The position numbers and the translations under genes are program-made. This document shows, one piece after another, positions 1 to 64,000 of a stretch of DNA of 64,000 nt. The stretch's first letter is position 1. Each line of letters begins with the position of its first letter. This DNA comes from a virus. Under the pieces are notes generated by a model. That model made no database searches. It was not told where the DNA came from and saw nothing but the letters and a program-made list of their open reading frames with translations. The DNA is taken from IMG/VR virus record IMGVR_UViG_3300029337_000249; one strand, 5' to 3'.

Positions 1-81
1 GACCGTGCTACCACACTGGAGGGCATCGGCTGGCAGGTTGCCACGATGGAGCCGCAGCAGTGGAAGCAAATCAATCAGTGA
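1..81 (+). CDS. 3' end of an upstream gene (partial, C-terminal 26 codons, ends TGA 79-81)
   Basis: Open frame from window edge translating DRATTLEGIGWQVATMEPQQWKQINQ* ; no homology assignable. Confidence 0.3.
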   Translation, partial: DRATTLEGIGWQVATMEPQQWKQINQ

Positions 82-90
82 GGTGACGGT

Positions 91-327
91 ATGGAAGATG
101 TCATTCACTGGATCACAGAACACAAAGAGGAAAGATCCCTGAACAGGAAAGTCAGCCACAGTCACCCGGACCCGACTGCCAATGAAGCCGTCGGCAATGT
201 GGTTCGGGAAGAGCGCAGGAAGAAGCACCATCCAAGGAAACGCCCGAAAAGGGAATGCCAGGAAAAGAAACGTCCACGCATCGGTGTCTGGCGTGCAGAG
301 GAGGCGAAGCCGGATGAGGGAGAATGA
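91..327 (+). CDS. hypothetical small basic protein (78 aa)
   Basis: ATG at 91 preceded by GAGGTGA RBS (80-86); N-terminus MEDVIHWITEHKEERSL then K/R-rich region; overlaps alternative N-terminal extension of next gene so uncertain. Confidence 0.35.
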   Translation: MEDVIHWITEHKEERSLNRKVSHSHPDPTANEAVGNVVREERRKKHHPRKRPKRECQEKKRPRIGVWRAEEAKPDEGE

Positions 328-733
328 AGTCGAAAAGCAGTTTGTGGAAGCAGTCAGGGCCGCCGGTGGGCAGGCCCTTAAATTCACCAGTCAGAGCATG
401 AACGGTGTGCCGGATCGACTGGTTTTGCTGCTCGGCGGCAAGTGTGCTTTTGTGGAACTGAAAGCCCCTGGAAAGCAGATGCGCATTCTTCAGCGGAAGC
501 GCAGACTGCAGCTCGAAGCATTGGGCTTCCCGGTGTTCTGTGTTGACCGTTTGGAGCAGATCCGGCCTGCGGTGGACGCACTTCTGCACTGGACGCCGGG
601 TGAGCCTATCCCACAGGGGATCGGGGCGAAAATCCCGGAGATGCCGGAAGTTACGCTGCCGCAGGGAGATACACAAAGCGAGGAGCCGGAAACACAGACA
701 CAGGATGCCGGGGAGGAGGTGATGCCGCTATGA
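314..733 (+). CDS. VRR-NUC domain nuclease (start uncertain, could be 182)
   Basis: Translation ...QFVEAVRAAGGQALKFTSQSMNGVPDRLVLLLGGKCAFVELKAPGK...GFPVFCVDRLEQI matches VRR-NUC PD-(D/E)xK fold motifs; stop TGA 731-733 overlaps ATG 730 of helicase (ATGA). Confidence 0.75.
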   Translation: MRENEVEKQFVEAVRAAGGQALKFTSQSMNGVPDRLVLLLGGKCAFVELKAPGKQMRILQRKRRLQLEALGFPVFCVDRLEQIRPAVDALLHWTPGEPIPQGIGAKIPEMPEVTLPQGDTQSEEPETQTQDAGEEVMPL

Positions 734-825
734 AGTTCATTCCACACGATTATCAGAGTTACTGCACCGAGTATATTAAAACGCACCCGACTGCAGCCCT
801 TTTTCTGGATATGGGCTTGGGTTAA
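730..825 (+). pseudogene. N-terminal fragment of SNF2-family helicase terminated by in-frame TAA (823-825) inside Walker A motif (MKFIPHDYQ...LDMGLG*)
   Basis: Same frame as 865..2112; DYQ Q-motif and DMGLG half of P-loop, then TAA, then GKTVITLSAI; removal of 6 nt TTAAGG restores canonical DMGLGKT. Confidence 0.6.
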
Positions 826-864
826 GGAAAGACCGTCATAACCCTTTCTGCAATCAAAGACCTT

Positions 865-2112
865 ATGCTTGAGACTTTCGAGGTTAACAAGGTTCTCATC
901 ATTGCACCGCTGCGTGTTGCCCGTGACACATGGCCGGCAGAGATTGAAAAGTGGGATCACTTAAAAGGGCTGGACATTTCCATCATCGTTGGAGATGTCA
1001 AGACCCGGATCGCAGCAGTCCACCACCCGGCGATGATCTACATCGTCAATCGGGAGAACATCAAGTGGCTGGTGGAGTATTACGAGAAAAATGGAATGCA
1101 CTGGGATTTTGGCATGGTTGTGATCGATGAGCTGTCATCGTTCAAGAACTATCAGTCCCAGCGTTTTAAGTTCCTGCGAAAAGTCCGGCCGTTTGTGAAA
1201 CGATGGGTCGGTCTGACCGGTACCCCTTCTTCTAATGGTCTCATGGACCTTTGGGCGGAGATTGGGATTCTGGATGGCGGTGAGAGGCTCGGCAAATTTA
1301 TCGGCCGGTACCGGGAAGCATATTTCAAGGCTGGGTCGATGAATCCGGCAACAGGCATCGTATTCCAGTATGTTCCCAGACAGGGAGCAGAGGAGATGAT
1401 CTACCAGCGGATCTCGGATATCACAATTTCCATGAAGGCTCTGGATTATCTCAATATGCCGGATTGTGTACCTACAAGGTATGAAGTTGAGATGAACACG
1501 CAGGAAAGGGAACTCTACGATATGCTCCGGCAGGATCTTTTGATTCCGCTGAAAGACGGTGACATAGACGCTGCCAATGCTGCATCACTGACAGGGAAGC
1601 TGTTGCAGATGAGCAATGGCGCGGTCTATGACGAGAATGGCAAGGCGAGAGTCATTCACGACCACAAGCTGGAAGCCCTCGAAGACCTGATCGAAGCCGC
1701 CAATGGACAGCCGGTGCTGGTAGCTTACTGGTTTAAGCATGACCGGGAGCGTATCATCAACCATCTGTCGAAGCTGAAGATCAAAGTCCGGGATATCAAG
1801 AGCAGTACCGACATCAAGGATTGGAATGCTGGAAACATCCCGGTCGCCCTGATCCATCCTGCATCGGCCGGACATGGCCTGAACATCCAGCAGGGCGGAC
1901 ACATCCTGATCTGGTTTGGGCTGACCTGGTCTTTGGAGTTGTATCAGCAGACCAATGCCCGGCTTTGGCGGCAGGGACAGACCCATGTGGTGACCATTCA
2001 CCACATCATCACGAAAAACACAGTAGACGAGGATGTCATGGCTGCGCTGGAGCAGAAGGACATGACACAGGAAAAGCTGATATCTGCCGTCAGAGCACGG
2101 CTGGAGGAGTAG
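865..2112 (+). CDS. SNF2-family DNA-dependent ATPase/helicase (main body downstream of the in-frame stop)
   Basis: Motifs VVIDELSS (DExx-like), LTGTPSSNGLMDLWAEIGIL (SNF2 motif III), helicase-C block GHGLNIQ...RLWRQGQ; typical partner of VRR-NUC in phages. Confidence 0.8.
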   Translation: MLETFEVNKVLIIAPLRVARDTWPAEIEKWDHLKGLDISIIVGDVKTRIAAVHHPAMIYIVNRENIKWLVEYYEKNGMHWDFGMVVIDELSSFKNYQSQRFKFLRKVRPFVKRWVGLTGTPSSNGLMDLWAEIGILDGGERLGKFIGRYREAYFKAGSMNPATGIVFQYVPRQGAEEMIYQRISDITISMKALDYLNMPDCVPTRYEVEMNTQERELYDMLRQDLLIPLKDGDIDAANAASLTGKLLQMSNGAVYDENGKARVIHDHKLEALEDLIEAANGQPVLVAYWFKHDRERIINHLSKLKIKVRDIKSSTDIKDWNAGNIPVALIHPASAGHGLNIQQGGHILIWFGLTWSLELYQQTNARLWRQGQTHVVTIHHIITKNTVDEDVMAALEQKDMTQEKLISAVRARLEE

Positions 2113-2121
2113 GAGAAGATT

Positions 2122-2889
2122 ATGGAAAAGAATACGAGCAATTACAAATTTCTGAATGCAAAGGACCGTGCCGCAGAGAGAAAGCGCAGCTCCAATGTTA
2201 TGGACACGGACCGATATCACTACAAGACTGCACCACATGTGCAGACCGGCAAGCGGAAGCGCGACAGTGATGGATTTTTCACACCGTATGCGATGTTCCG
2301 TCCGTACAGTGGCACCGGCCTGCTGTGTGCGATCTTCGGAGAAACACCTGCCCGTAAGACCTCTGACCTGCGAGTTACACAGGATATGCTGGCGAAGGAA
2401 GCCTATGAGCATGAAATCGAACTGCTCATGTGTCAGGCAAAAGCCTACGAGCTTCAGTTTCACAAGCGTTTCTGTGCGGAAGACCGTGCGGAGGAATGCT
2501 ATGCGAAAGCAGTGGCGGCAGGCAAACACCCGGATGCACCGAAGCTGACGGCGGAGGATACCAGACAGACGATTCTGGATGCGGTTACCTGGCGTTTCGA
2601 TTGGATTCAGCAGAACAAGAGAAAGTGCTATCGCTTTGCTGAGATCCTGATTGACGCAAAGGAGCACCATCTGGTGACAGACAGGGAAGAAAAAGAAAAC
2701 TTTGTTGACCTGTTTGTGCGGAATGCAGCTCTGATGCCGGAGCCGAACCGCAAGCTGATCGACTGCATGTACGAGGCAGCATGGTATTCCATCTATATGT
2801 TCAAGTATGGATTGGATGGACAGAAGGTGCCGGCTCCGTGGTACGACACAAAAGAAAATGATTCGGGAAAGGGCTGGGTGAACAACTGA
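2122..2889 (+). CDS. hypothetical phage protein (255 aa)
   Basis: Long ORF with GGAG RBS, no recognisable domain. Confidence 0.55.
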   Translation: MEKNTSNYKFLNAKDRAAERKRSSNVMDTDRYHYKTAPHVQTGKRKRDSDGFFTPYAMFRPYSGTGLLCAIFGETPARKTSDLRVTQDMLAKEAYEHEIELLMCQAKAYELQFHKRFCAEDRAEECYAKAVAAGKHPDAPKLTAEDTRQTILDAVTWRFDWIQQNKRKCYRFAEILIDAKEHHLVTDREEKENFVDLFVRNAALMPEPNRKLIDCMYEAAWYSIYMFKYGLDGQKVPAPWYDTKENDSGKGWVNN

Positions 2890-3269
2890 TGGAAATGGCA
2901 GCGGACAATCTGGAATGCTACGAGAATCTGGCGAATGCAATCATCCTGCAGGCTGTCAAGGATTATAAAACTGTACTGTTCCGTCTGGAGGACCATCCGA
3001 ACAACCGGGATGCGCAGTTTGAGAAAAAGAGGCTGGAAGGTTTCTTTCACTCCAACTGGTACAACACGCTGACGGATCTGGATGCCTGCACACTCATTTC
3101 AGGTGTGCAGGCAAGAGTGAAGGTTGAAGCCGTGGAGCGTAGAAAGAGGAGGGCAGAAAACCTGCGTCGGAAAGCGGAGCGAGAGATGAAAAAGCTCGTG
3201 AAGCTGCTTACGGAAGCCGGTGCTGCTCTGACTCCGGAGAACATCCGGGCATTAGATGATATTGCGTGA
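2889..3269 (+). CDS. hypothetical phage protein (126 aa)
   Basis: ATG overlaps previous TGA (ATGA coupling); no recognisable domain. Confidence 0.5.
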   Translation: MEMAADNLECYENLANAIILQAVKDYKTVLFRLEDHPNNRDAQFEKKRLEGFFHSNWYNTLTDLDACTLISGVQARVKVEAVERRKRRAENLRRKAEREMKKLVKLLTEAGAALTPENIRALDDIA

Positions 3270-3302
3270 TAAAAATAAACAGACCAGAACAGGAGGTGCA
3301 GT

Positions 3303-3845
3303 ATGGCAGACGAGATGGATTATATGGAACAGGCAAAGGAACTGGCTGATTCCTACAGGCTGCTGGTACACAGACGGGATATGCTCCGGCAGCAGTACGA
3401 GGATTCCCGGTCCTGGTTTTACACTAAGGACGAGATTATCTACAAGCTGTCGCAGGGCGCACATGAGGAATCCGAGCGTGTCCAGACCAGCGGTACATCA
3501 AATCCGGTGGAGCGCACCGTGCTGAACTGTGACAAGGTGCTGGCATCCATGAACCGGGAAGTGCAGACCCAGCGCACCGAGCAGTTTCTGGAACCCTATT
3601 ACAAGGTCTGTGAAGATATCGAGCTGTTCGAAGTTGGACTGCGCAGTCTTCGGGGGTGTACACGGATCGTGGCAGAGCAGCTCTTTGTGGACGGCAGAAA
3701 GCAGTCGGAGATCACTGGTATGGATGGGAGAACTTTAAGCCGCCGGGTGGTGGAGCGAGAGAAAGAAACCGCATTGCAGGGGATTGCGGATGTGATCCGC
3801 TTGCATGACAGACACAGGAGGGGAGAATGTGGGAAGACCGATTAA
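3303..3845 (+). CDS. putative phage transcriptional activator with sigma-70 region-4-like HTH (ArpU/RinA-like)
   Basis: C-terminal LRSLRGCTRIVAEQLFVDGRKQSEITGMDGRTLSRRVVEREKETALQGIA resembles sigma70_r4 HTH; RBS GGAGG upstream. Confidence 0.5.
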   Translation: MADEMDYMEQAKELADSYRLLVHRRDMLRQQYEDSRSWFYTKDEIIYKLSQGAHEESERVQTSGTSNPVERTVLNCDKVLASMNREVQTQRTEQFLEPYYKVCEDIELFEVGLRSLRGCTRIVAEQLFVDGRKQSEITGMDGRTLSRRVVEREKETALQGIADVIRLHDRHRRGECGKTD

Positions 3846-4275
3846 GTGGAATTTTCAGCCGGATAAACGGCATGAAGCCATAGCAAAAGATGCTTGCAGC
3901 GGGTATGAAAAACTCAAGGAAGATATTGCGGAAAAGGAGAAAATGCTGACTGAGATCAAACAGGAACAGGCAGCGGCTATCTCCGATTTGGAGCGAGGCA
4001 TCAAGGAAGAGATGTATACGGAGTGCAAAAGGGGATACGACAAGCAGAGCACACGGCTTCGTATTATGGAGCTGGCTCTGAGCCGAGTGTCTGATTCGGA
4101 TGCGAGGACAGCAGTCAGACAGTTCTATTTTGAACGTATTCCATTGAAGTCGATGAAAGATTCCAACGGCTGTCCATTTGGAAAAAGCAGGGCAGATTAT
4201 TACAAGGGAAAAGGCTTCAAAGAATTTGTAGTAAATCTGGAAAAAGAGGGCTTTTTCAGGAAAAATAGCAGTTAA
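3829..4275 (+). CDS. hypothetical protein (start GTG 3829 or ATG 3805)
   Basis: ORF overlapping end of previous gene; AGGAGGGGAG RBS before GTG 3829; no domain recognised. Confidence 0.45.
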   Translation: MGRPIKWNFQPDKRHEAIAKDACSGYEKLKEDIAEKEKMLTEIKQEQAAAISDLERGIKEEMYTECKRGYDKQSTRLRIMELALSRVSDSDARTAVRQFYFERIPLKSMKDSNGCPFGKSRADYYKGKGFKEFVVNLEKEGFFRKNSS

Positions 4276-4349
4276 TTAGGAAAACTGCTTCTTATGCGTA
4301 CATCGGCTTTTTGCTATACTTTATACTAGGAAAATAAGATAAAACCGGG

Positions 4350-4402
4350 AGCGGATAAGAGTGCTGGGAGCGAAAGCTGCCCGGTATTTTTATCCGCTTT
4401 TT
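4350..4402 (+). terminator. possible rho-independent terminator (9-bp stem AGCGGATAA/TTATCCGCT with long structured loop, then TTTT)
   Basis: Inverted repeat 4350-4358 / 4390-4398 followed by T-run. Confidence 0.35.
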
Positions 4403-4475
4403 ACATGTTATGCCGCCACGGATTCGGATTCCGGACGGCTGTTTTTATATCAGGAGAGAAGAGGTGAAACCCAGA

Positions 4476-5126
4476 ATGGGGAGAAAGAAAAGCAACGCAC
4501 GGATTCTGCCGCGTGGCAGGAAGATCCATGTGAACAAGTACATCAACAAGCGTGGCTGCACCAAGCATAAAAGCGCCGCCACGCATAACCACAGCACCGA
4601 AAAGCAGCAGGAAAGCAGCCACACAACTTATGACAGCTTCCCCGCTTACAACTGGCCGACGACCAGAATCCCGAAGCAGTATGAGATCTGGTTTGCAGAG
4701 CTTGGTAACCATTATGGCACCTGTGTGCAGAGTGGGAACCGTCCGGTGCTGATCCTGACAAACGATATTGCGAACCGTTATTCGCAGACCTTCACAGTTA
4801 TTCCGCTTACGAGCAAGATGAAAAAGCTCGACCTGCCAACACATATCGTGCTGACAGAAGCACATTGTGAGATGCTCAGAGCGGAACGACTGGAGGATTC
4901 CATTTTGCTGGTCGAGCAGATCACGACGATCGACCAGTCGGCACTGTTTGGACGCCTTTGCAGGGTGATCTCTGCTGAGAAAAAGCAGGAGATTGAACAG
5001 GCTGTGGCAAGGCAGTTTGATATGCACAGTACTAAGAAAAACAAACAAAATACAGACGAAAATGCTGTGCGCGGCAGCAATGCCAATTACGGCAGCAACG
5101 CTGTACACAGCAGGAAGGAGGTCTAA
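4476..5126 (+). CDS. MazF/PemK-like mRNA-interferase domain protein with basic N-terminal and disordered C-terminal extensions; no adjacent antitoxin
   Basis: Core IWFAELGNHYGTCVQSGNRPVLILTNDIANRYSQTFTVIPLTSK...THIVLTEAH fits PemK/MazF (CcdB/MazF fold) family; ATG 4476 with GAGGTGA RBS. Confidence 0.6.
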   Translation: MGRKKSNARILPRGRKIHVNKYINKRGCTKHKSAATHNHSTEKQQESSHTTYDSFPAYNWPTTRIPKQYEIWFAELGNHYGTCVQSGNRPVLILTNDIANRYSQTFTVIPLTSKMKKLDLPTHIVLTEAHCEMLRAERLEDSILLVEQITTIDQSALFGRLCRVISAEKKQEIEQAVARQFDMHSTKKNKQNTDENAVRGSNANYGSNAVHSRKEV

Positions 5127-5131
5127 CCGCT

Positions 5132-7543
5132 ATGGTGGATATCAAAAATATCCCGGCGGAGCTGAAGACCTCCTGCCGGTTTTGTGTCTGGAAATTTGAA
5201 AAGCGAAACGGTCAGAAGACCAAGATGCCGTATAACCCGGCGAATGGTGATAGAGCCAGGATCAATGATCTCCGCACCTTTGCAGATTTCAAGACTACGC
5301 TTGTCACTTATGCAATGGGCGGCTATGACGGCATCGGCATTGCTGTGGGCAGTGGCATCGGAGCTTTTGACATCGACCACTGTATCCGTGAGGACGGGAC
5401 GCTGAATGACACAGCGGACACCGTACTTTCAATCTTTCCTACAGCGTATGTAGAGAAGTCACCGTCCGGCAAAGGTCTGCGTGGATTCTTCCATGTGCCA
5501 GAAGACTACGTCTACGACAAGACGGTCTACTACATCAACAACCGCAGCAAAGGTCTGGAAGTGTATATGCCCGGTGCGACAAACCGCTTCGTCACCGTAA
5601 CGGGAGATGTTTACCGCACAGGTGAAATTCCCAACGATGAAACGGCGATGACCGCACTGCTCGATACGCTCATGAAGCGGAACAAACAGGTACAGCAGAC
5701 TCATTTTCAGCACCATTCGTATCTGGATGATGAGGCTGTCATCGCACACGCCAACGAGGCCAGCAACTCCGAAAAGTTCAAAAAGCTCTTTGCCGGTGAG
5801 TGGGAAGACCTCTACGGCAGCCAGTCGGATGCAGATATGGCGTTCCTGTCTATTCTGGCATTCTGGTGCGGCTGTGATGAGGAGCAGATGGACCGCATCT
5901 TCCGCACATCTGGTCTGATGCGCCCGAAGTGGGATCGCAAACAGGCTGGTTCAACCTACGGTGCCATCTCTATCCGCAACACAGTCAATACCTGCGCTTC
6001 CGTTTACATTCCTGTCAACGCGCAGGACATCGTGGATGAGGAGTTTGCAAATCTTGACTCTGATGATAAAGAGACGGAGCGGCCACCGGACATCAGCAAG
6101 CTCACGCTGTCGCTGGAAGAAATGGCTCCGCACACGAATCCGCGCTACGGCAGGGATGAGATTGGTTTGGGCAACATGTTCGCCGATTTTTTTAAGCCTA
6201 TTGCACGGTACAACAGTGAACGCGGCATCTGGTTTGTCTATGATGGAGTTGTCTGGCAGCCGGACATGGAGAACCTTAAGGTGGCAGAGCTTGCGAAATA
6301 TCTGGCAGATAAGCTGTATCTGTTTGCATTGAAGATTACAGAAGAAGATGTCAGAAAGCGGTTCATCGACCGCGTCCGGAAGCTCCAGCTCCGCAAGCAC
6401 CGTGACACGATGCTGAAAGACGCGAAGTCCGTATTCCCATTGTCCATGAAGCAGTACGATCAGGATATCTATCTTTTCAACTGTAAAAATGGAACACTGG
6501 ATCTGCGGACGATGGAATTCCGGGAACACCGCCCGGAGGATTTTCTCACAAAAGTGTCCCCTGTGATATATAACCCGGATGCCGACTGCCCTCGCTGGCG
6601 GACGTTCATCACGGAGATCATGCAGGGGGATAAGGCCAGAGCAGACTATCTTCAGAAGGCTATCGGATACTCGTTGACTGGTGACACACGCATGGAGTGC
6701 TTGTTTATTCTGTACGGTCCGACATCCAGAAACGGTAAGGGTACCACAATGGAGAGCATCCTGCGTATTATGGGCGAGTACGGTAAAAATGCAGATCCGA
6801 CCATGCTGCAGGCGAAGTTTAACAGCCAGAGCGGAGGACCGTCCGAGGAAATCGCCCGGCTTGCCGGCTCCCGTTTTGTAAACATCTCCGAGCCGGAGAA
6901 AAAGATCACTCTGGATGCAGCTCTTACCAAACGACTGACCGGTAACGATACGATCACAGCCCGGTATCTGCATGAGAACAGTTTTGAGTTCCGACCGAAC
7001 TTCAAAATTTTCATCAACACGAACCATCGTCCGAATATCACAGACCTTACGCTGTTTGAGTCTGGCCGAATCAAAATCATTCCGTTTGACCGGCATTTTG
7101 AAGAAAATGAACAGGATAAGGATCTAAAGTCCACTTTTGCTAAACCGGAAAATATGTCCGGCATTCTGAACTGGATGCTCGAAGGCTATAAGCTGTTCCG
7201 CAGTCAGGGACTTGCCATGCCGGATTCTGTCGTTCAGGCAACAACGGACTATCAGATATTCTCAGATAAGATGGGCCAGTTTTTTGATGAATGCATTGAA
7301 GAAAAGGAAGGGTGTGAGCTTCGGCGCGGTGCAGTTTACACACGCTACAAAGAGTGGTGTGGAGAGAATGGCTACCGGGCAGAGGCAGCCAAGAATCTCA
7401 ACCAGGAGATTGAAAAGCGGTACAAGACTGCAAGAAAGCGTCCGAATGACGGTGCCTCCAGCAGTACGACTCCGATGGTCCTGGATGTGGCGTTCACGGC
7501 AAGTGAAGAGTCAAAAGAGGACTTTGCACCATTGACATCATGA
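5132..7543 (+). CDS. phage primase-helicase (Prim-Pol domain + PriCT_1 + D5_N / P4-type SF3 helicase)
   Basis: N-terminal bifunctional primase-polymerase motifs (GIGIAVG...AFDIDH), central PriCT region (DADMAFLSILAFWCG), C-terminal Walker A LYGPTSRNGKGT and P4-family helicase block. Confidence 0.9.
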   Translation: MVDIKNIPAELKTSCRFCVWKFEKRNGQKTKMPYNPANGDRARINDLRTFADFKTTLVTYAMGGYDGIGIAVGSGIGAFDIDHCIREDGTLNDTADTVLSIFPTAYVEKSPSGKGLRGFFHVPEDYVYDKTVYYINNRSKGLEVYMPGATNRFVTVTGDVYRTGEIPNDETAMTALLDTLMKRNKQVQQTHFQHHSYLDDEAVIAHANEASNSEKFKKLFAGEWEDLYGSQSDADMAFLSILAFWCGCDEEQMDRIFRTSGLMRPKWDRKQAGSTYGAISIRNTVNTCASVYIPVNAQDIVDEEFANLDSDDKETERPPDISKLTLSLEEMAPHTNPRYGRDEIGLGNMFADFFKPIARYNSERGIWFVYDGVVWQPDMENLKVAELAKYLADKLYLFALKITEEDVRKRFIDRVRKLQLRKHRDTMLKDAKSVFPLSMKQYDQDIYLFNCKNGTLDLRTMEFREHRPEDFLTKVSPVIYNPDADCPRWRTFITEIMQGDKARADYLQKAIGYSLTGDTRMECLFILYGPTSRNGKGTTMESILRIMGEYGKNADPTMLQAKFNSQSGGPSEEIARLAGSRFVNISEPEKKITLDAALTKRLTGNDTITARYLHENSFEFRPNFKIFINTNHRPNITDLTLFESGRIKIIPFDRHFEENEQDKDLKSTFAKPENMSGILNWMLEGYKLFRSQGLAMPDSVVQATTDYQIFSDKMGQFFDECIEEKEGCELRRGAVYTRYKEWCGENGYRAEAAKNLNQEIEKRYKTARKRPNDGASSSTTPMVLDVAFTASEESKEDFAPLTS

Positions 7544-7570
7544 GCTTGAAATTCAAGGTACGGACGGATT

Positions 7571-7930
7571 TGTTGCGGCTGTTGCTGGAAGAACACAGTG
7601 AAATCTATTGTTTTTGATTTTCATAAGTTCCCATCAAAATACCAGCAACACACGACTTCGGAGTCACGTTACCAGCAACAGCAGCAACGCCCCAGCAACA
7701 GAAAAACGTAGGAAAATCAAGGGTTTTCGGTGCTGTTGCGAGTGTTGCGAGTGAAAACCCTATTTTATTTATATTATTTTCTTTTATATACTATTTACTT
7801 TTTACTAGCAACAATAGCAACAAAAGAAAAAATATAGATCTTAACACCCCTGAAAAGTGCGTAAAATCAATATTTTTGGGGACTGGACACCTCGCTTTGT
7901 GAGGAAAGCGCCAGCAACACACCAGCAACA
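7571..7930. repeat. candidate phage origin of replication: >=8 direct copies of CAGCAACA and 4 inverted TGTTGC copies flanking a ~70-bp AT-rich unwinding element (7760-7830)
   Basis: Iteron-like repeats at 7571-7590, 7641-7700, 7731-7750, 7805-7825, 7911-7930 immediately downstream of primase-helicase gene. Confidence 0.6.
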
Positions 7931-8049
7931 GATTCAGAGGACACATTGGAACTACACAATGGAACATCGCAGGCCGCTTTTGTGGGAGCCTATTTGTGGG
8001 CAAGGGCAAAGGCGGCCTGCTTTGTGATACATGAAAGAGAGGACAGAAC

Positions 8050-9117
8050 ATGAGTAAGATTATCACCTGTGAACAGGTCAGCAATGGCCATCCTGATAAG
8101 ATCTGTGACCAGATCGCAGATGCTATTGTGACCGACATTCTTCAGCATGACAGGCACGCCCGTGTGGCGATCGAGTGTCTGCTGAAAAAGAGCCAGCTTT
8201 TTATTGCCGGCGAGGTCACCACCGATTACCGGCCAAACTATCAGCAGATCGTCCACGATGTGTTCAATCGCATCGGCGCCGAAAAGCTGGGGTGGAACCT
8301 GACCGAGCTTCTTCGCATCGGCATTCTAGTGGACAAGCAGTCCCCGGACATTGCACTGGGTGTGGACAAGGGCGGTGCCGGTGACCAGGGCATCATGTAT
8401 GGCTACGCCACCAACGAGACAGCAGAGCAGATGCCGATCCCGTACATGGTTGCCACCAAGTTCCTACAGCTGCTGAAGAACCATCCGTCCAAGATGTTCC
8501 GAGCAGATGCCAAGGGGCAGGTCAGCTACGATTACGACACCGGCCGAATCACCACCTTCCTCTGCTCCGTACAGCACAGCCCGGATGTGGAGGTCAGCGA
8601 CTTCAGGCACATCATCGAATCCATGATGGTGCTTGCCGCTTGTGAGTATGGTCTGGACGGTGACTTTACGAAGCTGGTCAATCCGACCGGCCGTTTTGTG
8701 TTGGGAGGCAGCTACGCCGATTGTGGTGTGACCGGCCGGAAGCTGGCGTGCGATACCTACGGCGGCATTGGTCGCATGGGTGGCGGTGCTCTGAGCGGGA
8801 AAGACCCCACGAAGGTGGATCGCTCTGCCGCATACATGGCGAGGAAGATTGCCAAGGACATCGTGCAGGCGGGCTACGCTGACAAGTGTGAAGTCCAGCT
8901 TGCCTACGCCATCGGTGTGGTACAGCCGGTGGGTGTGGCTGTGGAATGCTTCGGTACGGAGCACCAGTCCCTCGACTTCATTGAAGCCTATGTTCATGAC
9001 AGCTACGACCTGACTCCGCAGGGTATCATCAAGCGGCTGGGACTGCTGGATGTAGACTACAACAAGGTCAGTGCCTACGGTCACTTCGGTAAGGCTGGTC
9101 TTCCGTGGGAGGAATAA
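8050..9117 (+). CDS. metK: S-adenosylmethionine synthetase (methionine adenosyltransferase), phage-encoded, compact 355-aa form
   Basis: Hallmark motifs GHPDKICDQI, GAGDQG, GGGALSGKDPTKVDRSAAY; located upstream of three DNA methyltransferases. Confidence 0.92.
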   Translation: MSKIITCEQVSNGHPDKICDQIADAIVTDILQHDRHARVAIECLLKKSQLFIAGEVTTDYRPNYQQIVHDVFNRIGAEKLGWNLTELLRIGILVDKQSPDIALGVDKGGAGDQGIMYGYATNETAEQMPIPYMVATKFLQLLKNHPSKMFRADAKGQVSYDYDTGRITTFLCSVQHSPDVEVSDFRHIIESMMVLAACEYGLDGDFTKLVNPTGRFVLGGSYADCGVTGRKLACDTYGGIGRMGGGALSGKDPTKVDRSAAYMARKIAKDIVQAGYADKCEVQLAYAIGVVQPVGVAVECFGTEHQSLDFIEAYVHDSYDLTPQGIIKRLGLLDVDYNKVSAYGHFGKAGLPWEE

Positions 9118-9120
9118 CCT

Positions 9121-9480
9121 ATGCCGTACAGACCAAAGACACCGTGCCATCACCCCGGCTGCCCGGAGCTGGTGGAAGCCGGCCGACTCTACTGTGAGAA
9201 GCACCTGCCTCTCCACCCGGAAGTCACCCGCCCGGCAGCGAAGCGTGGATACAACAGACGGTGGCAGAAAGCCAGAAAGTCGTATCTGGAAGCCCATCCG
9301 CTCTGTGTGCAGTGCGCCAAGCAGGGCAAGTACGTCCGGGCAACGGTGGTGGATCACATCATTCCGCACCGTGGTGACCAGAAACTTTTCTGGGATCAGA
9401 ACAACTGGCAGCCGCTCTGCAAGAGCTGTCACGATAAGAAGACGCTGACCGAAGACATCAACCCGATTTACACCTACTGA
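9121..9480 (+). CDS. HNH endonuclease
   Basis: CxxC...DHIIPHRGD...NWQPLCKSCHDKKT HNH/zinc motif. Confidence 0.88.
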   Translation: MPYRPKTPCHHPGCPELVEAGRLYCEKHLPLHPEVTRPAAKRGYNRRWQKARKSYLEAHPLCVQCAKQGKYVRATVVDHIIPHRGDQKLFWDQNNWQPLCKSCHDKKTLTEDINPIYTY

Positions 9481-9880
9481 CAGCCCCACCGGGGCCGGGG
9501 TCACTTCTCTACGGTGAAGTCACACGGAGACCGGTGCGCCCTTTTCTGTGAAAAACCGCAAAATTCATAGGCCGGGGGTCAGAGGATTAACGGCGCAAAA
9601 TGAAACAGGAAAATGTACAGGCATCGGAGCTTCGGTTCCGGTGCAATCCTTTTTCCCCGAAATGAACCAAAGTGTGTGAAACCTCTCGTAAACAGGGAGC
9701 TTTCGCACATTTTAGCTTGTTCCGGGAGGAGCAGGGGCGAGCGGGAATCGGCCGCCGCAACAACGATCCAACCTGGCGGGGCAGTGCCGATTTCAACTTC
9801 GCTGCTTTTCGTATGTATTTTGAAATTTTTCTAAGAAACCGCCGAAGAAACGGCGAAAAATGAGAGTGAGGTGAGGGCAG

Positions 9881-10201
9881 ATGGAAGATTACACGGCTGA
9901 GATGATCAGGGACATGGCGTTTTCCTTCTGCCCTCAGTGCGGTACGGCAATCGTACCAAGCCATAAAGGCAGACCACGGAAGTTCTGCTCACCGGAATGC
10001 CGGTCACGGTGGAACAACACCCACCCGAAACCAGAGAACTGGAAGACCGTGCGGTCAAAGATCTGTCCGGTGTGCGGCAGGGAGTTTTCCTACCGGCACC
10101 AGTATGGTCTGGAACGGAAATATTGCAGCCGTGCCTGTGCAAACAAAGGACGCTGGAAGGAGGGCGATGCAAATGGAAGGACCGCTGAACATAGAACGTG
10201 A
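9881..10201 (+). CDS. zinc-ribbon protein with two CxxCG...RKFCSxxCR units (putative regulator)
   Basis: Repeated Cys motifs FCPQCG...RKFCSPECR and CPVCG...RKYCSRAC; overlaps next gene by 35 nt in another frame. Confidence 0.5.
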   Translation: MEDYTAEMIRDMAFSFCPQCGTAIVPSHKGRPRKFCSPECRSRWNNTHPKPENWKTVRSKICPVCGREFSYRHQYGLERKYCSRACANKGRWKEGDANGRTAEHRT

Positions 10202-10667
10202 TGTGGTAAAGAATGGTGTCCGGCTGGACTGTGTGTTTGAGGGCTATGAGTACCGCCCGGAGAGAGAAGAAGTCCGAAGCCAGCGGCTTGCCGGGTTTGG
10301 ATGTGTGGAGATCGCAGAAAACACCGGGCTTTCTTTGGAACAGGTCACGGATTACTGCCGGGAACTGGGCCTGCCGGAAACGGGGAGCTGCCAGTTACAG
10401 CCACCGGATGGGTCGGGGGAACGGCGCTGTCCAGTGTGCGGACGGATTCTCGTGCAGAGAGGGAACAGTGGTCGGAGACGGTTCTGTTCTCCAGCTTGCC
10501 GGGAGGAATATTACAGGCAGCATAAGTCTTTTCGGATCGCGGTCTGTAAAAACTGTGGAAGGGAGTTCCATGCCGTAGATGAAGGAAAACGGCAGCGGAA
10601 GTTCTGCAGTCTGAATTGTTACTGGGATTATCGATACGGGATGAAGGGAGTGGATGAGGATGAGTAA
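10167..10667 (+). CDS. HTH (sigma-r4-like) + double zinc-ribbon protein, paralogous Cys units to previous gene
   Basis: ATG 10167 after GGAAGGAGGG RBS; LAGFGCVEIAENTGLSLEQVTDYCRELGL HTH then CPVCG...RRRFCSPACR and CKNCG...RKFCSLNC. Confidence 0.55.
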   Translation: MQMEGPLNIERDVVKNGVRLDCVFEGYEYRPEREEVRSQRLAGFGCVEIAENTGLSLEQVTDYCRELGLPETGSCQLQPPDGSGERRCPVCGRILVQRGNSGRRRFCSPACREEYYRQHKSFRIAVCKNCGREFHAVDEGKRQRKFCSLNCYWDYRYGMKGVDEDE

Positions 10668-10878
10668 GATTATCGGTGTGTTTCCGATGTTCAACACCGG
10701 GAGTATCTGTGTACATGCGATTGACGATGCGGAAGATAAGGTCCTGGCATCCGTGAACGGGGAAAACCCGGAATGGTGCGAGATGGCTGAACATCCGCAG
10801 GAAGATGGAGATGAGATGGAGTCGGGCTTTTTGTTCGGCTCCTTTTTCGTGCCGTTCTCCGGGGTCATGCGCATGTGA
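10660..10878 (+). CDS. hypothetical small protein (72 aa)
   Basis: ATG 10660 nine nt after AAGGGAG; acidic C-terminal region; weak. Confidence 0.35.
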   Translation: MSKIIGVFPMFNTGSICVHAIDDAEDKVLASVNGENPEWCEMAEHPQEDGDEMESGFLFGSFFVPFSGVMRM

Positions 10879-10899
10879 ATCTGAATTAGGAGGGCTTAC

Positions 10900-12168
10900 A
10901 TGAAAGCGACTGCTGAACTGAAGATGCTGCCGGTGTCCGTACTTAAGCCGGCCGCATACAATCCCCGGAAAAAGCTGAAGCCGGGGGACAAAGAGTACGA
11001 GAAGATCAAGAACTCCATCACGGAGTTCGGGTTCGCAGATCCTTTGGTGGTCAATGCCGATATGACAATCATCGGCGGCCACCAGAGATTGACCGTAGCG
11101 ATGGAGCTGGGCTATACCGAAGTGCCTTGTGCGGTGGTGGACATCGACAAGACCAGGGAAAAAGCCCTGAACATTGCGCTCAATAAGATCACGGGTGCAT
11201 GGGATGATTCCCTGCTGGCTGATCTTTTGAAGGACATCGAGGATTCTAACTTCGACCTTGGCAAGACCGGCTTTGATCCCCCTGAGATCGAGACGCTGTT
11301 CAACAAGGTCCACAGTAAGGAAGTCAAGGAAGATGACTTCGATGTGGAATCGGAACTGAAGCAACCGTGCTTTTCCAAAGAGGGCGACCTCTGGCATCTG
11401 GGAAAGCACATCGTTCTGTGCGGGGATTCCACCAAAGCAGAATGCTATGACACTCTGATGGATGGCGTGAAAGCCAACCTTGTGCTTTCGGACCCTCCGT
11501 ACAATGTGGACGTGGAAGAAACCGCTGGCAAGATCCTGAACGACAACATGGGCGATTCGGAATTCTACGAGTTTCTGCTGTCGGCATTCAAACAGATGCA
11601 TGACCATCTGGCGGACGATGGCTCCATCTATATCTTTCATGCCGACACCGAAGGATTGAACTTCCGAAAGGCGTTCAAGGATGCCGGGTTCTATCTGTCC
11701 GGGTGCTGTATCTGGAAGAAGAATGCGCTGGTGCTGGGCCGCAGTCCTTACCAGTGGCAGCACGAACCGTGTCTCTACGGCTGGAAGCAGAAGGGGAAGC
11801 ACCAGTGGTATTCCGACCGGAAGCAGACGACCATATGGGAGTATGACCGGCCGAAGTCCAACAAGGACCATCCGACCATGAAGCCCATCGGTCTGATGAG
11901 CTATCCGATTCGCAATTCCACTATGACCAACGGCATCGTGCTTGATCCGTTCCTCGGCAGTGGCTCGACACTGATCGCCTGCGAAGAGACCGACCGTGTG
12001 TGCCGGGGCATCGAGCTAGACCCGAAGTTCGTGGATGTCATCGTGAAGCGGTACATCGAACACAGCGATGGTCACTACGATGATGTGTTTGTTGTCCGTG
12101 ACGGCCAGAAGCTGAAGTTCGAGGAAGTGGCAACCTTCGAGCCGGAAAGCGAGAATGCCGATGCCTGA
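10900..12168 (+). CDS. ParB-like nuclease N-terminal domain fused to N6-adenine/N4-cytosine DNA methyltransferase
   Basis: N-term ParB/Srx block (MTIIGGHQRLTVAMELGYTEVPCAVVD), catalytic DPPY motif (VLSDPPYN) and SAM-binding DPFLGSGST. Confidence 0.9.
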   Translation: MKATAELKMLPVSVLKPAAYNPRKKLKPGDKEYEKIKNSITEFGFADPLVVNADMTIIGGHQRLTVAMELGYTEVPCAVVDIDKTREKALNIALNKITGAWDDSLLADLLKDIEDSNFDLGKTGFDPPEIETLFNKVHSKEVKEDDFDVESELKQPCFSKEGDLWHLGKHIVLCGDSTKAECYDTLMDGVKANLVLSDPPYNVDVEETAGKILNDNMGDSEFYEFLLSAFKQMHDHLADDGSIYIFHADTEGLNFRKAFKDAGFYLSGCCIWKKNALVLGRSPYQWQHEPCLYGWKQKGKHQWYSDRKQTTIWEYDRPKSNKDHPTMKPIGLMSYPIRNSTMTNGIVLDPFLGSGSTLIACEETDRVCRGIELDPKFVDVIVKRYIEHSDGHYDDVFVVRDGQKLKFEEVATFEPESENADA

Positions 12169-12934
12169 TGTGAAATGTGTCCTCATCCACGACAACTTCC
12201 AGAACTTCAAGTCCTATAACATCCCCAAGGCGCAGCTGGTGATCGCAGATATTCCGTACAACATCGGTACAGATTTCTATGCCAGCCGGCCGGATTGGTA
12301 TGTGGATGGCGACAACAAAAACGGGGAGAGCAGCAAGGCGAGGAAGGCGGCGTTCAATACCGACTTCACCTTCAACATTGCAGAGTATTTCCACTTCTGC
12401 AACCGACTGTTGAAGAAAGAACCCGGCACAGGAGAGAAGGATGCACCGTGCATGATCGTGTTCTGCGCGTTCCAGCAGATCCCGAAGGTGATCACAGAAG
12501 CTGAAAAATACGGCTTCAAGAATTATATCCCTCTGGTGTTCTGCAAGAACTACAGTCCGCAGGTGCTCAAAGCCAACATGAAGATCGTGGGTGCAACGGA
12601 GTATGCTCTGGTTCTGTACCGGGGAAAGCTCCCGAAGTTCCGTAATCTCGGTGAGGACGGAAAGCCTCATATGATCTTCAACTGGTTTGACTGGAAGCGG
12701 GATGGCAGGGAATATCCGAAAATCCATCCTTCCCAGAAACCGATCTCCGTGCTGAAACGACTGATCGAGACCTTTACAGATGAGGGCGATGTGGTCATTG
12801 ACCCCTGCGCCGGCAGCGGCTCCACGCTGAGAGCAGCAAGAGAACTGGGGCGCAACAGCTACGGATTTGAAGTATCCAGAGATTTTTACCGGAAAGCAAA
12901 TGAGCAGATGCTCGGAGAGGAGGTCGCCGGATGA
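12155..12934 (+). CDS. DNA methyltransferase (N6A/N4C family, DxPY variant DIPY)
   Basis: ADIPYNIG catalytic motif, HPSQKP, DPCAGSGST SAM-binding motif. Confidence 0.85.
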   Translation: MPMPDVKCVLIHDNFQNFKSYNIPKAQLVIADIPYNIGTDFYASRPDWYVDGDNKNGESSKARKAAFNTDFTFNIAEYFHFCNRLLKKEPGTGEKDAPCMIVFCAFQQIPKVITEAEKYGFKNYIPLVFCKNYSPQVLKANMKIVGATEYALVLYRGKLPKFRNLGEDGKPHMIFNWFDWKRDGREYPKIHPSQKPISVLKRLIETFTDEGDVVIDPCAGSGSTLRAARELGRNSYGFEVSRDFYRKANEQMLGEEVAG

Positions 12935-15162
12935 GCACAGAACAGAATAAGACTTTGACCCTCGGCAGCCTCTTTGATGGCTCCGGGGGTTTTCCATTGG
13001 GCGGTCTGTTGACCGGGCAGATCACTCCGGTGTGGAGCAGCGAGATCGAGCCGTTTGCCATCCGGGTCACGACGAAGCGTCTGCCGCAGGTGAAACACTA
13101 CGGAGATGTGTCTGCCATCAGTGGAGCAGACCTGCCGCCCGTGGACATTATCACCTTTGGCAGTCCCTGTCAGGATATGTCCATCGCTGGTAAGCGGGAC
13201 GGTCTGGATGGTTCACGGTCCAGTCTGTTTTACGAAGCAATCCGAATCGTGAAGGAAATGAGGTGCAAGACCAATGGAGAAAAACCAAGATTTATCGTGT
13301 GGGAGAATGTGCCAGGGGCCTTCTCTTCAAACAAGGGACAGGACTTCAAAGCAGTCCTCGAAGCCGTCATCGGTGTTAAAGAACCGGCCGCCTCGGTGCC
13401 TGCGCCTGAGAAGAAAGGATGGCCCGACGCTGACTACTACGTGGGAGACGGATGGAGCGTCGCGTATCGAGTTCTTGATGCACAATGGTGGGGCGTTCCC
13501 CAAAGAAGAAAACGTATCTACCTTGTCGCAGATTTTGCAGACCAGAGTGCCCCAAAGGTACTATTTGAGTCCGAAGGCGTGTCTCGGTATTCTGCGGAGA
13601 GCTTCCGTGCGTGGCAAAGAGCTGCCGCCTGTGCTGAAAGAAGCATTGGAGAGACAGGCTGCGGAAACGGAAGAATCGTCTTGAATGATCAGGGTGGAGC
13701 ACAGATGGATGTATCCCATGAAGTGACCGGGACGCTCCGGGCAGAGGATCATGGGCATCCACCCTGCGTTATGGAGGCGGCAGGCTTCTGCACTGAACAC
13801 TCCGCCAATGCCAGAAGCATCGGGTACGAGGAAGAACGCTCACCGACACTCCGGGCCGGTGTGGTTCCGGCCGCCATTGCACTGGAAAATCATCCTGCGG
13901 ACAGCCGGGTGAAGATTTCCGAGGATGGCAAGGTGCAGACGCTGACCAGCCGGTGCGGTACAGGCGGCGGCAATGTTCCGCTGGTCATGGGAGTTGAAAA
14001 CTCTGTGGAAAGCCCGGTGAAAGATGTTGAAAACTCCCCGGCGGTCACACTGAAGATCCGCTCTGGATGTGATGGAGGCGGAAAGGGCGCGATCTGGCAA
14101 GAGGAAAAATCGGCAACTCTGGGCTGCAACAATGACCAGACGCTGTTCGTTCCGAAAGCCTACGGTGTCTGTTCCAAGGCAAGCCACTCCATGATGAGTG
14201 ACAATCCGCACAGCGGTTTCTATGAAGCCAGCACCTCTCGGACACTCGACCGCAGCGGTGGTGACCCGACCTGCAATCAGGGAGGGCTGTGCATCTGTGA
14301 ACCTGTTGTCTGCGTGGATCAGGGTGGCGGAAAGTCGAACTGCACGGTGGACGAACAGGTGGCACCGCCTTTGTCCTGTACCCACGGCGGCGCACCGGCA
14401 GTGGCTTTTACCCAGAATCAGCGGGATGAAGTCCGGGATCTGGGAGATAAGTCAGCAGCACTGGCAGCAGAGCCGGGGATGAAGCAGCAGACCTTCGTGG
14501 CACAGCCGGAAGATGTGACCGCATTCCACGTAAATCAGCGCAATGAGCTGATCGACCTGCATGGAAAGTCCGGCGCACTCATGGCGACCCGGAGCGACCA
14601 GATGCAGACCTTTGTGCTGCAGGGCAACATGATCGGCCGCAAGGACGAGAACGGCCCGCAGGGGGATGGGGTCAATGAGGATGTCTGCTTCACGCTGGAT
14701 GCCACTGACCGCCATGCAGTCTGTGTCCCGGAAAGCGTCTATGCCATGACTACCGGCTCCTATATGCAGGTGGAGAAAGAGGTTGCGCCGACCTTGATGG
14801 CACGGGACTACAAAGACCCGACCACCATTGCACCGGTGCCGCAGGATGTCAGCTACACAGTCCGCCGACTGACACCAATCGAATGCGCCCGGTTGCAGGG
14901 CTTTCCGGACTGGTGGTGCAGTGACCTCGGCGCGGAGAATCCGACCGATGAAGAGCTGGCATTCTGGGCAGATGTGTTTGAAACACACCGCAGGATCGTG
15001 ACGCAGGCGAAGAAACCAAAGACAGAGAAACAGATCCGCAAATGGCTGGCTGACCCGTATTCGGATGCGGCAGAGTACAAACTCTGGGGCAACGGCGTGG
15101 CACTGCCCTGTGTTTACTTCGTTCTGGCCGGCATCGCATGGTACGCAGGTCTGGAAGAATAA
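12931..15162 (+). CDS. DNA (cytosine-5)-methyltransferase, unusually long (743 aa) with large repetitive variable region
   Basis: Motif I FDGSGG, motif IV GSPCQDMS, motif VI ENV, QRRKR, C-terminal RRLTPIECARLQGFPDWW; ~430-aa insert containing many T-L dipeptide segments and an internal tandem repeat (AFTQNQRDEVRDLGDKSAAL / AFHVNQRNELIDLHGKSGAL). Confidence 0.9.
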   Translation: MSTEQNKTLTLGSLFDGSGGFPLGGLLTGQITPVWSSEIEPFAIRVTTKRLPQVKHYGDVSAISGADLPPVDIITFGSPCQDMSIAGKRDGLDGSRSSLFYEAIRIVKEMRCKTNGEKPRFIVWENVPGAFSSNKGQDFKAVLEAVIGVKEPAASVPAPEKKGWPDADYYVGDGWSVAYRVLDAQWWGVPQRRKRIYLVADFADQSAPKVLFESEGVSRYSAESFRAWQRAAACAERSIGETGCGNGRIVLNDQGGAQMDVSHEVTGTLRAEDHGHPPCVMEAAGFCTEHSANARSIGYEEERSPTLRAGVVPAAIALENHPADSRVKISEDGKVQTLTSRCGTGGGNVPLVMGVENSVESPVKDVENSPAVTLKIRSGCDGGGKGAIWQEEKSATLGCNNDQTLFVPKAYGVCSKASHSMMSDNPHSGFYEASTSRTLDRSGGDPTCNQGGLCICEPVVCVDQGGGKSNCTVDEQVAPPLSCTHGGAPAVAFTQNQRDEVRDLGDKSAALAAEPGMKQQTFVAQPEDVTAFHVNQRNELIDLHGKSGALMATRSDQMQTFVLQGNMIGRKDENGPQGDGVNEDVCFTLDATDRHAVCVPESVYAMTTGSYMQVEKEVAPTLMARDYKDPTTIAPVPQDVSYTVRRLTPIECARLQGFPDWWCSDLGAENPTDEELAFWADVFETHRRIVTQAKKPKTEKQIRKWLADPYSDAAEYKLWGNGVALPCVYFVLAGIAWYAGLEE

Positions 15163-15294
15163 ACTGGCCCGCTATATTACTAGGTAGAAAGCGACCTGGT
15201 GATATGGTGGGCTTACATATTGGTCCTATTTACACAACAGATTTTGCGGTCCCTTGTGTAAATGGTCGAACATGAAGAATATCGCGAAATGGCC

Positions 15295-15323
15295 TTGCTA
15301 TTCATCCATTTTAGAGTGATATA
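15295..15323 (+). promoter_or_regulatory. variant copy of repeated promoter cassette (-35 TTGCTA, 17-nt spacer, -10 GATATA) preceded by inverted repeat ATTTACACAA-N16-TTGTGTAAAT (15232-15267)
   Basis: Shares GGCCTTGCTAT...CTACCGAAAAG context with other cassette copies; upstream of acidic protein gene. Confidence 0.45.
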
Positions 15324-15385
15324 TGTGCTACCGAAAAGAACATCGGGATGCACAAAAACAAATGAACGAAAAGGAGCGATGAATT

Positions 15386-16558
15386 ATGTTGAAATTTAAA
15401 CTGAACGTAGCCGAGAGAAAGACCCTCGCAAAACGCATGGAGGAGCTGACCGGCATCCACCCTTACTATACCAAAGCACCTCTGTATTCTTACGACATCG
15501 GGAGCTACACCATCGACCGGAATGGCAACCTTCTGGTCGAGCCGGAGAATGCAGATGCCGAGCTGCTGACGACCCTGCTGAATGAGGGACTGATCCGCGG
15601 CGGCGAGAGTATTGAGAGCACGGATGACCAGCCGGAGGACACAGAGCTGACAGCGGATATGGATGAGGAGCCTGTGACCGAAGCGGAAACTGAGCAGATG
15701 CCCGAAGCAGAGCTGGAGGTTCTGGACGAGCAGGAATCCGAAGATGCAAGTACCGCAGAAGCCGAATCCGAGGATGCATTGGAGCCGGATAATGCGGCAG
15801 AGGATGAGCCGGATGCAGAGGGGCCGGAAAGCGAGGAGCAATCAGAAGCAGAAGACCAGCCGGAAGAGGTGCCGCTGGACTTGGAACTTGCATTCCCGGT
15901 CAGCCAGCACAACGGTGTGACTCTCCGCAACCTGGTCAACCTTCTTTACAGCCGCGGCAAGCTCATCGGCAAGGCGACTGGCGGAAACTTCCATGTGGAA
16001 GAGGGACTGGTGGAGAAGCTGAAAGACGATAGCTGCACCTTTGCCATCATGAACTTCATCAACGCGGTAAGCGACTATGAGGTTGAGCATGGTGCTGCAC
16101 TGGAAGGCCTGAAGATTACCACCGAGAAGGTCACCTTCACCGGCTTCCCGACCGCACCGGACCACGAACACCTGACGGCTTTTGCACAGCTGGCGGTGCT
16201 GATGAACCAGCAGGCGATCAGCCAGAAGCGTATCCAGGCAAAGGATGTCAACGATGAGAATGAGAAATACGCACTCCGCACATGGCTCCTGCGGCTGGGG
16301 ATGAACGGTCCGGACTTCAAAGAAACACGCAAGATCCTCATGGAGAATCTTTCCGGCCATGCGGCTTTCCGCACGGATGAGGAAGCACAGAAGTTCCTCG
16401 CAAGGGAAAAGGCAAAACGGGATGCCCTGAAAGCCGCGAAACAGGCGGCACAGGAGGGCAGTGCCTCCGCAGGGGAAACGATCGCATCAGCAGATGCCGA
16501 GCCGACACAGCCCGACTGTGGGGCAGACACGGCGCAGATGCTGGAGGCGGGAGCGTAA
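15386..16558 (+). CDS. acidic protein: N-terminal ~70-aa domain, ~110-aa D/E-rich disordered linker, C-terminal domain homologous to the C-terminal half of the adjacent amidoligase (lacks catalytic N-terminal motifs)
   Basis: AAGGAG RBS; C-terminal TLRNLVNLLYSRGKLIGKA..KVTFTGF..AFAQLAVLMNQ..KYALRTWLLRLG aligns with amidoligase TIRNLVNIMAAHEQQIGRA..TIEFRLF..AYIQLCLAMSQ..KYAMRCWMLRLG. Confidence 0.65.
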   Translation: MLKFKLNVAERKTLAKRMEELTGIHPYYTKAPLYSYDIGSYTIDRNGNLLVEPENADAELLTTLLNEGLIRGGESIESTDDQPEDTELTADMDEEPVTEAETEQMPEAELEVLDEQESEDASTAEAESEDALEPDNAAEDEPDAEGPESEEQSEAEDQPEEVPLDLELAFPVSQHNGVTLRNLVNLLYSRGKLIGKATGGNFHVEEGLVEKLKDDSCTFAIMNFINAVSDYEVEHGAALEGLKITTEKVTFTGFPTAPDHEHLTAFAQLAVLMNQQAISQKRIQAKDVNDENEKYALRTWLLRLGMNGPDFKETRKILMENLSGHAAFRTDEEAQKFLAREKAKRDALKAAKQAAQEGSASAGETIASADAEPTQPDCGADTAQMLEAGA

Positions 16559-16714
16559 GCTCCCAAGCTCCCAATGGGGGACGGAAAATATGCGAGACCC
16601 TCTTTCATTGTAACGATATTAACTCTGAAAATGTACATTATCAAGCGGATAAACTGCAGAAATGTACACGATCATTCCTCTCGATATTTGTCGAATATAT
16701 GTTCTTTTATGGCC

Positions 16715-16743
16715 TTGCTATTATGTGCACCTGACGGTAATAT
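16715..16743 (+). promoter_or_regulatory. repeated promoter cassette copy (-35 TTGCTA 16715-20, 17-nt spacer, -10 TAATAT 16738-43) driving amidoligase gene
   Basis: Consensus-like sigma-70 spacing; conserved flanks GGCCTTGCTAT and CACATACCGAAAGGGA shared with 7 other copies; two AAATGTACA half-sites upstream (16631-16675). Confidence 0.55.
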
Positions 16744-16790
16744 GCACATACCGAAAGGGAAAACAAGGAAAAAACAAAGGAGAACATACC

Positions 16791-17729
16791 ATGAACGATA
16801 AAACAAGAGAGCAGATTGAAGCCATGAAGAACCAGACCATCGGAGTTGAGATCGAGATGAACAACATCACCAGAGAAAAAGCGGCAAGAAAGGTCGCGGA
16901 GTACTTCGGAACCAGAGCATGGAACGCCGCCGGCGAGTACGGATATTACAGCTGGGCTTGCAAGGACCAGCAGGGCAGGGTTTGGAAATTCCAGAGGGAT
17001 GTGAGCATCTACGGACCGGACGCAGAAAAATGCGAACTGGTCACCCCGATCCTCACCTACGACGACATCGAAACCTTGCAGGAGATTATCCGGCTGCTCC
17101 GAAAGGCAGGCGCAAAGAGCGGCCCAAGCCGCGGATGCGGAGTCCACATCCACATCGGCAAAGGGGACCACACCGCAAAGACCATCCGCAACCTTGTGAA
17201 CATCATGGCGGCACACGAACAGCAGATCGGCAGAGCCATCCGGATTGACGCAGGGCGCACCGGACAATATTGCCAGGTGGTCAATCACCGCTTCCTCGAC
17301 CGGCTGAACCGTGAGAAGCCGACCACCATGCGCAAGCTGGAAGACATCTGGTACGAAGGCAACGGTTCCAGCTGGGAAAACCGGAATGCCCACTACAATT
17401 CAAGCCGGTACCATATGCTGAACCTCCATGCCACCTTCACGAAAGGGACCATTGAATTCCGCCTTTTCCAATTCGCAGACCCAGCGGACGGAAAGCGCAA
17501 CGGACTGCACGCCGGTGAGATGAAAGCCTACATCCAGCTTTGCCTCGCAATGAGCCAGCTTGCCAAGATGGTCAGAACGGCAAGCCCGAAGCCCCAGCAG
17601 ACCGACAACGAAAAGTACGCCATGCGGTGCTGGATGCTGAGGCTGGGATTCATCGGGGATGAATTTGCAACGGCAAGGGAGATCCTTCTGCGGAACATGG
17701 AGGGCAACGCATCCTGGCGGAACAAATAA
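16791..17729 (+). CDS. amidoligase (Amidoligase_2 / GCS2-glutamine-synthetase-like carboxylate-amine ligase family)
   Basis: N-terminal GVEIEMN and HIHIG motifs, ELRLF-like TIEFRLF block typical of phage/Firmicutes putative amidoligase family; neighbourhood with AIG2/GGCT genes as described for this family. Confidence 0.8.
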   Translation: MNDKTREQIEAMKNQTIGVEIEMNNITREKAARKVAEYFGTRAWNAAGEYGYYSWACKDQQGRVWKFQRDVSIYGPDAEKCELVTPILTYDDIETLQEIIRLLRKAGAKSGPSRGCGVHIHIGKGDHTAKTIRNLVNIMAAHEQQIGRAIRIDAGRTGQYCQVVNHRFLDRLNREKPTTMRKLEDIWYEGNGSSWENRNAHYNSSRYHMLNLHATFTKGTIEFRLFQFADPADGKRNGLHAGEMKAYIQLCLAMSQLAKMVRTASPKPQQTDNEKYAMRCWMLRLGFIGDEFATAREILLRNMEGNASWRNK

Positions 17730-17796
17730 GCCGGGATGCACGGGCACCTTTTGGGCGGGCAACCGCCCTTGAGGTGGTAGAAGGAGGTGCAGGTTT

Positions 17797-18033
17797 ATGA
17801 AAAGCACGTTAAAAAATGAAAACACACCGGGCGGCAGAGCCTTTAAGGTGACCATCACCGAGACCTACCAGAGGACGGTGACCATTTATGAATCCGAGAT
17901 GAAAGAGCCGACCGTGGAGGAAGCCCAGCGTGTGGCAGAGGACTGGTGGCGGGACAGCCAGATCGAGCTTGGGAAAGAGGATTTCCAGGGCGTGGAGTTC
18001 ACTGGCAGGGAGGACGGTGAGGCAGATGTTTGA
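17797..18033 (+). CDS. small protein (78 aa) between amidoligase and GGCT genes; possible substrate/partner
   Basis: AGGAGG RBS (17776-17786); stop overlaps next ATG; no domain. Confidence 0.5.
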   Translation: MKSTLKNENTPGGRAFKVTITETYQRTVTIYESEMKEPTVEEAQRVAEDWWRDSQIELGKEDFQGVEFTGREDGEADV

Positions 18034-18547
18034 ACTGATCAGCCGAAACCCATCCAGATATTATCTTGCCTACGGAAGCAACCTCGACATGGAACGGATG
18101 GGAAAGAGATGCCCTTACGCTGTGGTGGTCGGCACGACCGAGATCATGGGCTACCGGCTCCTGTTCAAAAAGAGTAAGACCGGCTGCTATGCCACCATCG
18201 AGCAGGATGCCAATGAAAGCGTACCGGCGGTGGTCTGGAAGCTCTCGGAATACGATGAGCTCCTGCTGGACCGATACGAAGGCTGCCCAAGATACTATTA
18301 TAAGAAGCAGTTCCAGCTTCCGGTCTGGAACCTGAACGGGAACCGCATGAAAAAGGCAAAGCCCTGCATCGCTTATGTGATGCACGAGGATCGGAGGCTT
18401 GGCTGCCCGGATGCCGAGTATTTTGAACTGCTGCGTGGCGGATACAGCGACTGGGAATTTCCGCTGGACACACTGAAGCGTGGACTGGCAGCCAGCATCG
18501 GAAGGGCGGAAGCCATCCGGTATCTGAAGAAGCGGCAGATGATGTAA
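18026..18547 (+). CDS. gamma-glutamyl cyclotransferase-like (AIG2/GGCT family) protein 1
   Basis: Signature YLAYGSNL near N-terminus and conserved catalytic Glu context (VWKLSEYDELLLDRYEG). Confidence 0.8.
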   Translation: MFELISRNPSRYYLAYGSNLDMERMGKRCPYAVVVGTTEIMGYRLLFKKSKTGCYATIEQDANESVPAVVWKLSEYDELLLDRYEGCPRYYYKKQFQLPVWNLNGNRMKKAKPCIAYVMHEDRRLGCPDAEYFELLRGGYSDWEFPLDTLKRGLAASIGRAEAIRYLKKRQMM

Positions 18548-18677
18548 GAGTACACGATCACAGGGAAAAAACATTGTGCAGTATATGATGCTCATCGGCC
18601 TTGATAAATCAGGGCAAAAGAGTGATATATACCATACCGCCAGACAAGAGCGGAGAAAACCGAAGGGAGAGATTCAA

Positions 18678-19157
18678 ATGAAGAACAAGAAATATTACAT
18701 CGCCTACGGCAGCAACCTGTCGGTGGAGCAGATGGCAGACCGATGCCCGGATGCAAAAATTGCAGGGCAGGCGGTGCTGGCCGGCTGGGAGCTTTTGTTC
18801 CGCGGCTGCGCCACCATCGCACCGAACCCGAAGAAGAACACGCCGGTTCTGGTGTGGGAGATCTCGGAAAGGGACGAAGGAAACCTCGACCTCTATGAGG
18901 GCTACCCGAACTACTACCGCAAGGAAGATCTGAACATTGAACTGCTCCGGGAAGGGGCAGAGCCGGAGATGGTGACCGCAATGGTCTACATCATGGAGAA
19001 CGACTTCGGGCACCGCGCACCGAGCCGGTATTACTACAAAGTTCTGCATGACGGCTACAAGGCATTCCACTTCCCGATGCACATCCTCGAAGGTGCGCTG
19101 AAGGAATGCATGGATAAGGATGCCGCCCAGAAGATGATCGGGGAGGTGCAGTCATGA
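18678..19157 (+). CDS. gamma-glutamyl cyclotransferase-like (AIG2/GGCT family) protein 2
   Basis: YIAYGSNL signature, VWEISERDEGNLDLYEG; paralog of previous gene; AGGGAGA RBS. Confidence 0.8.
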   Translation: MKNKKYYIAYGSNLSVEQMADRCPDAKIAGQAVLAGWELLFRGCATIAPNPKKNTPVLVWEISERDEGNLDLYEGYPNYYRKEDLNIELLREGAEPEMVTAMVYIMENDFGHRAPSRYYYKVLHDGYKAFHFPMHILEGALKECMDKDAAQKMIGEVQS

Positions 19158-19621
19158 ATTTCGCAGATCAGAAAATGGTCGAGAAGTTGAGAAAAGAGTT
19201 CCCGGTCGGATGTCGGATCGTCCTCGATGAGATGGATGACAGGCAGGCACTGCCCATCGGAACGCAGGGGACCTGCAACGGGGTCGATGATGCCGGAAAC
19301 ATCTTAGTGAGCTGGGACACCGGAAGCCATCTGAACGTTGCCTACGGTGCGGACAGTTGCCACCGTGTGGCTTCGGAAGTTGAGGTCAAGGTGTCGCTCG
19401 ACCGCCTTGGTAAAACGCGACAGACCGGTCCACGTTGCCCCAGGTGCGGAGCAAAGCCAGACTGCTACGACCATCAGCAGCAGGCACTCAGCCGAAGGGC
19501 GGACATCCAGATCTGTAACCGATGCGGAACGGAGGAAGCGTTAGAGGACATTGCATGGGGCGGACACCAAAACCTGCCTTTGGCAGACTGGGCAATCGTG
19601 AAAGGGGGCTGGGTCGAATGA
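19154..19621 (+). CDS. DUF4314 domain protein with C-terminal zinc ribbon
   Basis: VGCRIVLDEMDDRQALPIGTQGTCNGVDDAGNILVSWDTGSHLNV matches DUF4314; CPRCG...CNRCG ribbon. Confidence 0.7.
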   Translation: MNFADQKMVEKLRKEFPVGCRIVLDEMDDRQALPIGTQGTCNGVDDAGNILVSWDTGSHLNVAYGADSCHRVASEVEVKVSLDRLGKTRQTGPRCPRCGAKPDCYDHQQQALSRRADIQICNRCGTEEALEDIAWGGHQNLPLADWAIVKGGWVE

Positions 19622-19989
19622 AGGTCCTTCTGATCAAACCGATGGAACATCCGCAGGTGGTGGACATCGAAAACTCCCTGCAAGAGTTCTACCGCATCCT
19701 CGACTGCGACTGCATCACAGCCACATACCCGTGGGAAGAATGCGCTGCCCTGGTTACTGATGACAACGGGCTGTTCACCGAGAAGCCATTCAGCAGATAC
19801 ATCCCGGAGCTGGAGCAGCCCATCAAGGGAAACTTCTTCATTTGCGGATTGGGCGAGGAAGATTTCGCAGAGCTGCCCCAAGATCTGATTCAGAGATTCA
19901 GGGAACGCTTCTGGGTGCCGGAGGCATTTGTCAGCATGTTCGGGCAGATGGCAGTCATCCAGATGGATGACGGAACGAAGCCGGAATAA
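19618..19989 (+). CDS. DUF3846 domain protein
   Basis: MKVLLIKPMEHPQVVDIENSLQEFYRIL... matches DUF3846 N-terminus; ATGA overlap with previous gene. Confidence 0.65.
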   Translation: MKVLLIKPMEHPQVVDIENSLQEFYRILDCDCITATYPWEECAALVTDDNGLFTEKPFSRYIPELEQPIKGNFFICGLGEEDFAELPQDLIQRFRERFWVPEAFVSMFGQMAVIQMDDGTKPE

Positions 19990-20010
19990 GATACCGCAAT
20001 CAGAAAAATA

Positions 20011-20046
20011 CCCTCTCGGCCAGAAAAGACCGGGAGGGCTTGGTTT
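20011..20046 (+). terminator. rho-independent terminator candidate (CCCUCUCGG/CCGGGAGGG stem, U-rich tail)
   Basis: 9-bp stem with one G-U pair followed by CTTGGTTT. Confidence 0.45.
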
Positions 20047-20060
20047 AACAGGAGGAGCCT

Positions 20061-20252
20061 ATGGGACACAGAAAGATGCCTGCTTATGGCGAGAGGGAAC
20101 ACGGCGGCAGATACATTCTGGATGAATACGAATGGTCGAGAAATCACTGCAAGGCGGTGACCATCCGCAGATGGAAAAGAGACCTGAAAAAGAAAGCCAG
20201 GGCGCATAACCGCAGGGTGATGCATCAGGCAATGCAGGGCGAAGCCGATTAG
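20061..20252 (+). CDS. hypothetical small basic protein (63 aa)
   Basis: AGGAGGAG RBS 6 nt upstream of ATG. Confidence 0.45.
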   Translation: MGHRKMPAYGEREHGGRYILDEYEWSRNHCKAVTIRRWKRDLKKKARAHNRRVMHQAMQGEAD

Positions 20253-20416
20253 ACGGAAAATGGGGGCCTCAAAAGAATGAGAACCCCCTTCCAGTTTACT
20301 GTATGTTACCTCTATAAAGCAACGATAGCAAGAAGAACCGCCGCCATAATGTACACAAACATCTGGCAGCGGTTTTGTGTATCATACCAAACCAAAACGA
20401 AGGGTACGAGGCAGAG

Positions 20417-20434
20417 CCCCAGCCTCTGCTGGGG
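20417..20434. terminator. hairpin CCCCAGC-ctct-GCTGGGG between convergent genes (possible bidirectional terminator)
   Basis: Perfect 7-bp inverted repeat between + gene ending 20252 and - gene ending 20452. Confidence 0.35.
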
Positions 20435-20451
20435 GAGCCTTTGGGGATCCC

Positions 20452-20703
20452 TTAGAAGAAATCCCTCATGCTCATGCCGACCTCGTTCAGTCGTTCCTCC
20501 ATGCAGTGGTAGTGCCAATCCTCTTCCTCTTCTTTGTCTTCTTCCTCAAGCTCCTCTGGAAAAGGGTCGTGCCGCCAGCCGGCTTTCTGGTATTCTTCTT
20601 CCCGGATGTCGTTGCGGTCGTAAATGTCCAGCTCGTATTCTTCTTCAAGCTCTGCGATGCGGTTTTCGATTGCGGCTTCAACTTCTGTAATGGTCTTTTT
20701 CAT
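20452..20703 (-). CDS. small acidic protein (84 aa), only minus-strand gene in this block
   Basis: Minus-strand ATG at 20703 with GGAGGA RBS (rc of 20710-20716); sequence MKKTITEVEAAIENRIAELEEEYELDIYD...EEEDKEEEEDWHYHC. Confidence 0.55.
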   Translation of the reverse strand: MKKTITEVEAAIENRIAELEEEYELDIYDRNDIREEEYQKAGWRHDPFPEELEEEDKEEEEDWHYHCMEERLNEVGMSMRDFF

Positions 20704-20853
20704 GGTTTTTGTCCTCCGTTTTTGGTTTGGTTTTCTTTGCTTTCGTTGTGTGTATAATGCCGCAGAAACACATATATAGCAAGTCAATCAGGGGTCATAT
20801 ATGTACCAAACATGAGGGACGAAGATCGTTGATAATATGACGTTTTATGGCCT

Positions 20854-20882
20854 TGCTATCACAGGGCGGTGACGGTAATATA
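20854..20882 (+). promoter_or_regulatory. repeated promoter cassette copy (-35 TTGCTA, 17 nt, -10 TAATAT)
   Basis: Conserved GGCCTTGCTAT...GACGGTAATATACAGCTAC...AAAGGGGG. Confidence 0.55.
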
Positions 20883-20912
20883 CAGCTACAAAAAGCAAAG
20901 GGGGACAGAAAA

Positions 20913-21089
20913 ATGGCTGATTGGAGAACATGGAAAAAAGGAAGAAAGACAACATGGCACTGGAACGAATTCGATGGTAGCGGAAGCCGGGAAGGAATCA
21001 TCACCGAGGTTCATGAAGACCATGCGATTATGGAAGCAGACGGCATGCACCTCTGGATCGACGATGACACGGCAGAGATGTTCAGCTAA
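20913..21089 (+). CDS. hypothetical small protein (58 aa)
   Basis: ATG 7 nt after AAAGGGGGA RBS of cassette. Confidence 0.5.
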   Translation: MADWRTWKKGRKTTWHWNEFDGSGSREGIITEVHEDHAIMEADGMHLWIDDDTAEMFS

Positions 21090-21169
21090 GAAAACGGGGA
21101 GGGAAACCTCCCCGGATAAACACATAAATCCACCAGATCAGGGTGCAGATGATCATGTACTTTAGCCGC

Positions 21170-21198
21170 TTGATAGTGTCCGGCAGTGACGGTAATAT
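21170..21198 (+). promoter_or_regulatory. repeated promoter cassette copy (-35 TTGATA, 17 nt, -10 TAATAT)
   Basis: Conserved CACATAAAT...GATGATCATGTACTTTAGCCGCTTGATAGTGT...GACGGTAATATACAGCTACC. Confidence 0.55.
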
Positions 21199-21228
21199 AC
21201 AGCTACCAAAACGAAAGGGGCAAAGAAC

Positions 21229-21435
21229 ATGGAACGCTACACTTACGAGATTACCTTTACACGGCTGGATGGACAGCCGGATGAAATCCAGCAGCACACC
21301 AGTGAGGAGCTGGCAAGAGAATGCTTCCGGCTTTTCGATGAGCCGGACAGCGCAGAGATGTACAGCAAAATTGAATTTAGCCGCCATGACTGGGAGACAG
21401 GCATGGATGAGATTCTGGAAACGATGACATTTTGA
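21229..21435 (+). CDS. hypothetical small protein (68 aa)
   Basis: Follows cassette RBS AAAGGGGC. Confidence 0.5.
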   Translation: MERYTYEITFTRLDGQPDEIQQHTSEELARECFRLFDEPDSAEMYSKIEFSRHDWETGMDEILETMTF

Positions 21436-21450
21436 GAGGAGAACAAAAAC

Positions 21451-21711
21451 ATGACCTACACAAAAATCAACCTTTATCTTGCAAACGGAATTCCAGAGGC
21501 ACTCAGCAACCTCTGGTACGGAAGCGACAGTGCGGTGGTCGAGATCAGGGATGCCGTTGAGGATGCGAAGAACGGCAAGGACCTTCTGAACCGCATCCAG
21601 AAGATGAAGCTCTTTCGGAAATTCACCCTCGACAGGGAGAACGACAAGCGCATCCGCTTCAAGGGAACGGACTGCTGGGGCAACGTAAGCTACCTCGAAA
21701 TCATCCGCTAA
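21451..21711 (+). CDS. hypothetical small protein (86 aa)
   Basis: GAGAGGAG RBS; no domain. Confidence 0.5.
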   Translation: MTYTKINLYLANGIPEALSNLWYGSDSAVVEIRDAVEDAKNGKDLLNRIQKMKLFRKFTLDRENDKRIRFKGTDCWGNVSYLEIIR

Positions 21712-21840
21712 AGGCAAGAACGACAGGCGCAAGGGGCTGGAAATGACCAGCCTTTTGCTCGTGTCTGTCTTCCGAAAGCTGGCATGAAAAGCACATAAAT
21801 ATGACAATTACAGGATTGAATGATCGTGTAGTTTAGCCGC

Positions 21841-21869
21841 TTGATAGTGTTTCGAGGTGACGGTAATAT
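21841..21869 (+). promoter_or_regulatory. repeated promoter cassette copy (-35 TTGATA, 17 nt, -10 TAATAT)
   Basis: Same conserved flanks (GTAGTTTAGCCGCTTGATAGTGT / GACGGTAATATACAGTCACCGAAAGGGG). Confidence 0.55.
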
Positions 21870-21913
21870 ACAGTCACCGAAAGGGGAAAACAACAAAAAC
21901 GGAGGATACGACA

Positions 21914-22363
21914 ATGACGAAGAACGAAGACCGCATCAATAAACTTTTCAAGGAACTGGTACCGGATACGGGCAAGGCAGACAGCCTCGCAGGGGAGCTG
22001 GTAAGGGCAATGAGCCGCATCGGATACCGCTTTTACAACGACGGCGACCAGCTGGGCATCGGCTACGGCAAGGAAACCTGCAACCCTGCAGGGCGGTTCC
22101 TTGGAGCCAAGGGCAACGACAAAATCGCAAAGCTGACTGCAGATGCCTGGGCAGTCTACAGTGAGGAAGCCTACGAAAAGGTTCTGGACATCCTTTGCGG
22201 AGCGGTTGCCGACTATGTTGAGCAGAACCCAGACCTTAGAAACCAGCCGACCGAAGATATGTGGGACTTCAAGGATGAGGAAGAAGACCAGGATGACAGC
22301 TGGGATGAAGAGGAAGATGACTGGGGCGAAGAGGAAGATTACGAGGACGAAGAAGACTACTAA
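21914..22363 (+). CDS. hypothetical protein (149 aa) with extremely acidic W/D/E-rich C-terminal tail
   Basis: GGAGGA RBS; tail SWDEEEDDWGEEEDYEDEEDY. Confidence 0.55.
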   Translation: MTKNEDRINKLFKELVPDTGKADSLAGELVRAMSRIGYRFYNDGDQLGIGYGKETCNPAGRFLGAKGNDKIAKLTADAWAVYSEEAYEKVLDILCGAVADYVEQNPDLRNQPTEDMWDFKDEEEDQDDSWDEEEDDWGEEEDYEDEEDY

Positions 22364-22460
22364 GCCAGAGAAACACATGGGGCTTGCCGGTAACGGCAGC
22401 CCTTTTCTTCTGCTGTAATACGCACAGTTCCGGGCGGCTATCTTTGTGTAGTATAGCCGC

Positions 22461-22489
22461 TTGATAGTGTGTGACATAGACGGTAATAT
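22461..22489 (+). promoter_or_regulatory. repeated promoter cassette copy
   Basis: GTATAGCCGCTTGATAGTGT...GACGGTAATATGCACATACCGAAACGG. Confidence 0.55.
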
Positions 22490-22533
22490 GCACATACCGA
22501 AACGGAAAACCAAGAAAAACGGAGGAAACCACC

Positions 22534-22725
22534 ATGAAGAAGAACATCACCAAGGAAGAGGAAAAAGCCCTGCTGGAGATCGCCAAGCGCCTGATGGCAG
22601 CGGTGGACAGCCGAGGCGACCTCGAAGCCCGCGACAATGACAGCGAGGACTTCATTGAGGTTCCGGTCTGGGGCATCCAGAAAGCAATGGAGGAAGCCTA
22701 CCTGCTGGGACGGATGACCAGATAA
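22534..22725 (+). CDS. hypothetical small protein (63 aa)
   Basis: GGAGGAAACC RBS. Confidence 0.5.
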   Translation: MKKNITKEEEKALLEIAKRLMAAVDSRGDLEARDNDSEDFIEVPVWGIQKAMEEAYLLGRMTR

Positions 22726-22853
22726 ACCGGCAGCCCCCGACACAGCCCCACACAGGGGCTTGTGCCACGGGTGGCAAAACGATCCGAAGGAACCGACAAC
22801 GCCCCACACAGGGGCAGATGTGGCGGCGTGGATGCGCCGGGAAGGAGAAGCAC

Positions 22854-23060
22854 ATGGAAGAACGGATGATGAATAACATCGTGGAAATCTACAACCACAT
22901 GGATGACAGCGATAAGGATGCCTTCACGTTGGAAGATGCCGAGGATATGGTGGAAGACCAGATCAGGATGGATAAGGAAGCCGGACGGGAACCGCTGGCA
23001 TATGACCCGCAGTTCTTCTACGATACCATTGTGGAACTCATGGAGCAGGACGAAGAGTGA
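22854..23060 (+). CDS. hypothetical small acidic protein (68 aa)
   Basis: GGAAGGAG RBS before ATG 22854. Confidence 0.45.
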   Translation: MEERMMNNIVEIYNHMDDSDKDAFTLEDAEDMVEDQIRMDKEAGREPLAYDPQFFYDTIVELMEQDEE

Positions 23061-23109
23061 TGTACATTCTGCCTGGTATTCCGGGCAGAAGATCGTGTAC
23101 TTTAGCCGC

Positions 23110-23138
23110 TTGCTATCCTTTGCACCTGACGGTAATAT
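23110..23138 (+). promoter_or_regulatory. repeated promoter cassette copy (-35 TTGCTA)
   Basis: GTACTTTAGCCGCTTGCTATCCTTTGCACCTGACGGTAATATGCACATACCGAAAGGG. Confidence 0.55.
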
Positions 23139-23195
23139 GCACATACCGAAAGGGAAAAGCCACAAGGGAAAAACGAAAACACGGAGGATTTTACC

Positions 23196-23480
23196 ATGAA
23201 AAAGCATTTGATCGACTTTCCAGAAAACAACATCAGCATTGAGAGTTTCTACGACCGACTCAGACCTTGCTACGACAGCATCATGCAGTTCGGTGACCGG
23301 GTTTTGGTTGCCCAGATGAACTGGAACGGCATGCTGGAGGGAGCGGTATACGGATTTGTGGAAGACCCAGAGGAAGGCTGGTCACCGATTGAGTGCCGAC
23401 TGGAGCTTCTGAAGATTTCCGATGAGATCTACACGGATGCCGGTCACGCGATCGAGTGGTGCATCAGGAACGCACACTGA
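23196..23480 (+). CDS. hypothetical protein (94 aa)
   Basis: GGAGGATTTTACC RBS. Confidence 0.5.
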   Translation: MKKHLIDFPENNISIESFYDRLRPCYDSIMQFGDRVLVAQMNWNGMLEGAVYGFVEDPEEGWSPIECRLELLKISDEIYTDAGHAIEWCIRNAH

Positions 23481-23594
23481 AAAAAGAGAAGAGCTCCTTC
23501 GGGAGCTTTTGCTCGTAGTGGTGAGATTTCCCCAGTGTGGAAATACACATAAATCCGACAAAATCATGCGCAGATGATCGTGCAGCATAGCCGC

Positions 23595-23623
23595 TTGCAT
23601 GTGTGTCGGATAGACGGTAATAT
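23595..23623 (+). promoter_or_regulatory. repeated promoter cassette copy (-35 TTGCAT)
   Basis: CACATAAATCCGAC...GATGATCGTGCAGCATAGCCGCTTGCATGTGT...GACGGTAATATACAGTCAC. Confidence 0.5.
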
Positions 23624-23681
23624 ACAGTCACAACGAAGGGGAAAGCCCTACGGAAAACAAAACACACGGAGGATACAGACC

Positions 23682-24059
23682 ATGACGAACAAAGCAAAAA
23701 CCTACCTTAGGAACATTCAGGAAGCCGATACCGAGAAGAAGCTGATTGGCATCGAGATCGCCTTCAAGCAGGACATGACCCTTAGCTGCAACGACCTCGG
23801 AAGCCTTTGCAGGGCGGCAGAGGACAGGCGGTACAGCCTGCGTAACAATGAGGAGACGCTGAAGCTGAAGCAGATCCTTTTCTTCCGGACGAAAGCGGAG
23901 ATGGATGCCTACCACGACATGAGCCGCAAGCCGGAAGACTGGACGGAAGCGGAGATCGAGCAGCAGAGAAGCCGCTTCTGCAGCGTCTGGCAGGTCATCG
24001 AGGAAGCAGAACTGGTCGATGAATACGAGGCTTGGAAGGAAGCCAACCCCAACGCCTAA
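23682..24059 (+). CDS. hypothetical protein (125 aa)
   Basis: GGAGGATACAGACC RBS. Confidence 0.5.
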   Translation: MTNKAKTYLRNIQEADTEKKLIGIEIAFKQDMTLSCNDLGSLCRAAEDRRYSLRNNEETLKLKQILFFRTKAEMDAYHDMSRKPEDWTEAEIEQQRSRFCSVWQVIEEAELVDEYEAWKEANPNA

Positions 24060-24181
24060 CAGCACCCAAAAGGTACACGCCCCGAAAAGGGGCTGTGCCT
24101 CGTATCCGATGTGTTTGATATAGATTTCAAGGACTTCTTCGGAGGTCCTTTTTCTTTACCCATTTTCGAGGAGAGGAGGAG

Positions 24182-24667
24182 ATGCCAATGGCTACCAGAG
24201 GCAGAAAACCAAAGCCGACCGCCATGAAGGAACTGGAAGGCAATCCGGGCAAGCATCCGCTGAATACCAGCGAACCGAAGCCCAACAAGAAAGCGCCGGC
24301 CTGTCCGAAGTGGCTGGAGCCGGAAGCAAAGAAAGAATGGCGCAGACTTGCCAAACAGATGGAAGCCATCGGCATCCTGACCGAAGTGGACATGGCGGCC
24401 TTTGCCGGTTACTGTCAGGCGTATGCCCGATGGAAGGAGGCAGAGGAGTTCATCACCCAGCACGGCACTATCGTCAAGACCCCGTCCGGGTACTGGCAGC
24501 AGGTGCCGCAGGTGTCCATCGCCCAGACCTATCTGAAGATCATGAACAAGTTTGCAGAGCAGTTCGGTCTGACCCCGTCCTCCCGAAGCCGGATCATTGC
24601 TTCGGACGGCGGTCCTGCGGATGCAGCTGATGAGATGGAGAATCTGCTGGGAGGAGGTGGAAGCTGA
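24182..24667 (+). CDS. terS: terminase small subunit, P27 family
   Basis: MATRGRKPKPTAMKELEGNPGKH...KWLEPEAKKEWRRLAKQME...AFAGYCQAY matches phage_term_smal P27 family. Confidence 0.85.
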   Translation: MPMATRGRKPKPTAMKELEGNPGKHPLNTSEPKPNKKAPACPKWLEPEAKKEWRRLAKQMEAIGILTEVDMAAFAGYCQAYARWKEAEEFITQHGTIVKTPSGYWQQVPQVSIAQTYLKIMNKFAEQFGLTPSSRSRIIASDGGPADAADEMENLLGGGGS

Positions 24668-26292
24668 TGGCAGAGTGCAGACCCCAAAACTATCCGAAAC
24701 TGAAGGACTACAAACCCAGCCGGTTCATGCTTCCGACCTGCCATTACGATGCCGCAAAAGCAGACCGGGCAGTGACTTTTATCGAAAACCTGCGTCATAC
24801 CAAAGGCAAGTGGGCGGGCAAGCGGTTCTGGCTGCTTCCTTGGCAGGAGCAGATCATCCGGGATGTGTTCGGCATCGTGGACGAAAAAGGGAACCGTCAG
24901 TTTCGCACGGCTTATGTCGAAATCGGCAAGAAAAATGGAAAATCCGAGCTTGCCGCTGCGGTGGCCTTGTATCTGCTTTTTGCCGATAATGAGCCATCTG
25001 CCGAAGTCTATGGTGCGGCGGCTGACCGCCAGCAGGCATCCATTGTTTTTGATGTTGCCCACCAGATGGTGCAGATGACCCCGGCACTTTTGAAACGGTG
25101 CAAGATCATGGCAGCCACCAAGCGCATCGTGAACTACGGGAACGCAGGATTTTATCAGGTTCTGTCTGCCGAAGTTGGTACGAAGCACGGTCTGAACGTG
25201 TCAGGTCTGGTGCTGGATGAGGTTCATGCCCAGCCAAACCGAAAACTCTACGATGTCCTTACCAAAGGTTCCGGTGATGCCCGTGAGCAGCCGTTGTTCT
25301 TCCTGATCACCACGGCCGGCACGGACAAGGAGAGCATCTGCTACGAGCTCCACATGAAAGCACTTGACCTGTTGGCCGGACGCAAGATCGACCACACCTT
25401 CTACCCCGTGGTCTACGGTTTGACCGATGAGGATGATTGGCACGATGAAGCCAACTGGTATAAAGCCAATCCCTCTCTCGGCCAGACCATCCAGATCCAG
25501 CGTGTCCGGGATGCATACCAGGAAGCACTGGATAACCCGGCAGAGGAGAACGTGTTCAAGCAGCTCCGTCTGAATATGTGGGTGTCCTCGTTGACCCGGT
25601 TTATACCGGAACACATCTACAACCTCGGCAATCAGCCAATCGATATGGAAGCCCTCAAAGGCCGTGACTGTTATGGAGGACTGGACTTGTCCAGCACCGG
25701 AGATATCACGGCTTTTGTGCTGATGTTCCCGCCCAGAGTTCCAGAGGAGAAGTACATCATGCTTCCGTTTTTCTGGATACCGGAGGATACGATCCCCCAG
25801 CGGGTGCGCAGGGCATCCGTTCCGTATGATGTCTGGTATCAGCAGGGCTACCTGATGGCGACAGAAGGCAATGTCATCCACTACGGATTTATTGAAAAGG
25901 TCATCGAGGAACTAGGCAAGACCTACCATATTTTAGAGATTGCCTTTGACCGATGGGGAGCCGTGCAGATGACCCAGAATCTTGAGGGGATGGGATTCAC
26001 AGTCGTTCCTTTCGGTCAGGGCTTTAAAGATATGAGCCCGCCTACCAAGGAGTTCTACAAGCTCCTGATGGAAGGCAGGATCATCCACGGCGGCAATCCG
26101 GTTATGGCATGGATGGCGGGGAATGTGGTCGTGGATACCGACCCGGCTGGCAACATCAAGCCGACCAAGGCGAAGTCGCCGGAGAAGATCGATGGTATCG
26201 TCGCTGCGATCATGGCACTGGACCGCTGCATCCGAAATGAAGGTCAGCAGCAGGGAAGCGTCTACGACGAACGTGACATGATCGTTTTTTGA
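24667..26292 (+). CDS. terL: terminase large subunit
   Basis: Terminase_1-type N-terminal ATPase (KWAGKRFWLLPWQEQI, Walker A-like GKKNGKSELAA) and C-terminal nuclease; ATGA overlap with terS. Confidence 0.92.
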   Translation: MAECRPQNYPKLKDYKPSRFMLPTCHYDAAKADRAVTFIENLRHTKGKWAGKRFWLLPWQEQIIRDVFGIVDEKGNRQFRTAYVEIGKKNGKSELAAAVALYLLFADNEPSAEVYGAAADRQQASIVFDVAHQMVQMTPALLKRCKIMAATKRIVNYGNAGFYQVLSAEVGTKHGLNVSGLVLDEVHAQPNRKLYDVLTKGSGDAREQPLFFLITTAGTDKESICYELHMKALDLLAGRKIDHTFYPVVYGLTDEDDWHDEANWYKANPSLGQTIQIQRVRDAYQEALDNPAEENVFKQLRLNMWVSSLTRFIPEHIYNLGNQPIDMEALKGRDCYGGLDLSSTGDITAFVLMFPPRVPEEKYIMLPFFWIPEDTIPQRVRRASVPYDVWYQQGYLMATEGNVIHYGFIEKVIEELGKTYHILEIAFDRWGAVQMTQNLEGMGFTVVPFGQGFKDMSPPTKEFYKLLMEGRIIHGGNPVMAWMAGNVVVDTDPAGNIKPTKAKSPEKIDGIVAAIMALDRCIRNEGQQQGSVYDERDMIVF

Positions 26293-26316
26293 TATGAAGA
26301 TTTGGAGGAAAACACA

Positions 26317-26532
26317 ATGAAGTATCTGATGAGTGCAGAATGGTGGAAGGCAGCCGGCATCCGTGCTGCAAAGACGATGTTCCAGACTGGTGCGGCTCTG
26401 GTCGTGACACAGATGCCCGGCGGCACTGTGGACTGGGTTGCAGTTGGCAGCGCGGCTATTGTGGCAGGTGTTGCGTCCCTTGGTACCAGCCTTGCCGGCC
26501 TGCCGGAACTGGAGAAAGGAGATAAGGCTTAA
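26317..26532 (+). CDS. small hydrophobic protein (71 aa) between terL and portal
   Basis: GGAGGAAAAC RBS; predicted TM-like stretches. Confidence 0.45.
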   Translation: MKYLMSAEWWKAAGIRAAKTMFQTGAALVVTQMPGGTVDWVAVGSAAIVAGVASLGTSLAGLPELEKGDKA

Positions 26533-27929
26533 TGGGATTCTGGGAATGGATGGGGTTTGAGAATCCAAGGGATTCTCCCAAAACAGAACAGCCAAAAGAA
26601 GGTCTGCCGAAGGTCACGGATAACGTCCGCGATTCCGGGCAGACCTTTGTGTTTGGGCGTTCCAATGCCGGGGAGCAGGTGGATGAGAAAGCCGCCATGC
26701 AGATCCCGACTGTGTATGCCTGTGTTCGTCTGCTGGCAGAGTCCATTGCGGCACTGCCGCTGCATCTCTACCGGGTAACAGACGATAACGGCAATAAGGA
26801 AAAGGCACGGGATCATCCGCTGTATAAGATTCTGTATCGCCAGCCTAACCCGGAAATGACATCCTTTGTCTTCTGGGAAACTCTGATGACCCATCTGCTC
26901 CTCTGGGGCAACGCTTACGCACAGATCGTCCGGGATGGTAAGAACACGGTGCTGGGTCTGTATCCGCTTTTGCCGGAAAATGTCGAAGTGGACCGGGATG
27001 AGAGCGGTGAGCTCTACTATATCTACCACGCCTACACGGATGAAGTTCCGGGAGAGCAGAATAAAGACCTCTACTTCCGCCGGGACGAGATCTTCCATGT
27101 GCCGGGGCTTGGGTTTAATGGTCTGATCGGTTTCTCACCAATCGCCATGATGAAGAACAGCCTCGGCACTTCCATTGCCGTGGATAAATACGGCTCCTCT
27201 TTCTTCAAGAACGGCGCACAGCCCAGTGGCGTGCTGGAACATCCCGGCGTTGTGAAAGACCCGAACCGTATCCGGGATAGCTGGGAGGCGGCTTATGGCG
27301 GTGCAGCCAATGCCCATCGTGTGGCAGTGCTGGAAGAGGGCATGGCCTACAAACCGATCTCCCTGCCACCGGAGGACAGCCAGTTTTTGGAAACGAAGCA
27401 GTTTTCCGTGACGGAGATCTGCCGCATCTTCCGTGTGCCTCCGCATCTGGTAGCCGATCTGTCCAGAGCCACATTCTCCAACATTGAATACCAGTCGCTG
27501 AACTTCGTGATGCACTCCCTGACTCCCTGGCTTGTCCGCATCGAGCAGGGCATCATCAAGGATCTGCTGCTGGAGGAGGAGCAGGATACCTACTTTCCAA
27601 AATTCAATGTGGATGGTCTGCTCCGTGGTGATTACCAGAGCCGGATGAACGGTTATGCGACCGGCATCAGTAACGGCTTCCTTTCTCCGAATGATGTGCA
27701 TCGTCTGGAGAACATGGATCTCATCCCGGCAGAGGAGGGTGGTGACGATTACTATCTGAACGGCGGCTATGTGAAACTGAAAGATGCAGGTGTGGCACAG
27801 CAGAATAAAGCTGCCGCAGTCCAGCAGAATCAGCCGAAACAGACACAGCCCGATCCGGAAGAAGAACCTGACAGCGATAACCGGCTGAGTGAGAGTAAGC
27901 CACGGAAAAATGGAAGGAGAACCCGATGA
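26532..27929 (+). CDS. portal protein (HK97 family)
   Basis: Phage portal HK97-family conserved blocks (VYACVRLLAESIAALPL, GNAYAQIVRDG, FSPIAMMKN). Confidence 0.9.
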   Translation: MGFWEWMGFENPRDSPKTEQPKEGLPKVTDNVRDSGQTFVFGRSNAGEQVDEKAAMQIPTVYACVRLLAESIAALPLHLYRVTDDNGNKEKARDHPLYKILYRQPNPEMTSFVFWETLMTHLLLWGNAYAQIVRDGKNTVLGLYPLLPENVEVDRDESGELYYIYHAYTDEVPGEQNKDLYFRRDEIFHVPGLGFNGLIGFSPIAMMKNSLGTSIAVDKYGSSFFKNGAQPSGVLEHPGVVKDPNRIRDSWEAAYGGAANAHRVAVLEEGMAYKPISLPPEDSQFLETKQFSVTEICRIFRVPPHLVADLSRATFSNIEYQSLNFVMHSLTPWLVRIEQGIIKDLLLEEEQDTYFPKFNVDGLLRGDYQSRMNGYATGISNGFLSPNDVHRLENMDLIPAEEGGDDYYLNGGYVKLKDAGVAQQNKAAAVQQNQPKQTQPDPEEEPDSDNRLSESKPRKNGRRTR

Positions 27930-28825
27930 AGAAATTCTGGAACTGGATCAAAAACAGTGATGACACCAGAATCCTCCGGCTGGAAGGACCCATCGATGAG
28001 GAATCTTTCTGGGGCGATGAGATCACGCCGCAGATGTTCCGGGATGAGCTGGAATCCGGCGAGGGGGATGTGACCGTCTGGATCAACAGTCCGGGCGGAA
28101 ATGTGTTCGCCGCCGCCGAGATCTATACCATGCTTAAGGATTACAAGGGCAGCATCACGGTCAAGATCGATGCGATTGCAGCTTCGGCGGCATCTGTTGT
28201 CGCAATGGCCGGTGATACTGTCCAGATGAGTCCTGTCGCCATGCTGATGATCCATGACCCCAGCACCGTTGCGATGGGCAACACCAAGGACATGGAGAAG
28301 GCCATCGAGGTGCTGAACGAAGTCAAGGAGAGCATCATCAATGCTTACGCTGCAAAGAGCGGCCTGAGTCATGCCCGTATTGCCAACCTCATGAGCAATG
28401 AGACCTGGATGAATGCGAAGAAGGCGGTGGAGCTGGGCTTTGCAGACGAGATCCTCTTTGCAAAGAAAGAGGAAGAGCCGGACAGTGACCCGGCAGATCC
28501 GGAGAATCCGGAAGAAGACCCTGACAGTGAACCGGGCGAGGGCGAAGAAAAGAAGCCGTTCCAGAAGGATACGGCAGGGCACCTTTTCTCCAGCCGTCAG
28601 ATGGATCTAATCGTCCTGAACCGTCTGGGGGTGAAGCCGGAAGACGTAGGTCAGAAGCACACTGAGCCGAAGGAGCCGCCTGCTGACCCGAAACCGTCCG
28701 CAGAGCCGACACCTCCGGCCGAACCACCTGCCAATTCCGGCCCTGTCCTTGATCTGGACGGCAAGACCGAGGATGGCAGCATCCCCTACAATATCCTGAT
28801 GAAACAGCTTGAGTGCATGAAGTGA
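27926..28825 (+). CDS. ClpP-like prohead (head maturation) serine protease
   Basis: INSPGGNVFAAAEIY (catalytic Ser block), MAGDT...MIHDPS (His block); gene order portal-protease-capsid. Confidence 0.88.
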   Translation: MKKFWNWIKNSDDTRILRLEGPIDEESFWGDEITPQMFRDELESGEGDVTVWINSPGGNVFAAAEIYTMLKDYKGSITVKIDAIAASAASVVAMAGDTVQMSPVAMLMIHDPSTVAMGNTKDMEKAIEVLNEVKESIINAYAAKSGLSHARIANLMSNETWMNAKKAVELGFADEILFAKKEEEPDSDPADPENPEEDPDSEPGEGEEKKPFQKDTAGHLFSSRQMDLIVLNRLGVKPEDVGQKHTEPKEPPADPKPSAEPTPPAEPPANSGPVLDLDGKTEDGSIPYNILMKQLECMK

Positions 28826-28882
28826 TGTGCATTCAGGCTGTTTTTTATATCACCACAAATCAATCTATGGAGGACAAACACT

Positions 28883-30088
28883 ATGAGTAAGATTCTGGAA
28901 CTGCGCACCAAGCGCAACACTCTCTGGGAGCAGACCAAGGACTTTCTGGAGAAGAATCGCGGCGAGAACGGTCTGGTAAAGGCTGAGGCCGTGGAGCAGT
29001 ACAACAAGATGGCACAGGAGGTCAAGGACCTGGGTGCTGAGATTGAGCGTCTGGAGCAGCAGGCACAGATCGAGGCACAGCTGTCCGCACCGACTTCCAG
29101 CCCTGTCCACGCTGACCCGAAGAGCGGTGCCAAGAAGGATGTCAAGCCGACTGCCACTGCCGAGTATGCCGAGAACTTCTGGAACATGATCCGCAACCGC
29201 GGCCATTACGGCGAGATTCGCAATGCCCTGTCTGTGGGTGAGGACACCGAGGGCGGCTTTACCGTTCCCGATGAGTTTGAGAAGAAGCTGGTGGAGGCAC
29301 TGGAGGAGAACAACATCTTCCGTGGCATGGCGACCGTCATCCGCACCAGCTCCGGCACCCGCAAGATCCCTATCGCAGAGGATACTGGTGAAGCCAGCTG
29401 GATCGATGAGGGCGAGGAGATCCCGGAGAGCGATACCACTTTCGGTCAGACTATGCTGTCTGCCTACAAGCTGGGCACTATGATCAAGATCTCCAACGAG
29501 CTTCTGAACGACTCCGCTTTCGACCTTGCCACCTATATCGCCCGCCGTTTCGGTGTGCGTATGGGCAACGCAGAGGAGCACGCCTTTATCACCGGTGACG
29601 GTGTGGGCAAGCCTCTGGGTCTGCTGGCTGAGACCGGCGGTGCCAAGGTCGGCGTGACCGCTGGTAAGAAGGATGCCGTTACCTTCGATGAGATCTTCAA
29701 GCTCTACTATGCACTGAAGGCCCCGTACCGCAAGAAGGCACAGTTCCTCTGCAACGAAGCCCTGGTGCTGCAGCTGATGACCATCAAGGACAACAACGGC
29801 AACTATATCTGGAAGCCGGGTCTGGAGATCGGCAAGCCTGATACCCTGCTGAACCGTCCGCTGAAGACTTCTGCTTTCATGCCGGAGATCAAGGGTGGCA
29901 GCAAGGTCATGGCTTTTGGCGATTACAGCTACTACTGGGTGGCTGACCGCCAGAACCGCACCTTCCGCCGTCTGAACGAGCTGTATGCCCGTACTGATCA
30001 GGTCGGTTTCCTGACCACCCAGCGTGTGGACGGCAAGCTGATCCTGCCGGAAGCCGTACAGCTTCTGCAGATGGCACCGCAGGGCTAA
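28883..30088 (+). CDS. major capsid protein, HK97 family
   Basis: N-terminal scaffold-like coiled-coil delta domain then HK97 MCP blocks (GGFTVPDEF, MATVIRTSSG, NRTFRRLNE). Confidence 0.9.
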   Translation: MSKILELRTKRNTLWEQTKDFLEKNRGENGLVKAEAVEQYNKMAQEVKDLGAEIERLEQQAQIEAQLSAPTSSPVHADPKSGAKKDVKPTATAEYAENFWNMIRNRGHYGEIRNALSVGEDTEGGFTVPDEFEKKLVEALEENNIFRGMATVIRTSSGTRKIPIAEDTGEASWIDEGEEIPESDTTFGQTMLSAYKLGTMIKISNELLNDSAFDLATYIARRFGVRMGNAEEHAFITGDGVGKPLGLLAETGGAKVGVTAGKKDAVTFDEIFKLYYALKAPYRKKAQFLCNEALVLQLMTIKDNNGNYIWKPGLEIGKPDTLLNRPLKTSAFMPEIKGGSKVMAFGDYSYYWVADRQNRTFRRLNELYARTDQVGFLTTQRVDGKLILPEAVQLLQMAPQG

Positions 30089-30114
30089 GAAAGCCGGGAA
30101 AGGAGGAGCCGGTT

Positions 30115-30453
30115 ATGGCACTGATCCCGCTATACGAAGCGAAGACCTATCTCCGGGTAGACAGCAGCGATGAAGATGCCTTAATCGGCATCCTTTTATC
30201 TTCTGCGGAGCAGATGTGCAAGGATGTGAGCCGTTTATCGGAAGACCAGTGGGAGGCAGTCAATGCCGCTGATCGGGATGCCGAGAACGGAGTACAGCCC
30301 ACAAGGGAACTGGAAGCCCTGCGCAGTACCTGCCGTGTGGCGATTCTGTATGCACTGGGGTATCTCTATGAGCACCGGGACGAAGCCGACCATCACCAGC
30401 TGATGCTGACGCTTCGTTCCATTCTGTTTGCTGTGAGGGAGGGGGTGTTCTGA
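30115..30453 (+). CDS. head-tail connector protein (gp6-like)
   Basis: Size, position after MCP and N-terminal motif typical of Phage_connect_1. Confidence 0.7.
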   Translation: MALIPLYEAKTYLRVDSSDEDALIGILLSSAEQMCKDVSRLSEDQWEAVNAADRDAENGVQPTRELEALRSTCRVAILYALGYLYEHRDEADHHQLMLTLRSILFAVREGVF

Positions 30454-30809
30454 TGATCGAGAAGCTGAATGAGCGGATCACAATCGAGAAAAGTACGGTT
30501 GTGACCGATAAGGTCGGAAACCATCGGAACACATGGGAGGAATATTTCACCTGCTTTGCCTACGCTTCGACCTATCAGGCGCAGGAAGAAGAGGGTGAGG
30601 TCATAGCCCAGCAGAAGAGTGTGGTGTTCACGGTCCGCTGGTGCAGTGAGACGAGAGGCCTGACTTCCACTGGCTACCGCATCCGTTTCCGGGAGCAGCT
30701 CTACAATATCGAATCCATTGACCCGATGAATTTCCAGAAGAAAACGCTGAAGATTCATTGCCGTTTGGAAAGGAGGCAACCGGATGAACAGAACCGTCAG
30801 CATCGATGA
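30453..30809 (+). CDS. head closure / head-tail adaptor protein (SPP1 gp16-like)
   Basis: Position and size; ATGA overlap. Confidence 0.7.
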   Translation: MIEKLNERITIEKSTVVTDKVGNHRNTWEEYFTCFAYASTYQAQEEEGEVIAQQKSVVFTVRWCSETRGLTSTGYRIRFREQLYNIESIDPMNFQKKTLKIHCRLERRQPDEQNRQHR

Positions 30810-31161
30810 AATGGCAGATGCCATCAATGAGGGCTTGAAAGAGTATGCGACCCTTGCCTCCACCGAGGTCAAGAAAGCTGTCCGCAAATCTGCCAAGACC
30901 GTCAAGGAGCAGATTCAGTCCGGCGCACCGTCCAGAACCGGGCGGTACAAGGAAAGCTGGGTAGCGACCAAACAGTCGGAATCCAGCCAGAGCCTTCAGA
31001 TGGTGGTGCATTCCAAGAACCGCTACCAGCTGGCACATCTGCTGGAAAAGGGTCATGCCAAGCGCGGCGGCGGTCGTGTGGCAGGAAGACCCCATATTGC
31101 TCCGGCAGAACAGGCCGGTATCGAGCAGCTCCAGTCCCTTATCGGAAAGGCACTGAAGTGA
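30784..31161 (+). CDS. HK97 gp10-family neck/tail-component protein
   Basis: GGAAAGGAGG RBS; conserved position. Confidence 0.65.
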   Translation: MNRTVSIDEMADAINEGLKEYATLASTEVKKAVRKSAKTVKEQIQSGAPSRTGRYKESWVATKQSESSQSLQMVVHSKNRYQLAHLLEKGHAKRGGGRVAGRPHIAPAEQAGIEQLQSLIGKALK

Positions 31162-31171
31162 GGAGAAACCA

Positions 31172-31489
31172 ATGACCCACGAAGAAGTAAAAGCTCTGGT
31201 GGAGGAAATGGGGCTTCCTTATGCGTATGACCATTTCGCAGAAGGGGAGAGTCCTGATCCACCGTTTATCTGCTTCCTGTATCCGAAAGCCGAGAATTTC
31301 GGCGCAGATAACCTTGTGTACCACCATTTCAACCGGCTGGACATCGAGGTGTACACCGATTACAAAGACCCGGATATGGAAGCAACTATTGAAGAAGTCC
31401 TGACCGCACACGAACTCTACTATGAGAAAAGCGAGGTCTGGATCGAAACCGAAAAAATGTATGAAGTCCTGTATGAGCTGACCGTGTGA
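31172..31489 (+). CDS. putative tail terminator / tail completion protein
   Basis: Position immediately upstream of major tail protein; no strong motif. Confidence 0.45.
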   Translation: MTHEEVKALVEEMGLPYAYDHFAEGESPDPPFICFLYPKAENFGADNLVYHHFNRLDIEVYTDYKDPDMEATIEEVLTAHELYYEKSEVWIETEKMYEVLYELTV

Positions 31490-31523
31490 TGCTCATGCGG
31501 GATATTTTTATGGGAGGAACACT

Positions 31524-32138
31524 ATGTCGAAGAAAAGCAATAAGGTCAAATTTGGCCTGAAAAACTGCCATTATGCAAAGGCAACCTTTGACGAAGATGG
31601 CAGTGTCACCTATACAAAGCCGGTCCGCATCCCCGGTGCAGTCAGCCTGTCGATGGATGCCAACGGCGAGATCGAGCCGTTCTATGCGGACAATATCGCC
31701 TACTATGTCGTGAATAACAACTCCGGCTATGAGGGCGATCTGGAGATCGCGCTGATTCCGGAGAGCTTCCTCACGGACATCATGCACGAGGAGCTGGATG
31801 GCAACGGCGTGCTTGCTGAGAACGCCAACGTGGAACTGGAGCATTTCGCATTCCTGTTTGAGTTCGATGGCGACCAGCGCCACATCCGTCATGTGCTGTA
31901 CAACTGTGTGGCAAGCCGTCCGTCCATCGAGGGTGAGACCAACGAGGACAGCAAGGAAGTCAAGACGGACACCCTGAACCTGCAGGCAACCCCTCTGGCA
32001 AACGGTTATGTCAAGGCCAAGACCGGTACCAACACCACCGATGATGTCTATAACAAGTGGTACGATGCGGTCTATGAGCCGCAGGCAGAAGCTGTGGACA
32101 CCGAAGATACCAGTCACACCGAGGAGCCGCAGGGCTAA
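31524..32138 (+). CDS. major tail protein (phi13/TP901-like)
   Basis: N-terminal KVKFGLKNCHYAKA pattern and size typical of siphovirus major tail proteins; followed by stem-loop. Confidence 0.8.
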   Translation: MSKKSNKVKFGLKNCHYAKATFDEDGSVTYTKPVRIPGAVSLSMDANGEIEPFYADNIAYYVVNNNSGYEGDLEIALIPESFLTDIMHEELDGNGVLAENANVELEHFAFLFEFDGDQRHIRHVLYNCVASRPSIEGETNEDSKEVKTDTLNLQATPLANGYVKAKTGTNTTDDVYNKWYDAVYEPQAEAVDTEDTSHTEEPQG

Positions 32139-32154
32139 GTGACCGGCACACACC

Positions 32155-32172
32155 GCAGGGCTTTGGCTCTGC
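32155..32172 (+). other. stem-loop GCAGGGC-uuug-GCUCUGC after major tail gene; paralog at 33041-33060 (GGCAGGGC-uucg-GCUCUGCC)
   Basis: Duplicated ~55-bp hairpin+RBS intergenic sequence flanks the SPFH gene on both sides. Confidence 0.5.
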
Positions 32173-32200
32173 TTACATTATTATAAAGAGGTATACGATT

Positions 32201-33028
32201 ATGAAGAAGATTTTTCCTTTGTTCGCAGTGATCATCGTTCTGGTGCTGGCTATCTGTTCGTTCCACATCATTCCCACCGGCTACACCGGCGTGAAGACCA
32301 GCTTTGGTCAGATCCAGGAGACCACCATCCAGAGCGGCAAGCTCAACTTCTGCATTCCTTTTGTGCAGAGCATCCATAAGGTCAACAACAAGCAGCAGGA
32401 TAAGCATATCGAGGCGCAGGTCTGGGGCGAAGCCTCCGACAAGACTCCTGTGTATGCCGCTGATGTCATCGTGACCTATCAGGTGCTTCCTGAAAAGAGC
32501 GCATGGCTGTATGCGAATGTGTCCGACATCAAGAATCTGGTCGGTGATGAGTTGGTGGCATCGGCAATCAAGTCTGCGATGGCAGAACTTGGTCCCAATG
32601 AGGTAACCAACCGTACCAAGATCGAGCCTCTGGCACAGCAGAAGCTGGCAGAGTCCCTTGTGCAGAAATATGGTGAGGACGTTGTGTTCGTAAACAAGGT
32701 CGTCGTCAACGACATGAATTTCGAGGATGCCTATAACGAAGCCATCCAGCAGAAGTCCATTGCACAGCAGAATGCAGATAAGCAGAAGATCGAGAATGAA
32801 GCCGCCATTGCCAAGGCAGAAGCGGATAAGCAGGTGGCGATCACCAATGCAGAGGCGGAAGCCCAGAAAACTTCCATTGCCGCAGATGCACAGGCAGAGG
32901 CAAACCGCAAACTGGCAGAAAGCCTGTCCGATACGCTGATCGATTACCAGAAGGTTCAGAAGTGGGATGGAAAGCTGCCCACTGTGAGCGGCGGTAATGC
33001 ACTGGTCAGCATTGACCCGGCAGAGTAA
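32201..33028 (+). CDS. SPFH/band-7 (prohibitin/HflC-like) membrane protein, moron inside tail module
   Basis: N-terminal TM segment (IFPLFAVIIVLVLAICSF) then SPFH domain (GYTGVKTSFGQIQ...VVVNDMNFEDAY) and C-terminal AEA/Q coiled coil. Confidence 0.85.
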   Translation: MKKIFPLFAVIIVLVLAICSFHIIPTGYTGVKTSFGQIQETTIQSGKLNFCIPFVQSIHKVNNKQQDKHIEAQVWGEASDKTPVYAADVIVTYQVLPEKSAWLYANVSDIKNLVGDELVASAIKSAMAELGPNEVTNRTKIEPLAQQKLAESLVQKYGEDVVFVNKVVVNDMNFEDAYNEAIQQKSIAQQNADKQKIENEAAIAKAEADKQVAITNAEAEAQKTSIAADAQAEANRKLAESLSDTLIDYQKVQKWDGKLPTVSGGNALVSIDPAE

Positions 33029-33094
33029 GAAACACGATATACGGCAGGGCTTCGGCTCTGCCAATTTTACATGAAATTTTGGAGGATTACGATT

Positions 33095-33475
33095 ATGGCA
33101 GTTACAAAGAAAATTGAGATCGATGGCAAGGAAGTCACCTTTAAGGCAAGTGCCGCCGTGCCGCGTCTGTACCGCATCAAGTTCGGCCGTGACATTTACA
33201 AAGACCTGCGCCAGCTGGAAAAGAGCGTGGGAGAGAACGATGAGGACAATTCCAACCTCGACCTGTTCAGTCTGGAAATGTTCGAGGACCTGGCATGGCT
33301 GATGGCCCGTCATGCAGACCCGGCAAAGGTGCCGGACAGCCCGGAGGAGTTCCTGGACCAGTTCAACACCTTCTCCATTTATCAGATCCTGCCCCAGCTG
33401 ATCGAACTGTGGGGTCTGAATGTGCAGACCGAGGTGGAATCCAGAAAAAACCTCGCAAAAGTGAGCGGGAAATGA
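33095..33475 (+). CDS. tail assembly chaperone (G-like), 0-frame product
   Basis: Position before tape measure; slippery A_AAA_AAC at 33445-33451 near 3' end. Confidence 0.75.
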   Translation: MAVTKKIEIDGKEVTFKASAAVPRLYRIKFGRDIYKDLRQLEKSVGENDEDNSNLDLFSLEMFEDLAWLMARHADPAKVPDSPEEFLDQFNTFSIYQILPQLIELWGLNVQTEVESRKNLAKVSGK

Positions 33476-33636
33476 CCACCCCGCTCTTTCTGCTGCGCTG
33501 TGTACAGCTCGGTATCAGCATCGCCGACCTCGACCTGCTGACCATCGGGTTGGTCAATGATATGTTCACGGAACGACAGAACGACGACTATCCGTACAAA
33601 GAGCTGGCCTCGCAAGCTGATTTTGACAAATTTTGA
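33095..33636 (+). CDS. tail assembly chaperone -1 frameshift extension product (GT-like)
   Basis: -1 shift at A_AAA_AAC continues ...KKPRKSEREMTTPLFLLRCVQLGISIADLDLLTIGLVNDMF... to stop 33634-33636. Confidence 0.6.
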
Positions 33637-33700
33637 CAGAATAAAACTCGACGAGCGTGCATATATTAAATGTGAAATAAGCACGCTCGTTTGATTTTAC

Positions 33701-33729
33701 TTGACTACCGTGCTTATTTCGATTACAAT
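33701..33729 (+). promoter_or_regulatory. abiE promoter (-35 TTGACT, 17 nt, -10 TACAAT) embedded in operator repeats (IR ACGAGCGTGC 33651-60 / GCACGCTCGT 33681-90; three AAATAAGCACG half-sites)
   Basis: Consensus-like promoter immediately upstream of AbiEi gene with inverted repeats as expected for autoregulating AbiEi. Confidence 0.55.
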
Positions 33730-33754
33730 ATAAGCACGGAAGGATGGTGATTCT

Positions 33755-34339
33755 ATGAATGAGATGACAAGATTAGTTCAAAATCATGATTACCTTACGC
33801 CGAGAATCGCGGGAAAATCTGGAATTTCAAAATTTAAATTTTACAAATATGTTCGAGAAAACGGATTGGAGCCGGTCAGCCGTGGTGTGTATTCTACGGG
33901 ATCGGATTGGGTCGATGAGTTATATGTGCTTCATAAGAGATGCCCGAATGCTGTTTTTTCACATGATGAGGCCTTTTATTATCATGGTCTGACAGACAGA
34001 GAACCGTTTGTCCACACACTTACCATATACAGCGGTTACAATGCGCATCGACTTATAGCGGATGGAAGTTGTAAAGTATATACGGTAAAACGGGAATTAC
34101 TGGATGTCGGAAAGATCATTGTGAAAGACAACGATGGGAACATGATTCCAATGTATGACTTGGAACGAACGATTTGTGATCTGATGAGAAGCCGGAGCAG
34201 TATTGAAGCACAGGATTTCAATTCCGTTCTGAAGACATATGTTTCCAGAAGAAACAAGGACCTAAATCGACTCATGGAATATGCAAAGCTGTTTCGGGTT
34301 GATAATGTGATCCGCAGATATATGGGGGTATTATTGTAA
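33755..34339 (+). CDS. abiEi: AbiEi antitoxin (type IV TA / abortive infection), transcriptional autorepressor
   Basis: AbiEi_4-type N-terminal wHTH and C-terminal domain; low-GC island; followed by AbiEii gene 2 nt downstream. Confidence 0.8.
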   Translation: MNEMTRLVQNHDYLTPRIAGKSGISKFKFYKYVRENGLEPVSRGVYSTGSDWVDELYVLHKRCPNAVFSHDEAFYYHGLTDREPFVHTLTIYSGYNAHRLIADGSCKVYTVKRELLDVGKIIVKDNDGNMIPMYDLERTICDLMRSRSSIEAQDFNSVLKTYVSRRNKDLNRLMEYAKLFRVDNVIRRYMGVLL

Positions 34340-34340
34340 A

Positions 34341-35180
34341 ATGCAGCTGACACCAGAACAGGTTAAGGGAAGAATTAAGAATGTGGCAAAGGAAAACAAG
34401 GCAGATGCCAGAACGCTCATGCGGATCTATATGATGGAGCGTTTCCTTGAGAGAGTTGCCAGTTCGCAGTACAAAGATAATTTTATCATTAAAGGCGGAA
34501 TGCTGGTGACAGCGATGGTTGGCGTAGCATTGCGGTCCACGATGGATATCGATACGAGCATTAAAAATCAGAATCTGTCGGCAGAAGATGCAAAACGGAT
34601 TGTGGATGAAGTCAAGGATATCAATCTTGGGGATGGAGTGACCTTTGAGGTTAAGGAAGTTTCCAATATCATGGATGAGATGGAGTATCCGGGTATTCGA
34701 TTTACCATGAATGCTGTGATGGGAAAACTCGTTACACCGATGAAGATTGATATATCTACAGGAGATGTTATCACGCCAAGAGCAATCGAGTACAACTATA
34801 AATTGCTCATGGATGACCGTTCCATCAGCCTTTGGTCGTATAATTTGGAAACAATTCTGGCAGAAAAACTTCAGACGGTCCTTGCAAGAGGTCTTTTGAA
34901 TACCCGAATGAGAGACTTCTATGACATCAAGACCCTGCTTTCTATTTACGAGCAGGACATCGATGCTGATGTGCTGAAAAAGGCATTTGAGGCAACCTGT
35001 AAGAAAAGAAGCACCGAAAATCTGAAAGAGGAAGCACCTAAAATTATGGCTGCCGTCAGTGATGACGCACAGTTACATACACTTTGGAAGTCCTACCAGA
35101 AGAAATATCCGTATGCGGCTGATATCAGCTATGAGGATATTATGGAGAGCACAATGCTCTTATGGAGTAAAATTCAATAA
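34341..35180 (+). CDS. abiEii: AbiEii toxin (nucleotidyltransferase, DUF1814 family)
   Basis: Pol-beta-like NTase signature GGMLVTAMVGVALRSTMDIDT and C-terminal AbiEii/AbiGii family blocks. Confidence 0.85.
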   Translation: MQLTPEQVKGRIKNVAKENKADARTLMRIYMMERFLERVASSQYKDNFIIKGGMLVTAMVGVALRSTMDIDTSIKNQNLSAEDAKRIVDEVKDINLGDGVTFEVKEVSNIMDEMEYPGIRFTMNAVMGKLVTPMKIDISTGDVITPRAIEYNYKLLMDDRSISLWSYNLETILAEKLQTVLARGLLNTRMRDFYDIKTLLSIYEQDIDADVLKKAFEATCKKRSTENLKEEAPKIMAAVSDDAQLHTLWKSYQKKYPYAADISYEDIMESTMLLWSKIQ

Positions 35181-35293
35181 TCGGTAGCAACCCCGTTGGA
35201 GAAATCTGACGGGGTATTTTTATACCCATTTTTTAGCCTGTCTGCCCTGTGCAGATGGGCTTTTCTTATGCCTGCGAGGAGGTGGTTACACAA

Positions 35294-38200
35294 ATGGCAT
35301 CCAGAATCCAGGGCATCACCGTTGAGATCGGCGGCGATACCACAAAGCTCTCCAAAGCACTGGAAAGTGTAAACAAATCAATTAAGGGGACGCAGTCCGG
35401 ACTGAAGGATGTCAACAAACTCCTGAAACTGGACCCCTCCAATACAGAACTGGTTGTCCAGAAGCAGAAGATGCTTAAGGATGCCATTGAAGCTACCAAG
35501 GAAAAGCTGGCAACTCTGAAGACTGCCGCACAGCAGGCCAATGAGCAGCTTGCCAATGGTGAGATCACCCAGCAGCAGTATGATGCTCTTCAGCGTGAGA
35601 TCGTGGGGACCGAACAGAATCTGCGATCCTTACAGGATCAGGCGGCTACTACCAATGCGACTCTTGCCAAAATCGATGAAGCCGGAGAAAAGCTCCAGAA
35701 CATAGGATCTTCTGTGGAAAATGTCGGCAAGAAGTTCCTGCCGGTGACTGCCGCTGTAACGGGGCTTGGCACTGCCGCAGTGAAGACGGCAGCAGATTTC
35801 GATTCCGAGATGAGCAAGGTCTCTGCCATTTCCGGTGCAACAGGGGATGACTTTGACCAGCTCCGTGCGAAAGCCCGTGAAATGGGTGCAAAGACCAAGT
35901 TCTCTGCATCCGAGGCAGCTTCGGCGATGGAATACATGGCCATGGCCGGATGGAAAACGGGGGATATGCTGAACGGCATCGAGGGTATCATGAACCTCGC
36001 AGCGGCGTCCGGTGAAGACCTCGCTACAACTTCGGATATCGTAACCGATGCTCTTACTGCTTTCGGCTTATCTGCTGCGGATTCCGGGCATTTTGCAGAT
36101 ATCCTTGCAGCTGCTTCTTCCAATGCGAACACCAATGTCAGCATGATGGGCGAGACGTTCAAGTACTGTGCGCCTATCGCCGGTGCGCTGGGGTTCTCGG
36201 CAGAGGATACCGCAGAGGCTATCGGTCTCATGGCAAACAGTGGTATCAAGGCTTCTCAGGCCGGTACTTCGTTGCGATCCATCATGAACAACCTTGCCGG
36301 TGAAGTGACCTTTGTCGGTGAGAATATTGGCGAGGCCACAATTGCTACCAGTAATGCGGATGGCAGTATGAGAAGCCTGAACGATATCCTCGCAGACTGC
36401 CGTGTGGCTTTCTCCGGTTTGACCGAATCGGAAAAAGCATCCAATGCAGAGGCACTGGTCGGTAAGAATGCGATGTCCGGTTTCCTTGCCCTGATGAATT
36501 CCAGCGAGACGGATATCAACAAACTGCGTGGTGCCATTGAAAACTGCGATGGTGCATCCGAAAGCATGGCAGAGACCATGCAGGACAACTTAAATGGTCA
36601 GCTCACCATCCTGAAATCTCAGCTGGAGGAGCTGGCTATTTCTTTTGGCGATATCCTGATGCCCACCATCCGCAAGATCGTATCTGCCGTGCAACAGTTC
36701 GTGGACAAGCTCAACAGCATGGATGAAAGTACCAGGGAAACGATCATCAAGATCGGACTACTGGCAGCATCCATTGGTCCGCTGCTCATTGTGCTTGGCA
36801 AGACCATATCAACGGTTGGCACAGCAATGCGGGGGGTCAGTTCTCTTGCAAAGGGTGTCCGGCTTCTTATCACCCATGTGGGCAGTGCCAGCGGTGTGTT
36901 CAGCAAGCTGGGTGTGGTTCTGGGTGGTCTGTCCGGCCCGGTCGTAGCAGTGGTGGCGGTCGTCGGTACACTGGTGGCGGCGTTCATGAATCTCTGGAAC
37001 ACCAACGAGGAGTTCCGTACTGCCATTACCGGCATCTGGAACGACATCGTTTCCAAGGTGAAAGGCTTCTGCGACCAGCTGACACAGCGGATCAATGGGT
37101 TGGGCTTTAATTTTAAGGATGTCACTGAGGTACTGAAGGCAGTATGGGATGGTTTCTGTCAGGTGCTTGCACCGCTGTTTGAGGGAGCGTTCCAGAATAT
37201 TGCCACCATCCTAGGTGTCGTTCTGGATACACTGCTCGGTCTATTCGACGTCTTTTCCAATGTGTTCTCCGGCAACTGGAGCGGTGCATGGGAAGCAGTG
37301 AAAGGCATCTTCTCCAGCATCTGGGAAGGTGTGAAGTCCGTATTCTCCACGACTCTTACCGCACTAAAGAGCGCACTGGATGTGTTCCTTGGTCTGTTTG
37401 GTACGGACTGGCAGACGGTCTGGGGCAGTATCAAGAGCTTCTTCGAGACCGTGTGGAGTGGAATCAGCAGCTTCTTTTCAAACACAGTTTCTGCTATCCA
37501 GAGTGTGGCAACGACTGTATTTACAGCAGTGTCTGGATTTTTTACTACCGTCCTTACGAGTATTCAGACGACCTTCAGCACCATCTGGACTGCCATTTCC
37601 ACAGCAGTTTCTTCTGTGCTGAATACGATCCATACCACGGTGACAACTGTGTGGACGGCGATTTCGACCGCAATCTCTACGGTCATGAACACCATCAGCA
37701 CCACGATCACTACAGTGTGGAACGGAATCTACAACACCATGAAACCTCTGCTGGATGCGTTCAAATATCTGTTTGAGACCATCTGGCAGGCAATACAGAT
37801 CCTGATCGGCGCAGCACTGACCGCGATCCAGACGAAGATCACTTCTATCTGGAACGCTATCGTTGCCTTTGTGACTCCGCTGCTGACCAGATTGCAGACG
37901 ACTTTCTCTACGGTTTGGTCGGCAATCCAGACAGCCATCTCCACGGTACTGACAGCAATTCAGACCGCAGTGACAACGGTGTGGAATGCCATTGTATCGT
38001 TCCTGTCTCCGCTGCTGACTGGCATCCAGACCCGGATGAGTACGGCATGGAATGCGATCCAGACGGTCATCTCGACTGTCCTTTCTGCGATCCAGTCCAA
38101 GGTTTCTTCCATCTGGACTGCCATCAGCAGCAAGATCTCCGGTGTGGTAAATGGCATCAAATCGGTGGTTTCTTCCGGCTGGAATGCCATGAAATCCACG

Positions 38201-41200
38201 GTATCGTCCCTCAGTAACAGCATCAAGAGCGCGGCTACCACAGCCTTTAACTCGATGAAATCCGGGATTTCTTCTACGATTTCCGGCATTAAGACCACCA
38301 TCACGAATGGCTTTAACAGTGCGGTCTCCTTTATCAAGGGTCTGGCTGGACAGGCATTTTCGTGGGGCTCTGACATGATCGGCAACATTGTGTCCGGTAT
38401 CCAGTCGAGGATTCAGGATGTGGCAAGTGCCGTATCGGGAGTGGCGGATCGTATCCGTTCCTTCCTGCACTTCTCTGTGCCGGATGAAGGACCTCTGGCA
38501 GATATGGAAAGCTGGATGCCAGACTTTATGCAGGGTCTGGCAAACGGCATCACGACCAACACCAGCCTTGTGACTGCGGCGGCAGAGAACCTGTCCACAA
38601 CGCTGTCTACCTCCATCACCAACTCCATGAGGGGAGTGGAGCAGGCATACAGTAAGAGCTGGGCAGCCATCAGCCAGACGGTGAAGACCGGAACGGCAGG
38701 TGTAAGTGCCGCGATGAGATCCGCATGGAGCTCCATTACGACCAGTACCACGAGCACATGGAACAGCATCAAGACCACCATCCAGACCAGCTTTGCGGCG
38801 GTGAGATCCAATGTGACCTCTGCGACAGCGGTAGTTAAATCTTCCATGACCAGTGCATGGAATGCAGTGAAGTCGCTGACAACGACCAGCTGGAACGGAA
38901 TCAAGAGCGTTATCACTACAGCATGGAACGGAATCAAGTCTCTGACTACTTCTGCGACTGCTTCTGTAAAATCTTCCATGACAAGCGCATGGAACGCAGT
39001 GAAAACTCTGACAAACACCAGCTGGAATGGTATCAAAACAGTCATTACGACAGCATGGAACAGCATCAAGTCTCTTACGACTTCTTCTGTCACAGCTGTC
39101 CGCAGTACGGTCACGAGCAGCTGGAATTCCCTGAAATCCACCACGACCTCTGCTTTCAACGGCATCAAGTCCACGGTGTCTTCGGCAATGTCCAGCCTGC
39201 GCAGCACGGTTTCTTCTGGTGTCGCAAGTATCAGGAGCAGCTTTAACTCGCTCGGTTCGATTGCTTCTTCGGCATACCGCTGGGGTGCAGATATCTGTTC
39301 CCAGATGGCGGCAGGTGTCCGGGCAGCGGCTAGTTCCGTGATCGCAGCGGCAGAAAATGTCGCAAGCAGGGTTAGAAGTCTGTTGCATTTCTCTGTACCA
39401 GACGAAGGTCCTCTGTCCGATGCAGATACCTATATGCCCGACTTCATGAAGCTGCTGGCAACCGGCATTAAGAAAAATGTCAAGTCGGTGGTGAAAGCCG
39501 TGCAGGGACTTGCTGGGTCTATGAGCAGCAACCTCACGACCCCGGTAGATTCTCTGGGCGACTGGATGGATTCCGTGGTCGGCAGTTTTGCCACCACGAT
39601 CAAGAAAAGTCAGAGCGGTATCGGTAGTGCTGCAAGGGATGTGGGCAGCGGTATCCAGTCCCAGTTGATGTCCGGGCTTTCCGGTCTGAAAACACAGTTC
39701 CAGCAGCTCTGGACTGACCTGCAGGGTATCACCAAAACCGCAGTCGGTGGCATGAGCGATGAAGTGAAGCAGGGTTTTGCGGATATGAAGGATTCCATTG
39801 GTGAGCTGAGCTCTCAGACCAGTTCCCTTGGGAATGCGATCCGTAGCCTTGGCGATACCTTCAACTCGGATTTCCTAAAGAGCCTGGGCAACGGCATCAG
39901 CAAGGTCGGTGACACGGTCAATACGGTCACGGGGCTTGTGGACAAGCTCGGTTCCATGAAGAACACCATTGGAAACCTTGGAAGTACGATGCAGAACCTC
40001 GGCAATGTTCTCGGCACAGAGAACGGCGGCGGTCTGCTGTCCAACATCGGCAGTTTCCTGTCGAAAATCGGCAGTGCAGATGGCGGTCAGATTGTGTCGA
40101 ACTTTGGCAACCTGATCTCTGGGTTGACTTCCAAGATGGGCGGTCTCGGAGAAGGCATCACTGGCATTATCTCGAAGCTGGGAAGCCTTAGCTCCAGCGG
40201 TGGGGGAATCCTGTCGAATCTGGGCGGACTGCTTTCCGGTGTGGTATCGAAGATCGGTGGTTTAGGCGGCAGTCTTTCCGGGCTTCTGTCTGGTGTGGGT
40301 TCCACATTGGGCGGAATTGCTGGTTCTGCCGGCTCCGCAATCGCAGGACTGTTCGGTTCGGTTGGCACGACTGTATCCAGTCTGGCTGCTGGTGCGGGAT
40401 CGGCTTTGGCTGGTATCGCTTCCTCGGCTGGAGGCGTGCTTGCTTCGGCAGGCACAGCACTGGCCGGTCTGGCCGGTCCTGCGGGTATCGCAGTGGCAGC
40501 AGTCGGCGGCATCGGTCTGGGACTGACCGCTCTCTGGAAAAACTGCGATGGCTTCCGGGAGGGTGTGACGAATATTTGGAACAAGGTCACTTCTGTATTC
40601 ACGAACGGTGTCAATGCCATCAAGAACGGAATCTCCAATGCGGCATCTGCCATCGGCAATGTGGCATCGTCCATCTGGGGCAGTATCAAGAATGTGGCTT
40701 CCTCGGCGGTCAGCTGGGGCAAAGACATCGTTGGCGGTATCGCCGGAGGTATCAAAAAGGGCGTCAGCTGGGTCGGCAATGCGGTCAAGAGTGTGGCAAG
40801 CGGTATCCGCTCGTTCCTGCACTTCTCGGTACCGGATGAAGGACCTCTGGCAGATGCGGACACCTATATGCCGGACTTCATGAAGCTGCTTTCCGGCGGC
40901 ATCAAGAAAGGAGAAGGCAGTCTGATCAGCCAGATCAAGTCGATGGCAGCAAAGGTACAGCAGGGCATGGAGGGCATCAGCTCTTTCAGTCTGCCGGAAC
41001 TGACCCTGCCGCACTTCGATGGCTCTGGCTGGAACTTCCCGCGGGCAGCTCTGGCCGGAGGCGGTACCACCCGGACGACCAACCTTGGCGGTGTGTATAT
41101 CACGGTCAATGGCTATAACGCCCGGAACGATGATGAACTGGCACAGACCGTTGCCGATAAGATCAACGGCATGATCCACGAGGATGATTCAGTCTTCAAG

Positions 41201-41203
41201 TAA
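35294..41203 (+). CDS. tail tape measure protein (1970 aa)
   Basis: N-terminal TP901-family TMP core, long periodic W/A-rich helical repeats (TxWNAIxT), three copies of a conserved module ...RxRSFLHFSVPDEGPLADxxxxMPDFM... Confidence 0.9.
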   Translation: MASRIQGITVEIGGDTTKLSKALESVNKSIKGTQSGLKDVNKLLKLDPSNTELVVQKQKMLKDAIEATKEKLATLKTAAQQANEQLANGEITQQQYDALQREIVGTEQNLRSLQDQAATTNATLAKIDEAGEKLQNIGSSVENVGKKFLPVTAAVTGLGTAAVKTAADFDSEMSKVSAISGATGDDFDQLRAKAREMGAKTKFSASEAASAMEYMAMAGWKTGDMLNGIEGIMNLAAASGEDLATTSDIVTDALTAFGLSAADSGHFADILAAASSNANTNVSMMGETFKYCAPIAGALGFSAEDTAEAIGLMANSGIKASQAGTSLRSIMNNLAGEVTFVGENIGEATIATSNADGSMRSLNDILADCRVAFSGLTESEKASNAEALVGKNAMSGFLALMNSSETDINKLRGAIENCDGASESMAETMQDNLNGQLTILKSQLEELAISFGDILMPTIRKIVSAVQQFVDKLNSMDESTRETIIKIGLLAASIGPLLIVLGKTISTVGTAMRGVSSLAKGVRLLITHVGSASGVFSKLGVVLGGLSGPVVAVVAVVGTLVAAFMNLWNTNEEFRTAITGIWNDIVSKVKGFCDQLTQRINGLGFNFKDVTEVLKAVWDGFCQVLAPLFEGAFQNIATILGVVLDTLLGLFDVFSNVFSGNWSGAWEAVKGIFSSIWEGVKSVFSTTLTALKSALDVFLGLFGTDWQTVWGSIKSFFETVWSGISSFFSNTVSAIQSVATTVFTAVSGFFTTVLTSIQTTFSTIWTAISTAVSSVLNTIHTTVTTVWTAISTAISTVMNTISTTITTVWNGIYNTMKPLLDAFKYLFETIWQAIQILIGAALTAIQTKITSIWNAIVAFVTPLLTRLQTTFSTVWSAIQTAISTVLTAIQTAVTTVWNAIVSFLSPLLTGIQTRMSTAWNAIQTVISTVLSAIQSKVSSIWTAISSKISGVVNGIKSVVSSGWNAMKSTVSSLSNSIKSAATTAFNSMKSGISSTISGIKTTITNGFNSAVSFIKGLAGQAFSWGSDMIGNIVSGIQSRIQDVASAVSGVADRIRSFLHFSVPDEGPLADMESWMPDFMQGLANGITTNTSLVTAAAENLSTTLSTSITNSMRGVEQAYSKSWAAISQTVKTGTAGVSAAMRSAWSSITTSTTSTWNSIKTTIQTSFAAVRSNVTSATAVVKSSMTSAWNAVKSLTTTSWNGIKSVITTAWNGIKSLTTSATASVKSSMTSAWNAVKTLTNTSWNGIKTVITTAWNSIKSLTTSSVTAVRSTVTSSWNSLKSTTTSAFNGIKSTVSSAMSSLRSTVSSGVASIRSSFNSLGSIASSAYRWGADICSQMAAGVRAAASSVIAAAENVASRVRSLLHFSVPDEGPLSDADTYMPDFMKLLATGIKKNVKSVVKAVQGLAGSMSSNLTTPVDSLGDWMDSVVGSFATTIKKSQSGIGSAARDVGSGIQSQLMSGLSGLKTQFQQLWTDLQGITKTAVGGMSDEVKQGFADMKDSIGELSSQTSSLGNAIRSLGDTFNSDFLKSLGNGISKVGDTVNTVTGLVDKLGSMKNTIGNLGSTMQNLGNVLGTENGGGLLSNIGSFLSKIGSADGGQIVSNFGNLISGLTSKMGGLGEGITGIISKLGSLSSSGGGILSNLGGLLSGVVSKIGGLGGSLSGLLSGVGSTLGGIAGSAGSAIAGLFGSVGTTVSSLAAGAGSALAGIASSAGGVLASAGTALAGLAGPAGIAVAAVGGIGLGLTALWKNCDGFREGVTNIWNKVTSVFTNGVNAIKNGISNAASAIGNVASSIWGSIKNVASSAVSWGKDIVGGIAGGIKKGVSWVGNAVKSVASGIRSFLHFSVPDEGPLADADTYMPDFMKLLSGGIKKGEGSLISQIKSMAAKVQQGMEGISSFSLPELTLPHFDGSGWNFPRAALAGGGTTRTTNLGGVYITVNGYNARNDDELAQTVADKINGMIHEDDSVFK

Positions 41204-41211
41204 AGGAGGAG

Positions 41212-41994
41212 ATGCGTATGGGCTACAACACCCCAAAGCAGACAGTATCACAGTTTCAGCTCAAAGGCAGATACGCCAGACAGTATCTGGCCTTTGCCGG
41301 GAAGTCCAGCAAAGACTTCCTTTTATATTTGTCTGGACCCGGTGTATATGATTCCCCGGCTGCAGATGTGGAGAGTACCTCCGTACCCGGCAGGAACGGG
41401 GACATCATCACCGAGAATGCAAGGACAGGAAGGCGCAGATATCAGAACGTGGATATCAAGTATAAAGCATTTTTCTTCAACGGTCTGCCAGCCAAGACCG
41501 CAGCGGTCAAGGCGTGGCTGTTATCTCCGATCGGCTACCAGAAGTTGCAGGACACCTACGACCCGGATTTCTTCAGGATGGCAGTCTGCAAGGATGCTCT
41601 GGAATTTGATATCACCGCCCAGAAAGCCGCTGAGATGGAACTGACCTTCAATTGTAAGCCCCAGAGGTGGAGCGTGGATGGGCAGAGGACGATCCGGCTG
41701 GATGGCAGATCAACTTTGAAGAACCCATTTGCATTTCCGGCGCAGCCTATCTTCAAGGTCTACGGAGATTCTGGCGGTGAGCTGTATGTGGGTGAGGAGA
41801 AGATCACCATCCACAGTATTAAGGACTACGTGCTGCTCAACTGTGAGACGCACAACGCCTACAACGCTTCCGGCTTCTGCAATGAGACCATCCTTTCGGA
41901 TGACTTCCCGGAATTGCCGGAGGGAAAGACACAGATCACATGGACAGGCGGTATCACAGCGGTGGAGGTGACTCCACGCTGGTGGACGCTGTAA
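41212..41994 (+). CDS. distal tail protein (Dit)
   Basis: Position after TMP, size ~260 aa, siphovirus tail component family. Confidence 0.7.
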   Translation: MRMGYNTPKQTVSQFQLKGRYARQYLAFAGKSSKDFLLYLSGPGVYDSPAADVESTSVPGRNGDIITENARTGRRRYQNVDIKYKAFFFNGLPAKTAAVKAWLLSPIGYQKLQDTYDPDFFRMAVCKDALEFDITAQKAAEMELTFNCKPQRWSVDGQRTIRLDGRSTLKNPFAFPAQPIFKVYGDSGGELYVGEEKITIHSIKDYVLLNCETHNAYNASGFCNETILSDDFPELPEGKTQITWTGGITAVEVTPRWWTL

Positions 41995-42001
41995 GAGGGA
42001 G

Positions 42002-43966
42002 GTGCAGCCAGTGATCCCATGTTTATATGATTCCAGAGAAATGAAATTTGACCATAACGGCATCGGAAAGCTGGCAGATGCACAGTCTTGTACCGTAACG
42101 GAAAAGAGAAACGGAAGCTATGAACTGAAGCTGGTCTGTCCGGCAGATGGCATCCATGCAGAGATGCTGGAGGAGGGGAATATCATCCTTGCCAAGCCAT
42201 CCGATACCATGCAGTCTCAGCCGTTCCGCATCTACAAGATCACGACCCCTATTGATGGCAAGCTGGAAGTGCAGGCACGGCATATTTCCTACCAGCTCAA
42301 CTTTATCACGGTATCACCATTTTCAGTGACCGGATGTGGCGGGGCAATGCAGGGGCTGGAAAGCCATGCGGCTTCCGACTGTCCATTTAATGTCTGGACG
42401 GATGTGGAATCCAGTGCAACCTTTACGCTGGGAGTTCCATCCTCCTTCCGAAACTGCCTTGGAGGTATGGCCGGGTCAGTTCTGGATGTTTTTGGCGGTG
42501 AATTCGAGTGGGACCGGTATACAGTCAAGTTCCATAAGGCAAGAGGTGCCGACCATAACGTCCACATTATCTACGGTAAGAACCTGACGGATTTCAAGAT
42601 GGAAAGATCCATCGAGAACACGATCACTGGTGTGCATCCGTACTGGGTGGATAATGAAACCCAGGCGGTCATGGAGCTGCCGGAGAAGGTGGTGCTGCAA
42701 AGCAAGCGGTCAATTCCTTACCAGAAGGTCACCGTGCTGGACTGTACCAGCAATTTTCAGGAAAAGCCGAGCGAAGCGGCACTCCGGGAATACGCACAGA
42801 ACTATATCGACACCACGGACTTAACGGAGCCGGAGATCGACATCAAGATCGACTTTTTACAGCTCTGGAATACACCGGGGTATGAGGACATCGTGGAAGC
42901 AGAGCGTGTCTCCCTTTGCGATACGGTCCATGTGTATATCTCAAAGCTGGGCATTGAGGTCAGTTCCAAAGTCACCGAGACCGAGTATGATGCGCTGCTG
43001 GAACGCTATAACAGCATCACGCTGTCAAACTCCACGGTCAGCAGCCGAAATTCTTCTCTGACAGGTTCGCTCAACAGCATCCGGAATACAGCGACGATTG
43101 CCTATGATACGGCAGTCCGTGCGGAAACGGCAGTGGGAGAGCAGGTCGGTGGGATCACAGCATCTATCATTTATGACGGTGCGCTTTTTGCTGCGCTGTT
43201 TGGCCTTCATTATAAAAATGAAACTGACAATAAGGGAAATACGACCCGGTATGCATTCAATGCGGCGACTTTGAAACAGTCCACGGTCGCATGGAAGAAC
43301 AGCTCTGCCGGGTTGTTTGTATCCACGGATGGCGGTAAGACGTGGGGCTATGGCTGGGAGGAGGATGACACTGCAGTCAGGACAGCGATCCTGCTGGAAC
43401 AGACCCTCAAAGAACTGGATGACCGCTATAAGAAAGCCATGGAGCTTTCCGAGGAGCTGCTGAAGGAACTGGATGAGCGGTACAAAACAGCGACCGCCAT
43501 TTCTGCCGAGCTTCAGAAAACGCTCGATCAGCGGTACGAAACAGCAAAAAAGCTGTCCAAGGATTTATATGAGGAACTGGATAAGCGGTATGGCACTCTT
43601 ACGGAAATCTCGGAAGATCTGCAAAAGGAGTTGGACGAGAGATATAGTGTGGCGAAGAAGCTGTCGGAAGAGGTCGAAAAAGAACTGGATGAAAAGTACC
43701 AGCCGAGTGTCCCGGTATCGGAAACCGCACCGGAAGCCCCGGTAGCAGATACGCTCTGGGTCGATAAGAAGAACCTGCAGTTAAAGCTCTGGGATGGAGA
43801 ACAGTGGCAGACCATCGGCTATGAGCCGGAACAGCCAACGGAACCGACCACACCGACGGAACCGGAAAAGCCGGAGCCGGAGAACCCGGACACCGAAGGA
43901 AAAGATAATGGGAACAAAGAAGAAACAGATGATAAGAAGACCGATCAGGAAGGAGGGAGCGCATAA
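42002..43966 (+). CDS. tail-associated lysin / tail tip protein (Tal, prophage tail endopeptidase family) with C-terminal coiled-coil tandem repeats and PT-rich linker
   Basis: N-terminal Tal-like domain (start codon uncertain: GTG 42002/42011 or ATG 42041); repeats LKELDERYKTA.. x6 (43396-43702). Confidence 0.7.
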   Translation: MQPVIPCLYDSREMKFDHNGIGKLADAQSCTVTEKRNGSYELKLVCPADGIHAEMLEEGNIILAKPSDTMQSQPFRIYKITTPIDGKLEVQARHISYQLNFITVSPFSVTGCGGAMQGLESHAASDCPFNVWTDVESSATFTLGVPSSFRNCLGGMAGSVLDVFGGEFEWDRYTVKFHKARGADHNVHIIYGKNLTDFKMERSIENTITGVHPYWVDNETQAVMELPEKVVLQSKRSIPYQKVTVLDCTSNFQEKPSEAALREYAQNYIDTTDLTEPEIDIKIDFLQLWNTPGYEDIVEAERVSLCDTVHVYISKLGIEVSSKVTETEYDALLERYNSITLSNSTVSSRNSSLTGSLNSIRNTATIAYDTAVRAETAVGEQVGGITASIIYDGALFAALFGLHYKNETDNKGNTTRYAFNAATLKQSTVAWKNSSAGLFVSTDGGKTWGYGWEEDDTAVRTAILLEQTLKELDDRYKKAMELSEELLKELDERYKTATAISAELQKTLDQRYETAKKLSKDLYEELDKRYGTLTEISEDLQKELDERYSVAKKLSEEVEKELDEKYQPSVPVSETAPEAPVADTLWVDKKNLQLKLWDGEQWQTIGYEPEQPTEPTTPTEPEKPEPENPDTEGKDNGNKEETDDKKTDQEGGSA

Positions 43967-44634
43967 TGATCACAAGCATTTATCAGGAAGTGGAGCTGTC
44001 GCTGACGGAGAATCTGATCCCGGTGACAGTCCCGGTCAAACAATATGATAACAGGGCACGGAAAGTCAGATGTGTCCTGTATAACAACTCGGTACAGTAT
44101 TCTGTACCGCAGGACTGCATCGTTGCCTGTTCCGGCACCAGACCGGACGGCACGATCTTCCATTACACCAGCGAGACGGCAGCCGACCTTGTGTTTGTTG
44201 AAAATGGGGCGGTCGTCTTTACGATCACGACCTTCATGACTGCACAGGCAGGACGGTTTCCGCTGGATGTTGTTATGATCAGCACAGCGGGGGATGTCCT
44301 TGGGTCGTTCTCCCTCACGCTGAAGGTGGAGCGGGCGGCCATCAACAACGGCAAGATCGCCACCTATACCTACGCTGGTGTGGTGGAAGCTATCCGCAAG
44401 GGACTGCTGGAAGTGTATATCACGGATGATGGCTATTTTGCCGTTGTGTCGGAGGATGGACTCGGCTTCAGTGACAAGTCGGAATCCAGCACCATCCAGA
44501 AATTCATCGAAAATCTTTTGAACTGTACGGTCACGGATGACGGCTATCTTGCTTTCACCACCGAAGACGGTCTGAAGCTCATCTTTTCAATGGATGGTGT
44601 TGGGCGGCTGATCGTAGAATTTGCAAACGGCTGA
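43966..44634 (+). CDS. baseplate/upper baseplate (BppU-like) protein
   Basis: Position and N-terminal BppU_N-like region. Confidence 0.55.
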   Translation: MITSIYQEVELSLTENLIPVTVPVKQYDNRARKVRCVLYNNSVQYSVPQDCIVACSGTRPDGTIFHYTSETAADLVFVENGAVVFTITTFMTAQAGRFPLDVVMISTAGDVLGSFSLTLKVERAAINNGKIATYTYAGVVEAIRKGLLEVYITDDGYFAVVSEDGLGFSDKSESSTIQKFIENLLNCTVTDDGYLAFTTEDGLKLIFSMDGVGRLIVEFANG

Positions 44635-44656
44635 TGCAGCTGGGAAAGGGGAAAAT

Positions 44657-47600
44657 ATGTCGGAATATATCGGAAACCGAATCGTCCCTCGCCATGATGG
44701 TGTCTGGGACAAAGCAAAAGAGTATGAGCCTCTTACGATTGTGTATGAGGAATCCACAGGCGACAGCTATATGAGCCGGAAACCTGTGCCGGCCGGAACG
44801 CTTTTGTCCCAGGAGGAATACTGGGCGATGTGTTCCCGGTTCTCGGAGCAGATGGCTCTGTACCGTCAGAATACGGCAGAAGAAGTGGAGCAGTTCCGCA
44901 AGGATACTGCGGCAGATGTAGAGCAGCTTCGTACAGATACTGCATCAGATGTGGCAGCCCTGCGCAAGATGACCGCACAGGATGTAGCGGATATCACCCA
45001 GAAGGTCGATGCAGCGAACAGTGCAGTTGCAGCCAGTAAGTCCGAGATGGATAAGACTACAGAAACACTGAAAGCCCAGATCAATGCCAATGTCAAGGCA
45101 TCTACGGACAAAAATGCCAACTATGCACAGGAGCTGGTAGATGCCCGTGTGGATGATGAGGGGAAGACTTATCCCACAGCCGGTGATAATATCCGTGCAG
45201 TCGGCAGGGTGCGTTCCATGCAGAATATCATGAAGAACTGGGTGATCAAAAATGGTTACGCAAACCAGAACGGCAACCTTGTAGCTTCGGAAAGCTGGCG
45301 CGTGGCGCACATGGTCCCGGTCAGCGGTGATGCGATTCTGGTGGACGGTCAGTTCGGCTATATGAGCGGCCGGGATGACTATAACAACGTGGTCTGCTAT
45401 GACATGGACCGTAAGTTCCTCGGTGGCTGTTTCCGGGCAGAGAGCGGCAAGGTCTATGACAACTATGTGATCACGCTGCTTCCGAATACCCGTTTCATCT
45501 CTGTCACCACCAATGAAAAGCTGTTCTCGAAGCTCTCGGTGTACCTCTATGACAACATGCTCCCGATGAGATTGCTGTCAAATTACGCAACAGGCTGGCA
45601 GTGGATGAACGGCAGCGTGGATATCAGGTTCACGGGCAGCAAGGTGACAGTCACATTCCCGGAGGGAAAGAGTGTATATGTCTGCCGCCGTACAAATGGT
45701 ACACAGTACGAGCAGACGAAACTGGTGGCGGAAAACAGTACCTCGTTTGACTTTGCAGTAGTGGGAAAATGGTGGGCGATCTACTATGATGGTGCGGAAG
45801 CATCCGCAAACGAGACGGGAGAAAAGACAGAAGTCCCTGTCATTAAGGTGGAAAATACAAGCGGCGATAGCTGGGGCGATCTATTCACAAAGGGCCGCTT
45901 TGTGTTTGCGGTCTTTTTTGACTGGAATGTGGTGTACGCAGCTCCTTCGAGTAGCGGTACAGTCATCAACGGGATCGATTATGGCAATCCAGCCAAGATT
46001 GCGAATACTGCGATGACCTGGCACAAGTACCGTTCAGCAAAGATGTTCCTCGCTACAGGCCAGTTTGCGATCGATACGGTCAACCGCACCATTCAGGTCA
46101 CGAAACGTATCCTGGCGGTTGTCGATAACGGTGCTTACTACTGGATCAGTGCTAGTGGGGAGCCGGTACCGATGTTGGATAGTACGGAAGCAGAAAAGCA
46201 TCACATGCTGATCCTTGCCTATGACTCGTCCATAGATCAGATCAATCTTTACAACACTGCACAGTTCCGGGCATTGGGAGTAAACGGCTACTATATCGCT
46301 GCATGGTATGAAAACCATTTCTGGTATCCGCACATGGGTTCTTCTTTCAGCGTTGTGCTGGATGGCACAGCTTATAAGGCTGGTGAGCTTTTCGATGAAG
46401 AACGGCGTGATTCCTATATCGAAAAGAAGTATGAGGACCGCTTCCAGCAGCTCCGCACGGATCTTGCCGGTAAGGATTCCCGCCATATGTATCTGGCAAG
46501 CGGCGGTATTACCATTGACCAGGATGGCGGTACGATCCAGGTCAGTACCAAGTGTCTGGGTGTTCCGGATACGTTCCACTATGAGTGGATCATGGCAGGC
46601 GATCCGGTAGAGATGGCATTTAACACACCCAGCTCGACATTTGGTATGCCGATGCGCATCCTCGCTTATGATGCCGGTACGAAAACCATCAATCTGTACG
46701 ACACCAGCCTGTTCCGAAAGTTGGGTACGAATGGTTTCTATATTGCATCCTGGTATCAGAGCAAGCTGTATAATCCGCACATTCACCCGGATGTGAAGTT
46801 CATTGTGGGCGGTAAGGAATACAAAGCGGGTGATCTCTTCGCAGATAACGCGGCATCTTTCATCCCGAAGCGTATCACGGATTATGTGCAGAAAGCCATT
46901 ACTCCGGCTGTAGAGGATGACATCGTGACCCCGTCCCACTGGGACTGCATGGAGGGACGCCAGCTTTCCATCTTCTTTGACTGTCTTTCCCGCCACGATG
47001 GCAAGGAAAATCTGTATGTGCTCGCCAGAGGCACGAATGCACCGAGCCTGACCCGGAACGAGTACTGCATGAACTACACGCCAACGAAGGACAGTACGGA
47101 TTTTGCACTGACCGTCCGCCGTCTGGATGAAGATGACTGCCATACGGTATCGTCCAAACCTGTCCAGGTCAGGGTCCACCATAAGCTGAAGGACAAGCTC
47201 ACGAAGAATATCTGCATCTGTGGAGACTCTCTCGTGGACAATGGTTCTGTGGCAACGGAAGTGTACCGTCTGCTGGCAGAGGATAATGACTGCGTGATCC
47301 ACCAGCTGGGAACGAGAGGACCGTCTGGCGGCAAGCACGAAGGACGCGGCAGCTGGACCTTTGCCCGGTATCTGGCAGACACGGATTACGCCGGCAAAAC
47401 GAATGCGTTCTGGGACAAGATCAAAGGCCGTCTGGATTTCCAGAAATACTGCGAGACCAACGGCTATGAGGGCATCGATTACTTCCTGATCGCACTTGGC
47501 ACCAATGATGTGTCACAGGGCACTACACTGTACCGCACGGAAGCAGAGGTGCAGAAGTTCGTGGATCAGGCGAAGCAGTTCATCGATGCGCTGCTGGATA

Positions 47601-47962
47601 AGGAAACGGGCTTCCCGAATTGCAAGATCGGTATCGGCCTTTGCGGACCCGGCTCGGATTATTCTTATCAGTGCGGTTCCAGCATGGGTATCTTCCATAT
47701 GAGCATCAACACGCTGAACCTTGCACTGATCAAGGCATTTGATGCTGGCAAGTACCGCAAAAACGTGACCTGTTTTGCCCACGGTCTTCGCACGGACCGC
47801 CGTCTGGCATTTCCGTATTCGGACAAGCCGGTGACAAATCGGTTCACGGAAACCAGCCGGACGCTGACTAACAGTATCCATCCTTCCGCAAGGGGCTATC
47901 AAGCATGGGCAGACGGATATTACTGCCAGATCCGTGCGTGGCTGACGGAGGACAGTAAGTAA
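44657..47962 (+). CDS. tail fibre/receptor-binding protein 1 with C-terminal SGNH (GDSL) hydrolase domain
   Basis: N-terminal anchor MSEYIGNRIVPRHDGVWDK shared with fibre 2; coiled-coil DTAxDVxxLR repeats; C-terminal ICICGDSLVDNG ... LGTND blocks. Confidence 0.75.
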   Translation: MSEYIGNRIVPRHDGVWDKAKEYEPLTIVYEESTGDSYMSRKPVPAGTLLSQEEYWAMCSRFSEQMALYRQNTAEEVEQFRKDTAADVEQLRTDTASDVAALRKMTAQDVADITQKVDAANSAVAASKSEMDKTTETLKAQINANVKASTDKNANYAQELVDARVDDEGKTYPTAGDNIRAVGRVRSMQNIMKNWVIKNGYANQNGNLVASESWRVAHMVPVSGDAILVDGQFGYMSGRDDYNNVVCYDMDRKFLGGCFRAESGKVYDNYVITLLPNTRFISVTTNEKLFSKLSVYLYDNMLPMRLLSNYATGWQWMNGSVDIRFTGSKVTVTFPEGKSVYVCRRTNGTQYEQTKLVAENSTSFDFAVVGKWWAIYYDGAEASANETGEKTEVPVIKVENTSGDSWGDLFTKGRFVFAVFFDWNVVYAAPSSSGTVINGIDYGNPAKIANTAMTWHKYRSAKMFLATGQFAIDTVNRTIQVTKRILAVVDNGAYYWISASGEPVPMLDSTEAEKHHMLILAYDSSIDQINLYNTAQFRALGVNGYYIAAWYENHFWYPHMGSSFSVVLDGTAYKAGELFDEERRDSYIEKKYEDRFQQLRTDLAGKDSRHMYLASGGITIDQDGGTIQVSTKCLGVPDTFHYEWIMAGDPVEMAFNTPSSTFGMPMRILAYDAGTKTINLYDTSLFRKLGTNGFYIASWYQSKLYNPHIHPDVKFIVGGKEYKAGDLFADNAASFIPKRITDYVQKAITPAVEDDIVTPSHWDCMEGRQLSIFFDCLSRHDGKENLYVLARGTNAPSLTRNEYCMNYTPTKDSTDFALTVRRLDEDDCHTVSSKPVQVRVHHKLKDKLTKNICICGDSLVDNGSVATEVYRLLAEDNDCVIHQLGTRGPSGGKHEGRGSWTFARYLADTDYAGKTNAFWDKIKGRLDFQKYCETNGYEGIDYFLIALGTNDVSQGTTLYRTEAEVQKFVDQAKQFIDALLDKETGFPNCKIGIGLCGPGSDYSYQCGSSMGIFHMSINTLNLALIKAFDAGKYRKNVTCFAHGLRTDRRLAFPYSDKPVTNRFTETSRTLTNSIHPSARGYQAWADGYYCQIRAWLTEDSK

Positions 47963-48013
47963 AACGGCGTTATGTCGGGAAAGGAAACAATATGATGACT
48001 CGTCAGAAAATTC

Positions 48014-48026
48014 GGGGGGGGGGGGG
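48014..48026. repeat. homopolymeric G13 tract in the fibre1-fibre2 intergenic region
   Basis: Thirteen consecutive G residues 101 nt upstream of fibre 2 start codon. Confidence 0.8.
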
Positions 48027-48126
48027 TACTATGTAACCCTTGATTTCCCCAAGACAGGACCTCCCAATCTGCTGGATAAACCGATAGTAGTTGTAGCCGG
48101 AATTGTCTGGCAGAAGGGAGAATCCT

Positions 48127-50409
48127 ATGTCTAAATTTATTGGAAGAAGAATTGTTCCGAAACACGATGGTGTATGGGATATCAATAAGGAATATGAAGA
48201 ACTCAGTATCGTTCTGGATAAGGCGTCCGGTGAGAGCTATATCAGCAGAAAGCCTGTGCCGGTCGGTACTGCAATCTCGGATGAAAGTTACTGGATGCAA
48301 TACAGCCTTTACAGTGCACAGATCGCAGAGGCTGTCAAGGAAATGGAAGATACAGAAGCACGTCTCACCCAGTATGTAGATACCGCAGAATCCAACATGA
48401 ACAGTCGGGTGAATTCTGCTGAAAGCCTTACTAATAGCAACAAGGCAGAGTTGAATAGCCGTATGGATACGTTGGACAAGCGACTGGATGCTAATGTGTC
48501 TGCTTCGACTGACAAGGATAAGGACTATGCAGCAGAAGTTGTGGATGCAAGAGTAGATGATGAGGGAACGAAATACGGTTCTGTCGGTTCCCATATTCGA
48601 GCAATTGGAAGTGGCAAGGGTATTTTGAAAGGTGCAGTAAATGGAAGCCGCCTGTCGTTCTTGGACATTACTCCAGAACTGGTTTGGACTGCAGATAAGT
48701 ATATTTCGAGAAAATATGGTGGGCTAGATAATTTCTCTCAGGGCTCAAATGTCTATTTTGCCACGTTGGATTATATTCCATTTCCATATGGAGGCTGCTG
48801 GCTTCAGGTATATTCTGCCATGTCCACAGTTGAAAGCGATAAATCGGGTATTGCATTTTATGATGCAAATAAGAAATTTATCAGCGGAAGCGATTACAAT
48901 CGGGAAACTAAGAAACTGGCATTTCGCAGAATTCTCTGTCCAGATGGAACTGCTTATATGCGCATGACCTGTATGGGGCAGGACAATCTCGATGGCGTGG
49001 GTATCTGGTTGGATGATTATAGAATCTCAGTGGGGCATCTGGTGGATCGTGCGGTAACACATGAAAAACTGGCAGAAAAAAGTGTTGAAACGGATAATCT
49101 TGCGGATGAAGCGATAACATCAGAGAAACTGTGTGACAACGCTGTGCAGGTAAAAAATGCTGCCTTTTTGGAAATCCCGCTGGAAATTGTTTTGACACCG
49201 GATTTGTATATTGCGCGTGCAAAGGGTGATTTGCGGACTTATACACCGGGAACAAACACCTATTTTGCAACAGAGGACTATCTGCCGTTCCCATATGGTG
49301 GAAGTAAATGCCTTTTACGCGCAAGTATGAGTACAGCTTCCAATGATGTTTCAGGTCTTGCTTTTTATGATCAGGACAAAAAGTATATTTCAGGATTGAA
49401 GTACAATCAGGAAAAGAGTGGTATTTTAAGCTACACGGATTTTATCTGCCCCAAGGGTACTGCGTATATCCGCCTGACCATGTATAAAGAAAATTTGAAA
49501 GATTTTGCTAAGATTTGGTTTATGGATACGGTTGTATCTACCGGAAAGGTACAGGATGCTGCGATTACTACGCAGAAAATTGCTGATGAAGCAATCACAA
49601 AAGACAAATTGGAAAAAGATATCCAAAAAAGACTGACAGCAGAGATCAATGATCTGTTAGGTTTGAATCTCTCAGATAATCCCCTGGAACGGATTCGAAA
49701 TGATGCTGGTTTAATGACCGTATTTCGTCATGTGGGCTGCATTGGTGACAGCCTTGCAAGCGGAGAAGCAGTATACAAAAAAGTCGATGGCACCACAGGA
49801 GGGAAGGATCTGTTTGAATATTCCTGGGGACAGTATCTTGCTAGAATGACCGGGAATACCTATTACAACTGGTCTAAGGGTGGACTGCGTTGTGATACGT
49901 TCCTTTCCAGTTCGCTTGCAACGGAGTGCTTTGATGGAAATCATAAGTGCGAGGCCTATATTATCGGTCTTGGACAGAATGAAAACAATCGAAAGTACAA
50001 GATTGGTACGGTGGAAGATATCAATCTCGGCGATTACACAAAGAATCCAGACACCTATTATGGCAATTACGGAAAGATCATTCAGAAGATTCAGGAAATG
50101 CAGCCGAAAGCTAAAATTTTTATCCTGACTGACCCGTTAAAATCTGTAGAAAATGCTGGCTACAATTCAGCAGTTCGGGAGATTGCAGGAATATTTAAGA
50201 ACGTCTATCTGGTTGATTTGTATACCTATGGAACAGCTTTGTATAATTCCGGCTTTCTCTATCAGCAGAAACGTGGCGGTCATTACAATGCAGTCGGGTA
50301 CTTTATCTGTGCCATGATTATTTCTACCTATATTGATTGGATCATGAAGAAGAATCCGAATGAGTTCCGTGAGATTGAGTTTATTGGATTGGACAATAAA
50401 TTCTATTAA
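48127..50409 (+). CDS. tail fibre/receptor-binding protein 2 with C-terminal SGNH (GDSL) hydrolase domain
   Basis: N-terminal MSKFIGRRIVPKHDGVWDI paralogous to fibre 1; C-terminal GCIGDSLASG and IIGLGQNE blocks; AGGGAG RBS. Confidence 0.75.
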   Translation: MSKFIGRRIVPKHDGVWDINKEYEELSIVLDKASGESYISRKPVPVGTAISDESYWMQYSLYSAQIAEAVKEMEDTEARLTQYVDTAESNMNSRVNSAESLTNSNKAELNSRMDTLDKRLDANVSASTDKDKDYAAEVVDARVDDEGTKYGSVGSHIRAIGSGKGILKGAVNGSRLSFLDITPELVWTADKYISRKYGGLDNFSQGSNVYFATLDYIPFPYGGCWLQVYSAMSTVESDKSGIAFYDANKKFISGSDYNRETKKLAFRRILCPDGTAYMRMTCMGQDNLDGVGIWLDDYRISVGHLVDRAVTHEKLAEKSVETDNLADEAITSEKLCDNAVQVKNAAFLEIPLEIVLTPDLYIARAKGDLRTYTPGTNTYFATEDYLPFPYGGSKCLLRASMSTASNDVSGLAFYDQDKKYISGLKYNQEKSGILSYTDFICPKGTAYIRLTMYKENLKDFAKIWFMDTVVSTGKVQDAAITTQKIADEAITKDKLEKDIQKRLTAEINDLLGLNLSDNPLERIRNDAGLMTVFRHVGCIGDSLASGEAVYKKVDGTTGGKDLFEYSWGQYLARMTGNTYYNWSKGGLRCDTFLSSSLATECFDGNHKCEAYIIGLGQNENNRKYKIGTVEDINLGDYTKNPDTYYGNYGKIIQKIQEMQPKAKIFILTDPLKSVENAGYNSAVREIAGIFKNVYLVDLYTYGTALYNSGFLYQQKRGGHYNAVGYFICAMIISTYIDWIMKKNPNEFREIEFIGLDNKFY

Positions 50410-50538
50410 ATTTCCACCGTCCCTGACAGACATACCTCCAAAATGTCTGTGAAACGGTGTTCATTATAGAAGGAGTATACACAAGGCGGCATTGACCGTC
50501 TATTTTTATGCCCGGATTGGGCAGGAAAGGACAAGATT

Positions 50539-50952
50539 ATGCAGAATGTGATCGACAAGATTGAATGGATGTTCGCAGGTCTGGGTGGTTTTCTGGGCTG
50601 GTTCTTCGGTGGGTTTGACGGCTTCCTGTATGCACTTGTAGTGTTCGTGGTCTGTGACTACTTCACCGGGGTGCTTGCGGCAGCAATCAAGCATGAGCTT
50701 TCTTCTGAAGTTGGCTTTAAGGGCATCGCCAAGAAGGTGTGCATCTTTGTGCTTGTTGGGATTGCCAACATCATTGACACACAGATCCTCCAGAATGGAG
50801 CTGCCATCCGTACAGCGGTGGTGTTTTTCTATCTGGCGAATGAAGGTCTGAGCTGCCTCGAAAACGCAGCCGTTATCGGTCTTCCGGTGCCGGAGAAGCT
50901 CAAGGAGATGCTGGCACAGCTGAAGGAAGAAAGAGCGAATAAGGACGAGTAA
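50539..50952 (+). CDS. holin (phage_holin_4-like, 3 TM)
   Basis: Small protein with TM helices (FLGWFFGGFDGFLYALVVFVVCDYF...) and charged C-terminus, upstream of lysis genes. Confidence 0.85.
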   Translation: MQNVIDKIEWMFAGLGGFLGWFFGGFDGFLYALVVFVVCDYFTGVLAAAIKHELSSEVGFKGIAKKVCIFVLVGIANIIDTQILQNGAAIRTAVVFFYLANEGLSCLENAAVIGLPVPEKLKEMLAQLKEERANKDE

Positions 50953-51005
50953 TCAATGGGGAGAGGTGTAACAGCCTCTCCCTCAAATTTTAGGAGGAAT
51001 GAACC

Positions 51006-51734
51006 ATGAGTAAGAAAGAGTATCCCGCAAAACTGACGACCGGTTATTACCGTGTGCGAGAAGTCTGGGAAGATGAGGCATCCCAGTTTGGCGCGTACCG
51101 TCTGCTGGCGAATGCAAAAGCTAAGTGCGATGAGAACCCCGGCAGCCGAGTGTTCGACAATGACGGCAACGTGATCTATCCGGAAGAGGCTGTCCCGGAT
51201 ACCGGCGCAGATGAGAGTGAGGAGAAAGCAGTCGTGGACGATATCCCGGAAGATAAGCCGGAAACCACAACCCCTGTGGAAGATACCCCGGAGGAAAAGG
51301 AAGCAGAGGATGAAGTTGATAAGAATGAGGAGTCCGCTGTGGATGAGAATGAGTTCCCGACTGCGGAGGAGCTTCCGGCGACCATTGCCTACGGCAAGCT
51401 CAAGACCCTCATGAACATCCGCAAAAAGCCGAGTCTGGATGCAGAGGTCGTAGCGGTCTACAAGAAGAATGCCCTTGTGGAAGTCGTGCAGTTCTGTGAT
51501 GGCTGGCTGAAGATCAAATGTGCCGAAGCAGAGGCCGGTGTCGCATATGTCCTGAACAGTGCGGACACCTATGCATTCACAGCTGGCAGGATCTATACCG
51601 TTGTTCCCGGTGATAATCTCTGGAAGATCGCGGAAAAGGAGCTGGGGAGCGGCAGCCGCTGTGCAGACATCCGTGTGCTGAATGGCCTGACTTCCAATGC
51701 CATCCGGGTCGGCATGAAACTGCTGATCCCTTAA
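51006..51734 (+). CDS. cell-wall-binding protein: N-terminal domain shared with endolysin C-terminus, acidic linker, SH3-like and C-terminal LysM
   Basis: YYRVREVWEDEASQFGAYRLLANAKAKCDENPG parallels YRVRKSWQNAASQKGAFHDLTYAKQCADKNPG of endolysin; C-terminal YTVVPGDNLWKIAEK...GMKLLIP LysM. Confidence 0.7.
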   Translation: MSKKEYPAKLTTGYYRVREVWEDEASQFGAYRLLANAKAKCDENPGSRVFDNDGNVIYPEEAVPDTGADESEEKAVVDDIPEDKPETTTPVEDTPEEKEAEDEVDKNEESAVDENEFPTAEELPATIAYGKLKTLMNIRKKPSLDAEVVAVYKKNALVEVVQFCDGWLKIKCAEAEAGVAYVLNSADTYAFTAGRIYTVVPGDNLWKIAEKELGSGSRCADIRVLNGLTSNAIRVGMKLLIP

Positions 51735-51813
51735 ACGGCGCATTTCGACACATTTTTAGGACTTCAATTTCCTGATGCCGAAAGGTATACTTGGGAAAAG
51801 GAGAGTGTTGTAA

Positions 51814-52116
51814 ATGAATGAAAAGTTCATGGCAGAAGATGTGTTAAGACCGTATGGCATTACGCTGTACTATAAGGGATGTGAGTATCTGAGGGATGCG
51901 ATCGTCCTGCATTGGCATCGGCCGGATCTGAAACCGTGTCAGCTCTTACAGCTTGTTGCAGATCAGAAGGGGGTTAAGAAGAGCGGTGTCCTCAGTGCCA
52001 TTTCCACGATTTCTAATGTGGCGTGGGAAGTGAATGGGATAGGCGCTGAAAAGCCGATGTCAACCATGAAGTTTGTCTGTAGGATACTGGAAGAAGCAGA
52101 CAGGAATAGAGAATAA
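51814..52116 (+). CDS. stand-alone Spo0A C-terminal (DNA-binding) domain protein
   Basis: GITLYYKGCEYLRDAIVL...SAISTISNVAWEV...KFVCRILEEA matches Spo0A_C (GVPxHIKGYxYLREAI...AIEVAW...); AAGGAG RBS; no receiver domain. Confidence 0.7.
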   Translation: MNEKFMAEDVLRPYGITLYYKGCEYLRDAIVLHWHRPDLKPCQLLQLVADQKGVKKSGVLSAISTISNVAWEVNGIGAEKPMSTMKFVCRILEEADRNRE

Positions 52117-52179
52117 CCAATAGACCTAAAGGGGACTCAGAGCAATCTGGGTCTCTTTTCTTTTACGGAGGAAATCATT

Positions 52180-53646
52180 ATGGGATATACCAATAGTCCA
52201 CTCGTTGTTTACACTAAGCTCTCCCCGAACCATTCCGGGCAGAGGACACACAGCATCGACCGTATCACACCGCATTGTGTGGTCGGTCAGCTTTCTGCGG
52301 AAAGCATCTGCGGCTGCTTCACCAGCACGAGCCGTCAGGCAAGCTGCAACTACGGCATCGGCACAGACGGCCGTGTGTCGCTTTGTGTCGAAGAAAAGAA
52401 CCGCAGCTGGTGTTCGTCCAGCAATGCCAATGACCAGAGGGCGGTCACCATCGAATGCGCCAGCGACATGAATGAGCCGTATGCCATGAACAGTGCCGTA
52501 TATGACTCTCTTGTCAAGCTCTGCATTGATATCTGCAAGCGTAACGGGAAGAAGAATCTCCTGTGGCTGGGTGATAAAAATAAGACACTCAACTATGCTC
52601 CGGCGGCAGATGAAATGGTGCTGACCGTTCACCGCTGGTTTGCGAATAAAAGCTGCCCTGGAAACTGGCTGTATGCCCGCCTGGGTGATCTGGCCGCAAG
52701 GGTAACTGCAGCACTGGGCGGTTCATCCTCATCCGGTATGCAGGCTTCTTCGCTGAAAAATCTCTCGGAAGCAGAAGCAGTTGCAAAGATCGGTCCGCTG
52801 TTTACTGCGAACCAGAAAACCACGGGCATCCTTGCCTGCGTGTCGATGGCACAGTTCATTCTGGAATCCGGCTACGGTAAATCTGAGCTGGCACAGAATG
52901 CCAATAACTGCTTCGGTATGAAGACTTCGCTTTCCGGGAACAGCTGGAGCGGCAGCAGTTGGGATGGCAAGTCCGTCTATACTAAGAAAACGCAGGAGCA
53001 GAATACCGATGGCAGCTATGTGACGATCACCGCTGACTTCCGCAAGTACGCTTGTGTGGAAGACTCCATTGCAGACCATGCAGCATATCTGCTCGGTGCG
53101 ATGAACGGCAACAGGAAACGCTACGAGGGTCTGGCAGGTTGTATCGATTACAAGAAAGCGGCACAGATCATCAAGGATGGTGGCTATGCTACCAGCCACA
53201 CCTATGTGCAGAGCCTCTGCAGTATCATCGAGCGTTGGAACCTGACGCAGTACAATGCAGCCTCCGGCGGCAATACCACCATTTCCGGCTGGTACCGTGT
53301 CCGTAAGAGCTGGCAGAATGCCGCTTCCCAGAAAGGTGCGTTCCACGACCTCACCTATGCAAAGCAGTGCGCGGATAAGAATCCTGGCTATTATGTTTTT
53401 GATCCGGCGGGTAAGGCCGTCTACCCGGAACCGAAGTCTTCAGTCCCGTATACTGTGCGTGTGTCCATTAAAGACCTCAACATCCGCAAGGGTCCAGGAA
53501 CAAATTACGGTAAGACCGGTTATTACACCGGGAAAGGCGTGTTTACTATCGTGGCAGAATCTGCCGGTGCTGGTTCTGCGAAGGGCTGGGGCAAGCTGAA
53601 ATCCGGTGCAGGGTGGATCGCACTTGACTTTGCGGCCCGTATCTAA
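52180..53646 (+). CDS. endolysin: N-acetylmuramoyl-L-alanine amidase (Amidase_2) + glucosaminidase domain + C-terminal binding domain
   Basis: Amidase_2/PGRP block (ITPHCVVGQLSAESICGCF...NYGIG), mannosyl-glycoprotein endo-beta-N-acetylglucosaminidase block (ACVSMAQFILESGYGKSELAQNANNCFGMK). Confidence 0.9.
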   Translation: MGYTNSPLVVYTKLSPNHSGQRTHSIDRITPHCVVGQLSAESICGCFTSTSRQASCNYGIGTDGRVSLCVEEKNRSWCSSSNANDQRAVTIECASDMNEPYAMNSAVYDSLVKLCIDICKRNGKKNLLWLGDKNKTLNYAPAADEMVLTVHRWFANKSCPGNWLYARLGDLAARVTAALGGSSSSGMQASSLKNLSEAEAVAKIGPLFTANQKTTGILACVSMAQFILESGYGKSELAQNANNCFGMKTSLSGNSWSGSSWDGKSVYTKKTQEQNTDGSYVTITADFRKYACVEDSIADHAAYLLGAMNGNRKRYEGLAGCIDYKKAAQIIKDGGYATSHTYVQSLCSIIERWNLTQYNAASGGNTTISGWYRVRKSWQNAASQKGAFHDLTYAKQCADKNPGYYVFDPAGKAVYPEPKSSVPYTVRVSIKDLNIRKGPGTNYGKTGYYTGKGVFTIVAESAGAGSAKGWGKLKSGAGWIALDFAARI

Positions 53647-53816
53647 AAACAGTCCCCGTCCTTACCGGGCGGGGCATACATATGGTGCAGATAAGACAAT
53701 AATCCACCAGATTATTCTCCGTCTTTCTGTATCGGAATTACTTGATAATATCACGAAACAGAGGGAATATGTGACTGCCCATAGAGAAGAAAACGGGCAG
53801 GAAAGGAGCGAAAACT

Positions 53817-56177
53817 ATGAGTACTGGTACGGATTTCCTTGCAAATCTGCAGAAAAAGACTGTAAAGAATACAGTACAGCAGAAACAGCAGAAGAGAGTA
53901 AATGCATCTGCTGTGGATGTTTCGGCTTTACTGGAAGCCGCTCTTGGGAAAAAGAAACCTGTGGAAGCTGTGGCAGATGTCCGTCAAAGTACGGATGCTG
54001 CCACAGCTTCTTTTTTACCACTGGCTGATACGCACCAGGGCAAGTCTACTCAACAAAAGCCCAAAAACGCATCAGATAAAAAACAGACACCCCAAAAATC
54101 AAAAGACATCGTGGATGCCGGTATCACAGCTCTTATCCAGAAGGCTCTGGATGCCAAAAAGGTCATGGCAGAGCCGGACATTGCAGAACGGCTGCAGAGC
54201 AGTATGGAGAGTGAGTTTACGAAGCTCTTCACACCGGAAGAACCGCAGGATAACAAGTTCGTTTCGACAGCGACCTTCCGGGCTACCAAAAAGAAAGCCG
54301 GAACCCTTAATGTGGCAGCTTACATCCGCGTTTCTACGGACATGAGCGACCAGGAAAACTCCTATGAAACGCAGGAAAAATACTTTAACCAGCTGATTGA
54401 AAATAATCCGGCATGGAATGCAGTCGGTGTGTACTCCGATTACGGCATCTCCGGCACTTCCAAGGAAAAGAGAACCGGATTCCGCCGACTGATGCGTCAT
54501 TGTAAGGACGGGAAGATCGACCGCATTGTGTGCAAGTCCATATCACGATTTGCCCGAAACACGGCTGACTTTATGAGTGCACTGGATGTCCTGCATGACT
54601 GCGGGGTAACGATTCTGTTCGAGAAAGAAAATCTGGATACGGCAGACCCGACCAGCGACTTCATCCTTACGACACTGGCAGCCATTGCACAGGAAGAAAG
54701 CCGCAGCATTTCCAGTAACATCCGGCTGGGGCAGAAGATGCGCTTTCCGAAGGGGGATGTTCCAAACAAGATCATGTACGGATACCGCTACAATGGGAAG
54801 ATGGTTACCTCCGAGAGCGGATATGAGTATAAAGATATTGAGATCGTTGAGGAAGAAGCCAGGGTCGTCCGGCGCATTTTCCATGAAGTCGTGGAAGGGA
54901 AAGCCTATACGGAGATTGCGCGGGGACTGAACATGGACAAGATTCCGGCTCCTGTCACCGACGCAGTGAGAGTAAGAAAGAAAAAATCCAAGAAAGGGCA
55001 GTTAAACAGTGATCTGCTGGATGGATGGACAGGCGGGAATATCACGCGGATCGTCCGCGCCGAGCGGTACATGGGTGCAGTCCTTATCCAGAAGAAGTTC
55101 ACATCGGATTACCTGACACATGAAGTACGGGACAACAAAGGCGAAGTTCCTCAGTATTTTGTCCGGAACCATCATCCGGCAATCGTTGACGAGGACCTGT
55201 TTGAAAAGGCACAGGAAGTCGTAAAAGTAAACAGCGATTTATATAACAGGACAAGATCCGGAAAGAAGCCGAGAGCGTTTTCCCAAAGACTAATCTGCGG
55301 GGAGTGCGGTCGCTTTTTCCATGTGACAAACGGAAATGGGAACTATCCCATCTGGCGGTGCCCGACGAGCAGCCGGACGACAGGAAAACGTATCTGCCAT
55401 GCAGAAAAAGTATACGAGGAACAGGTTGTCCGAGCCTTCCGTAAAGCAGTCCTGGAGAGGTTCCGGCTGACGCTTAAGCCCATCCATGACAACGTGGCTG
55501 TGGCAGACATCATGAGCGGACGGTTCAAAGAGCAGTATGACAACTTCACCCCGGAAGCAGATTCTTTTGTAAGCCAGATGCTTGCACGGCTGGAGAGCAT
55601 TCAGAAGCTGGATTTTATGGAACGCGACCGTGCTTTTTATAAAAAACAGATTGCCGCAGCCCACACCAGTGTGGAAAGCACCAGTAAGAAGATCCGGCTC
55701 CTGAAAAGTCAGGTGGATGTGATGCAGACCCGTCTGGAACTTCTCGGTGACGAGATGATCGACCCTGCTTCTATTGAGGAGAAGAAAAAGCTCATTGAGA
55801 AACTGGAGCGTGATATTCAGAAGGACACGGACACTGAGCAGAAGCTGACCGAACAGCTCGACTATATGGAAGACTACTGGGAAGAACTGGAGGGCGACTA
55901 TGAACGAAGGGAAAAGGCAATCGAGTGGATGAAGCAACTTCCGGCGGGGCGGGATGGTACGGTGGCCTTTCTAAATGGAGTGACCGAAGAACACTGCAAG
56001 GCCTTCCTCCTCTCCATCACGATCCATTCACCGCTGAAGTTTACGGTCCACTGGTTCGATGACACCAAGACCGAGGTAGAGATGGATTCCAATATTGAAG
56101 ATTACCGCAATACCGCAAGCTATTATGACGGGCATACGATGCGCGACGGCAGCCAGCGGAAGAGGCATGTAAGATAA
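53817..56177 (+). CDS. large serine recombinase 1 (786 aa) with ~160-aa K/Q-rich N-terminal extension
   Basis: Resolvase catalytic domain (VAAYIRVSTDMSDQENS...SISRFARN), recombinase domain, zinc ribbon (CGECGRF...WRC), coiled coil. Confidence 0.88.
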   Translation: MSTGTDFLANLQKKTVKNTVQQKQQKRVNASAVDVSALLEAALGKKKPVEAVADVRQSTDAATASFLPLADTHQGKSTQQKPKNASDKKQTPQKSKDIVDAGITALIQKALDAKKVMAEPDIAERLQSSMESEFTKLFTPEEPQDNKFVSTATFRATKKKAGTLNVAAYIRVSTDMSDQENSYETQEKYFNQLIENNPAWNAVGVYSDYGISGTSKEKRTGFRRLMRHCKDGKIDRIVCKSISRFARNTADFMSALDVLHDCGVTILFEKENLDTADPTSDFILTTLAAIAQEESRSISSNIRLGQKMRFPKGDVPNKIMYGYRYNGKMVTSESGYEYKDIEIVEEEARVVRRIFHEVVEGKAYTEIARGLNMDKIPAPVTDAVRVRKKKSKKGQLNSDLLDGWTGGNITRIVRAERYMGAVLIQKKFTSDYLTHEVRDNKGEVPQYFVRNHHPAIVDEDLFEKAQEVVKVNSDLYNRTRSGKKPRAFSQRLICGECGRFFHVTNGNGNYPIWRCPTSSRTTGKRICHAEKVYEEQVVRAFRKAVLERFRLTLKPIHDNVAVADIMSGRFKEQYDNFTPEADSFVSQMLARLESIQKLDFMERDRAFYKKQIAAAHTSVESTSKKIRLLKSQVDVMQTRLELLGDEMIDPASIEEKKKLIEKLERDIQKDTDTEQKLTEQLDYMEDYWEELEGDYERREKAIEWMKQLPAGRDGTVAFLNGVTEEHCKAFLLSITIHSPLKFTVHWFDDTKTEVEMDSNIEDYRNTASYYDGHTMRDGSQRKRHVR

Positions 56178-56211
56178 GACCAGTTGCAAGGCTGGAAGAA
56201 AGGAGCAGATT

Positions 56212-58512
56212 ATGACAAGACAAAAAGTGGATGTGATCCCCGCCAGTGTGCGCTCGGTACAGAACGGCGGGCAGCTGAAAAGCCAGAGCAACATCCGTGT
56301 GGCGGCTTACTGCCGTGTTTCCACGGGAGATGAGAGTCAGCAGACTTCCTACACGACACAGAAAGCATTCTACAAAGACCTCATCACCCGGAAGCCCGGC
56401 TGGATTTTTGCCGGCATCTACGCGGATGAAGCAAAATCTGGTACGAACCGGGAACATCGAGAGGAATTCAACCGCATGATAAAAGATGCGATGGATGGAA
56501 AGCTGGACTACATCGTTACAAAGTCCATTTCCCGATTTGCACGAAACACTATTGACTCCCTGACCTGTACCCGTGAGCTTCGGCAGCTGAAGCCGCCCGT
56601 GGGTATCTATTTCGAGAAAGAGAACATCGACACACTGGATGCCAAAGGTGAGCTGATCCTTACGATTCTTTCTGCACTGGCACAGGATGAGAGCCGTTCC
56701 ATTTCCGATAACATCCGATGGAGCATCCAGAAGAAGTTCCAGTCTGGTGTCCCGCATATCAATCTGAAACGGATGCTGGGATATGAGCTTGGGGCAAATA
56801 AGCAGTGGGTCATCGTGCCGGAGCAGGCAGAAATCATCCGGTACATTTTTGACCGCTTCGTGAAAGGCCAGACGGCGAATAAGATCGCACTGGAGCTGAA
56901 CCAGATGGAAAAGTTCACGGTCAACGGAAAGAAATGGAGTGCCAGCTCGATCCTGATCGTCCTGCGGAATGAGAAGTATGTGGGCGACATCGAGATGCAG
57001 AAGACCATCACCAAAGACTTCCTTACCCACCGTTCAAGCATCAACAAGGGCGAAGCACCCCGCTACTATGTGAAGAACCATCATGTGGGTATCATCGACC
57101 GTGTGACTTGGGACAAAGTGCAGACCATGCTGTTCGAGAAGCCGAGGGCAGACATGACGAAAGGCCCCGGCAAGAAAAAGGTAAAGAGCATTAAGGGTTC
57201 TCCGTTTGGAAACCTGCGCTGCGGTGCGATCCTGGAGAATGGGCCGGATGCCGGAAAACCCTGCGGGGAAGGATTCTTCCGTACAACCTACACGGGTGTG
57301 GCAAATGGTTACAGCGATGAGCGGAGTCTTAAGGCGACTGGTGAGGATACCGGAGAGTATCTGGAAAAATACACTTATTCGTATCCCGTTTGGCGGTGCA
57401 AGCGTAAGGTCGGGGAGCGGGACGGTGAGCCGCCGAAGAACGGTTCTCCCGACCAGAAAGCGTATTGCCGGAGCAAGAAAGGCTGCATGTCAGATGAGGA
57501 AAAGGAAGCTGCAAACAAGCGCTGCCCCTCAGAACGCTACCATGAGTGTGCGCTGGAGCAGAGTTTCATGGAACTGCTCTACAGCATGAAGCGTGATTTT
57601 GAACAACACGGAGATGCCTCCATGATCGTGACGATGTTTGACAATGCCTATGAGCAGGCTGTCCGGCTGGCGAATAACAACAGCATCTCGGTGCAGAGGA
57701 TGGCAACGGTGGAAAATCAGATCAAGGAGATGGAAGAACGCCTGCAGGATGCCATCAGCCATCAGGTGGCGGCGCTTCGGGAAGCTGCACTGGAACAGAA
57801 TGTGGAACTGAATGAAGCCCTTTCCAACGGGGAGGTGACTATTGACGACATCGACCTGGACATCCGAAGCGGACTGACACCAGGAAGCATCGGAGTGAGC
57901 TTCTATGGGACAGAAACGGAGGAAGGCTCGGAAGCCCAGATTTATACAGAGCTTGTGAACGACCTGCAGGAACGGCTGAAAACACTCCAACAGGAAAGGC
58001 AGACGATAGAGGAAGAACAGGGCGTGCTGGCGATCATGAAAAAGAACTTTGAATATTTCCTTGCCTGCCTGAAAGAACTGCCGGATACCAATGCAGGCGG
58101 AATGCCGTTAAGAGTCAACGGCCTGGATGTACAGGGAAGTCTTCTGAGAGATGTAGACGGCAAGCCCATCGAGGGCCGGGTGTCTGCCGTGACCAGGGGC
58201 AGGCTCAAGCTGACTCCTGAGCGGATCGCAGAAGCACCAGATATGCTCCACTTTGAAAAAGGTATCTACTGTGCTTTTGTTGAGAGCGGAGTACTGCAGG
58301 GGGATGTGGCAACCTATAAGACAAACTTCGGTGTGACACTGACCTCAAAGGGCAACCGCAGAACGCTTGACAGCTTCATGGGCTATAAGCGGAGTGATAT
58401 GGACGGCAATGTGGTCTATGTGGATGCTCCTTATAAGGTGTACGGATTCAGCATTCAGTACCGCAGATACCTGACAACTGCAGCGAAGCGCGAGAGGGAA
58501 GAAGCGGTGTGA
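56212..58512 (+). CDS. large serine recombinase 2 (766 aa)
   Basis: VAAYCRVSTGDESQQTS...SISRFARN catalytic domain, recombinase domain, Zn ribbon, coiled coil; 34 nt after recombinase 1. Confidence 0.9.
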   Translation: MTRQKVDVIPASVRSVQNGGQLKSQSNIRVAAYCRVSTGDESQQTSYTTQKAFYKDLITRKPGWIFAGIYADEAKSGTNREHREEFNRMIKDAMDGKLDYIVTKSISRFARNTIDSLTCTRELRQLKPPVGIYFEKENIDTLDAKGELILTILSALAQDESRSISDNIRWSIQKKFQSGVPHINLKRMLGYELGANKQWVIVPEQAEIIRYIFDRFVKGQTANKIALELNQMEKFTVNGKKWSASSILIVLRNEKYVGDIEMQKTITKDFLTHRSSINKGEAPRYYVKNHHVGIIDRVTWDKVQTMLFEKPRADMTKGPGKKKVKSIKGSPFGNLRCGAILENGPDAGKPCGEGFFRTTYTGVANGYSDERSLKATGEDTGEYLEKYTYSYPVWRCKRKVGERDGEPPKNGSPDQKAYCRSKKGCMSDEEKEAANKRCPSERYHECALEQSFMELLYSMKRDFEQHGDASMIVTMFDNAYEQAVRLANNNSISVQRMATVENQIKEMEERLQDAISHQVAALREAALEQNVELNEALSNGEVTIDDIDLDIRSGLTPGSIGVSFYGTETEEGSEAQIYTELVNDLQERLKTLQQERQTIEEEQGVLAIMKKNFEYFLACLKELPDTNAGGMPLRVNGLDVQGSLLRDVDGKPIEGRVSAVTRGRLKLTPERIAEAPDMLHFEKGIYCAFVESGVLQGDVATYKTNFGVTLTSKGNRRTLDSFMGYKRSDMDGNVVYVDAPYKVYGFSIQYRRYLTTAAKREREEAV

Positions 58513-58527
58513 TGGAAGGAGACAGGA

Positions 58528-58575
58528 CCCTGCCGGGTGTGGCTTTTTGAGGCTGCATCTGGCAGGGCTTTTTTT
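58528..58575 (+). terminator. rho-independent terminator (CCCTGCC...GGCAGGG stem then CTTTTTTTGTTTTT)
   Basis: Inverted repeat 58528-34 / 58561-67 followed by long T-run. Confidence 0.5.
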
Positions 58576-58728
58576 GTTTTTAAGGTTTTATTGTGCTGCT
58601 ATTTTGCCTGCTTTTTTGTCTTGGCTTTTTTACCCGTAAGGATTGCTATGTGCAGAATCCTGTTATATGTTGTGGGTGGCGAGAAATACACATACGACAG
58701 AAAATACACATAGCGAGGAGTGTTTGAA

Positions 58729-59124
58729 ATGAATGAGGTAGCTGGGATGCTGGCAGAGAAATATGGCGCAACAGCTGATGAGATTGTGGCGGCCGGTGCT
58801 ATGAAATTATATCTCCAGAGCATGGAGCCGGCAGAGGCACTGAGAAAGGTGAGGGCTGTGTATGAGCCAAAAGTGATCCGGCTTGACAGTGGCGAAGGCG
58901 TGCCAGTACAAAGCAATATTGATGGTGCAAAGTACGCTGCATTCATCGATGAGTCAGTGACATTTGCTAATCAGAAGATGAGAGAGCGTCGGGGTGCACT
59001 GGCAGAAATGGTTATGGAAAAGTTGAAAGCCGTGGATGGAAAATGCCTGATCGAGTGTGCCAGCGAGGAGTTCATAAGTTTTATCGAAGATGCTTATCGG
59101 TGTCTAAGGCGGGGAGAGAGATAA
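58729..59124 (+). CDS. hypothetical protein (131 aa)
   Basis: GAGGAG RBS 8 nt upstream of ATG 58729. Confidence 0.5.
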   Translation: MNEVAGMLAEKYGATADEIVAAGAMKLYLQSMEPAEALRKVRAVYEPKVIRLDSGEGVPVQSNIDGAKYAAFIDESVTFANQKMRERRGALAEMVMEKLKAVDGKCLIECASEEFISFIEDAYRCLRRGER

Positions 59125-59202
59125 TACAGGAATTTAAGAAGTCTGCAGTTGATGAGATAAAAGAACTGGATGAGAAAAGAAGTGCATAATTGAAACTTAT
59201 CG

Positions 59203-59258
59203 GCCCACTGGCGTATTGTGTAGATTCCTACATGGTCCGCTGGTGGGCTTCTTTTTTT
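59203..59258 (+). terminator. rho-independent terminator (11-bp stem GCCCACUGGCG/CGCUGGUGGGC with 2 G-U, then UUCUUUUUUU)
   Basis: Strong hairpin plus U-tract after hypothetical gene; second imperfect hairpin + T-run at 59267-59333. Confidence 0.6.
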
Positions 59259-59358
59259 GTCCTTATCCGCATAAACCACAGACAGCACTTCGGCGTGTTC
59301 CAAAGTGCAGTTGTGGCTTATGCGGGCCTTTTTGTTATATGATCAACAAGTTATAAAA

Positions 59359-59700
59359 TCAAACTCCTAAGCCGTATAAAATTGCTTTCATCTCCTTTAC
59401 CATCCGGGTGAGAATCTCCTGTTCAATTGCATTACAGTCTAAAAGCAGACGGTGGATCTCGGAATTGGCAGTGGACGCGGAGTGCGTCAAACTGTCTACA
59501 AGAAGATCATCTGCTGAGACATTTAGTGCGTTGGCAATATCAACCAGTGTATCAAGACTGGGACGGTTAATGGCGGTTTCGATAACACTGATGTGTTTTC
59601 GGGTCATATTAAGCTGTTCACCGAGTGCCTCCTGTGTGATTCCGGTCTGTTTACGTGCGTTTGCGATACGTTTACCTAAAGATTCATAATCAATAGCCAT
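59359..59700 (-). CDS. XRE-family HTH transcriptional regulator (repressor-like)
   Basis: HTH_XRE motif GITQEALGEQLNMTRKHISVIE; divergent from downstream ATPase gene. Confidence 0.85.
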   Translation of the reverse strand: MAIDYESLGKRIANARKQTGITQEALGEQLNMTRKHISVIETAINRPSLDTLVDIANALNVSADDLLVDSLTHSASTANSEIHRLLLDCNAIEQEILTRMVKEMKAILYGLGV

Positions 59701-59833
59701 GTATGTTCCTCCTTATGTGCACCCGCATAAGGCAGTTACGATTATCCCGCAGAGAAAAATACATAGCAACTTAATTACAGAAATTCTAAGGCCGCAAAGG
59801 GCTACACCTCTATCTGTTATGTGGTCTAAGGCT

Positions 59834-59887
59834 GTTTTGCTACTTGGTATGTAGCAAAATGCGAAACGTGCTACATGATAGGTAGCA
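59834..59887. promoter_or_regulatory. two operator-like palindromes TTTTGCTAC-N7-GTAGCAAAA (59834-59858) and TGCTAC-N7-GTAGCA (59868-59886) in the divergent XRE/ATPase promoter region
   Basis: Perfect inverted repeats sharing GCTAC-N7-GTAGC core between divergently transcribed genes. Confidence 0.55.
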
Positions 59888-59949
59888 GTCAAATCATCAA
59901 TCAAACCTTATAATATAAATGTAGAAAAGACTGCGTACAGAAAGGGACG

Positions 59950-60930
59950 ATGATGACGAACAAAGGAGAAAAAGGGATTCTTACATTATACAGTGATGTA
60001 CAGGCGACTTCTGTTCGTTGGCTGTGGTATCCATTCATAGCAGTTGGAAAGATCACATTGCTGCAAGGTGACCCCGGTGATGGCAAATCCACAATGATGA
60101 TGCACCTGATAGCCGAGCTGTCTAAGGGAGGAACCCTGCCAGATGGTAAAACCATCGGAATGCCGCAAAGGGCTATTTACCAGTGCTCAGAAGATGGCAT
60201 TTCAGATACCATTAAGCCCCGGCTTGAAAAATGTGGGGCAGATTGCAGGAATGTGGCCTTCATAAATGAAGAAACATACAGCGGCCTGACACTGGATGAT
60301 GAGCGCATCCGGCAGGCTATTATAGAATTCCGGCCGCGGCTGGTAGTTATTGATCCGATACAGGCATATCTTGGAAGTGATTCCGACCTCCAGATTGCAG
60401 GAAGAGCCAGAAGGCTGATGCAGCGCCTTGGCATGTGGGCATCTATGTATGACTGTGCCATTGTGCTGATCGGACACCTTAATAAAAAAGAAGGAACAAA
60501 GGGCCTTTACCGGAGCCTTGGCAGCATCGATGTTGTTGCAGCCGCCCGGAGTGTCCTGCAAGTAGAACGGGATGCGGAGAAGTCAGATATCCGCATTGTG
60601 CGGCAGATAAAAAACAGTCTGGCTCCGTCAGATGGTGAAATCAAATTCTCGATAACAGCGGAGCAGGGCTTCAAATGGCTGGAGTGTGAAATTAAGCCAG
60701 ATCCATCAGCGGAGCCGGAAACACCAGTTTTTGAGTCAAAATCTGAGAAGGCGGCGTATCTGATCAAGAAGCTGCTTTCCGGGGGTGACATGAGATCTAG
60801 AGAAATCTATATGCGGATGAGCGATGAAGGTATCAGCCGCAGGACAGCAGAAAATACAAAGAAAGAACTCGGCATCCGGAGTTACCGGAAGATGCGACAG
60901 TGGTACTGGAGCATGAAGCCGGAGAAATGA
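59950..60930 (+). CDS. AAA/RecA-like ATPase (AAA_25-like)
   Basis: Walker A LQGDPGDGKST, Walker B LVVIDPIQ; typical partner of serine recombinases in clostridial mobile elements. Confidence 0.75.
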   Translation: MMTNKGEKGILTLYSDVQATSVRWLWYPFIAVGKITLLQGDPGDGKSTMMMHLIAELSKGGTLPDGKTIGMPQRAIYQCSEDGISDTIKPRLEKCGADCRNVAFINEETYSGLTLDDERIRQAIIEFRPRLVVIDPIQAYLGSDSDLQIAGRARRLMQRLGMWASMYDCAIVLIGHLNKKEGTKGLYRSLGSIDVVAAARSVLQVERDAEKSDIRIVRQIKNSLAPSDGEIKFSITAEQGFKWLECEIKPDPSAEPETPVFESKSEKAAYLIKKLLSGGDMRSREIYMRMSDEGISRRTAENTKKELGIRSYRKMRQWYWSMKPEK

Positions 60931-60940
60931 GAGGAAGCAA

Positions 60941-62782
60941 ATGATAAGCAGTGGAGCAGAAGCGGCAGACCGCAAGCAGAGAATCAGAGACAGATATAAA
61001 GGCGTGGATACTTCTGAGTTGGAAGTTATCCCGGCAAAAACTGTGGAGGGGCTTGGAGAAAGCACCTCTATCCGTCGTGTTGCCGCTTATGTCCGTGTTT
61101 CCACTGATAATGATGAACAGACTTCTTCGTATGAACTTCAGAAAAATTATTACACGGATTATATCAAGGCACAGCCGGGATGGGAATTCGTTGGAATCTA
61201 TGATGATGAAGGCATCAGCGGTACATCATTGGAGCATCGCAAAGGAATGCAGCAGCTGATCGAGGACTGTAAGGCCGGAAAGATTGACCTGATCCTCACA
61301 AAGTCCATCGCCCGTTTCGCCAGAAACATTGTGGACTGTCTTTCCGTCATTGAAACACTGAAAAATCTTGACCCGCCCGTGGGTGTAAAATTTGAAGCGG
61401 ACAACATCTACACACTGGACAGTAACGGGCGCATGATCCTGACGATTTTGGCATCCGTGGCAGAGGAAGAATCTCATTCCAAGTCTATCATTATGAATTG
61501 GTCCATTGACCGTAGGTTCAGCCGTGGACTGTTCCTTACGCCGGCCCTGCTCGGATATGACCAGGACGAGGATGGCAGCCTTGTGGTGAATCAGGACGAA
61601 GCACAGACGGTGAAGGTGATTTACTATCTGTACCTGAATGGATTTTCTTTCACCGAGATTGCAGAGCTACTGACAGATTATGGCCGGAAGACAAAACTGG
61701 GGAACACGGAGTGGAATCCTGGCACTCTTGCAGGAGTCATTGCTAATGAACGCCATTGTGGGGATGTATTGGCAAGGAAGACCTTTACACCGAATTTCCT
61801 GACGCATAAATCAAAGAAAAACAACAACGACCGGACGCAGTACCGGCAGAGAGATCATCATGAGGCAATCGTGTCCAGGGAAGTCTATAATGCGGCAAAT
61901 CATCTGCGGGCATCCCGGAGTTATACAAAGAAAAATCGCCCGCTGCCAGTCCTGAGTGTGGTGGATGATGGAATCTTACGCGGATATGTGCCTTTTGATA
62001 AGGACTGGACAGGATTTTCAGCTGAAGAATACCGGGAAGCATCTGAAAGTGTGATTCGGGAGCCGGATGATTCTGTTGTGGGTGATGTGAAAAATCGGCT
62101 TAATTTGACAGGATATGAAGTTGTGCGGGCACAGTATTTTGCTACTTTACAGAATCCGGCTATGACGATCTCCAATGGCAAGCTGCGTTTTAATACAGCC
62201 TGCCTGAAAAAGTTTGAAGATGTAGAGTATGTAGAACTGCTCCTGAATTCGGTTGACCGCTGCATTGCAATCCGTCCGTGTGAAAAGAGCAATCCCAATG
62301 CGATCCGCTGGGGTCGGCTGAAAGAAGGACGCTGGTGTGCCAGCACACTTGGCTGCCGTGGCCTGGCAAAGACTCTTTTTGACATCATGGAGTGGGATGA
62401 AGACCTGCGTTATCGGTTCCGTGGGCAATTCGTGGAGGACGGCGATAATAAGCTGATGCTCTTTGAACTGGATGAGCCGGAGATGATCAAGGTTGAAGAA
62501 ATCGTTCTGCCACCAAAGGAAAACACCGAGGATGCAGAGGGCGAAACGGTCAAAAAAACGATTTACATTTTCCCGCCAGAATGGGCAGGTACTTTTGGAA
62601 AGTCGATCACAAGCATTGCACAGGTCGGGATTTTACAGCAGGAGAATTACTCTGGAAACTGGGATGTACTCCGGCCGGCAGCAGAGATAGATGAAATGAA
62701 TACTTTTACCGCAGATGGTCTGAACGCTCTGCTCCATGAAGCCGAAAAAATAATGGAAGGATGGACTGACACAGATGAATGA
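60941..62782 (+). CDS. large serine recombinase 3 (613 aa) with DUF4368-like C-terminal domain
   Basis: VAAYVRVSTDNDEQTSS...SIARFARN catalytic domain; C-terminal domain homologous to next two ORFs. Confidence 0.88.
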   Translation: MISSGAEAADRKQRIRDRYKGVDTSELEVIPAKTVEGLGESTSIRRVAAYVRVSTDNDEQTSSYELQKNYYTDYIKAQPGWEFVGIYDDEGISGTSLEHRKGMQQLIEDCKAGKIDLILTKSIARFARNIVDCLSVIETLKNLDPPVGVKFEADNIYTLDSNGRMILTILASVAEEESHSKSIIMNWSIDRRFSRGLFLTPALLGYDQDEDGSLVVNQDEAQTVKVIYYLYLNGFSFTEIAELLTDYGRKTKLGNTEWNPGTLAGVIANERHCGDVLARKTFTPNFLTHKSKKNNNDRTQYRQRDHHEAIVSREVYNAANHLRASRSYTKKNRPLPVLSVVDDGILRGYVPFDKDWTGFSAEEYREASESVIREPDDSVVGDVKNRLNLTGYEVVRAQYFATLQNPAMTISNGKLRFNTACLKKFEDVEYVELLLNSVDRCIAIRPCEKSNPNAIRWGRLKEGRWCASTLGCRGLAKTLFDIMEWDEDLRYRFRGQFVEDGDNKLMLFELDEPEMIKVEEIVLPPKENTEDAEGETVKKTIYIFPPEWAGTFGKSITSIAQVGILQQENYSGNWDVLRPAAEIDEMNTFTADGLNALLHEAEKIMEGWTDTDE

Positions 62783-63467
62783 AAATACGAACGCCATGCC
62801 GCCAGAAGAGCAGGCAGAAAATGATAGAGACGCAAGAGCGGAAGAATTAGAAAGTACATTTTCCTATGACGGATACCAGGTCGTGCGGAAGGAGCTGTTT
62901 GCACATCTTCGTGACCCTGCAATCGTGATCCGCAAGGACAGCATCACATTTAACACGGCCTGCATCACTGGGCTAGAAGATGTGGTTTATGTACACGTCA
63001 TGTTCAACAGTGATTTGAAGCGTATTGTTGTACGCGGCTGTGATGAAAATGACAAGGATGCCCTGCGTTGGTGCATTGCCAAGCCAGACAAGCGAAAAAG
63101 CCGGAAAATGACCTGCAAGCCTTTTTCAGAACTGGTGTATAAGGAAATGGGCTGGGATACCGAATGCCGGTATAAGATGCTTGGGTACAGAATTTCGTTT
63201 GAAGGGGAAACTCTGTATGTTTTTGATCTGCTTGTTCCGGAGATCTTCCATGAAGGCCAGAAACGAAAAAATGGAACAGACCAGAAAAATGCGCAAGAGA
63301 CAAAGCCTGCAAATACCAGAAAGGGATTTTACCCAGATGATATTGCGGGTACTTTTGGCGTACCTGTAGAAGAACATCTGAAAGAATCCGAAGTTAAGCA
63401 AATGGATGGCTATGTATCAGTGGGGATGCTGACGGGTAAGACCGTCCCCGACACCGGGCTTGATTAA
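62775..63467 (+). CDS. stand-alone recombinase-C-terminal-like (DUF4368-like) domain protein
   Basis: ELFAHLRDPAIVIRKDSITFNTACITGLEDVVYVHVMFNSDLKRIVVRGCDEND...WDTECRYKMLGYRISFEGETLYVFDL aligns with C-terminus of recombinase 3. Confidence 0.55.
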   Translation: MNENTNAMPPEEQAENDRDARAEELESTFSYDGYQVVRKELFAHLRDPAIVIRKDSITFNTACITGLEDVVYVHVMFNSDLKRIVVRGCDENDKDALRWCIAKPDKRKSRKMTCKPFSELVYKEMGWDTECRYKMLGYRISFEGETLYVFDLLVPEIFHEGQKRKNGTDQKNAQETKPANTRKGFYPDDIAGTFGVPVEEHLKESEVKQMDGYVSVGMLTGKTVPDTGLD

Positions 63468-63523
63468 AACGGCCACTAGGATTCCAAGGGGGAAGTGCGC
63501 CCATTTTTAAGGAGGGGAGAGTA

Positions 63524-64000
63524 GTGAACGAAAGAATATGGAACCAGCGGATGCTGGGTCTGACTTTTAATGTTGAGGATGGAAGGATCACAATCTTCCG
63601 CAGCACGTTGGAAGCATTAGACTGGCCAACCCACTATCGCTTTCTGTACAACCGAGAGGCAAAACAGGTAGCTGTGCAGAACTGTACGGCTGAGGATGCA
63701 GGAGCTCATAAGACACCGAAGCTGACTGTGAGCAACAGCTGCGAGATCAAGTGCGTGGCGTTGGTGCGGATGATCTACCGGGACATGCGGTGGAACCGGA
63801 ACAATACATATCGTCTGGAGGGGAAAAACGTCCCCAGACAGCAACTTGTGAGTTTCGATCTGGACATTCCGTTTTTGGTGGAAAACGGGAAAGCTCTGGA
63901 CGAAAATCCAAGCCCCACAAAGCCCCTGTGTGGCGAAGAATTGTCCGCTGCGGAAAGTTCCTCGGCCTCGCCAATTAAACGCGACAGTGGGGCGCTGTGA
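63524..64000 (+). CDS. second stand-alone DUF4368-like domain protein (ends TGA at window edge)
   Basis: RITIFRSTLEALDWPTHYRFLYNREAKQVAV...KCVALVRMIYRDMRWN parallels previous ORF. Confidence 0.5.
   Translation: MNERIWNQRMLGLTFNVEDGRITIFRSTLEALDWPTHYRFLYNREAKQVAVQNCTAEDAGAHKTPKLTVSNSCEIKCVALVRMIYRDMRWNRNNTYRLEGKNVPRQQLVSFDLDIPFLVENGKALDENPSPTKPLCGEELSAAESSSASPIKRDSGAL

Follow-up and report, generated by a model that had tools for sequence, protein, structure and literature searches.

Many phages and giant viruses encode proteins of the SPFH (Band-7) family, and SPFH homologues were reported in T4-like phages (PMC1524935). The literature searches for phage- or prophage-encoded and for anti-phage SPFH proteins returned annotation-level mentions only, and no functional study of a viral family member was found. 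The phage proteins collected in PHROG 200 are labelled 'band 7 protein', 'prohibitin family protein', 'band-7-like membrane protein' or 'lipoprotein' and have the same family assignment and domain order as the protein described here. Annotated SPFH genes are thus nothing new in phages, where they mostly occupy replication modules, and the gene analyzed in this work is of this known accessory kind. In five annotated phages (Toutatis, Lelie, phiFN37, Skarpretter, and the T7-family phage ProddE) the gene lies in the early/replication module, and in MT835486 it follows the endolysin genes. The identity of our protein to these phage proteins is only 23–43%. In all, tblastn located homologues of it in 21 phage records.

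Of the other described systems, HflK/HflC and the prohibitins run from an N-terminal membrane anchor through an SPFH domain and a long helix to a C-terminal segment. HflK and HflC form a heteromeric pair with the N-in/C-out topology. In the SPFH–NfeD operons (QmcA–YbbJ, or the Pyrococcus stomatin PH1511 with the protease PH1510) an SPFH membrane protein is encoded next to its partner. Extra genes in phage tail operons are exemplified by HK97 gene 15, a moron located between the chaperone and the tape measure genes, equipped with a promoter and a terminator of its own, deviating in GC content and expressed from the prophage, as summarized in PMC3594210 (Juhala et al. 2000, Cumby et al. 2012). 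The same source defines the moron (Juhala 2000) as extra DNA between genes that adjoin each other in related phages, with a different GC content, a separate promoter/terminator and prophage expression.

In the window, i.e., the whole stretch of 64,000 nucleotides analyzed here (IMG/VR virus record IMGVR_UViG_3300029337_000249), the SPFH gene is found in the tail operon, in contrast to the phages listed above, and it is bracketed by duplicated spacers. The interval 32139–33094 is precisely the intergenic one: it starts at the first base after the major tail (tube) protein gene and its stop codon and ends at the last base before the ATG of the tail assembly chaperone gene. The tail protein gene (31524–32138, plus strand) matched PHROG 88 (6.9e-59) and Pfam L_lac_phage_MSP (8e-08). 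The chaperone gene G (33095–33475, plus strand) with its −1 frameshift extension T, reaching position 33636, matched PHROG 709 (1.5e-39) and PHROG 3033 (4e-23). A slippery heptamer, A AAA AAC, at 33445–33451 in G and an overlapping ORF in the −1 frame could be read directly from the sequence, and relatives have chaperone orthologues of 126 + 54 aa at the corresponding position. The tape measure gene starts downstream at 35249. The PHROG/Pfam assignments of both neighbours confirmed the preliminary description, which had put an SPFH gene between the major tail protein and the chaperone genes.

The slot between the chaperone and the tape measure genes holds defence cargo in the clade (AbiE, Abi_2, RelB/YoeB). 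Compared with HK97 gene 15, the SPFH gene is likewise an extra membrane-protein gene in a siphophage tail operon whose flanking genes are adjacent in relatives. However, the slot and the properties of gene 15 belong here to the AbiE cassette, and the SPFH gene lies one slot upstream. The SPFH–NfeD operons share with this locus the SPFH membrane protein, QmcA being a detectable relative, but no NfeD-family gene adjoins the SPFH gene in the window; its neighbours, the tail tube and chaperone genes, have no NfeD match. A pairing with the ClpP-type prohead protease was considered and rejected, the resemblance to the NfeD1b protease domain reaching 22 bits against a cut-off of 40, at the clan level only. 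SPFH-less relatives generally have this type of prohead protease, so its presence implies no functional pairing with the SPFH protein. A protease–SPFH fusion protein (P0101) looks like the deletion product of a decayed prophage.

The SPFH/Band-7 membrane protein gene (32201–33028, plus strand) is an ORF of 275 aa, assigned by Pfam, PHROG and an AlphaFold2 (AF2) model. Its product matched Pfam Band_7/SPFH (PF01145; E 3.3e-17, residues 23–209, 63.5 bits vs. the gathering cut-off of 23.6) and PHROG 200 (4.9e-39, residues 1–266). It is predicted to consist of a membrane helix (approximately residues 4–24), the SPFH domain (21–173), a long helix (175–241), and a conserved C-terminal KWDGKLP motif. 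The AF2 model (mean pLDDT of 75) displayed the SPFH fold, with a helix at 4–19, an alpha/beta domain at 21–173 and a single long helix at 175–241, and with a low-confidence C-terminus (pLDDT <50 from residue 253). The top 50 Foldseek matches in the PDB were all SPFH family members (prohibitin, erlin, HflK/C, stomatin, QmcA, flotillin, and major vault protein), the strongest of them at E 1e-15 to 1e-11, and many phage and giant-virus SPFH models matched as well. The 19-mer 6–24, the predicted anchor, had a mean Kyte–Doolittle hydropathy of 2.77 (0.87 for the runner-up segment). Altogether, the Pfam match, the hydropathy and the AF2/Foldseek data bore out the TM anchor, SPFH domain and coiled coil recognized at the outset.

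The charge distribution suggests an N-in/C-out topology of this predicted membrane protein, similar to that of HflK/C, the charge difference (+2 vs. +1) being the sole basis of this guess. The C-terminal motif, conserved as KWDGxLP, is compatible with the assembly of a ring or cage, without proving it; the model is that of a monomer. The lipoprotein label of PHROG 200 was rejected for this protein, in which no lipobox ([LVI][ASTVI][GAS]C) was found: the sequence L-A-I-C20 has Ile at −1. Cys20 is not conserved, being replaced by Ser in the orthologues P0102 and P0114. The tblastn search with the protein against the whole window returned only the protein itself, hence no second SPFH gene.

HflK/HflC and the prohibitins were the best solved matches (E ~1e-5 in sequence and ~1e-14 in fold), the N-terminal 66 residues align weakly with the N-terminus of HflC, and the guessed N-in/C-out topology agrees with that of HflK/C. 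All this would fit the reading of the preliminary description, an HflK/C-like modulator of the host FtsH, tuning the stability of lysogeny factors or of other FtsH substrates. However, the scores against the HflC equivalogs (29.4 bits for NF008259 with a cut-off of 427, and 21.9 bits for TIGR01932 with a cut-off of 134) were far under the NCBIfam cut-offs, so the phage protein is not an HflC orthologue. It is shorter (275 aa vs. 334 aa of HflC) and is encoded by one gene instead of the HflK–HflC pair, with neither an HflK-like nor an NfeD-like partner. Stomatin, erlin, flotillin, and QmcA, none of them a regulator of FtsH, have this fold too, and no FtsH substrate is known in the phage. Synthesis of the protein, whose gene lies in the late tail operon, would come after the lysis–lysogeny decision, and homologues are also present in the replication modules of phages outside the clade, one of them of the T7 family. 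A role in the modulation of FtsH thus seems improbable, and its connection with lysogeny is rather disfavoured.

The SPFH gene is flanked by two hairpin–RBS spacers. The left hairpin, GCAGGGC-TTTG-GCTCTGC (32155–32172, plus strand), has a 7-bp stem with one G-U pair and a local fold of −12.3 kcal/mol; in most relatives its loop is TTCG instead of the TTTG present in the window. It is followed by the left spacer (32173–32200, plus strand) composed of TTACAT (32173–32178), the RBS GAGG (32188–32191), and TACGATT preceding the ATG of the SPFH gene, a layout present in every SPFH-bearing lineage. The right hairpin, GGCAGGGC-TTCG-GCTCTGCC (33043–33062, plus strand), has an 8-bp stem, a UUCG tetraloop and a T-rich tail, with a local fold of −15.7 kcal/mol. 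The right spacer (33063–33094, plus strand) contains TTACAT (33067–33072), the RBS GGAGG (33081–33085), and TACGATT preceding the ATG of the chaperone gene.

The segments 32152–32172 and 33041–33061 are 90% identical over 21 nt, and 32173–32203 and 33067–33097 (direct repeat D6) are 71% identical over 31 nt with a 5-nt indel offset. The 18-mer GCAGGGCTTYGGCTCTGC occurs in two exact copies in 64 kb, whereas 0.12 copies were expected even with ≤3 mismatches allowed, and none of 100 shuffles gave two. The local hairpin is conserved among relatives: the 29 variants all fold, with energies between −9.6 and −23.5 kcal/mol, the named stem is paired in 85% of cells (37–57% in the slid controls), both sides change in five of its 10 pairs, and the covariation score exceeded those of all 500 shuffles. 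The support is limited to this local hairpin, since the whole left region of 81 nt was no more stable than its shuffles (z −0.66). In its minimum-energy fold the 3′ arm is paired to another CAGGGCT, which lies where the tail protein gene ends.

The UUCG-closed GC hairpins and GGAGG RBSs are generic motifs, and in one lineage (L141) the two hairpins are unlike in sequence, as would be expected if terminator-like hairpins and strong RBSs had converged with no common descent. Such a convergence is hardly credible here. The identity runs past the motifs, into TTACAT and into TACGATT before the ATG, and the hairpin-to-ATG spacers, left and right, are 75% identical, in comparison with a mean of 38% and a maximum of 64% for the shuffles (n = 300). 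The likeness is also lineage-specific: in L159 the two spacers are 90% identical to each other, while only 59–70% identical to the right spacers of other lineages and unlike those in the window, and the TACGATTATG ending is common to the left and right spacers only in the clade of the window. No further copy of the 18-mer was detected in 64 kb, and empty-site variants found among the relatives are the exact product expected from recombination between the copies. The paralogy of the flanks, proposed in the preliminary description, was upheld in that they are copies of the ancestral tail protein–chaperone spacer. Within lineages, as judged from these identities, the copies are partly homogenized and evolve in concert.

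The comparison with insert-free prophages suggested for this locus was carried out. The genome search provided 64 SPFH-less loci holding both tail genes, and in all of them the chaperone gene directly follows the tail protein gene. The tail proteins of these loci are 60–68% identical to that of the window, with the addition of locus L157 at 78%. In many of them the hairpin known from the window stands once between the two genes, and in a subclade at 60–63% identity the tail protein–chaperone spacer contains GGGCAGGGCTTCGGCTCTGCCC and an RBS. As SPFH-less relatives carry the hairpin as a single copy, it must be older than the insert. The view of the gene as an insert at the stem-loop between the tail protein and the chaperone was supported. 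In the neighbour-joining tree of four tail proteins, built of tblastn segments and with no support values, the SPFH-bearing loci were monophyletic, L157 was their sister and another SPFH-less locus, L007, was nested beside the window. A single gain of the gene follows from this grouping of its carriers in one clade. When the 5.2-kb region surrounding the gene was compared by megablast with 50,697 phage records, a 193-bp fragment was the only match, hence no annotated close relative in that set.

Among 75 close relatives the SPFH gene is intact in 67 (89%), disrupted in six and absent from two, and so comes near to being uniformly carried within the clade. The two loci with the gene absent, L007 and L016, have a clean empty site, in which the sequence to the left of the left copy is followed by a single hybrid hairpin and then by the right spacer. 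The empty site was rejected as the ancestral state: L007 is nested next to the window and its tail protein is 100% identical. From the tree, both empty sites are secondary losses.

The retention of the intact gene in 89% of close relatives, its conserved position, and its divergence along with the tail genes, under purifying selection equally strong as in its neighbours (dN/dS of approximately 0.05–0.15 vs. diverged orthologues), could point to a role of the protein in the structure or assembly of the tail, and its fixed place between the tube and the chaperone genes would then be accounted for. This is nevertheless very improbable, as the sister lineage and all outgroup phages lack SPFH yet have homologous tail genes (identities in SPFH-less lineages of 55–78% for the terminator, 60–78% for the tube, 54–76% for G/GT, and 40–75% for the tape measure). 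Moreover, natural deletion, truncation, and frameshift variants of the SPFH gene occur in eight of the 75 loci, the N-terminal anchor of the protein is strongly hydrophobic, and its family is one of membrane scaffolds. No SPFH family member is known to be a component of a phage virion.

The base composition of the SPFH gene (GC/GC3 of 0.522/0.667) resembles that of its two neighbours (tail protein gene, 0.545/0.717; chaperone gene, 0.535/0.709), whereas the AbiE genes have a GC of 0.405–0.426 and a GC3 of 0.405–0.486, i.e., 10–13 GC points lower. The consensus scan, which may miss a Clostridia- or phage-specific promoter, detected no sigma-70-like promoter on the plus strand between 31500 and 33065. 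The motif TTTACA-16-TACGAT at 33066–33093 was rejected as a chaperone promoter, since it overlaps the RBS and the ATG of the chaperone gene and cannot serve it. The right hairpin (33043–33062) was classified as terminator-like in the consensus scan, and it duplicates the intergenic hairpin native to the module; the left one has a poor T-tract, which makes the terminator label weak. The neighbouring AbiE cassette has both a promoter match (10/12) and a terminator.

The preliminary description had called the gene a moron. The extra DNA between genes adjacent in relatives agrees with this term, but the native GC, the lack of a promoter-like site in the scan and the single old gain do not. Considering the native GC, the purifying selection and the scan result, the sequence features indicate that the gene is an old, domesticated insertion and not a recent or classical moron. 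A classical lysogenic-conversion moron would be transcribed while the prophage is repressed and would protect the lysogen through superinfection exclusion, in resemblance to HK97 gp15, likewise a membrane protein encoded inside the tail operon. Such a role could be seen in a predicted membrane protein inserted between tail genes adjacent in relatives, with a predicted extracytoplasmic SPFH domain that could face incoming tails, and with the next slot, between the chaperone and the tape measure, being both the position of HK97 gp15 (PMC3594210) and the site of defence cargo in the clade. We nonetheless regard it as unlikely. The promoter-like site and the deviant GC are features of the AbiE cassette next door and not of the SPFH gene. 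No PADLOC-DB 2.0 family matched the SPFH protein with E ≤0.01, whereas the neighbours were recognized as AbiEi (8e-63) and AbiEii (1e-98). The literature searches found no paper tying SPFH proteins to exclusion or defence. Finally, homologues are encoded by phages not known to be temperate, including one of the T7 family, in which lysogenic conversion would be meaningless.

Altogether, we consider it probable that the SPFH gene is an accessory gene of the late tail operon, acquired through insertion into the spacer and encoding a cage-type membrane SPFH protein which serves the infected cell in the lytic phase. As the comparison with the relatives shows, the ancestral module had the order of tail-tube gene, conserved stem-loop, RBS and chaperone gene, and in one lineage the SPFH reading frame was placed into this spacer, in such a way that the entire spacer (hairpin, TTACAT, RBS, and ATG context) now flanks it on both sides. 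Since then the gene has been passed on together with the module and kept by purifying selection, with occasional losses through recombination between the hairpins or through decay. With no promoter of its own found and with a leaky terminator-like hairpin upstream, it is probably transcribed late with the tail genes, at a level presumably below that of the tube protein and close to that of the chaperone. The product would insert into the host cytoplasmic membrane via its N-terminal helix. Its subunits would probably join through the conserved C-terminus and the long helix, giving an SPFH ring or cage that would act on a host membrane component. The best guess at its role is the control of the membrane or of a protease until lysis, or the exclusion of a second phage. 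The lytic phase is favoured because homologues sit in the replication modules of phages outside the clade and were reported from T4-like phages; the control of lysogeny and a part in virion structure are less likely.

A more elaborate scheme, which we regard as a long shot, would make the twin repeats a device for precise excision and re-insertion of the gene as a cassette and for stepwise attenuation of expression (tube > SPFH > chaperone), with the extracytoplasmic SPFH cage blocking the membrane penetration or DNA entry of related tails. If true, such tail-linked superinfection exclusion would be the first demonstrated function of a virus-encoded SPFH protein.

The SPFH insertion refines the current understanding and does not change it. 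It offers a worked example of how a gene may enter a tightly packed structural operon via the duplication of a regulatory spacer, the copies of which then co-evolve and mediate precise loss. The lineage, one of the most prevalent among human-gut prophages, may also be a convenient entry point to the viral SPFH proteins, with its cultured isolates, natural knock-outs and a clean deletion. The cultured carriers of the SPFH gene are Blautia faecis DFI.3.66, Faecalibacterium intestinale CLA-AA-H281, and Clostridium fessum SNUG30386. In IMG/VR the lineage is represented by over 215 contigs, and the protein clusters reach thousands of members.

The gene at 32201–33028 (plus strand) encodes a 275-aa SPFH/Band-7 membrane protein that matched Pfam Band_7 (E-value 3.3e-17, residues 23–209) and PHROG 200 (4.9e-39). 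As the preliminary description had proposed, it is located between the major tail protein gene (31524–32138, plus strand; PHROG 88, 6.9e-59) and the G-type chaperone gene (33095–33475, plus strand; PHROG 709). The chaperone gene is overlapped by the T extension, a -1 ORF open to 33636 (PHROG 3033), and the canonical -1 slippery heptamer A AAA AAC lies close to its end (33445–33451), which together form the usual, conserved arrangement of a predicted G/GT programmed frameshift. The AlphaFold2 model of the SPFH protein, based on 35 homologues of 41–97% identity (mean pLDDT 75, low confidence at the C-terminus), comprised a predicted N-terminal helix (residues 4–19), an alpha/beta domain (21–173), and a single long helix (175–241). 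All 50 matches listed by Foldseek against the PDB were SPFH-family proteins (prohibitin, erlin, HflK/C, stomatin, QmcA, flotillin, and major vault protein), with top E-values among them of 1e-15 to 1e-11. The SPFH fold on which the earlier reading depended was thus predicted, together with the membrane helix and the long helix. Residues 6–24 are the sole strongly hydrophobic segment, and the charges beside it (+2 on the N-flank, +1 on the C-flank) suggest an N-in/C-out topology. HflK/C proteins have the N-in/C-out topology.

The IMG/VR search with the tail protein gave at least 215 loci; in the 80 top-ranking ones the identity to the tail protein of the window was 88–100%, and the SPFH state was scored in the 75 of them holding both flanking genes. 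The gene was intact in 67, disrupted in six (L027 by a large 3' deletion, L038, L044, and L059 by an internal deletion, L004 and L066 by frameshifts), and wholly absent from L007 and L016. At these two empty sites a single hairpin lies between the left copy's left flank and the right spacer, precisely the arrangement expected if the two hairpins had recombined. Orthologues of 72–85% protein identity occupy the same place in more diverged relatives. Distant relatives (80 loci) were sought with each species represented by a single genome. In 64 SPFH-less loci (tail protein 60–68% identical, plus L157 at 78%) the tail protein gene is directly followed by the chaperone gene, and every locus of that search with a 60–68% identical tail protein was devoid of the SPFH gene; the hosts include many Clostridia, one Erysipelotrichaceae member, and Listeria costaricensis. 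The spacer of the 60–63% subclade reads GGGCAGGGCTTCGGCTCTGCCC and then the RBS, so the core of the window's hairpin is present there as a single copy; other SPFH-less subclades have no spacer at all between the two genes. In the neighbour-joining tree of four concatenated tail proteins, all SPFH-bearing loci fell into one clade with SPFH-less L157 as its sister and all outgroups without the gene, and L007 adjoined the window. Altogether, the loci of relatives, the hairpin comparison, and the tree argue that the gene was gained once, passed on vertically, and secondarily lost only rarely. We regard this evolutionary part of the account as firm, and the relatives lacking the insert both supported and sharpened the proposed insertion at the spacer. 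The opposite possibility, a structural component carried uniformly by related phages, is contradicted by the 64 SPFH-less loci and by the eight disrupted or empty sites among the 75 close ones. A requirement for tail building was ruled out for this kind of tail by the outgroups and the natural knock-outs.

The sequences on both sides of the gene proved paralogous, as had been claimed. The flank repeats in the window cover 21 nt at 90% identity and 31 nt at 71% identity, and from the hairpin to the ATG the left and right spacers are 75% identical (shuffled mean 38%). The repeated 18-mer occurs exactly twice in 64 kb, with 0.12 occurrences expected at up to three mismatches; the left hairpin is at 32155–32172 and the right one at 33043–33062. 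The order hairpin, TACAT, RBS, ATG was found on both sides in every SPFH-bearing lineage. The hairpin sequence differs among lineages, yet all 29 variants fold (-9.6 to -23.5 kcal/mol). When 28 variants were aligned and the named 10-bp stem was compared with slid-partner controls and 500 shuffles, 85% of the cells paired versus 37–57% with a slid partner, five stem pairs had changed on both sides (e.g., A-U to G-C in L079), and the covariation score, a measure that sequence relatedness can inflate, exceeded all 500 shuffles. The two spacers of L159 are 90% identical to each other, but their identity to right spacers from elsewhere in the clade is only 59–70%; TACGATTATG ends both spacers in the window's clade and in no other lineage, and the left spacer of L080 has the TACATGAAA form typical of right spacers. 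Given a single gain, such likeness within lineages requires that the copies underwent gene conversion or recombined repeatedly, through which the left and right spacers would evolve together. The slot is recombinationally active, as indicated by an HNH-AP2 homing endonuclease inserted in the right spacer of L079 and L155 and using the chaperone's RBS. In L155 it is a 231-aa HNH_3 + AP2 homing-endonuclease-like ORF (5520–6215) that separates the right hairpin from the chaperone gene, at the same place as in L079; the insert takes the original chaperone RBS and supplies the chaperone with a new one. The tail protein gene carries a third CGCAGGGCT in its final codons (32126–32134; compare 32153–32161). 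When the left spacer is folded at minimum energy, the hairpin's 3' arm pairs with this upstream CGCAGGGCT and not with the adjacent copy, a possible alternative structure.

The SPFH gene (GC 0.52, GC3 0.67) resembles its neighbours, with 0.55 and 0.72 in the tail protein gene and 0.54 and 0.71 in the chaperone gene. In the AbiE cassette, which lies 700 bp downstream, GC is 0.41–0.43 and GC3 is 0.41–0.49. Against orthologues of rising divergence its dN/dS was 0.05–0.15, a range shared by the structural genes on either side, and dS was similar; higher values were obtained for L144 (0.25, a decaying prophage) and L158 (0.40, a poorly aligned segment). The matching composition and low dN/dS indicate a functional, old gene co-inherited with the module. 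The consensus scan, limited to the sigma-70 consensus, found no promoter-like site on the plus strand ahead of the gene and flagged the right hairpin as terminator-like. The gene would share the late transcript of the tail genes, downstream of a leaky stem-loop, and late expression is, on these signals, somewhat favoured. The label moron holds in part under the definition used (PMC3594210): only its first criterion, extra DNA between genes adjoining in relatives, applies, and the GC is like that of the neighbours and a promoter-like site of its own was not found. The position of HK97 gene 15, a known tail-operon moron, is held here by the AbiE cassette, a textbook moron, and not by the SPFH gene.

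The proposed FtsH/lysogeny function is unsupported. Identification as an HflC orthologue or as a lipoprotein was rejected, no HflK or NfeD partner gene was found in the window, and the protein had no PADLOC match. Our best guess is that the protein is made late and forms a membrane cage directed at some component of the host membrane; it might control a protease or the membrane until lysis or exclude a second phage, and any specific target is an improbable choice. T4-like and T7-family phages are virulent, and the occurrence of SPFH genes in both points to a function that serves the lytic cycle and not lysogenic conversion. SPFH genes were reported in T4-like phages in 2006 (PMC1524935), and a 2026 paper still called it unclear why phages carry them (PMC13239085).

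Distant phage and bacterial SPFH homologues were 23–43% identical to the window protein. In five phages outside the clade, the closely related Toutatis (L145) and Lelie (L146), phiFN37 (L232), Skarpretter (L233), and T7-family ProddE (L234), the homologue belongs to the replication module, among primase/helicase, DNA polymerase, dUTPase, and methylase genes; this recurring association may hint at a general role of phage SPFH proteins. Others follow the endolysin genes (MT835486) or lie on 175–200-kb contigs with phage-like genes and on one bacterial chromosome. The window protein is another member of the known, functionally uncharacterised phage SPFH set (PHROG 200), its tail-operon position being unusual among the annotated cases examined; the example is of an ordinary type and neat in its details. 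The predicted protein P0101 (334 aa, from a 12-kb metagenome contig) joins about the first 100 residues of the ClpP-type prohead protease to the SPFH protein from about residue 47; its simplest origin is a decaying prophage in which the head and neck genes were deleted.

The AbiE cassette (33685–35231; AbiEi 33755–34339, AbiEii 34341–35180), a toxin-antitoxin (abortive infection) system, occupies the HK97 gene 15 moron slot between the G/GT chaperone and tape measure genes. Its GC of 0.41–0.43 contrasts with about 0.54 around it, the alignment to relatives breaks exactly at 33684/35232, and the consensus scan gave it its own 10/12 promoter match (33701–33729) and terminator (35190–35215). AbiEi autoregulates via operator sites, and two imperfect palindromes/direct repeats on CGTGC(A/T)TAT...ATAAGCACG (33642–33742), overlapping the promoter-like site, look like candidate operators. 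Other relatives have Abi_2, RelB/YoeB, or DUF3990/DUF3791 in this slot, or nothing. The tail regions of prophages in Blautia faecis DFI.3.66 (L148) and Faecalibacterium intestinale CLA-AA-H281 (L149), hosts of two orders (Lachnospirales and Oscillospirales), are 98.7% identical over 14.6 kb, which implies either that the phage infects an unusually wide range of hosts or that another mobile element carries it. The same region, 93–95% identical to the window, occurs in Clostridium fessum and other Blautia (also L150, L151, L153–L155, and L160). The tape measure gene (35249–41203) encodes 1984 aa; in its translation a segment of about 35 aa, R(I/V)RS(F/L)LHFSVPDEGPL(A/S)D...(W/Y)MPDFM, is present three times, along with long stretches of short T/S/A-rich repeats.

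What the first reader, a model, noticed from the sequence alone, without database searches (positions are those of the whole stretch)
48014..48026. G13 homopolymer between two paralogous tail-fibre genes (candidate phase-variation switch)
A 13-nt poly-G tract lies in the 140-nt gap between the two receptor-binding/fibre genes that share an N-terminal anchor domain. Tracts of this length are hypermutable by slipped-strand mispairing. Length changes would alter spacing of any promoter, terminator or leader element controlling fibre 2, giving ON/OFF or level switching of the second receptor-binding protein and hence host-range variation. Alternatively it is an assembly artefact at a homopolymer.
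Basis: seen in the sequence. Interest (0 to 1): 0.55.

Follow-up and report, generated by a model that had tools for sequence, protein, structure and literature searches.

The report
Poly-G leader switch for tail fibre
A run of 13 G's just upstream of a gut phage's optional second tail-fibre gene is a conserved, hypermutable tract inside a tiny leader reading frame, and its length probably decides whether ribosomes can open the hairpin that hides that gene's ribosome-binding site, a likely stochastic on/off switch for a host-recognition protein in a very common human-gut phage.

Summary
The G13 at 48014-48026 is real and far outside the window's homopolymer range (next longest G run is 6). It is not an artefact: 59 related phage contigs in seven lineages have a G7-G15 tract at the same place. 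Contigs with zero mismatches over 3 kb differ in tract length, and one contig identical to the window over 4.5 kb has G10.

The tract belongs to a 2.4-kb optional cassette (leader + fibre 2) inserted between fibre 1 and holin. Every lineage shows the same architecture. A Shine-Dalgarno and ATG open a short leader ORF that runs into the tract. Two of the three frames stop 3-31 nt after the tract. One frame reads on across a C-rich box that pairs with the fibre-2 Shine-Dalgarno in a stable hairpin (shuffle z -3.4 to -7.2).

Best explanation (inferred, confidence about 0.6): slipped-strand changes in G number set the leader frame, and only the read-through frame lets ribosomes unmask fibre-2 translation. 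The window (G13) is in a short, probably OFF frame. About 19% of public assemblies are in the read-through frame.

The switch idea is supported. This is a new variant of homopolymer phase variation.

The parts
44657..47962 (+). Fibre 1: a 1,101-aa tail-associated protein with an N-terminal anchor domain and a C-terminal GDSL/SGNH esterase. It is present in all relatives, including those with only one fibre.
47964..50409 (+). Optional cassette (leader + fibre 2). It is absent from one-fibre siblings, which join ...AAATAA directly to ATTTCCACCGTCCC. GC is about 43.5% against 52% for the phage as a whole.
47980..47987 (+). Shine-Dalgarno-like AAAGGAAA of the leader ORF, 4 nt upstream of its ATG.
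   Evidence: An SD precedes the leader ATG or GTG in every lineage, although it is weakened (GAAAGAAAAA) in three lineage-C contigs.
47992..48036 (+). Leader ORF as it reads in this window (G13): MMTRQKIRGGGGTM-stop. This is a short frame and is predicted OFF. It starts 29 nt after the fibre-1 stop.
48014..48026 (+). G13 hypermutable tract. It is G7-G15 in relatives, with a mode of G10 in this lineage.
48034..48043 (+). Frame-closing stops just after the tract: TAA at 48034-48036 (for G7/10/13) and TGA at 48041-48043 (for G9/12).
48060..48065 (+). C box CCTCCC (anti-SD). It pairs with the fibre-2 SD and is read as Pro-Pro in the read-through frame.
48052..48132 (+). Hairpin that encloses the fibre-2 SD and AUG. 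Its free energy is -33.7 kcal/mol and its z-score is -4.4. It is the most structured of the 52 SD-bearing gene starts in the window.
48116..48120 (+). Fibre-2 Shine-Dalgarno GGGAG. Its predicted unpaired probability is 0.003 at every tract length tested.
48132..48134 (+). TAA that ends the 45-47-codon read-through leader ORF (for G8/11/14). It overlaps the fibre-2 start (ATGTCTAA).
48127..50409 (+). Fibre 2: a 760-aa accessory anchor-domain protein with an SGNH esterase and PHROG tail-fibre hits. This exact allele occurs in 1,048 blocks of public assemblies.

Best explanation
The G tract is the variable element of a translational phase switch carried on an optional 'leader + second fibre' cassette.

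Shown by sequence and comparison:
- A short leader ORF with its own Shine-Dalgarno begins 15-47 nt after the stop of the upstream fibre gene and runs into the G tract after about 8-18 codons.
- The number of G's sets the frame beyond the tract.
- In two frames a stop codon follows within 3-31 nt, before the C box.
- In the third frame the ORF continues across the C-rich box that base-pairs with the Shine-Dalgarno of fibre 2 in a stable hairpin.
- Tract length varies among otherwise identical genomes.

Inferred:
- Ribosomes in the read-through frame melt the hairpin. In lineages B and D they would dwell on it, because they terminate at Pro-Pro-stop right after the C box. In lineages A, A' and C they terminate between 17 nt before and 14 nt after the fibre-2 AUG. 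Either way fibre 2 is then translated (ON).
- In the other two frames the hairpin stays closed and fibre 2 is made poorly or not at all (OFF).
- Slipped-strand mispairing during replication changes the G number at high frequency and reversibly. A lysogen or a burst therefore yields a mixture of virions with and without the second anchor-domain fibre, which would be a bet-hedging of adsorption specificity.
- Because the switch is translational, the downstream holin and lysin genes stay expressed in both states.

The window's G13 is in a short frame and is predicted OFF.
For: 1. Hypermutability. Lineage A has G7-G13 on 29 contigs found without regard to tract length, and 18 of them share identical 176-nt flanks with G7-G12. 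Of 49 pairs with 0.05% divergence or less over up to 3 kb, 39 differ in tract length. L207 has 0 mismatches to the window over 4.5 kb but carries G10.

2. Retention. All 59 contigs from seven lineages keep at least G7, apart from one interrupted G8TGG allele. The fibre-2 anchor domains of these lineages are only 28-87% identical. Most censuses were independent of tract length.

3. Leader ORF. An SD plus ATG or GTG reads into the tract in at least eight unrelated or diverged 5' sequence versions.

4. Frame layout. Exactly one frame is open through the C box and the other two close soon after the tract in every lineage. By shuffling, the chance of this (with both closed frames stopping within 17 nt) is about 0.08-0.10 per lineage for the four tested.

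5. SD-sequestering hairpin in all lineages. The z-scores are -4.4, -3.4, -5.7, -4.0/-4.2, -6.8/-5.9, -7.2 and -4.2. The helix sequences differ between lineages, and 4 of 11 consensus pairs show compensatory double changes. Fibre 2 has the most structured start region of the 52 SD-bearing genes in the window and an SD-core accessibility of 0.003 against a median of 0.51.

6. The tract belongs to the cassette. One-fibre siblings (fibre 1 97-99% identical) lack both the leader and fibre 2, and the boundaries are exact.

7. All three frames occur in nature. The read-through frame is seen in 13 of 59 contigs and in about 19% of assemblies of 10 kb or more (939 of 4,954 blocks).

8. No promoter or terminator is predicted in the gap, there is no Rfam family, and there are no inversion or DGR repeats.
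Against: - There are no expression, read-level or virion data. Everything about ON and OFF is inferred.
- The read-through ORF stops at different places in different lineages (from 69 nt before to 14 nt after the fibre AUG), so the unmasking step cannot be identical everywhere.
- Within lineage A the hairpin shows only one-sided, structure-neutral changes (4 of 5) and no double compensation.
- The read-through frame is a minority. It is 4 of 29 in the unbiased lineage-A sample and about 19% in the large sample, and the modal G10 is a short frame. If fibre 2 were important, more ON genomes might be expected.
- The leader SD is weak in some contigs (GAAAGAAAAA in L103, L114 and L123).
- Homopolymer lengths from short-read assemblies can be off by about 1 nt, which would change individual phase calls.
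- Equilibrium folding ignores co-transcriptional folding, and in nascent transcripts the G tract is predicted to pair with the C box. This could add or substitute a frame-independent effect.
Confidence: 0.6

Rival explanations
1. Frame-independent RNA rheostat. The G tract acts as an RNA element that pairs with the C box (an anti-anti-SD) in cis, or with a C/U-rich RNA in trans. Its length, not its frame, would tune how much of the fibre-2 SD is free.
For: In partial transcripts that end before the 3' arm, the G tract is predicted to pair with the C box in all four lineages tested. The tract is always G, which is complementary to the C box. The H. pylori RepG/tlpB system shows that a variable G repeat in a leader can work this way (PMC8295292).
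Against: At equilibrium the SD stays paired (unpaired probability 0.06 or less) for every length from 0 to 15 in four lineages. This model does not explain why a leader SD and ATG are retained in at least eight different 5' versions, or why two frames are closed immediately after the tract in every lineage.
Confidence: 0.15
2. RNA-level recoding rather than heritable switching. RNA polymerase slippage or ribosomal frameshifting on the long G run puts a roughly fixed fraction of ribosomes into the read-through frame whatever the DNA length, setting a fibre 1 : fibre 2 ratio.
For: Runs of 9 or more identical bases are known slippage sites (established knowledge). The architecture of leader ORF, one open frame and hairpin would serve this purpose equally well.
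Against: The DNA length itself is highly polymorphic, and all three frames are populated. The switch therefore exists at the DNA level at least. The two mechanisms are not exclusive, and slippage could make OFF states leaky.
Confidence: 0.1
3. Neutral hitch-hiker or recombination junction. The tract would be a mutational by-product at a module boundary with no regulatory role. Its variability would simply reflect slippage.
For: In L076 and P0009 the sequence upstream of the tract is replaced by unrelated sequence exactly at the tract, as expected for a recombination breakpoint. The whole leader travels with a mobile cassette.
Against: An unselected homopolymer should decay by interruption. Among the 59 surveyed contigs one is interrupted (L029, G8TGG) and none is shorter than G7, and one further interrupted allele (L223, G6AGG) turned up among 25 additional lineage-A contigs, across lineages whose leaders are otherwise unalignable. 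The co-conserved leader ORF, frame stops and hairpin also argue against neutrality.
Confidence: 0.08
4. Tract length changes the spacing of a promoter or the strength of a terminator in front of fibre 2.
For: TACTAT immediately after the tract in lineage A resembles a -10 hexamer.
Against: No promoter-like or terminator-like site is found on the + strand. There is no usable -35 at any tract length, and TACTAT is not conserved (TAAAAC in B, TACTCC in C and D). A transcriptional block would also silence the holin and lysins that follow in the same orientation.
Confidence: 0.04
5. Assembly or sequencing artefact at a homopolymer.
For: Long G runs are error-prone, and this window's G13 is the longest in its lineage among the 29 contigs found without regard to length. 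One later contig has G15.
Against: The tract is present in isolate genomes, IMG/VR contigs, ENA assemblies and Logan assemblies from many projects, always at the same site and spanning G7-G15.
Confidence: 0.02

Closest known systems
Hypermutable polyG tracts in Campylobacter phages (Fletchervirus; Sorensen et al. 2021, Cell Rep 35:109214, as cited in PMC12823448 and PMC10877375)
   Same: Both involve a phage-encoded poly-G tract that changes by slippage, is associated with a receptor-binding protein, and creates phenotypic diversity in phage populations.
   Different: From my own knowledge of that paper, those tracts lie inside the coding sequences of the affected phage genes, including receptor-binding proteins. 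Here the tract is 100 nt upstream of the fibre gene, inside a separate leader ORF, with stop codons between them in the fibre frame. The effect would be indirect, through unmasking of a sequestered SD. The hosts are Gram-positive gut Clostridia, and the phage is temperate.
Bacterial contingency loci (homopolymer phase variation in Neisseria, Haemophilus, Campylobacter and Helicobacter)
   Same: Both involve slipped-strand mispairing at a G run of 7 or more, length polymorphism among near-identical genomes, and modulo-3 logic.
   Different: Classical loci place the tract inside the regulated gene or in its promoter spacer. Searches of the held literature found no case where the tract sits in a leader ORF that gates a downstream gene through a hairpin.
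Leader-peptide translational attenuation and SD-unmasking coupling (ermC, cat and cmlA type)
   Same: Both have a short leader ORF upstream, a downstream SD locked in a hairpin, and a ribosome position on the leader that decides whether the SD is exposed. The three-element layout (G tract, C box, SD) resembles regions 1/2/3 of an attenuator.
   Different: The erm and cat leaders respond to drug-induced stalling. Here the input would be a heritable frame change, and no inducer is implied.
[quoted passage not shown]
   Same: Both have a G repeat of variable length in an mRNA leader that sets post-transcriptional expression of the downstream gene.
   Different: That system needs a trans-acting C/U-rich sRNA and gives graded control that depends on length. 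No sRNA is known here, and a leader ORF with frame-specific stops is present.
Invertible tail-fibre segments (Mu G/Gin, P1 C/Cin) and diversity-generating retroelements
   Same: The functional outcome is the same: stochastic alternation or diversification of host-recognition proteins within one phage lineage.
   Different: Here there are no flanking inverted repeats, no small invertase next to the fibres, and no template/variable repeat pair.

Membership tests
Simple-sequence contingency locus (phase variation by slipped-strand mispairing) | Uninterrupted homopolymer long enough to slip (about 7 nt or more) | tested here: met
   G13 in the window. Relatives have G7-G15.
Simple-sequence contingency locus (phase variation by slipped-strand mispairing) | Tract length differs among otherwise near-identical genomes | tested here: met
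   Of 49 pairs with 0.05% divergence or less, 39 differ in tract length. One contig is identical to the window over 4.5 kb but has G10 against G13.
Simple-sequence contingency locus (phase variation by slipped-strand mispairing) | Length heterogeneity within one clonal population, with reversible switching | not testable with these tools
   This needs read-level data or single-plaque lineages.
Simple-sequence contingency locus (phase variation by slipped-strand mispairing) | Tract placed so that a length change alters expression of a gene | tested here: inconclusive
   The tract lies in a leader ORF whose frame determines whether it reads through the anti-SD box. The effect on fibre 2 is inferred, not measured.
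Campylobacter-phage type polyG (tract inside the receptor-binding-protein gene) | Tract lies within the coding sequence of the affected structural gene | tested here: not met
   The tract ends 100 nt before the fibre-2 ATG, and the fibre frame has four stops in between. The window is therefore not a member, although the outcome may be analogous.
Leader-ORF / SD-unmasking translational control (erm/cat-like, translational coupling) | Short ORF with its own SD immediately upstream of the regulated gene | tested here: met
   Present in all seven lineages, in at least eight sequence versions. Gene callers call it whenever it is 45-47 codons long.
Leader-ORF / SD-unmasking translational control (erm/cat-like, translational coupling) | SD of the regulated gene sequestered in a stable hairpin | tested here: met
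   Prediction only. The z-scores range from -3.4 to -7.2, the SD unpaired probability is 0.06 or less, and compensatory changes occur between lineages.
Leader-ORF / SD-unmasking translational control (erm/cat-like, translational coupling) | Ribosome position on the leader controls hairpin opening and downstream translation | not testable with these tools
   This needs toeprinting, reporter fusions or ribosome profiling.
RepG/tlpB-type G-repeat leader | A trans-acting C/U-rich sRNA that pairs with the G repeat | not tested
   No sRNA search was done. Rfam finds nothing in the leader.
Invertible tail-fibre segment (Gin/Cin type) | Inverted repeats flanking alternative fibre C-termini, plus an invertase | tested here: not met
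   Only short, imperfect inverted repeats at chance level. The recombinases downstream are large serine recombinases.
Diversity-generating retroelement | Template/variable repeat pair near the fibre gene, plus a reverse transcriptase | tested here: not met
   No long direct repeat other than the anchor-domain paralogy. No reverse transcriptase appeared among the 18 proteins scanned, but that scan was not exhaustive.

The most novel reading that the evidence does not exclude
A family-wide, heritable and reversible 'translational relay' switch. Ribosomes coming off the first fibre gene enter a leader ORF, and a hypermutable poly-G tract in that ORF decides whether they go on to open the hairpin that hides the ribosome-binding site of an accessory fibre. 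Each burst would then contain virions with one or with two receptor specificities. This bet-hedging would help explain why near-identical copies of this extremely common human-gut prophage sit in different Clostridia families (Blautia and Faecalibacterium).
Probability: 0.3. Interest if true: 0.85.

Novelty: new variant of a known kind. Interest (0 to 1): 0.72.

Why it matters
Phase variation by homopolymer slippage is well established for bacterial surface genes. In phages, as far as the held literature shows, it has been described only for Campylobacter phages, where the tract is inside the coding sequence.

This case would be different in three ways:
- The hypermutable tract is in a leader ORF and would act through translational unmasking.
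- The tract is carried on a portable 'leader + accessory fibre' cassette.
- It occurs in temperate phages of Gram-positive gut anaerobes.

The phage is very common. The two main fibre-2 alleles occur in 7,355 and 1,048 blocks of public assemblies. The same protein is labelled MULTISPECIES [Clostridia] in NCBI, and siblings lie in Blautia and Faecalibacterium isolate genomes.

If the switch works as proposed, it gives a simple and testable genetic handle on host-range heterogeneity in gut phages. A recent long-read study listed this as an open question and noted that polyG tracts had not yet been linked to it (PMC12823448). The switch would also matter for annotation and for phage engineering, because a consensus genome reports only one of three expression states.

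Tried and rejected
- Cultured-phage database: megablast and blastn of the fibre region found no match, so no annotated relative could be used.
- Rfam: nothing near significance in the leader.
- Promoter and terminator scan: nothing on the + strand.
- Thermodynamic length-rheostat: rejected as a sufficient explanation, because SD accessibility does not change with G number at equilibrium.
- Fusion of the leader ORF to fibre 2 in any frame: rejected for the window, because stops intervene. In lineage C the read-through frame is in frame with the fibre gene but is separated from it by TGA plus two codons.
- Antisense gene with a poly-C tract (47920-48594, minus strand): rejected. It has no Pfam or PHROG hit, its extent swings from 79 to 763 codons among relatives, and long antisense ORFs are common across this genome.
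- Inversion or DGR mechanisms: no repeats.
- First SD-accessibility control: flawed, because it averaged non-SD bases and included starts without an SD. It was redone properly.
- Covariation within lineage A: uninformative, because the siblings are too similar. It needed the diverged lineages.
- Second scan for lineage B: returned only contigs already found.
- Raw contig counts of leader peptide against fibre 2: not comparable, because most contigs are short. Replaced by block histograms for contigs of 10 kb or more.
- Look-ups through neighbouring proteins: biased towards long-phase contigs by the tool's de-duplication, so they were not used for frequency estimates.
- Conserved leader peptide: the read-through peptides share nothing between lineages except Pro-Pro at the C box.

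Full report
**Observation.** The rest of the 64-kb window has no G run longer than 6 and no C run longer than 5. In 100 dinucleotide-preserving shuffles the five overlapping G9 matches that make up the tract were never reached. The tract lies in a 164-nt gap between a 1,101-aa gene (44657-47962) and a 760-aa gene (48127-50409). The first ~170-196 residues of the two products are 44% identical (E 5e-42) and both end in GDSL/SGNH esterase domains. The genes sit after a Prophage_tail/Tal protein and before a holin and two lysins. Fibre 2 also hits PHROG tail-fibre families. The window is a temperate siphovirus with replication genes, TerL, portal, an HK97-type capsid, a 1,984-aa tape measure and three large serine recombinases.

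**The tract is real and hypermutable.** Searches by protein and by flanking DNA with the tract length left free recovered 28 sibling contigs, 94-99.7% identical to the window. They come from IMG/VR, ENA metagenomes and two isolate genomes. Together with the window their tract lengths are G7 (2), G8 (1), G9 (5), G10 (13), G11 (2), G12 (4) and G13 (1, the window), plus one interrupted allele, G8TGG. Eighteen contigs share identical 176-nt flanks and still range from G7 to G12. Of 49 contig pairs that differ by 0.05% or less over up to 3 kb around the tract, 39 differ in tract length, and two groups with zero mismatches carry G7/G12/G7/G10/G11 and G10/G12/G11/G12/G9. One contig (L207) is identical to the window over 4.5 kb but has G10. 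A range of 7 to 15 across many projects cannot be an assembly artefact. Individual lengths may still be off by about 1 nt.

**The tract belongs to an optional cassette.** Many phages whose Tal is 92-99% and fibre 1 is 93-99% identical to the window's go straight from fibre 1 to holin. Alignment gives exact boundaries. One-fibre phages read ...AAATAA|ATTTCCACCGTCCC, while the window has TAA|AACGGCG...[leader + fibre 2]...TATTAA|ATTTCCACCGTCCC. The insert, about 47964-50409, carries the entire leader and has a lower GC content (about 43.5% against 52%).

**Anatomy of the leader.** An SD-like AAAGGAAA (47980-47987) precedes ATGATG at 47992, 29 nt after the fibre-1 stop. This ORF reads into the tract.
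- With G7, G10 or G13 it ends at TAA 48034-48036.
- With G9 or G12 it ends at TGA 48041-48043.
- With G8, G11 or G14 it continues for 45-47 codons and ends at a TAA that overlaps the fibre-2 start, ATGTCTAA.

Downstream of the two early stops, nt 48052-48132 fold into a hairpin in which CUCCC (within the CCTCCC box at 48060-48065) pairs with the fibre-2 SD GGGAG (48116-48120), and the AUG is also enclosed. The free energy is -33.7 kcal/mol, the z-score is -4.4, and 0 of 200 shuffles fold as well. Among the 52 gene starts in the window that have a recognisable SD, fibre 2 has the most negative structure z-score. Its SD-core accessibility is 0.003 against a median of 0.51. An earlier, cruder version of this control was discarded.

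**The same architecture recurs in diverged lineages.** This is the main evidence for function. Three searches found six further lineages: one with the shared anchor domain, one with an architecture-only DNA pattern, and one with a broader anchor alignment.
- A' (2 contigs; G7 and G9).
- B (7 contigs; G8-G11).
- C (15 contigs; G7-G15).
- D (4 contigs; G8-G12).
- E (1 contig; G10).
- F (1 contig; G12).

Their fibre-2 anchor domains are 28-87% identical to the window's. Wherever enough flanking sequence is available the synteny is Tal, a p222-like gene, fibre 1, the leader, fibre 2, then holin. The upstream gene in L048 did not match fibre 1, and the upstream genes in L158 and L145 have other C-terminal domains. 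Each lineage has an SD and a start codon about 8-18 codons before the tract, in at least eight unrelated or diverged 5' versions (MMNRQKIR, MKKKRYIEKMF, MKQRYIEKYS, MLENRVFGQA, MNKNDNMKEIF, MNMNDNKKKK, MNKNVIMVKIF, MLHFSVLKR and others). In each, two frames close 3-31 nt after the tract and exactly one frame stays open across the C box. Shuffling the post-tract segment gives this layout, with both closed frames stopping within 17 nt, a chance of about 0.08-0.10 per lineage for the four lineages tested. The open frame reads the C box as Pro-Pro or Pro-Pro-Pro in five of the seven lineages, and in B and D it stops immediately afterwards (TPP*, SPP*). Every lineage has an SD-sequestering hairpin, with z-scores of -3.4, -5.7, -4.0/-4.2, -6.8/-5.9, -7.2 and -4.2. 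The helices are built from different sequences in different lineages. In particular, the spacer between SD and AUG pairs with a different complementary segment upstream of the C box in each lineage. Even a plain MAFFT alignment gives 11 consensus pairs, 4 of which have compensatory double changes. None of the 59 contigs has lost the tract. The lineage A, B and C censuses did not depend on tract length.

**Mechanism.** The best-supported reading is that the G number sets the frame of a leader ORF. Only the read-through frame carries ribosomes over the C box and through the hairpin, which exposes the fibre-2 SD and AUG. The two short frames leave the site closed. Up to this point the layout is shown. 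The effect on translation is inferred.

Two findings argue against a purely thermodynamic effect of length. SD accessibility is 0.06 or less for every length from 0 to 15 in four lineages. The leader start and the frame stops would also be unnecessary under that model. In nascent transcripts, however, the G tract is predicted to pair with the C box in all four lineages tested. The three elements (G tract, C box, SD) resemble an attenuator, and a kinetic contribution of the G tract cannot be excluded. RNA polymerase or ribosome slippage on the run may also make OFF states leaky.

I found no support for a promoter or terminator spacing model. No such sites are predicted and nothing promoter-like is conserved. 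A transcriptional block would also hit the lysis genes downstream.

**Frequencies.** In the surveyed contigs the read-through frame is seen in 13 of 59:

| Lineage | Read-through / total |
|---|---|
| A | 4/29 |
| A' | 0/2 |
| B | 1/7 |
| C | 6/15 |
| D | 1/4 |
| E | 1/1 |
| F | 0/1 |

For a larger sample I used the fact that gene callers call the 45-46-codon leader ORF in every long-phase contig examined and in no short-phase one (5 of 5 against 0 of 20). The exact long-phase peptides are on 170 (G8), 645 (G11) and 23 (G14) contigs for the main haplotype, and on 73, 112 and 3 contigs for the window's haplotype. Restricting to collection blocks whose longest carrying contig is 10 kb or more, the four main peptides occupy 939 blocks against 4,954 for the two main fibre-2 alleles. 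That is about 19%, below the one third expected if the frames were equally used. The read-through state is therefore common but a minority, and the modal G10 is a short frame. This fits a switch that is mostly OFF in consensus assemblies. It is also a caution: there is no proof that the read-through frame is the ON state. The window's G13 is a short frame.

**Comparison with known systems.** The nearest precedent is the hypermutable polyG tracts of Campylobacter phages (Sorensen 2021, cited in PMC12823448 and PMC10877375). From my own knowledge those tracts lie inside the affected coding sequences, and that feature is not met here. The logic is that of bacterial contingency loci. The hardware resembles leader-peptide attenuation and SD-unmasking coupling of the erm/cat type, and the variable G repeat of the H. 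pylori tlpB leader (PMC8295292). Four full-text searches found no description of a homopolymer in a leader ORF gating a downstream gene, and none of polyG switching in phages of gut Firmicutes. A 2025 long-read study states that polyG tracts have not yet been linked to broad host range in gut phages (PMC12823448). Inversion and DGR mechanisms are excluded by the absence of repeats. There is no Rfam family.

**Verdict.** The switch idea is supported by strong comparative evidence, and the mechanism is revised from spacing to leader-frame control. I rate this a new variant of a known kind. Confidence is about 0.85 that the tract is a selected, hypermutable regulatory element and about 0.6 for the specific leader-frame/SD-unmasking mechanism. 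The finding is of above-average interest because the phage is extremely common in human-gut assemblies, its fibre-2 protein is labelled MULTISPECIES [Clostridia], siblings lie in Blautia and Faecalibacterium genomes, and the model can be tested directly with simple reporters.

Noticed in passing
L031 and L032 (genome contigs); protein P0047: Near-identical copies of this prophage (fibre 2 98% identical; 0 mismatches over 3 kb to other siblings) lie in isolate genomes of two different families, Blautia faecis DFI.3.66 and Faecalibacterium intestinale CLA-AA-H281. NCBI labels the main fibre-2 allele 'MULTISPECIES ... [Clostridia]'. This suggests an unusually broad lysogenic host range, or contamination. 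The host flanks were not examined.
   Followed up: partly
(window 48127-50409 and its main allele): The phage is extremely prevalent. The window's exact fibre-2 protein is indexed in 1,048 blocks of public assemblies and the main allele in 7,355.
   Followed up: partly
window 53817-56177, 56212-58512, 60941-62782: Three large serine recombinases (Resolvase + Recombinase domains) lie one after another downstream of the lysis module. This is more than a single integrase would require.
   Followed up: no
window 51814-52116: A 100-aa ORF with a Spo0A_C-like domain (E 3e-6) sits between the two lysin genes. It is present in some siblings and absent in others.
   Followed up: no
window ~50505-50541, compared with L061, L063 and others: In several siblings the holin has an in-frame N-terminal extension (MPKWAGKDKIM-QNVIDK...), as in dual-start holin/antiholin pairs. 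In the window the spacer is 1 nt longer, so the upstream ATG is out of frame.
   Followed up: no
window 53771-54028: A second gene start in the window has a strongly sequestered SD (unpaired probability 0.005, z -3.4). It lies just upstream of the first serine recombinase.
   Followed up: no
L029 (G8TGG), L223 (G6AGG), L125 (G8 then A), L126 (G7 then A): These are atypical tract alleles. Three of the four (L029, L125, L126) are in the read-through frame and one (L223) is in a short frame. Interrupted tracts should switch more slowly and may be semi-locked states.
   Followed up: partly
L103, L114, L123 (lineage C): Contigs whose leader SD is weakened (GAAAGAAAAA instead of GAAAGGAAAA) carry G9, G13 and G15, which include two of the three longest tracts seen. 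This may be coincidence.
   Followed up: no
L076 and protein P0009: The sequence upstream of the G tract is replaced by unrelated sequence exactly at the tract (leader 5' parts MLENRVFGQA and MLIKSIKSRKF), as if the tract were also a recombination breakpoint between modules.
   Followed up: partly
L054 and L056, about 4956-8089: The fibre-1 homologue is split into two overlapping ORFs (209 + 843 aa). This could be a frameshift, a sequencing error or a recoding site.
   Followed up: no
L017, contig end: The contig ends in a Nextera adapter sequence (CTGTCTCTTATACACATCT) inside the leader hairpin. This is untrimmed adapter in a public assembly.
   Followed up: no
L100, about 866 (minus strand): An unrelated viral contig has a G13 next to an AT-rich palindrome flanked by CTCCCTCCCTGACA / TGTCAGGGAGG. 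It has no leader ORF or anchor-domain gene, so it is a different kind of element.
   Followed up: no
window, minus strand throughout (for example 46034-47338, 37478-39388, 10345-11871): There are many long antisense ORFs opposite annotated + strand genes. These are probably a codon-usage effect, but they can mislead ORF-based reading of this genome.
   Followed up: partly
L145, upstream gene: In lineage E the gene before the leader ends in what looks by eye like a metallophosphoesterase domain (motifs GGD, GNHD, GHCH), not an SGNH esterase. This was not checked against a domain library. The leader cassette may therefore follow different enzyme-bearing tail proteins.
   Followed up: no
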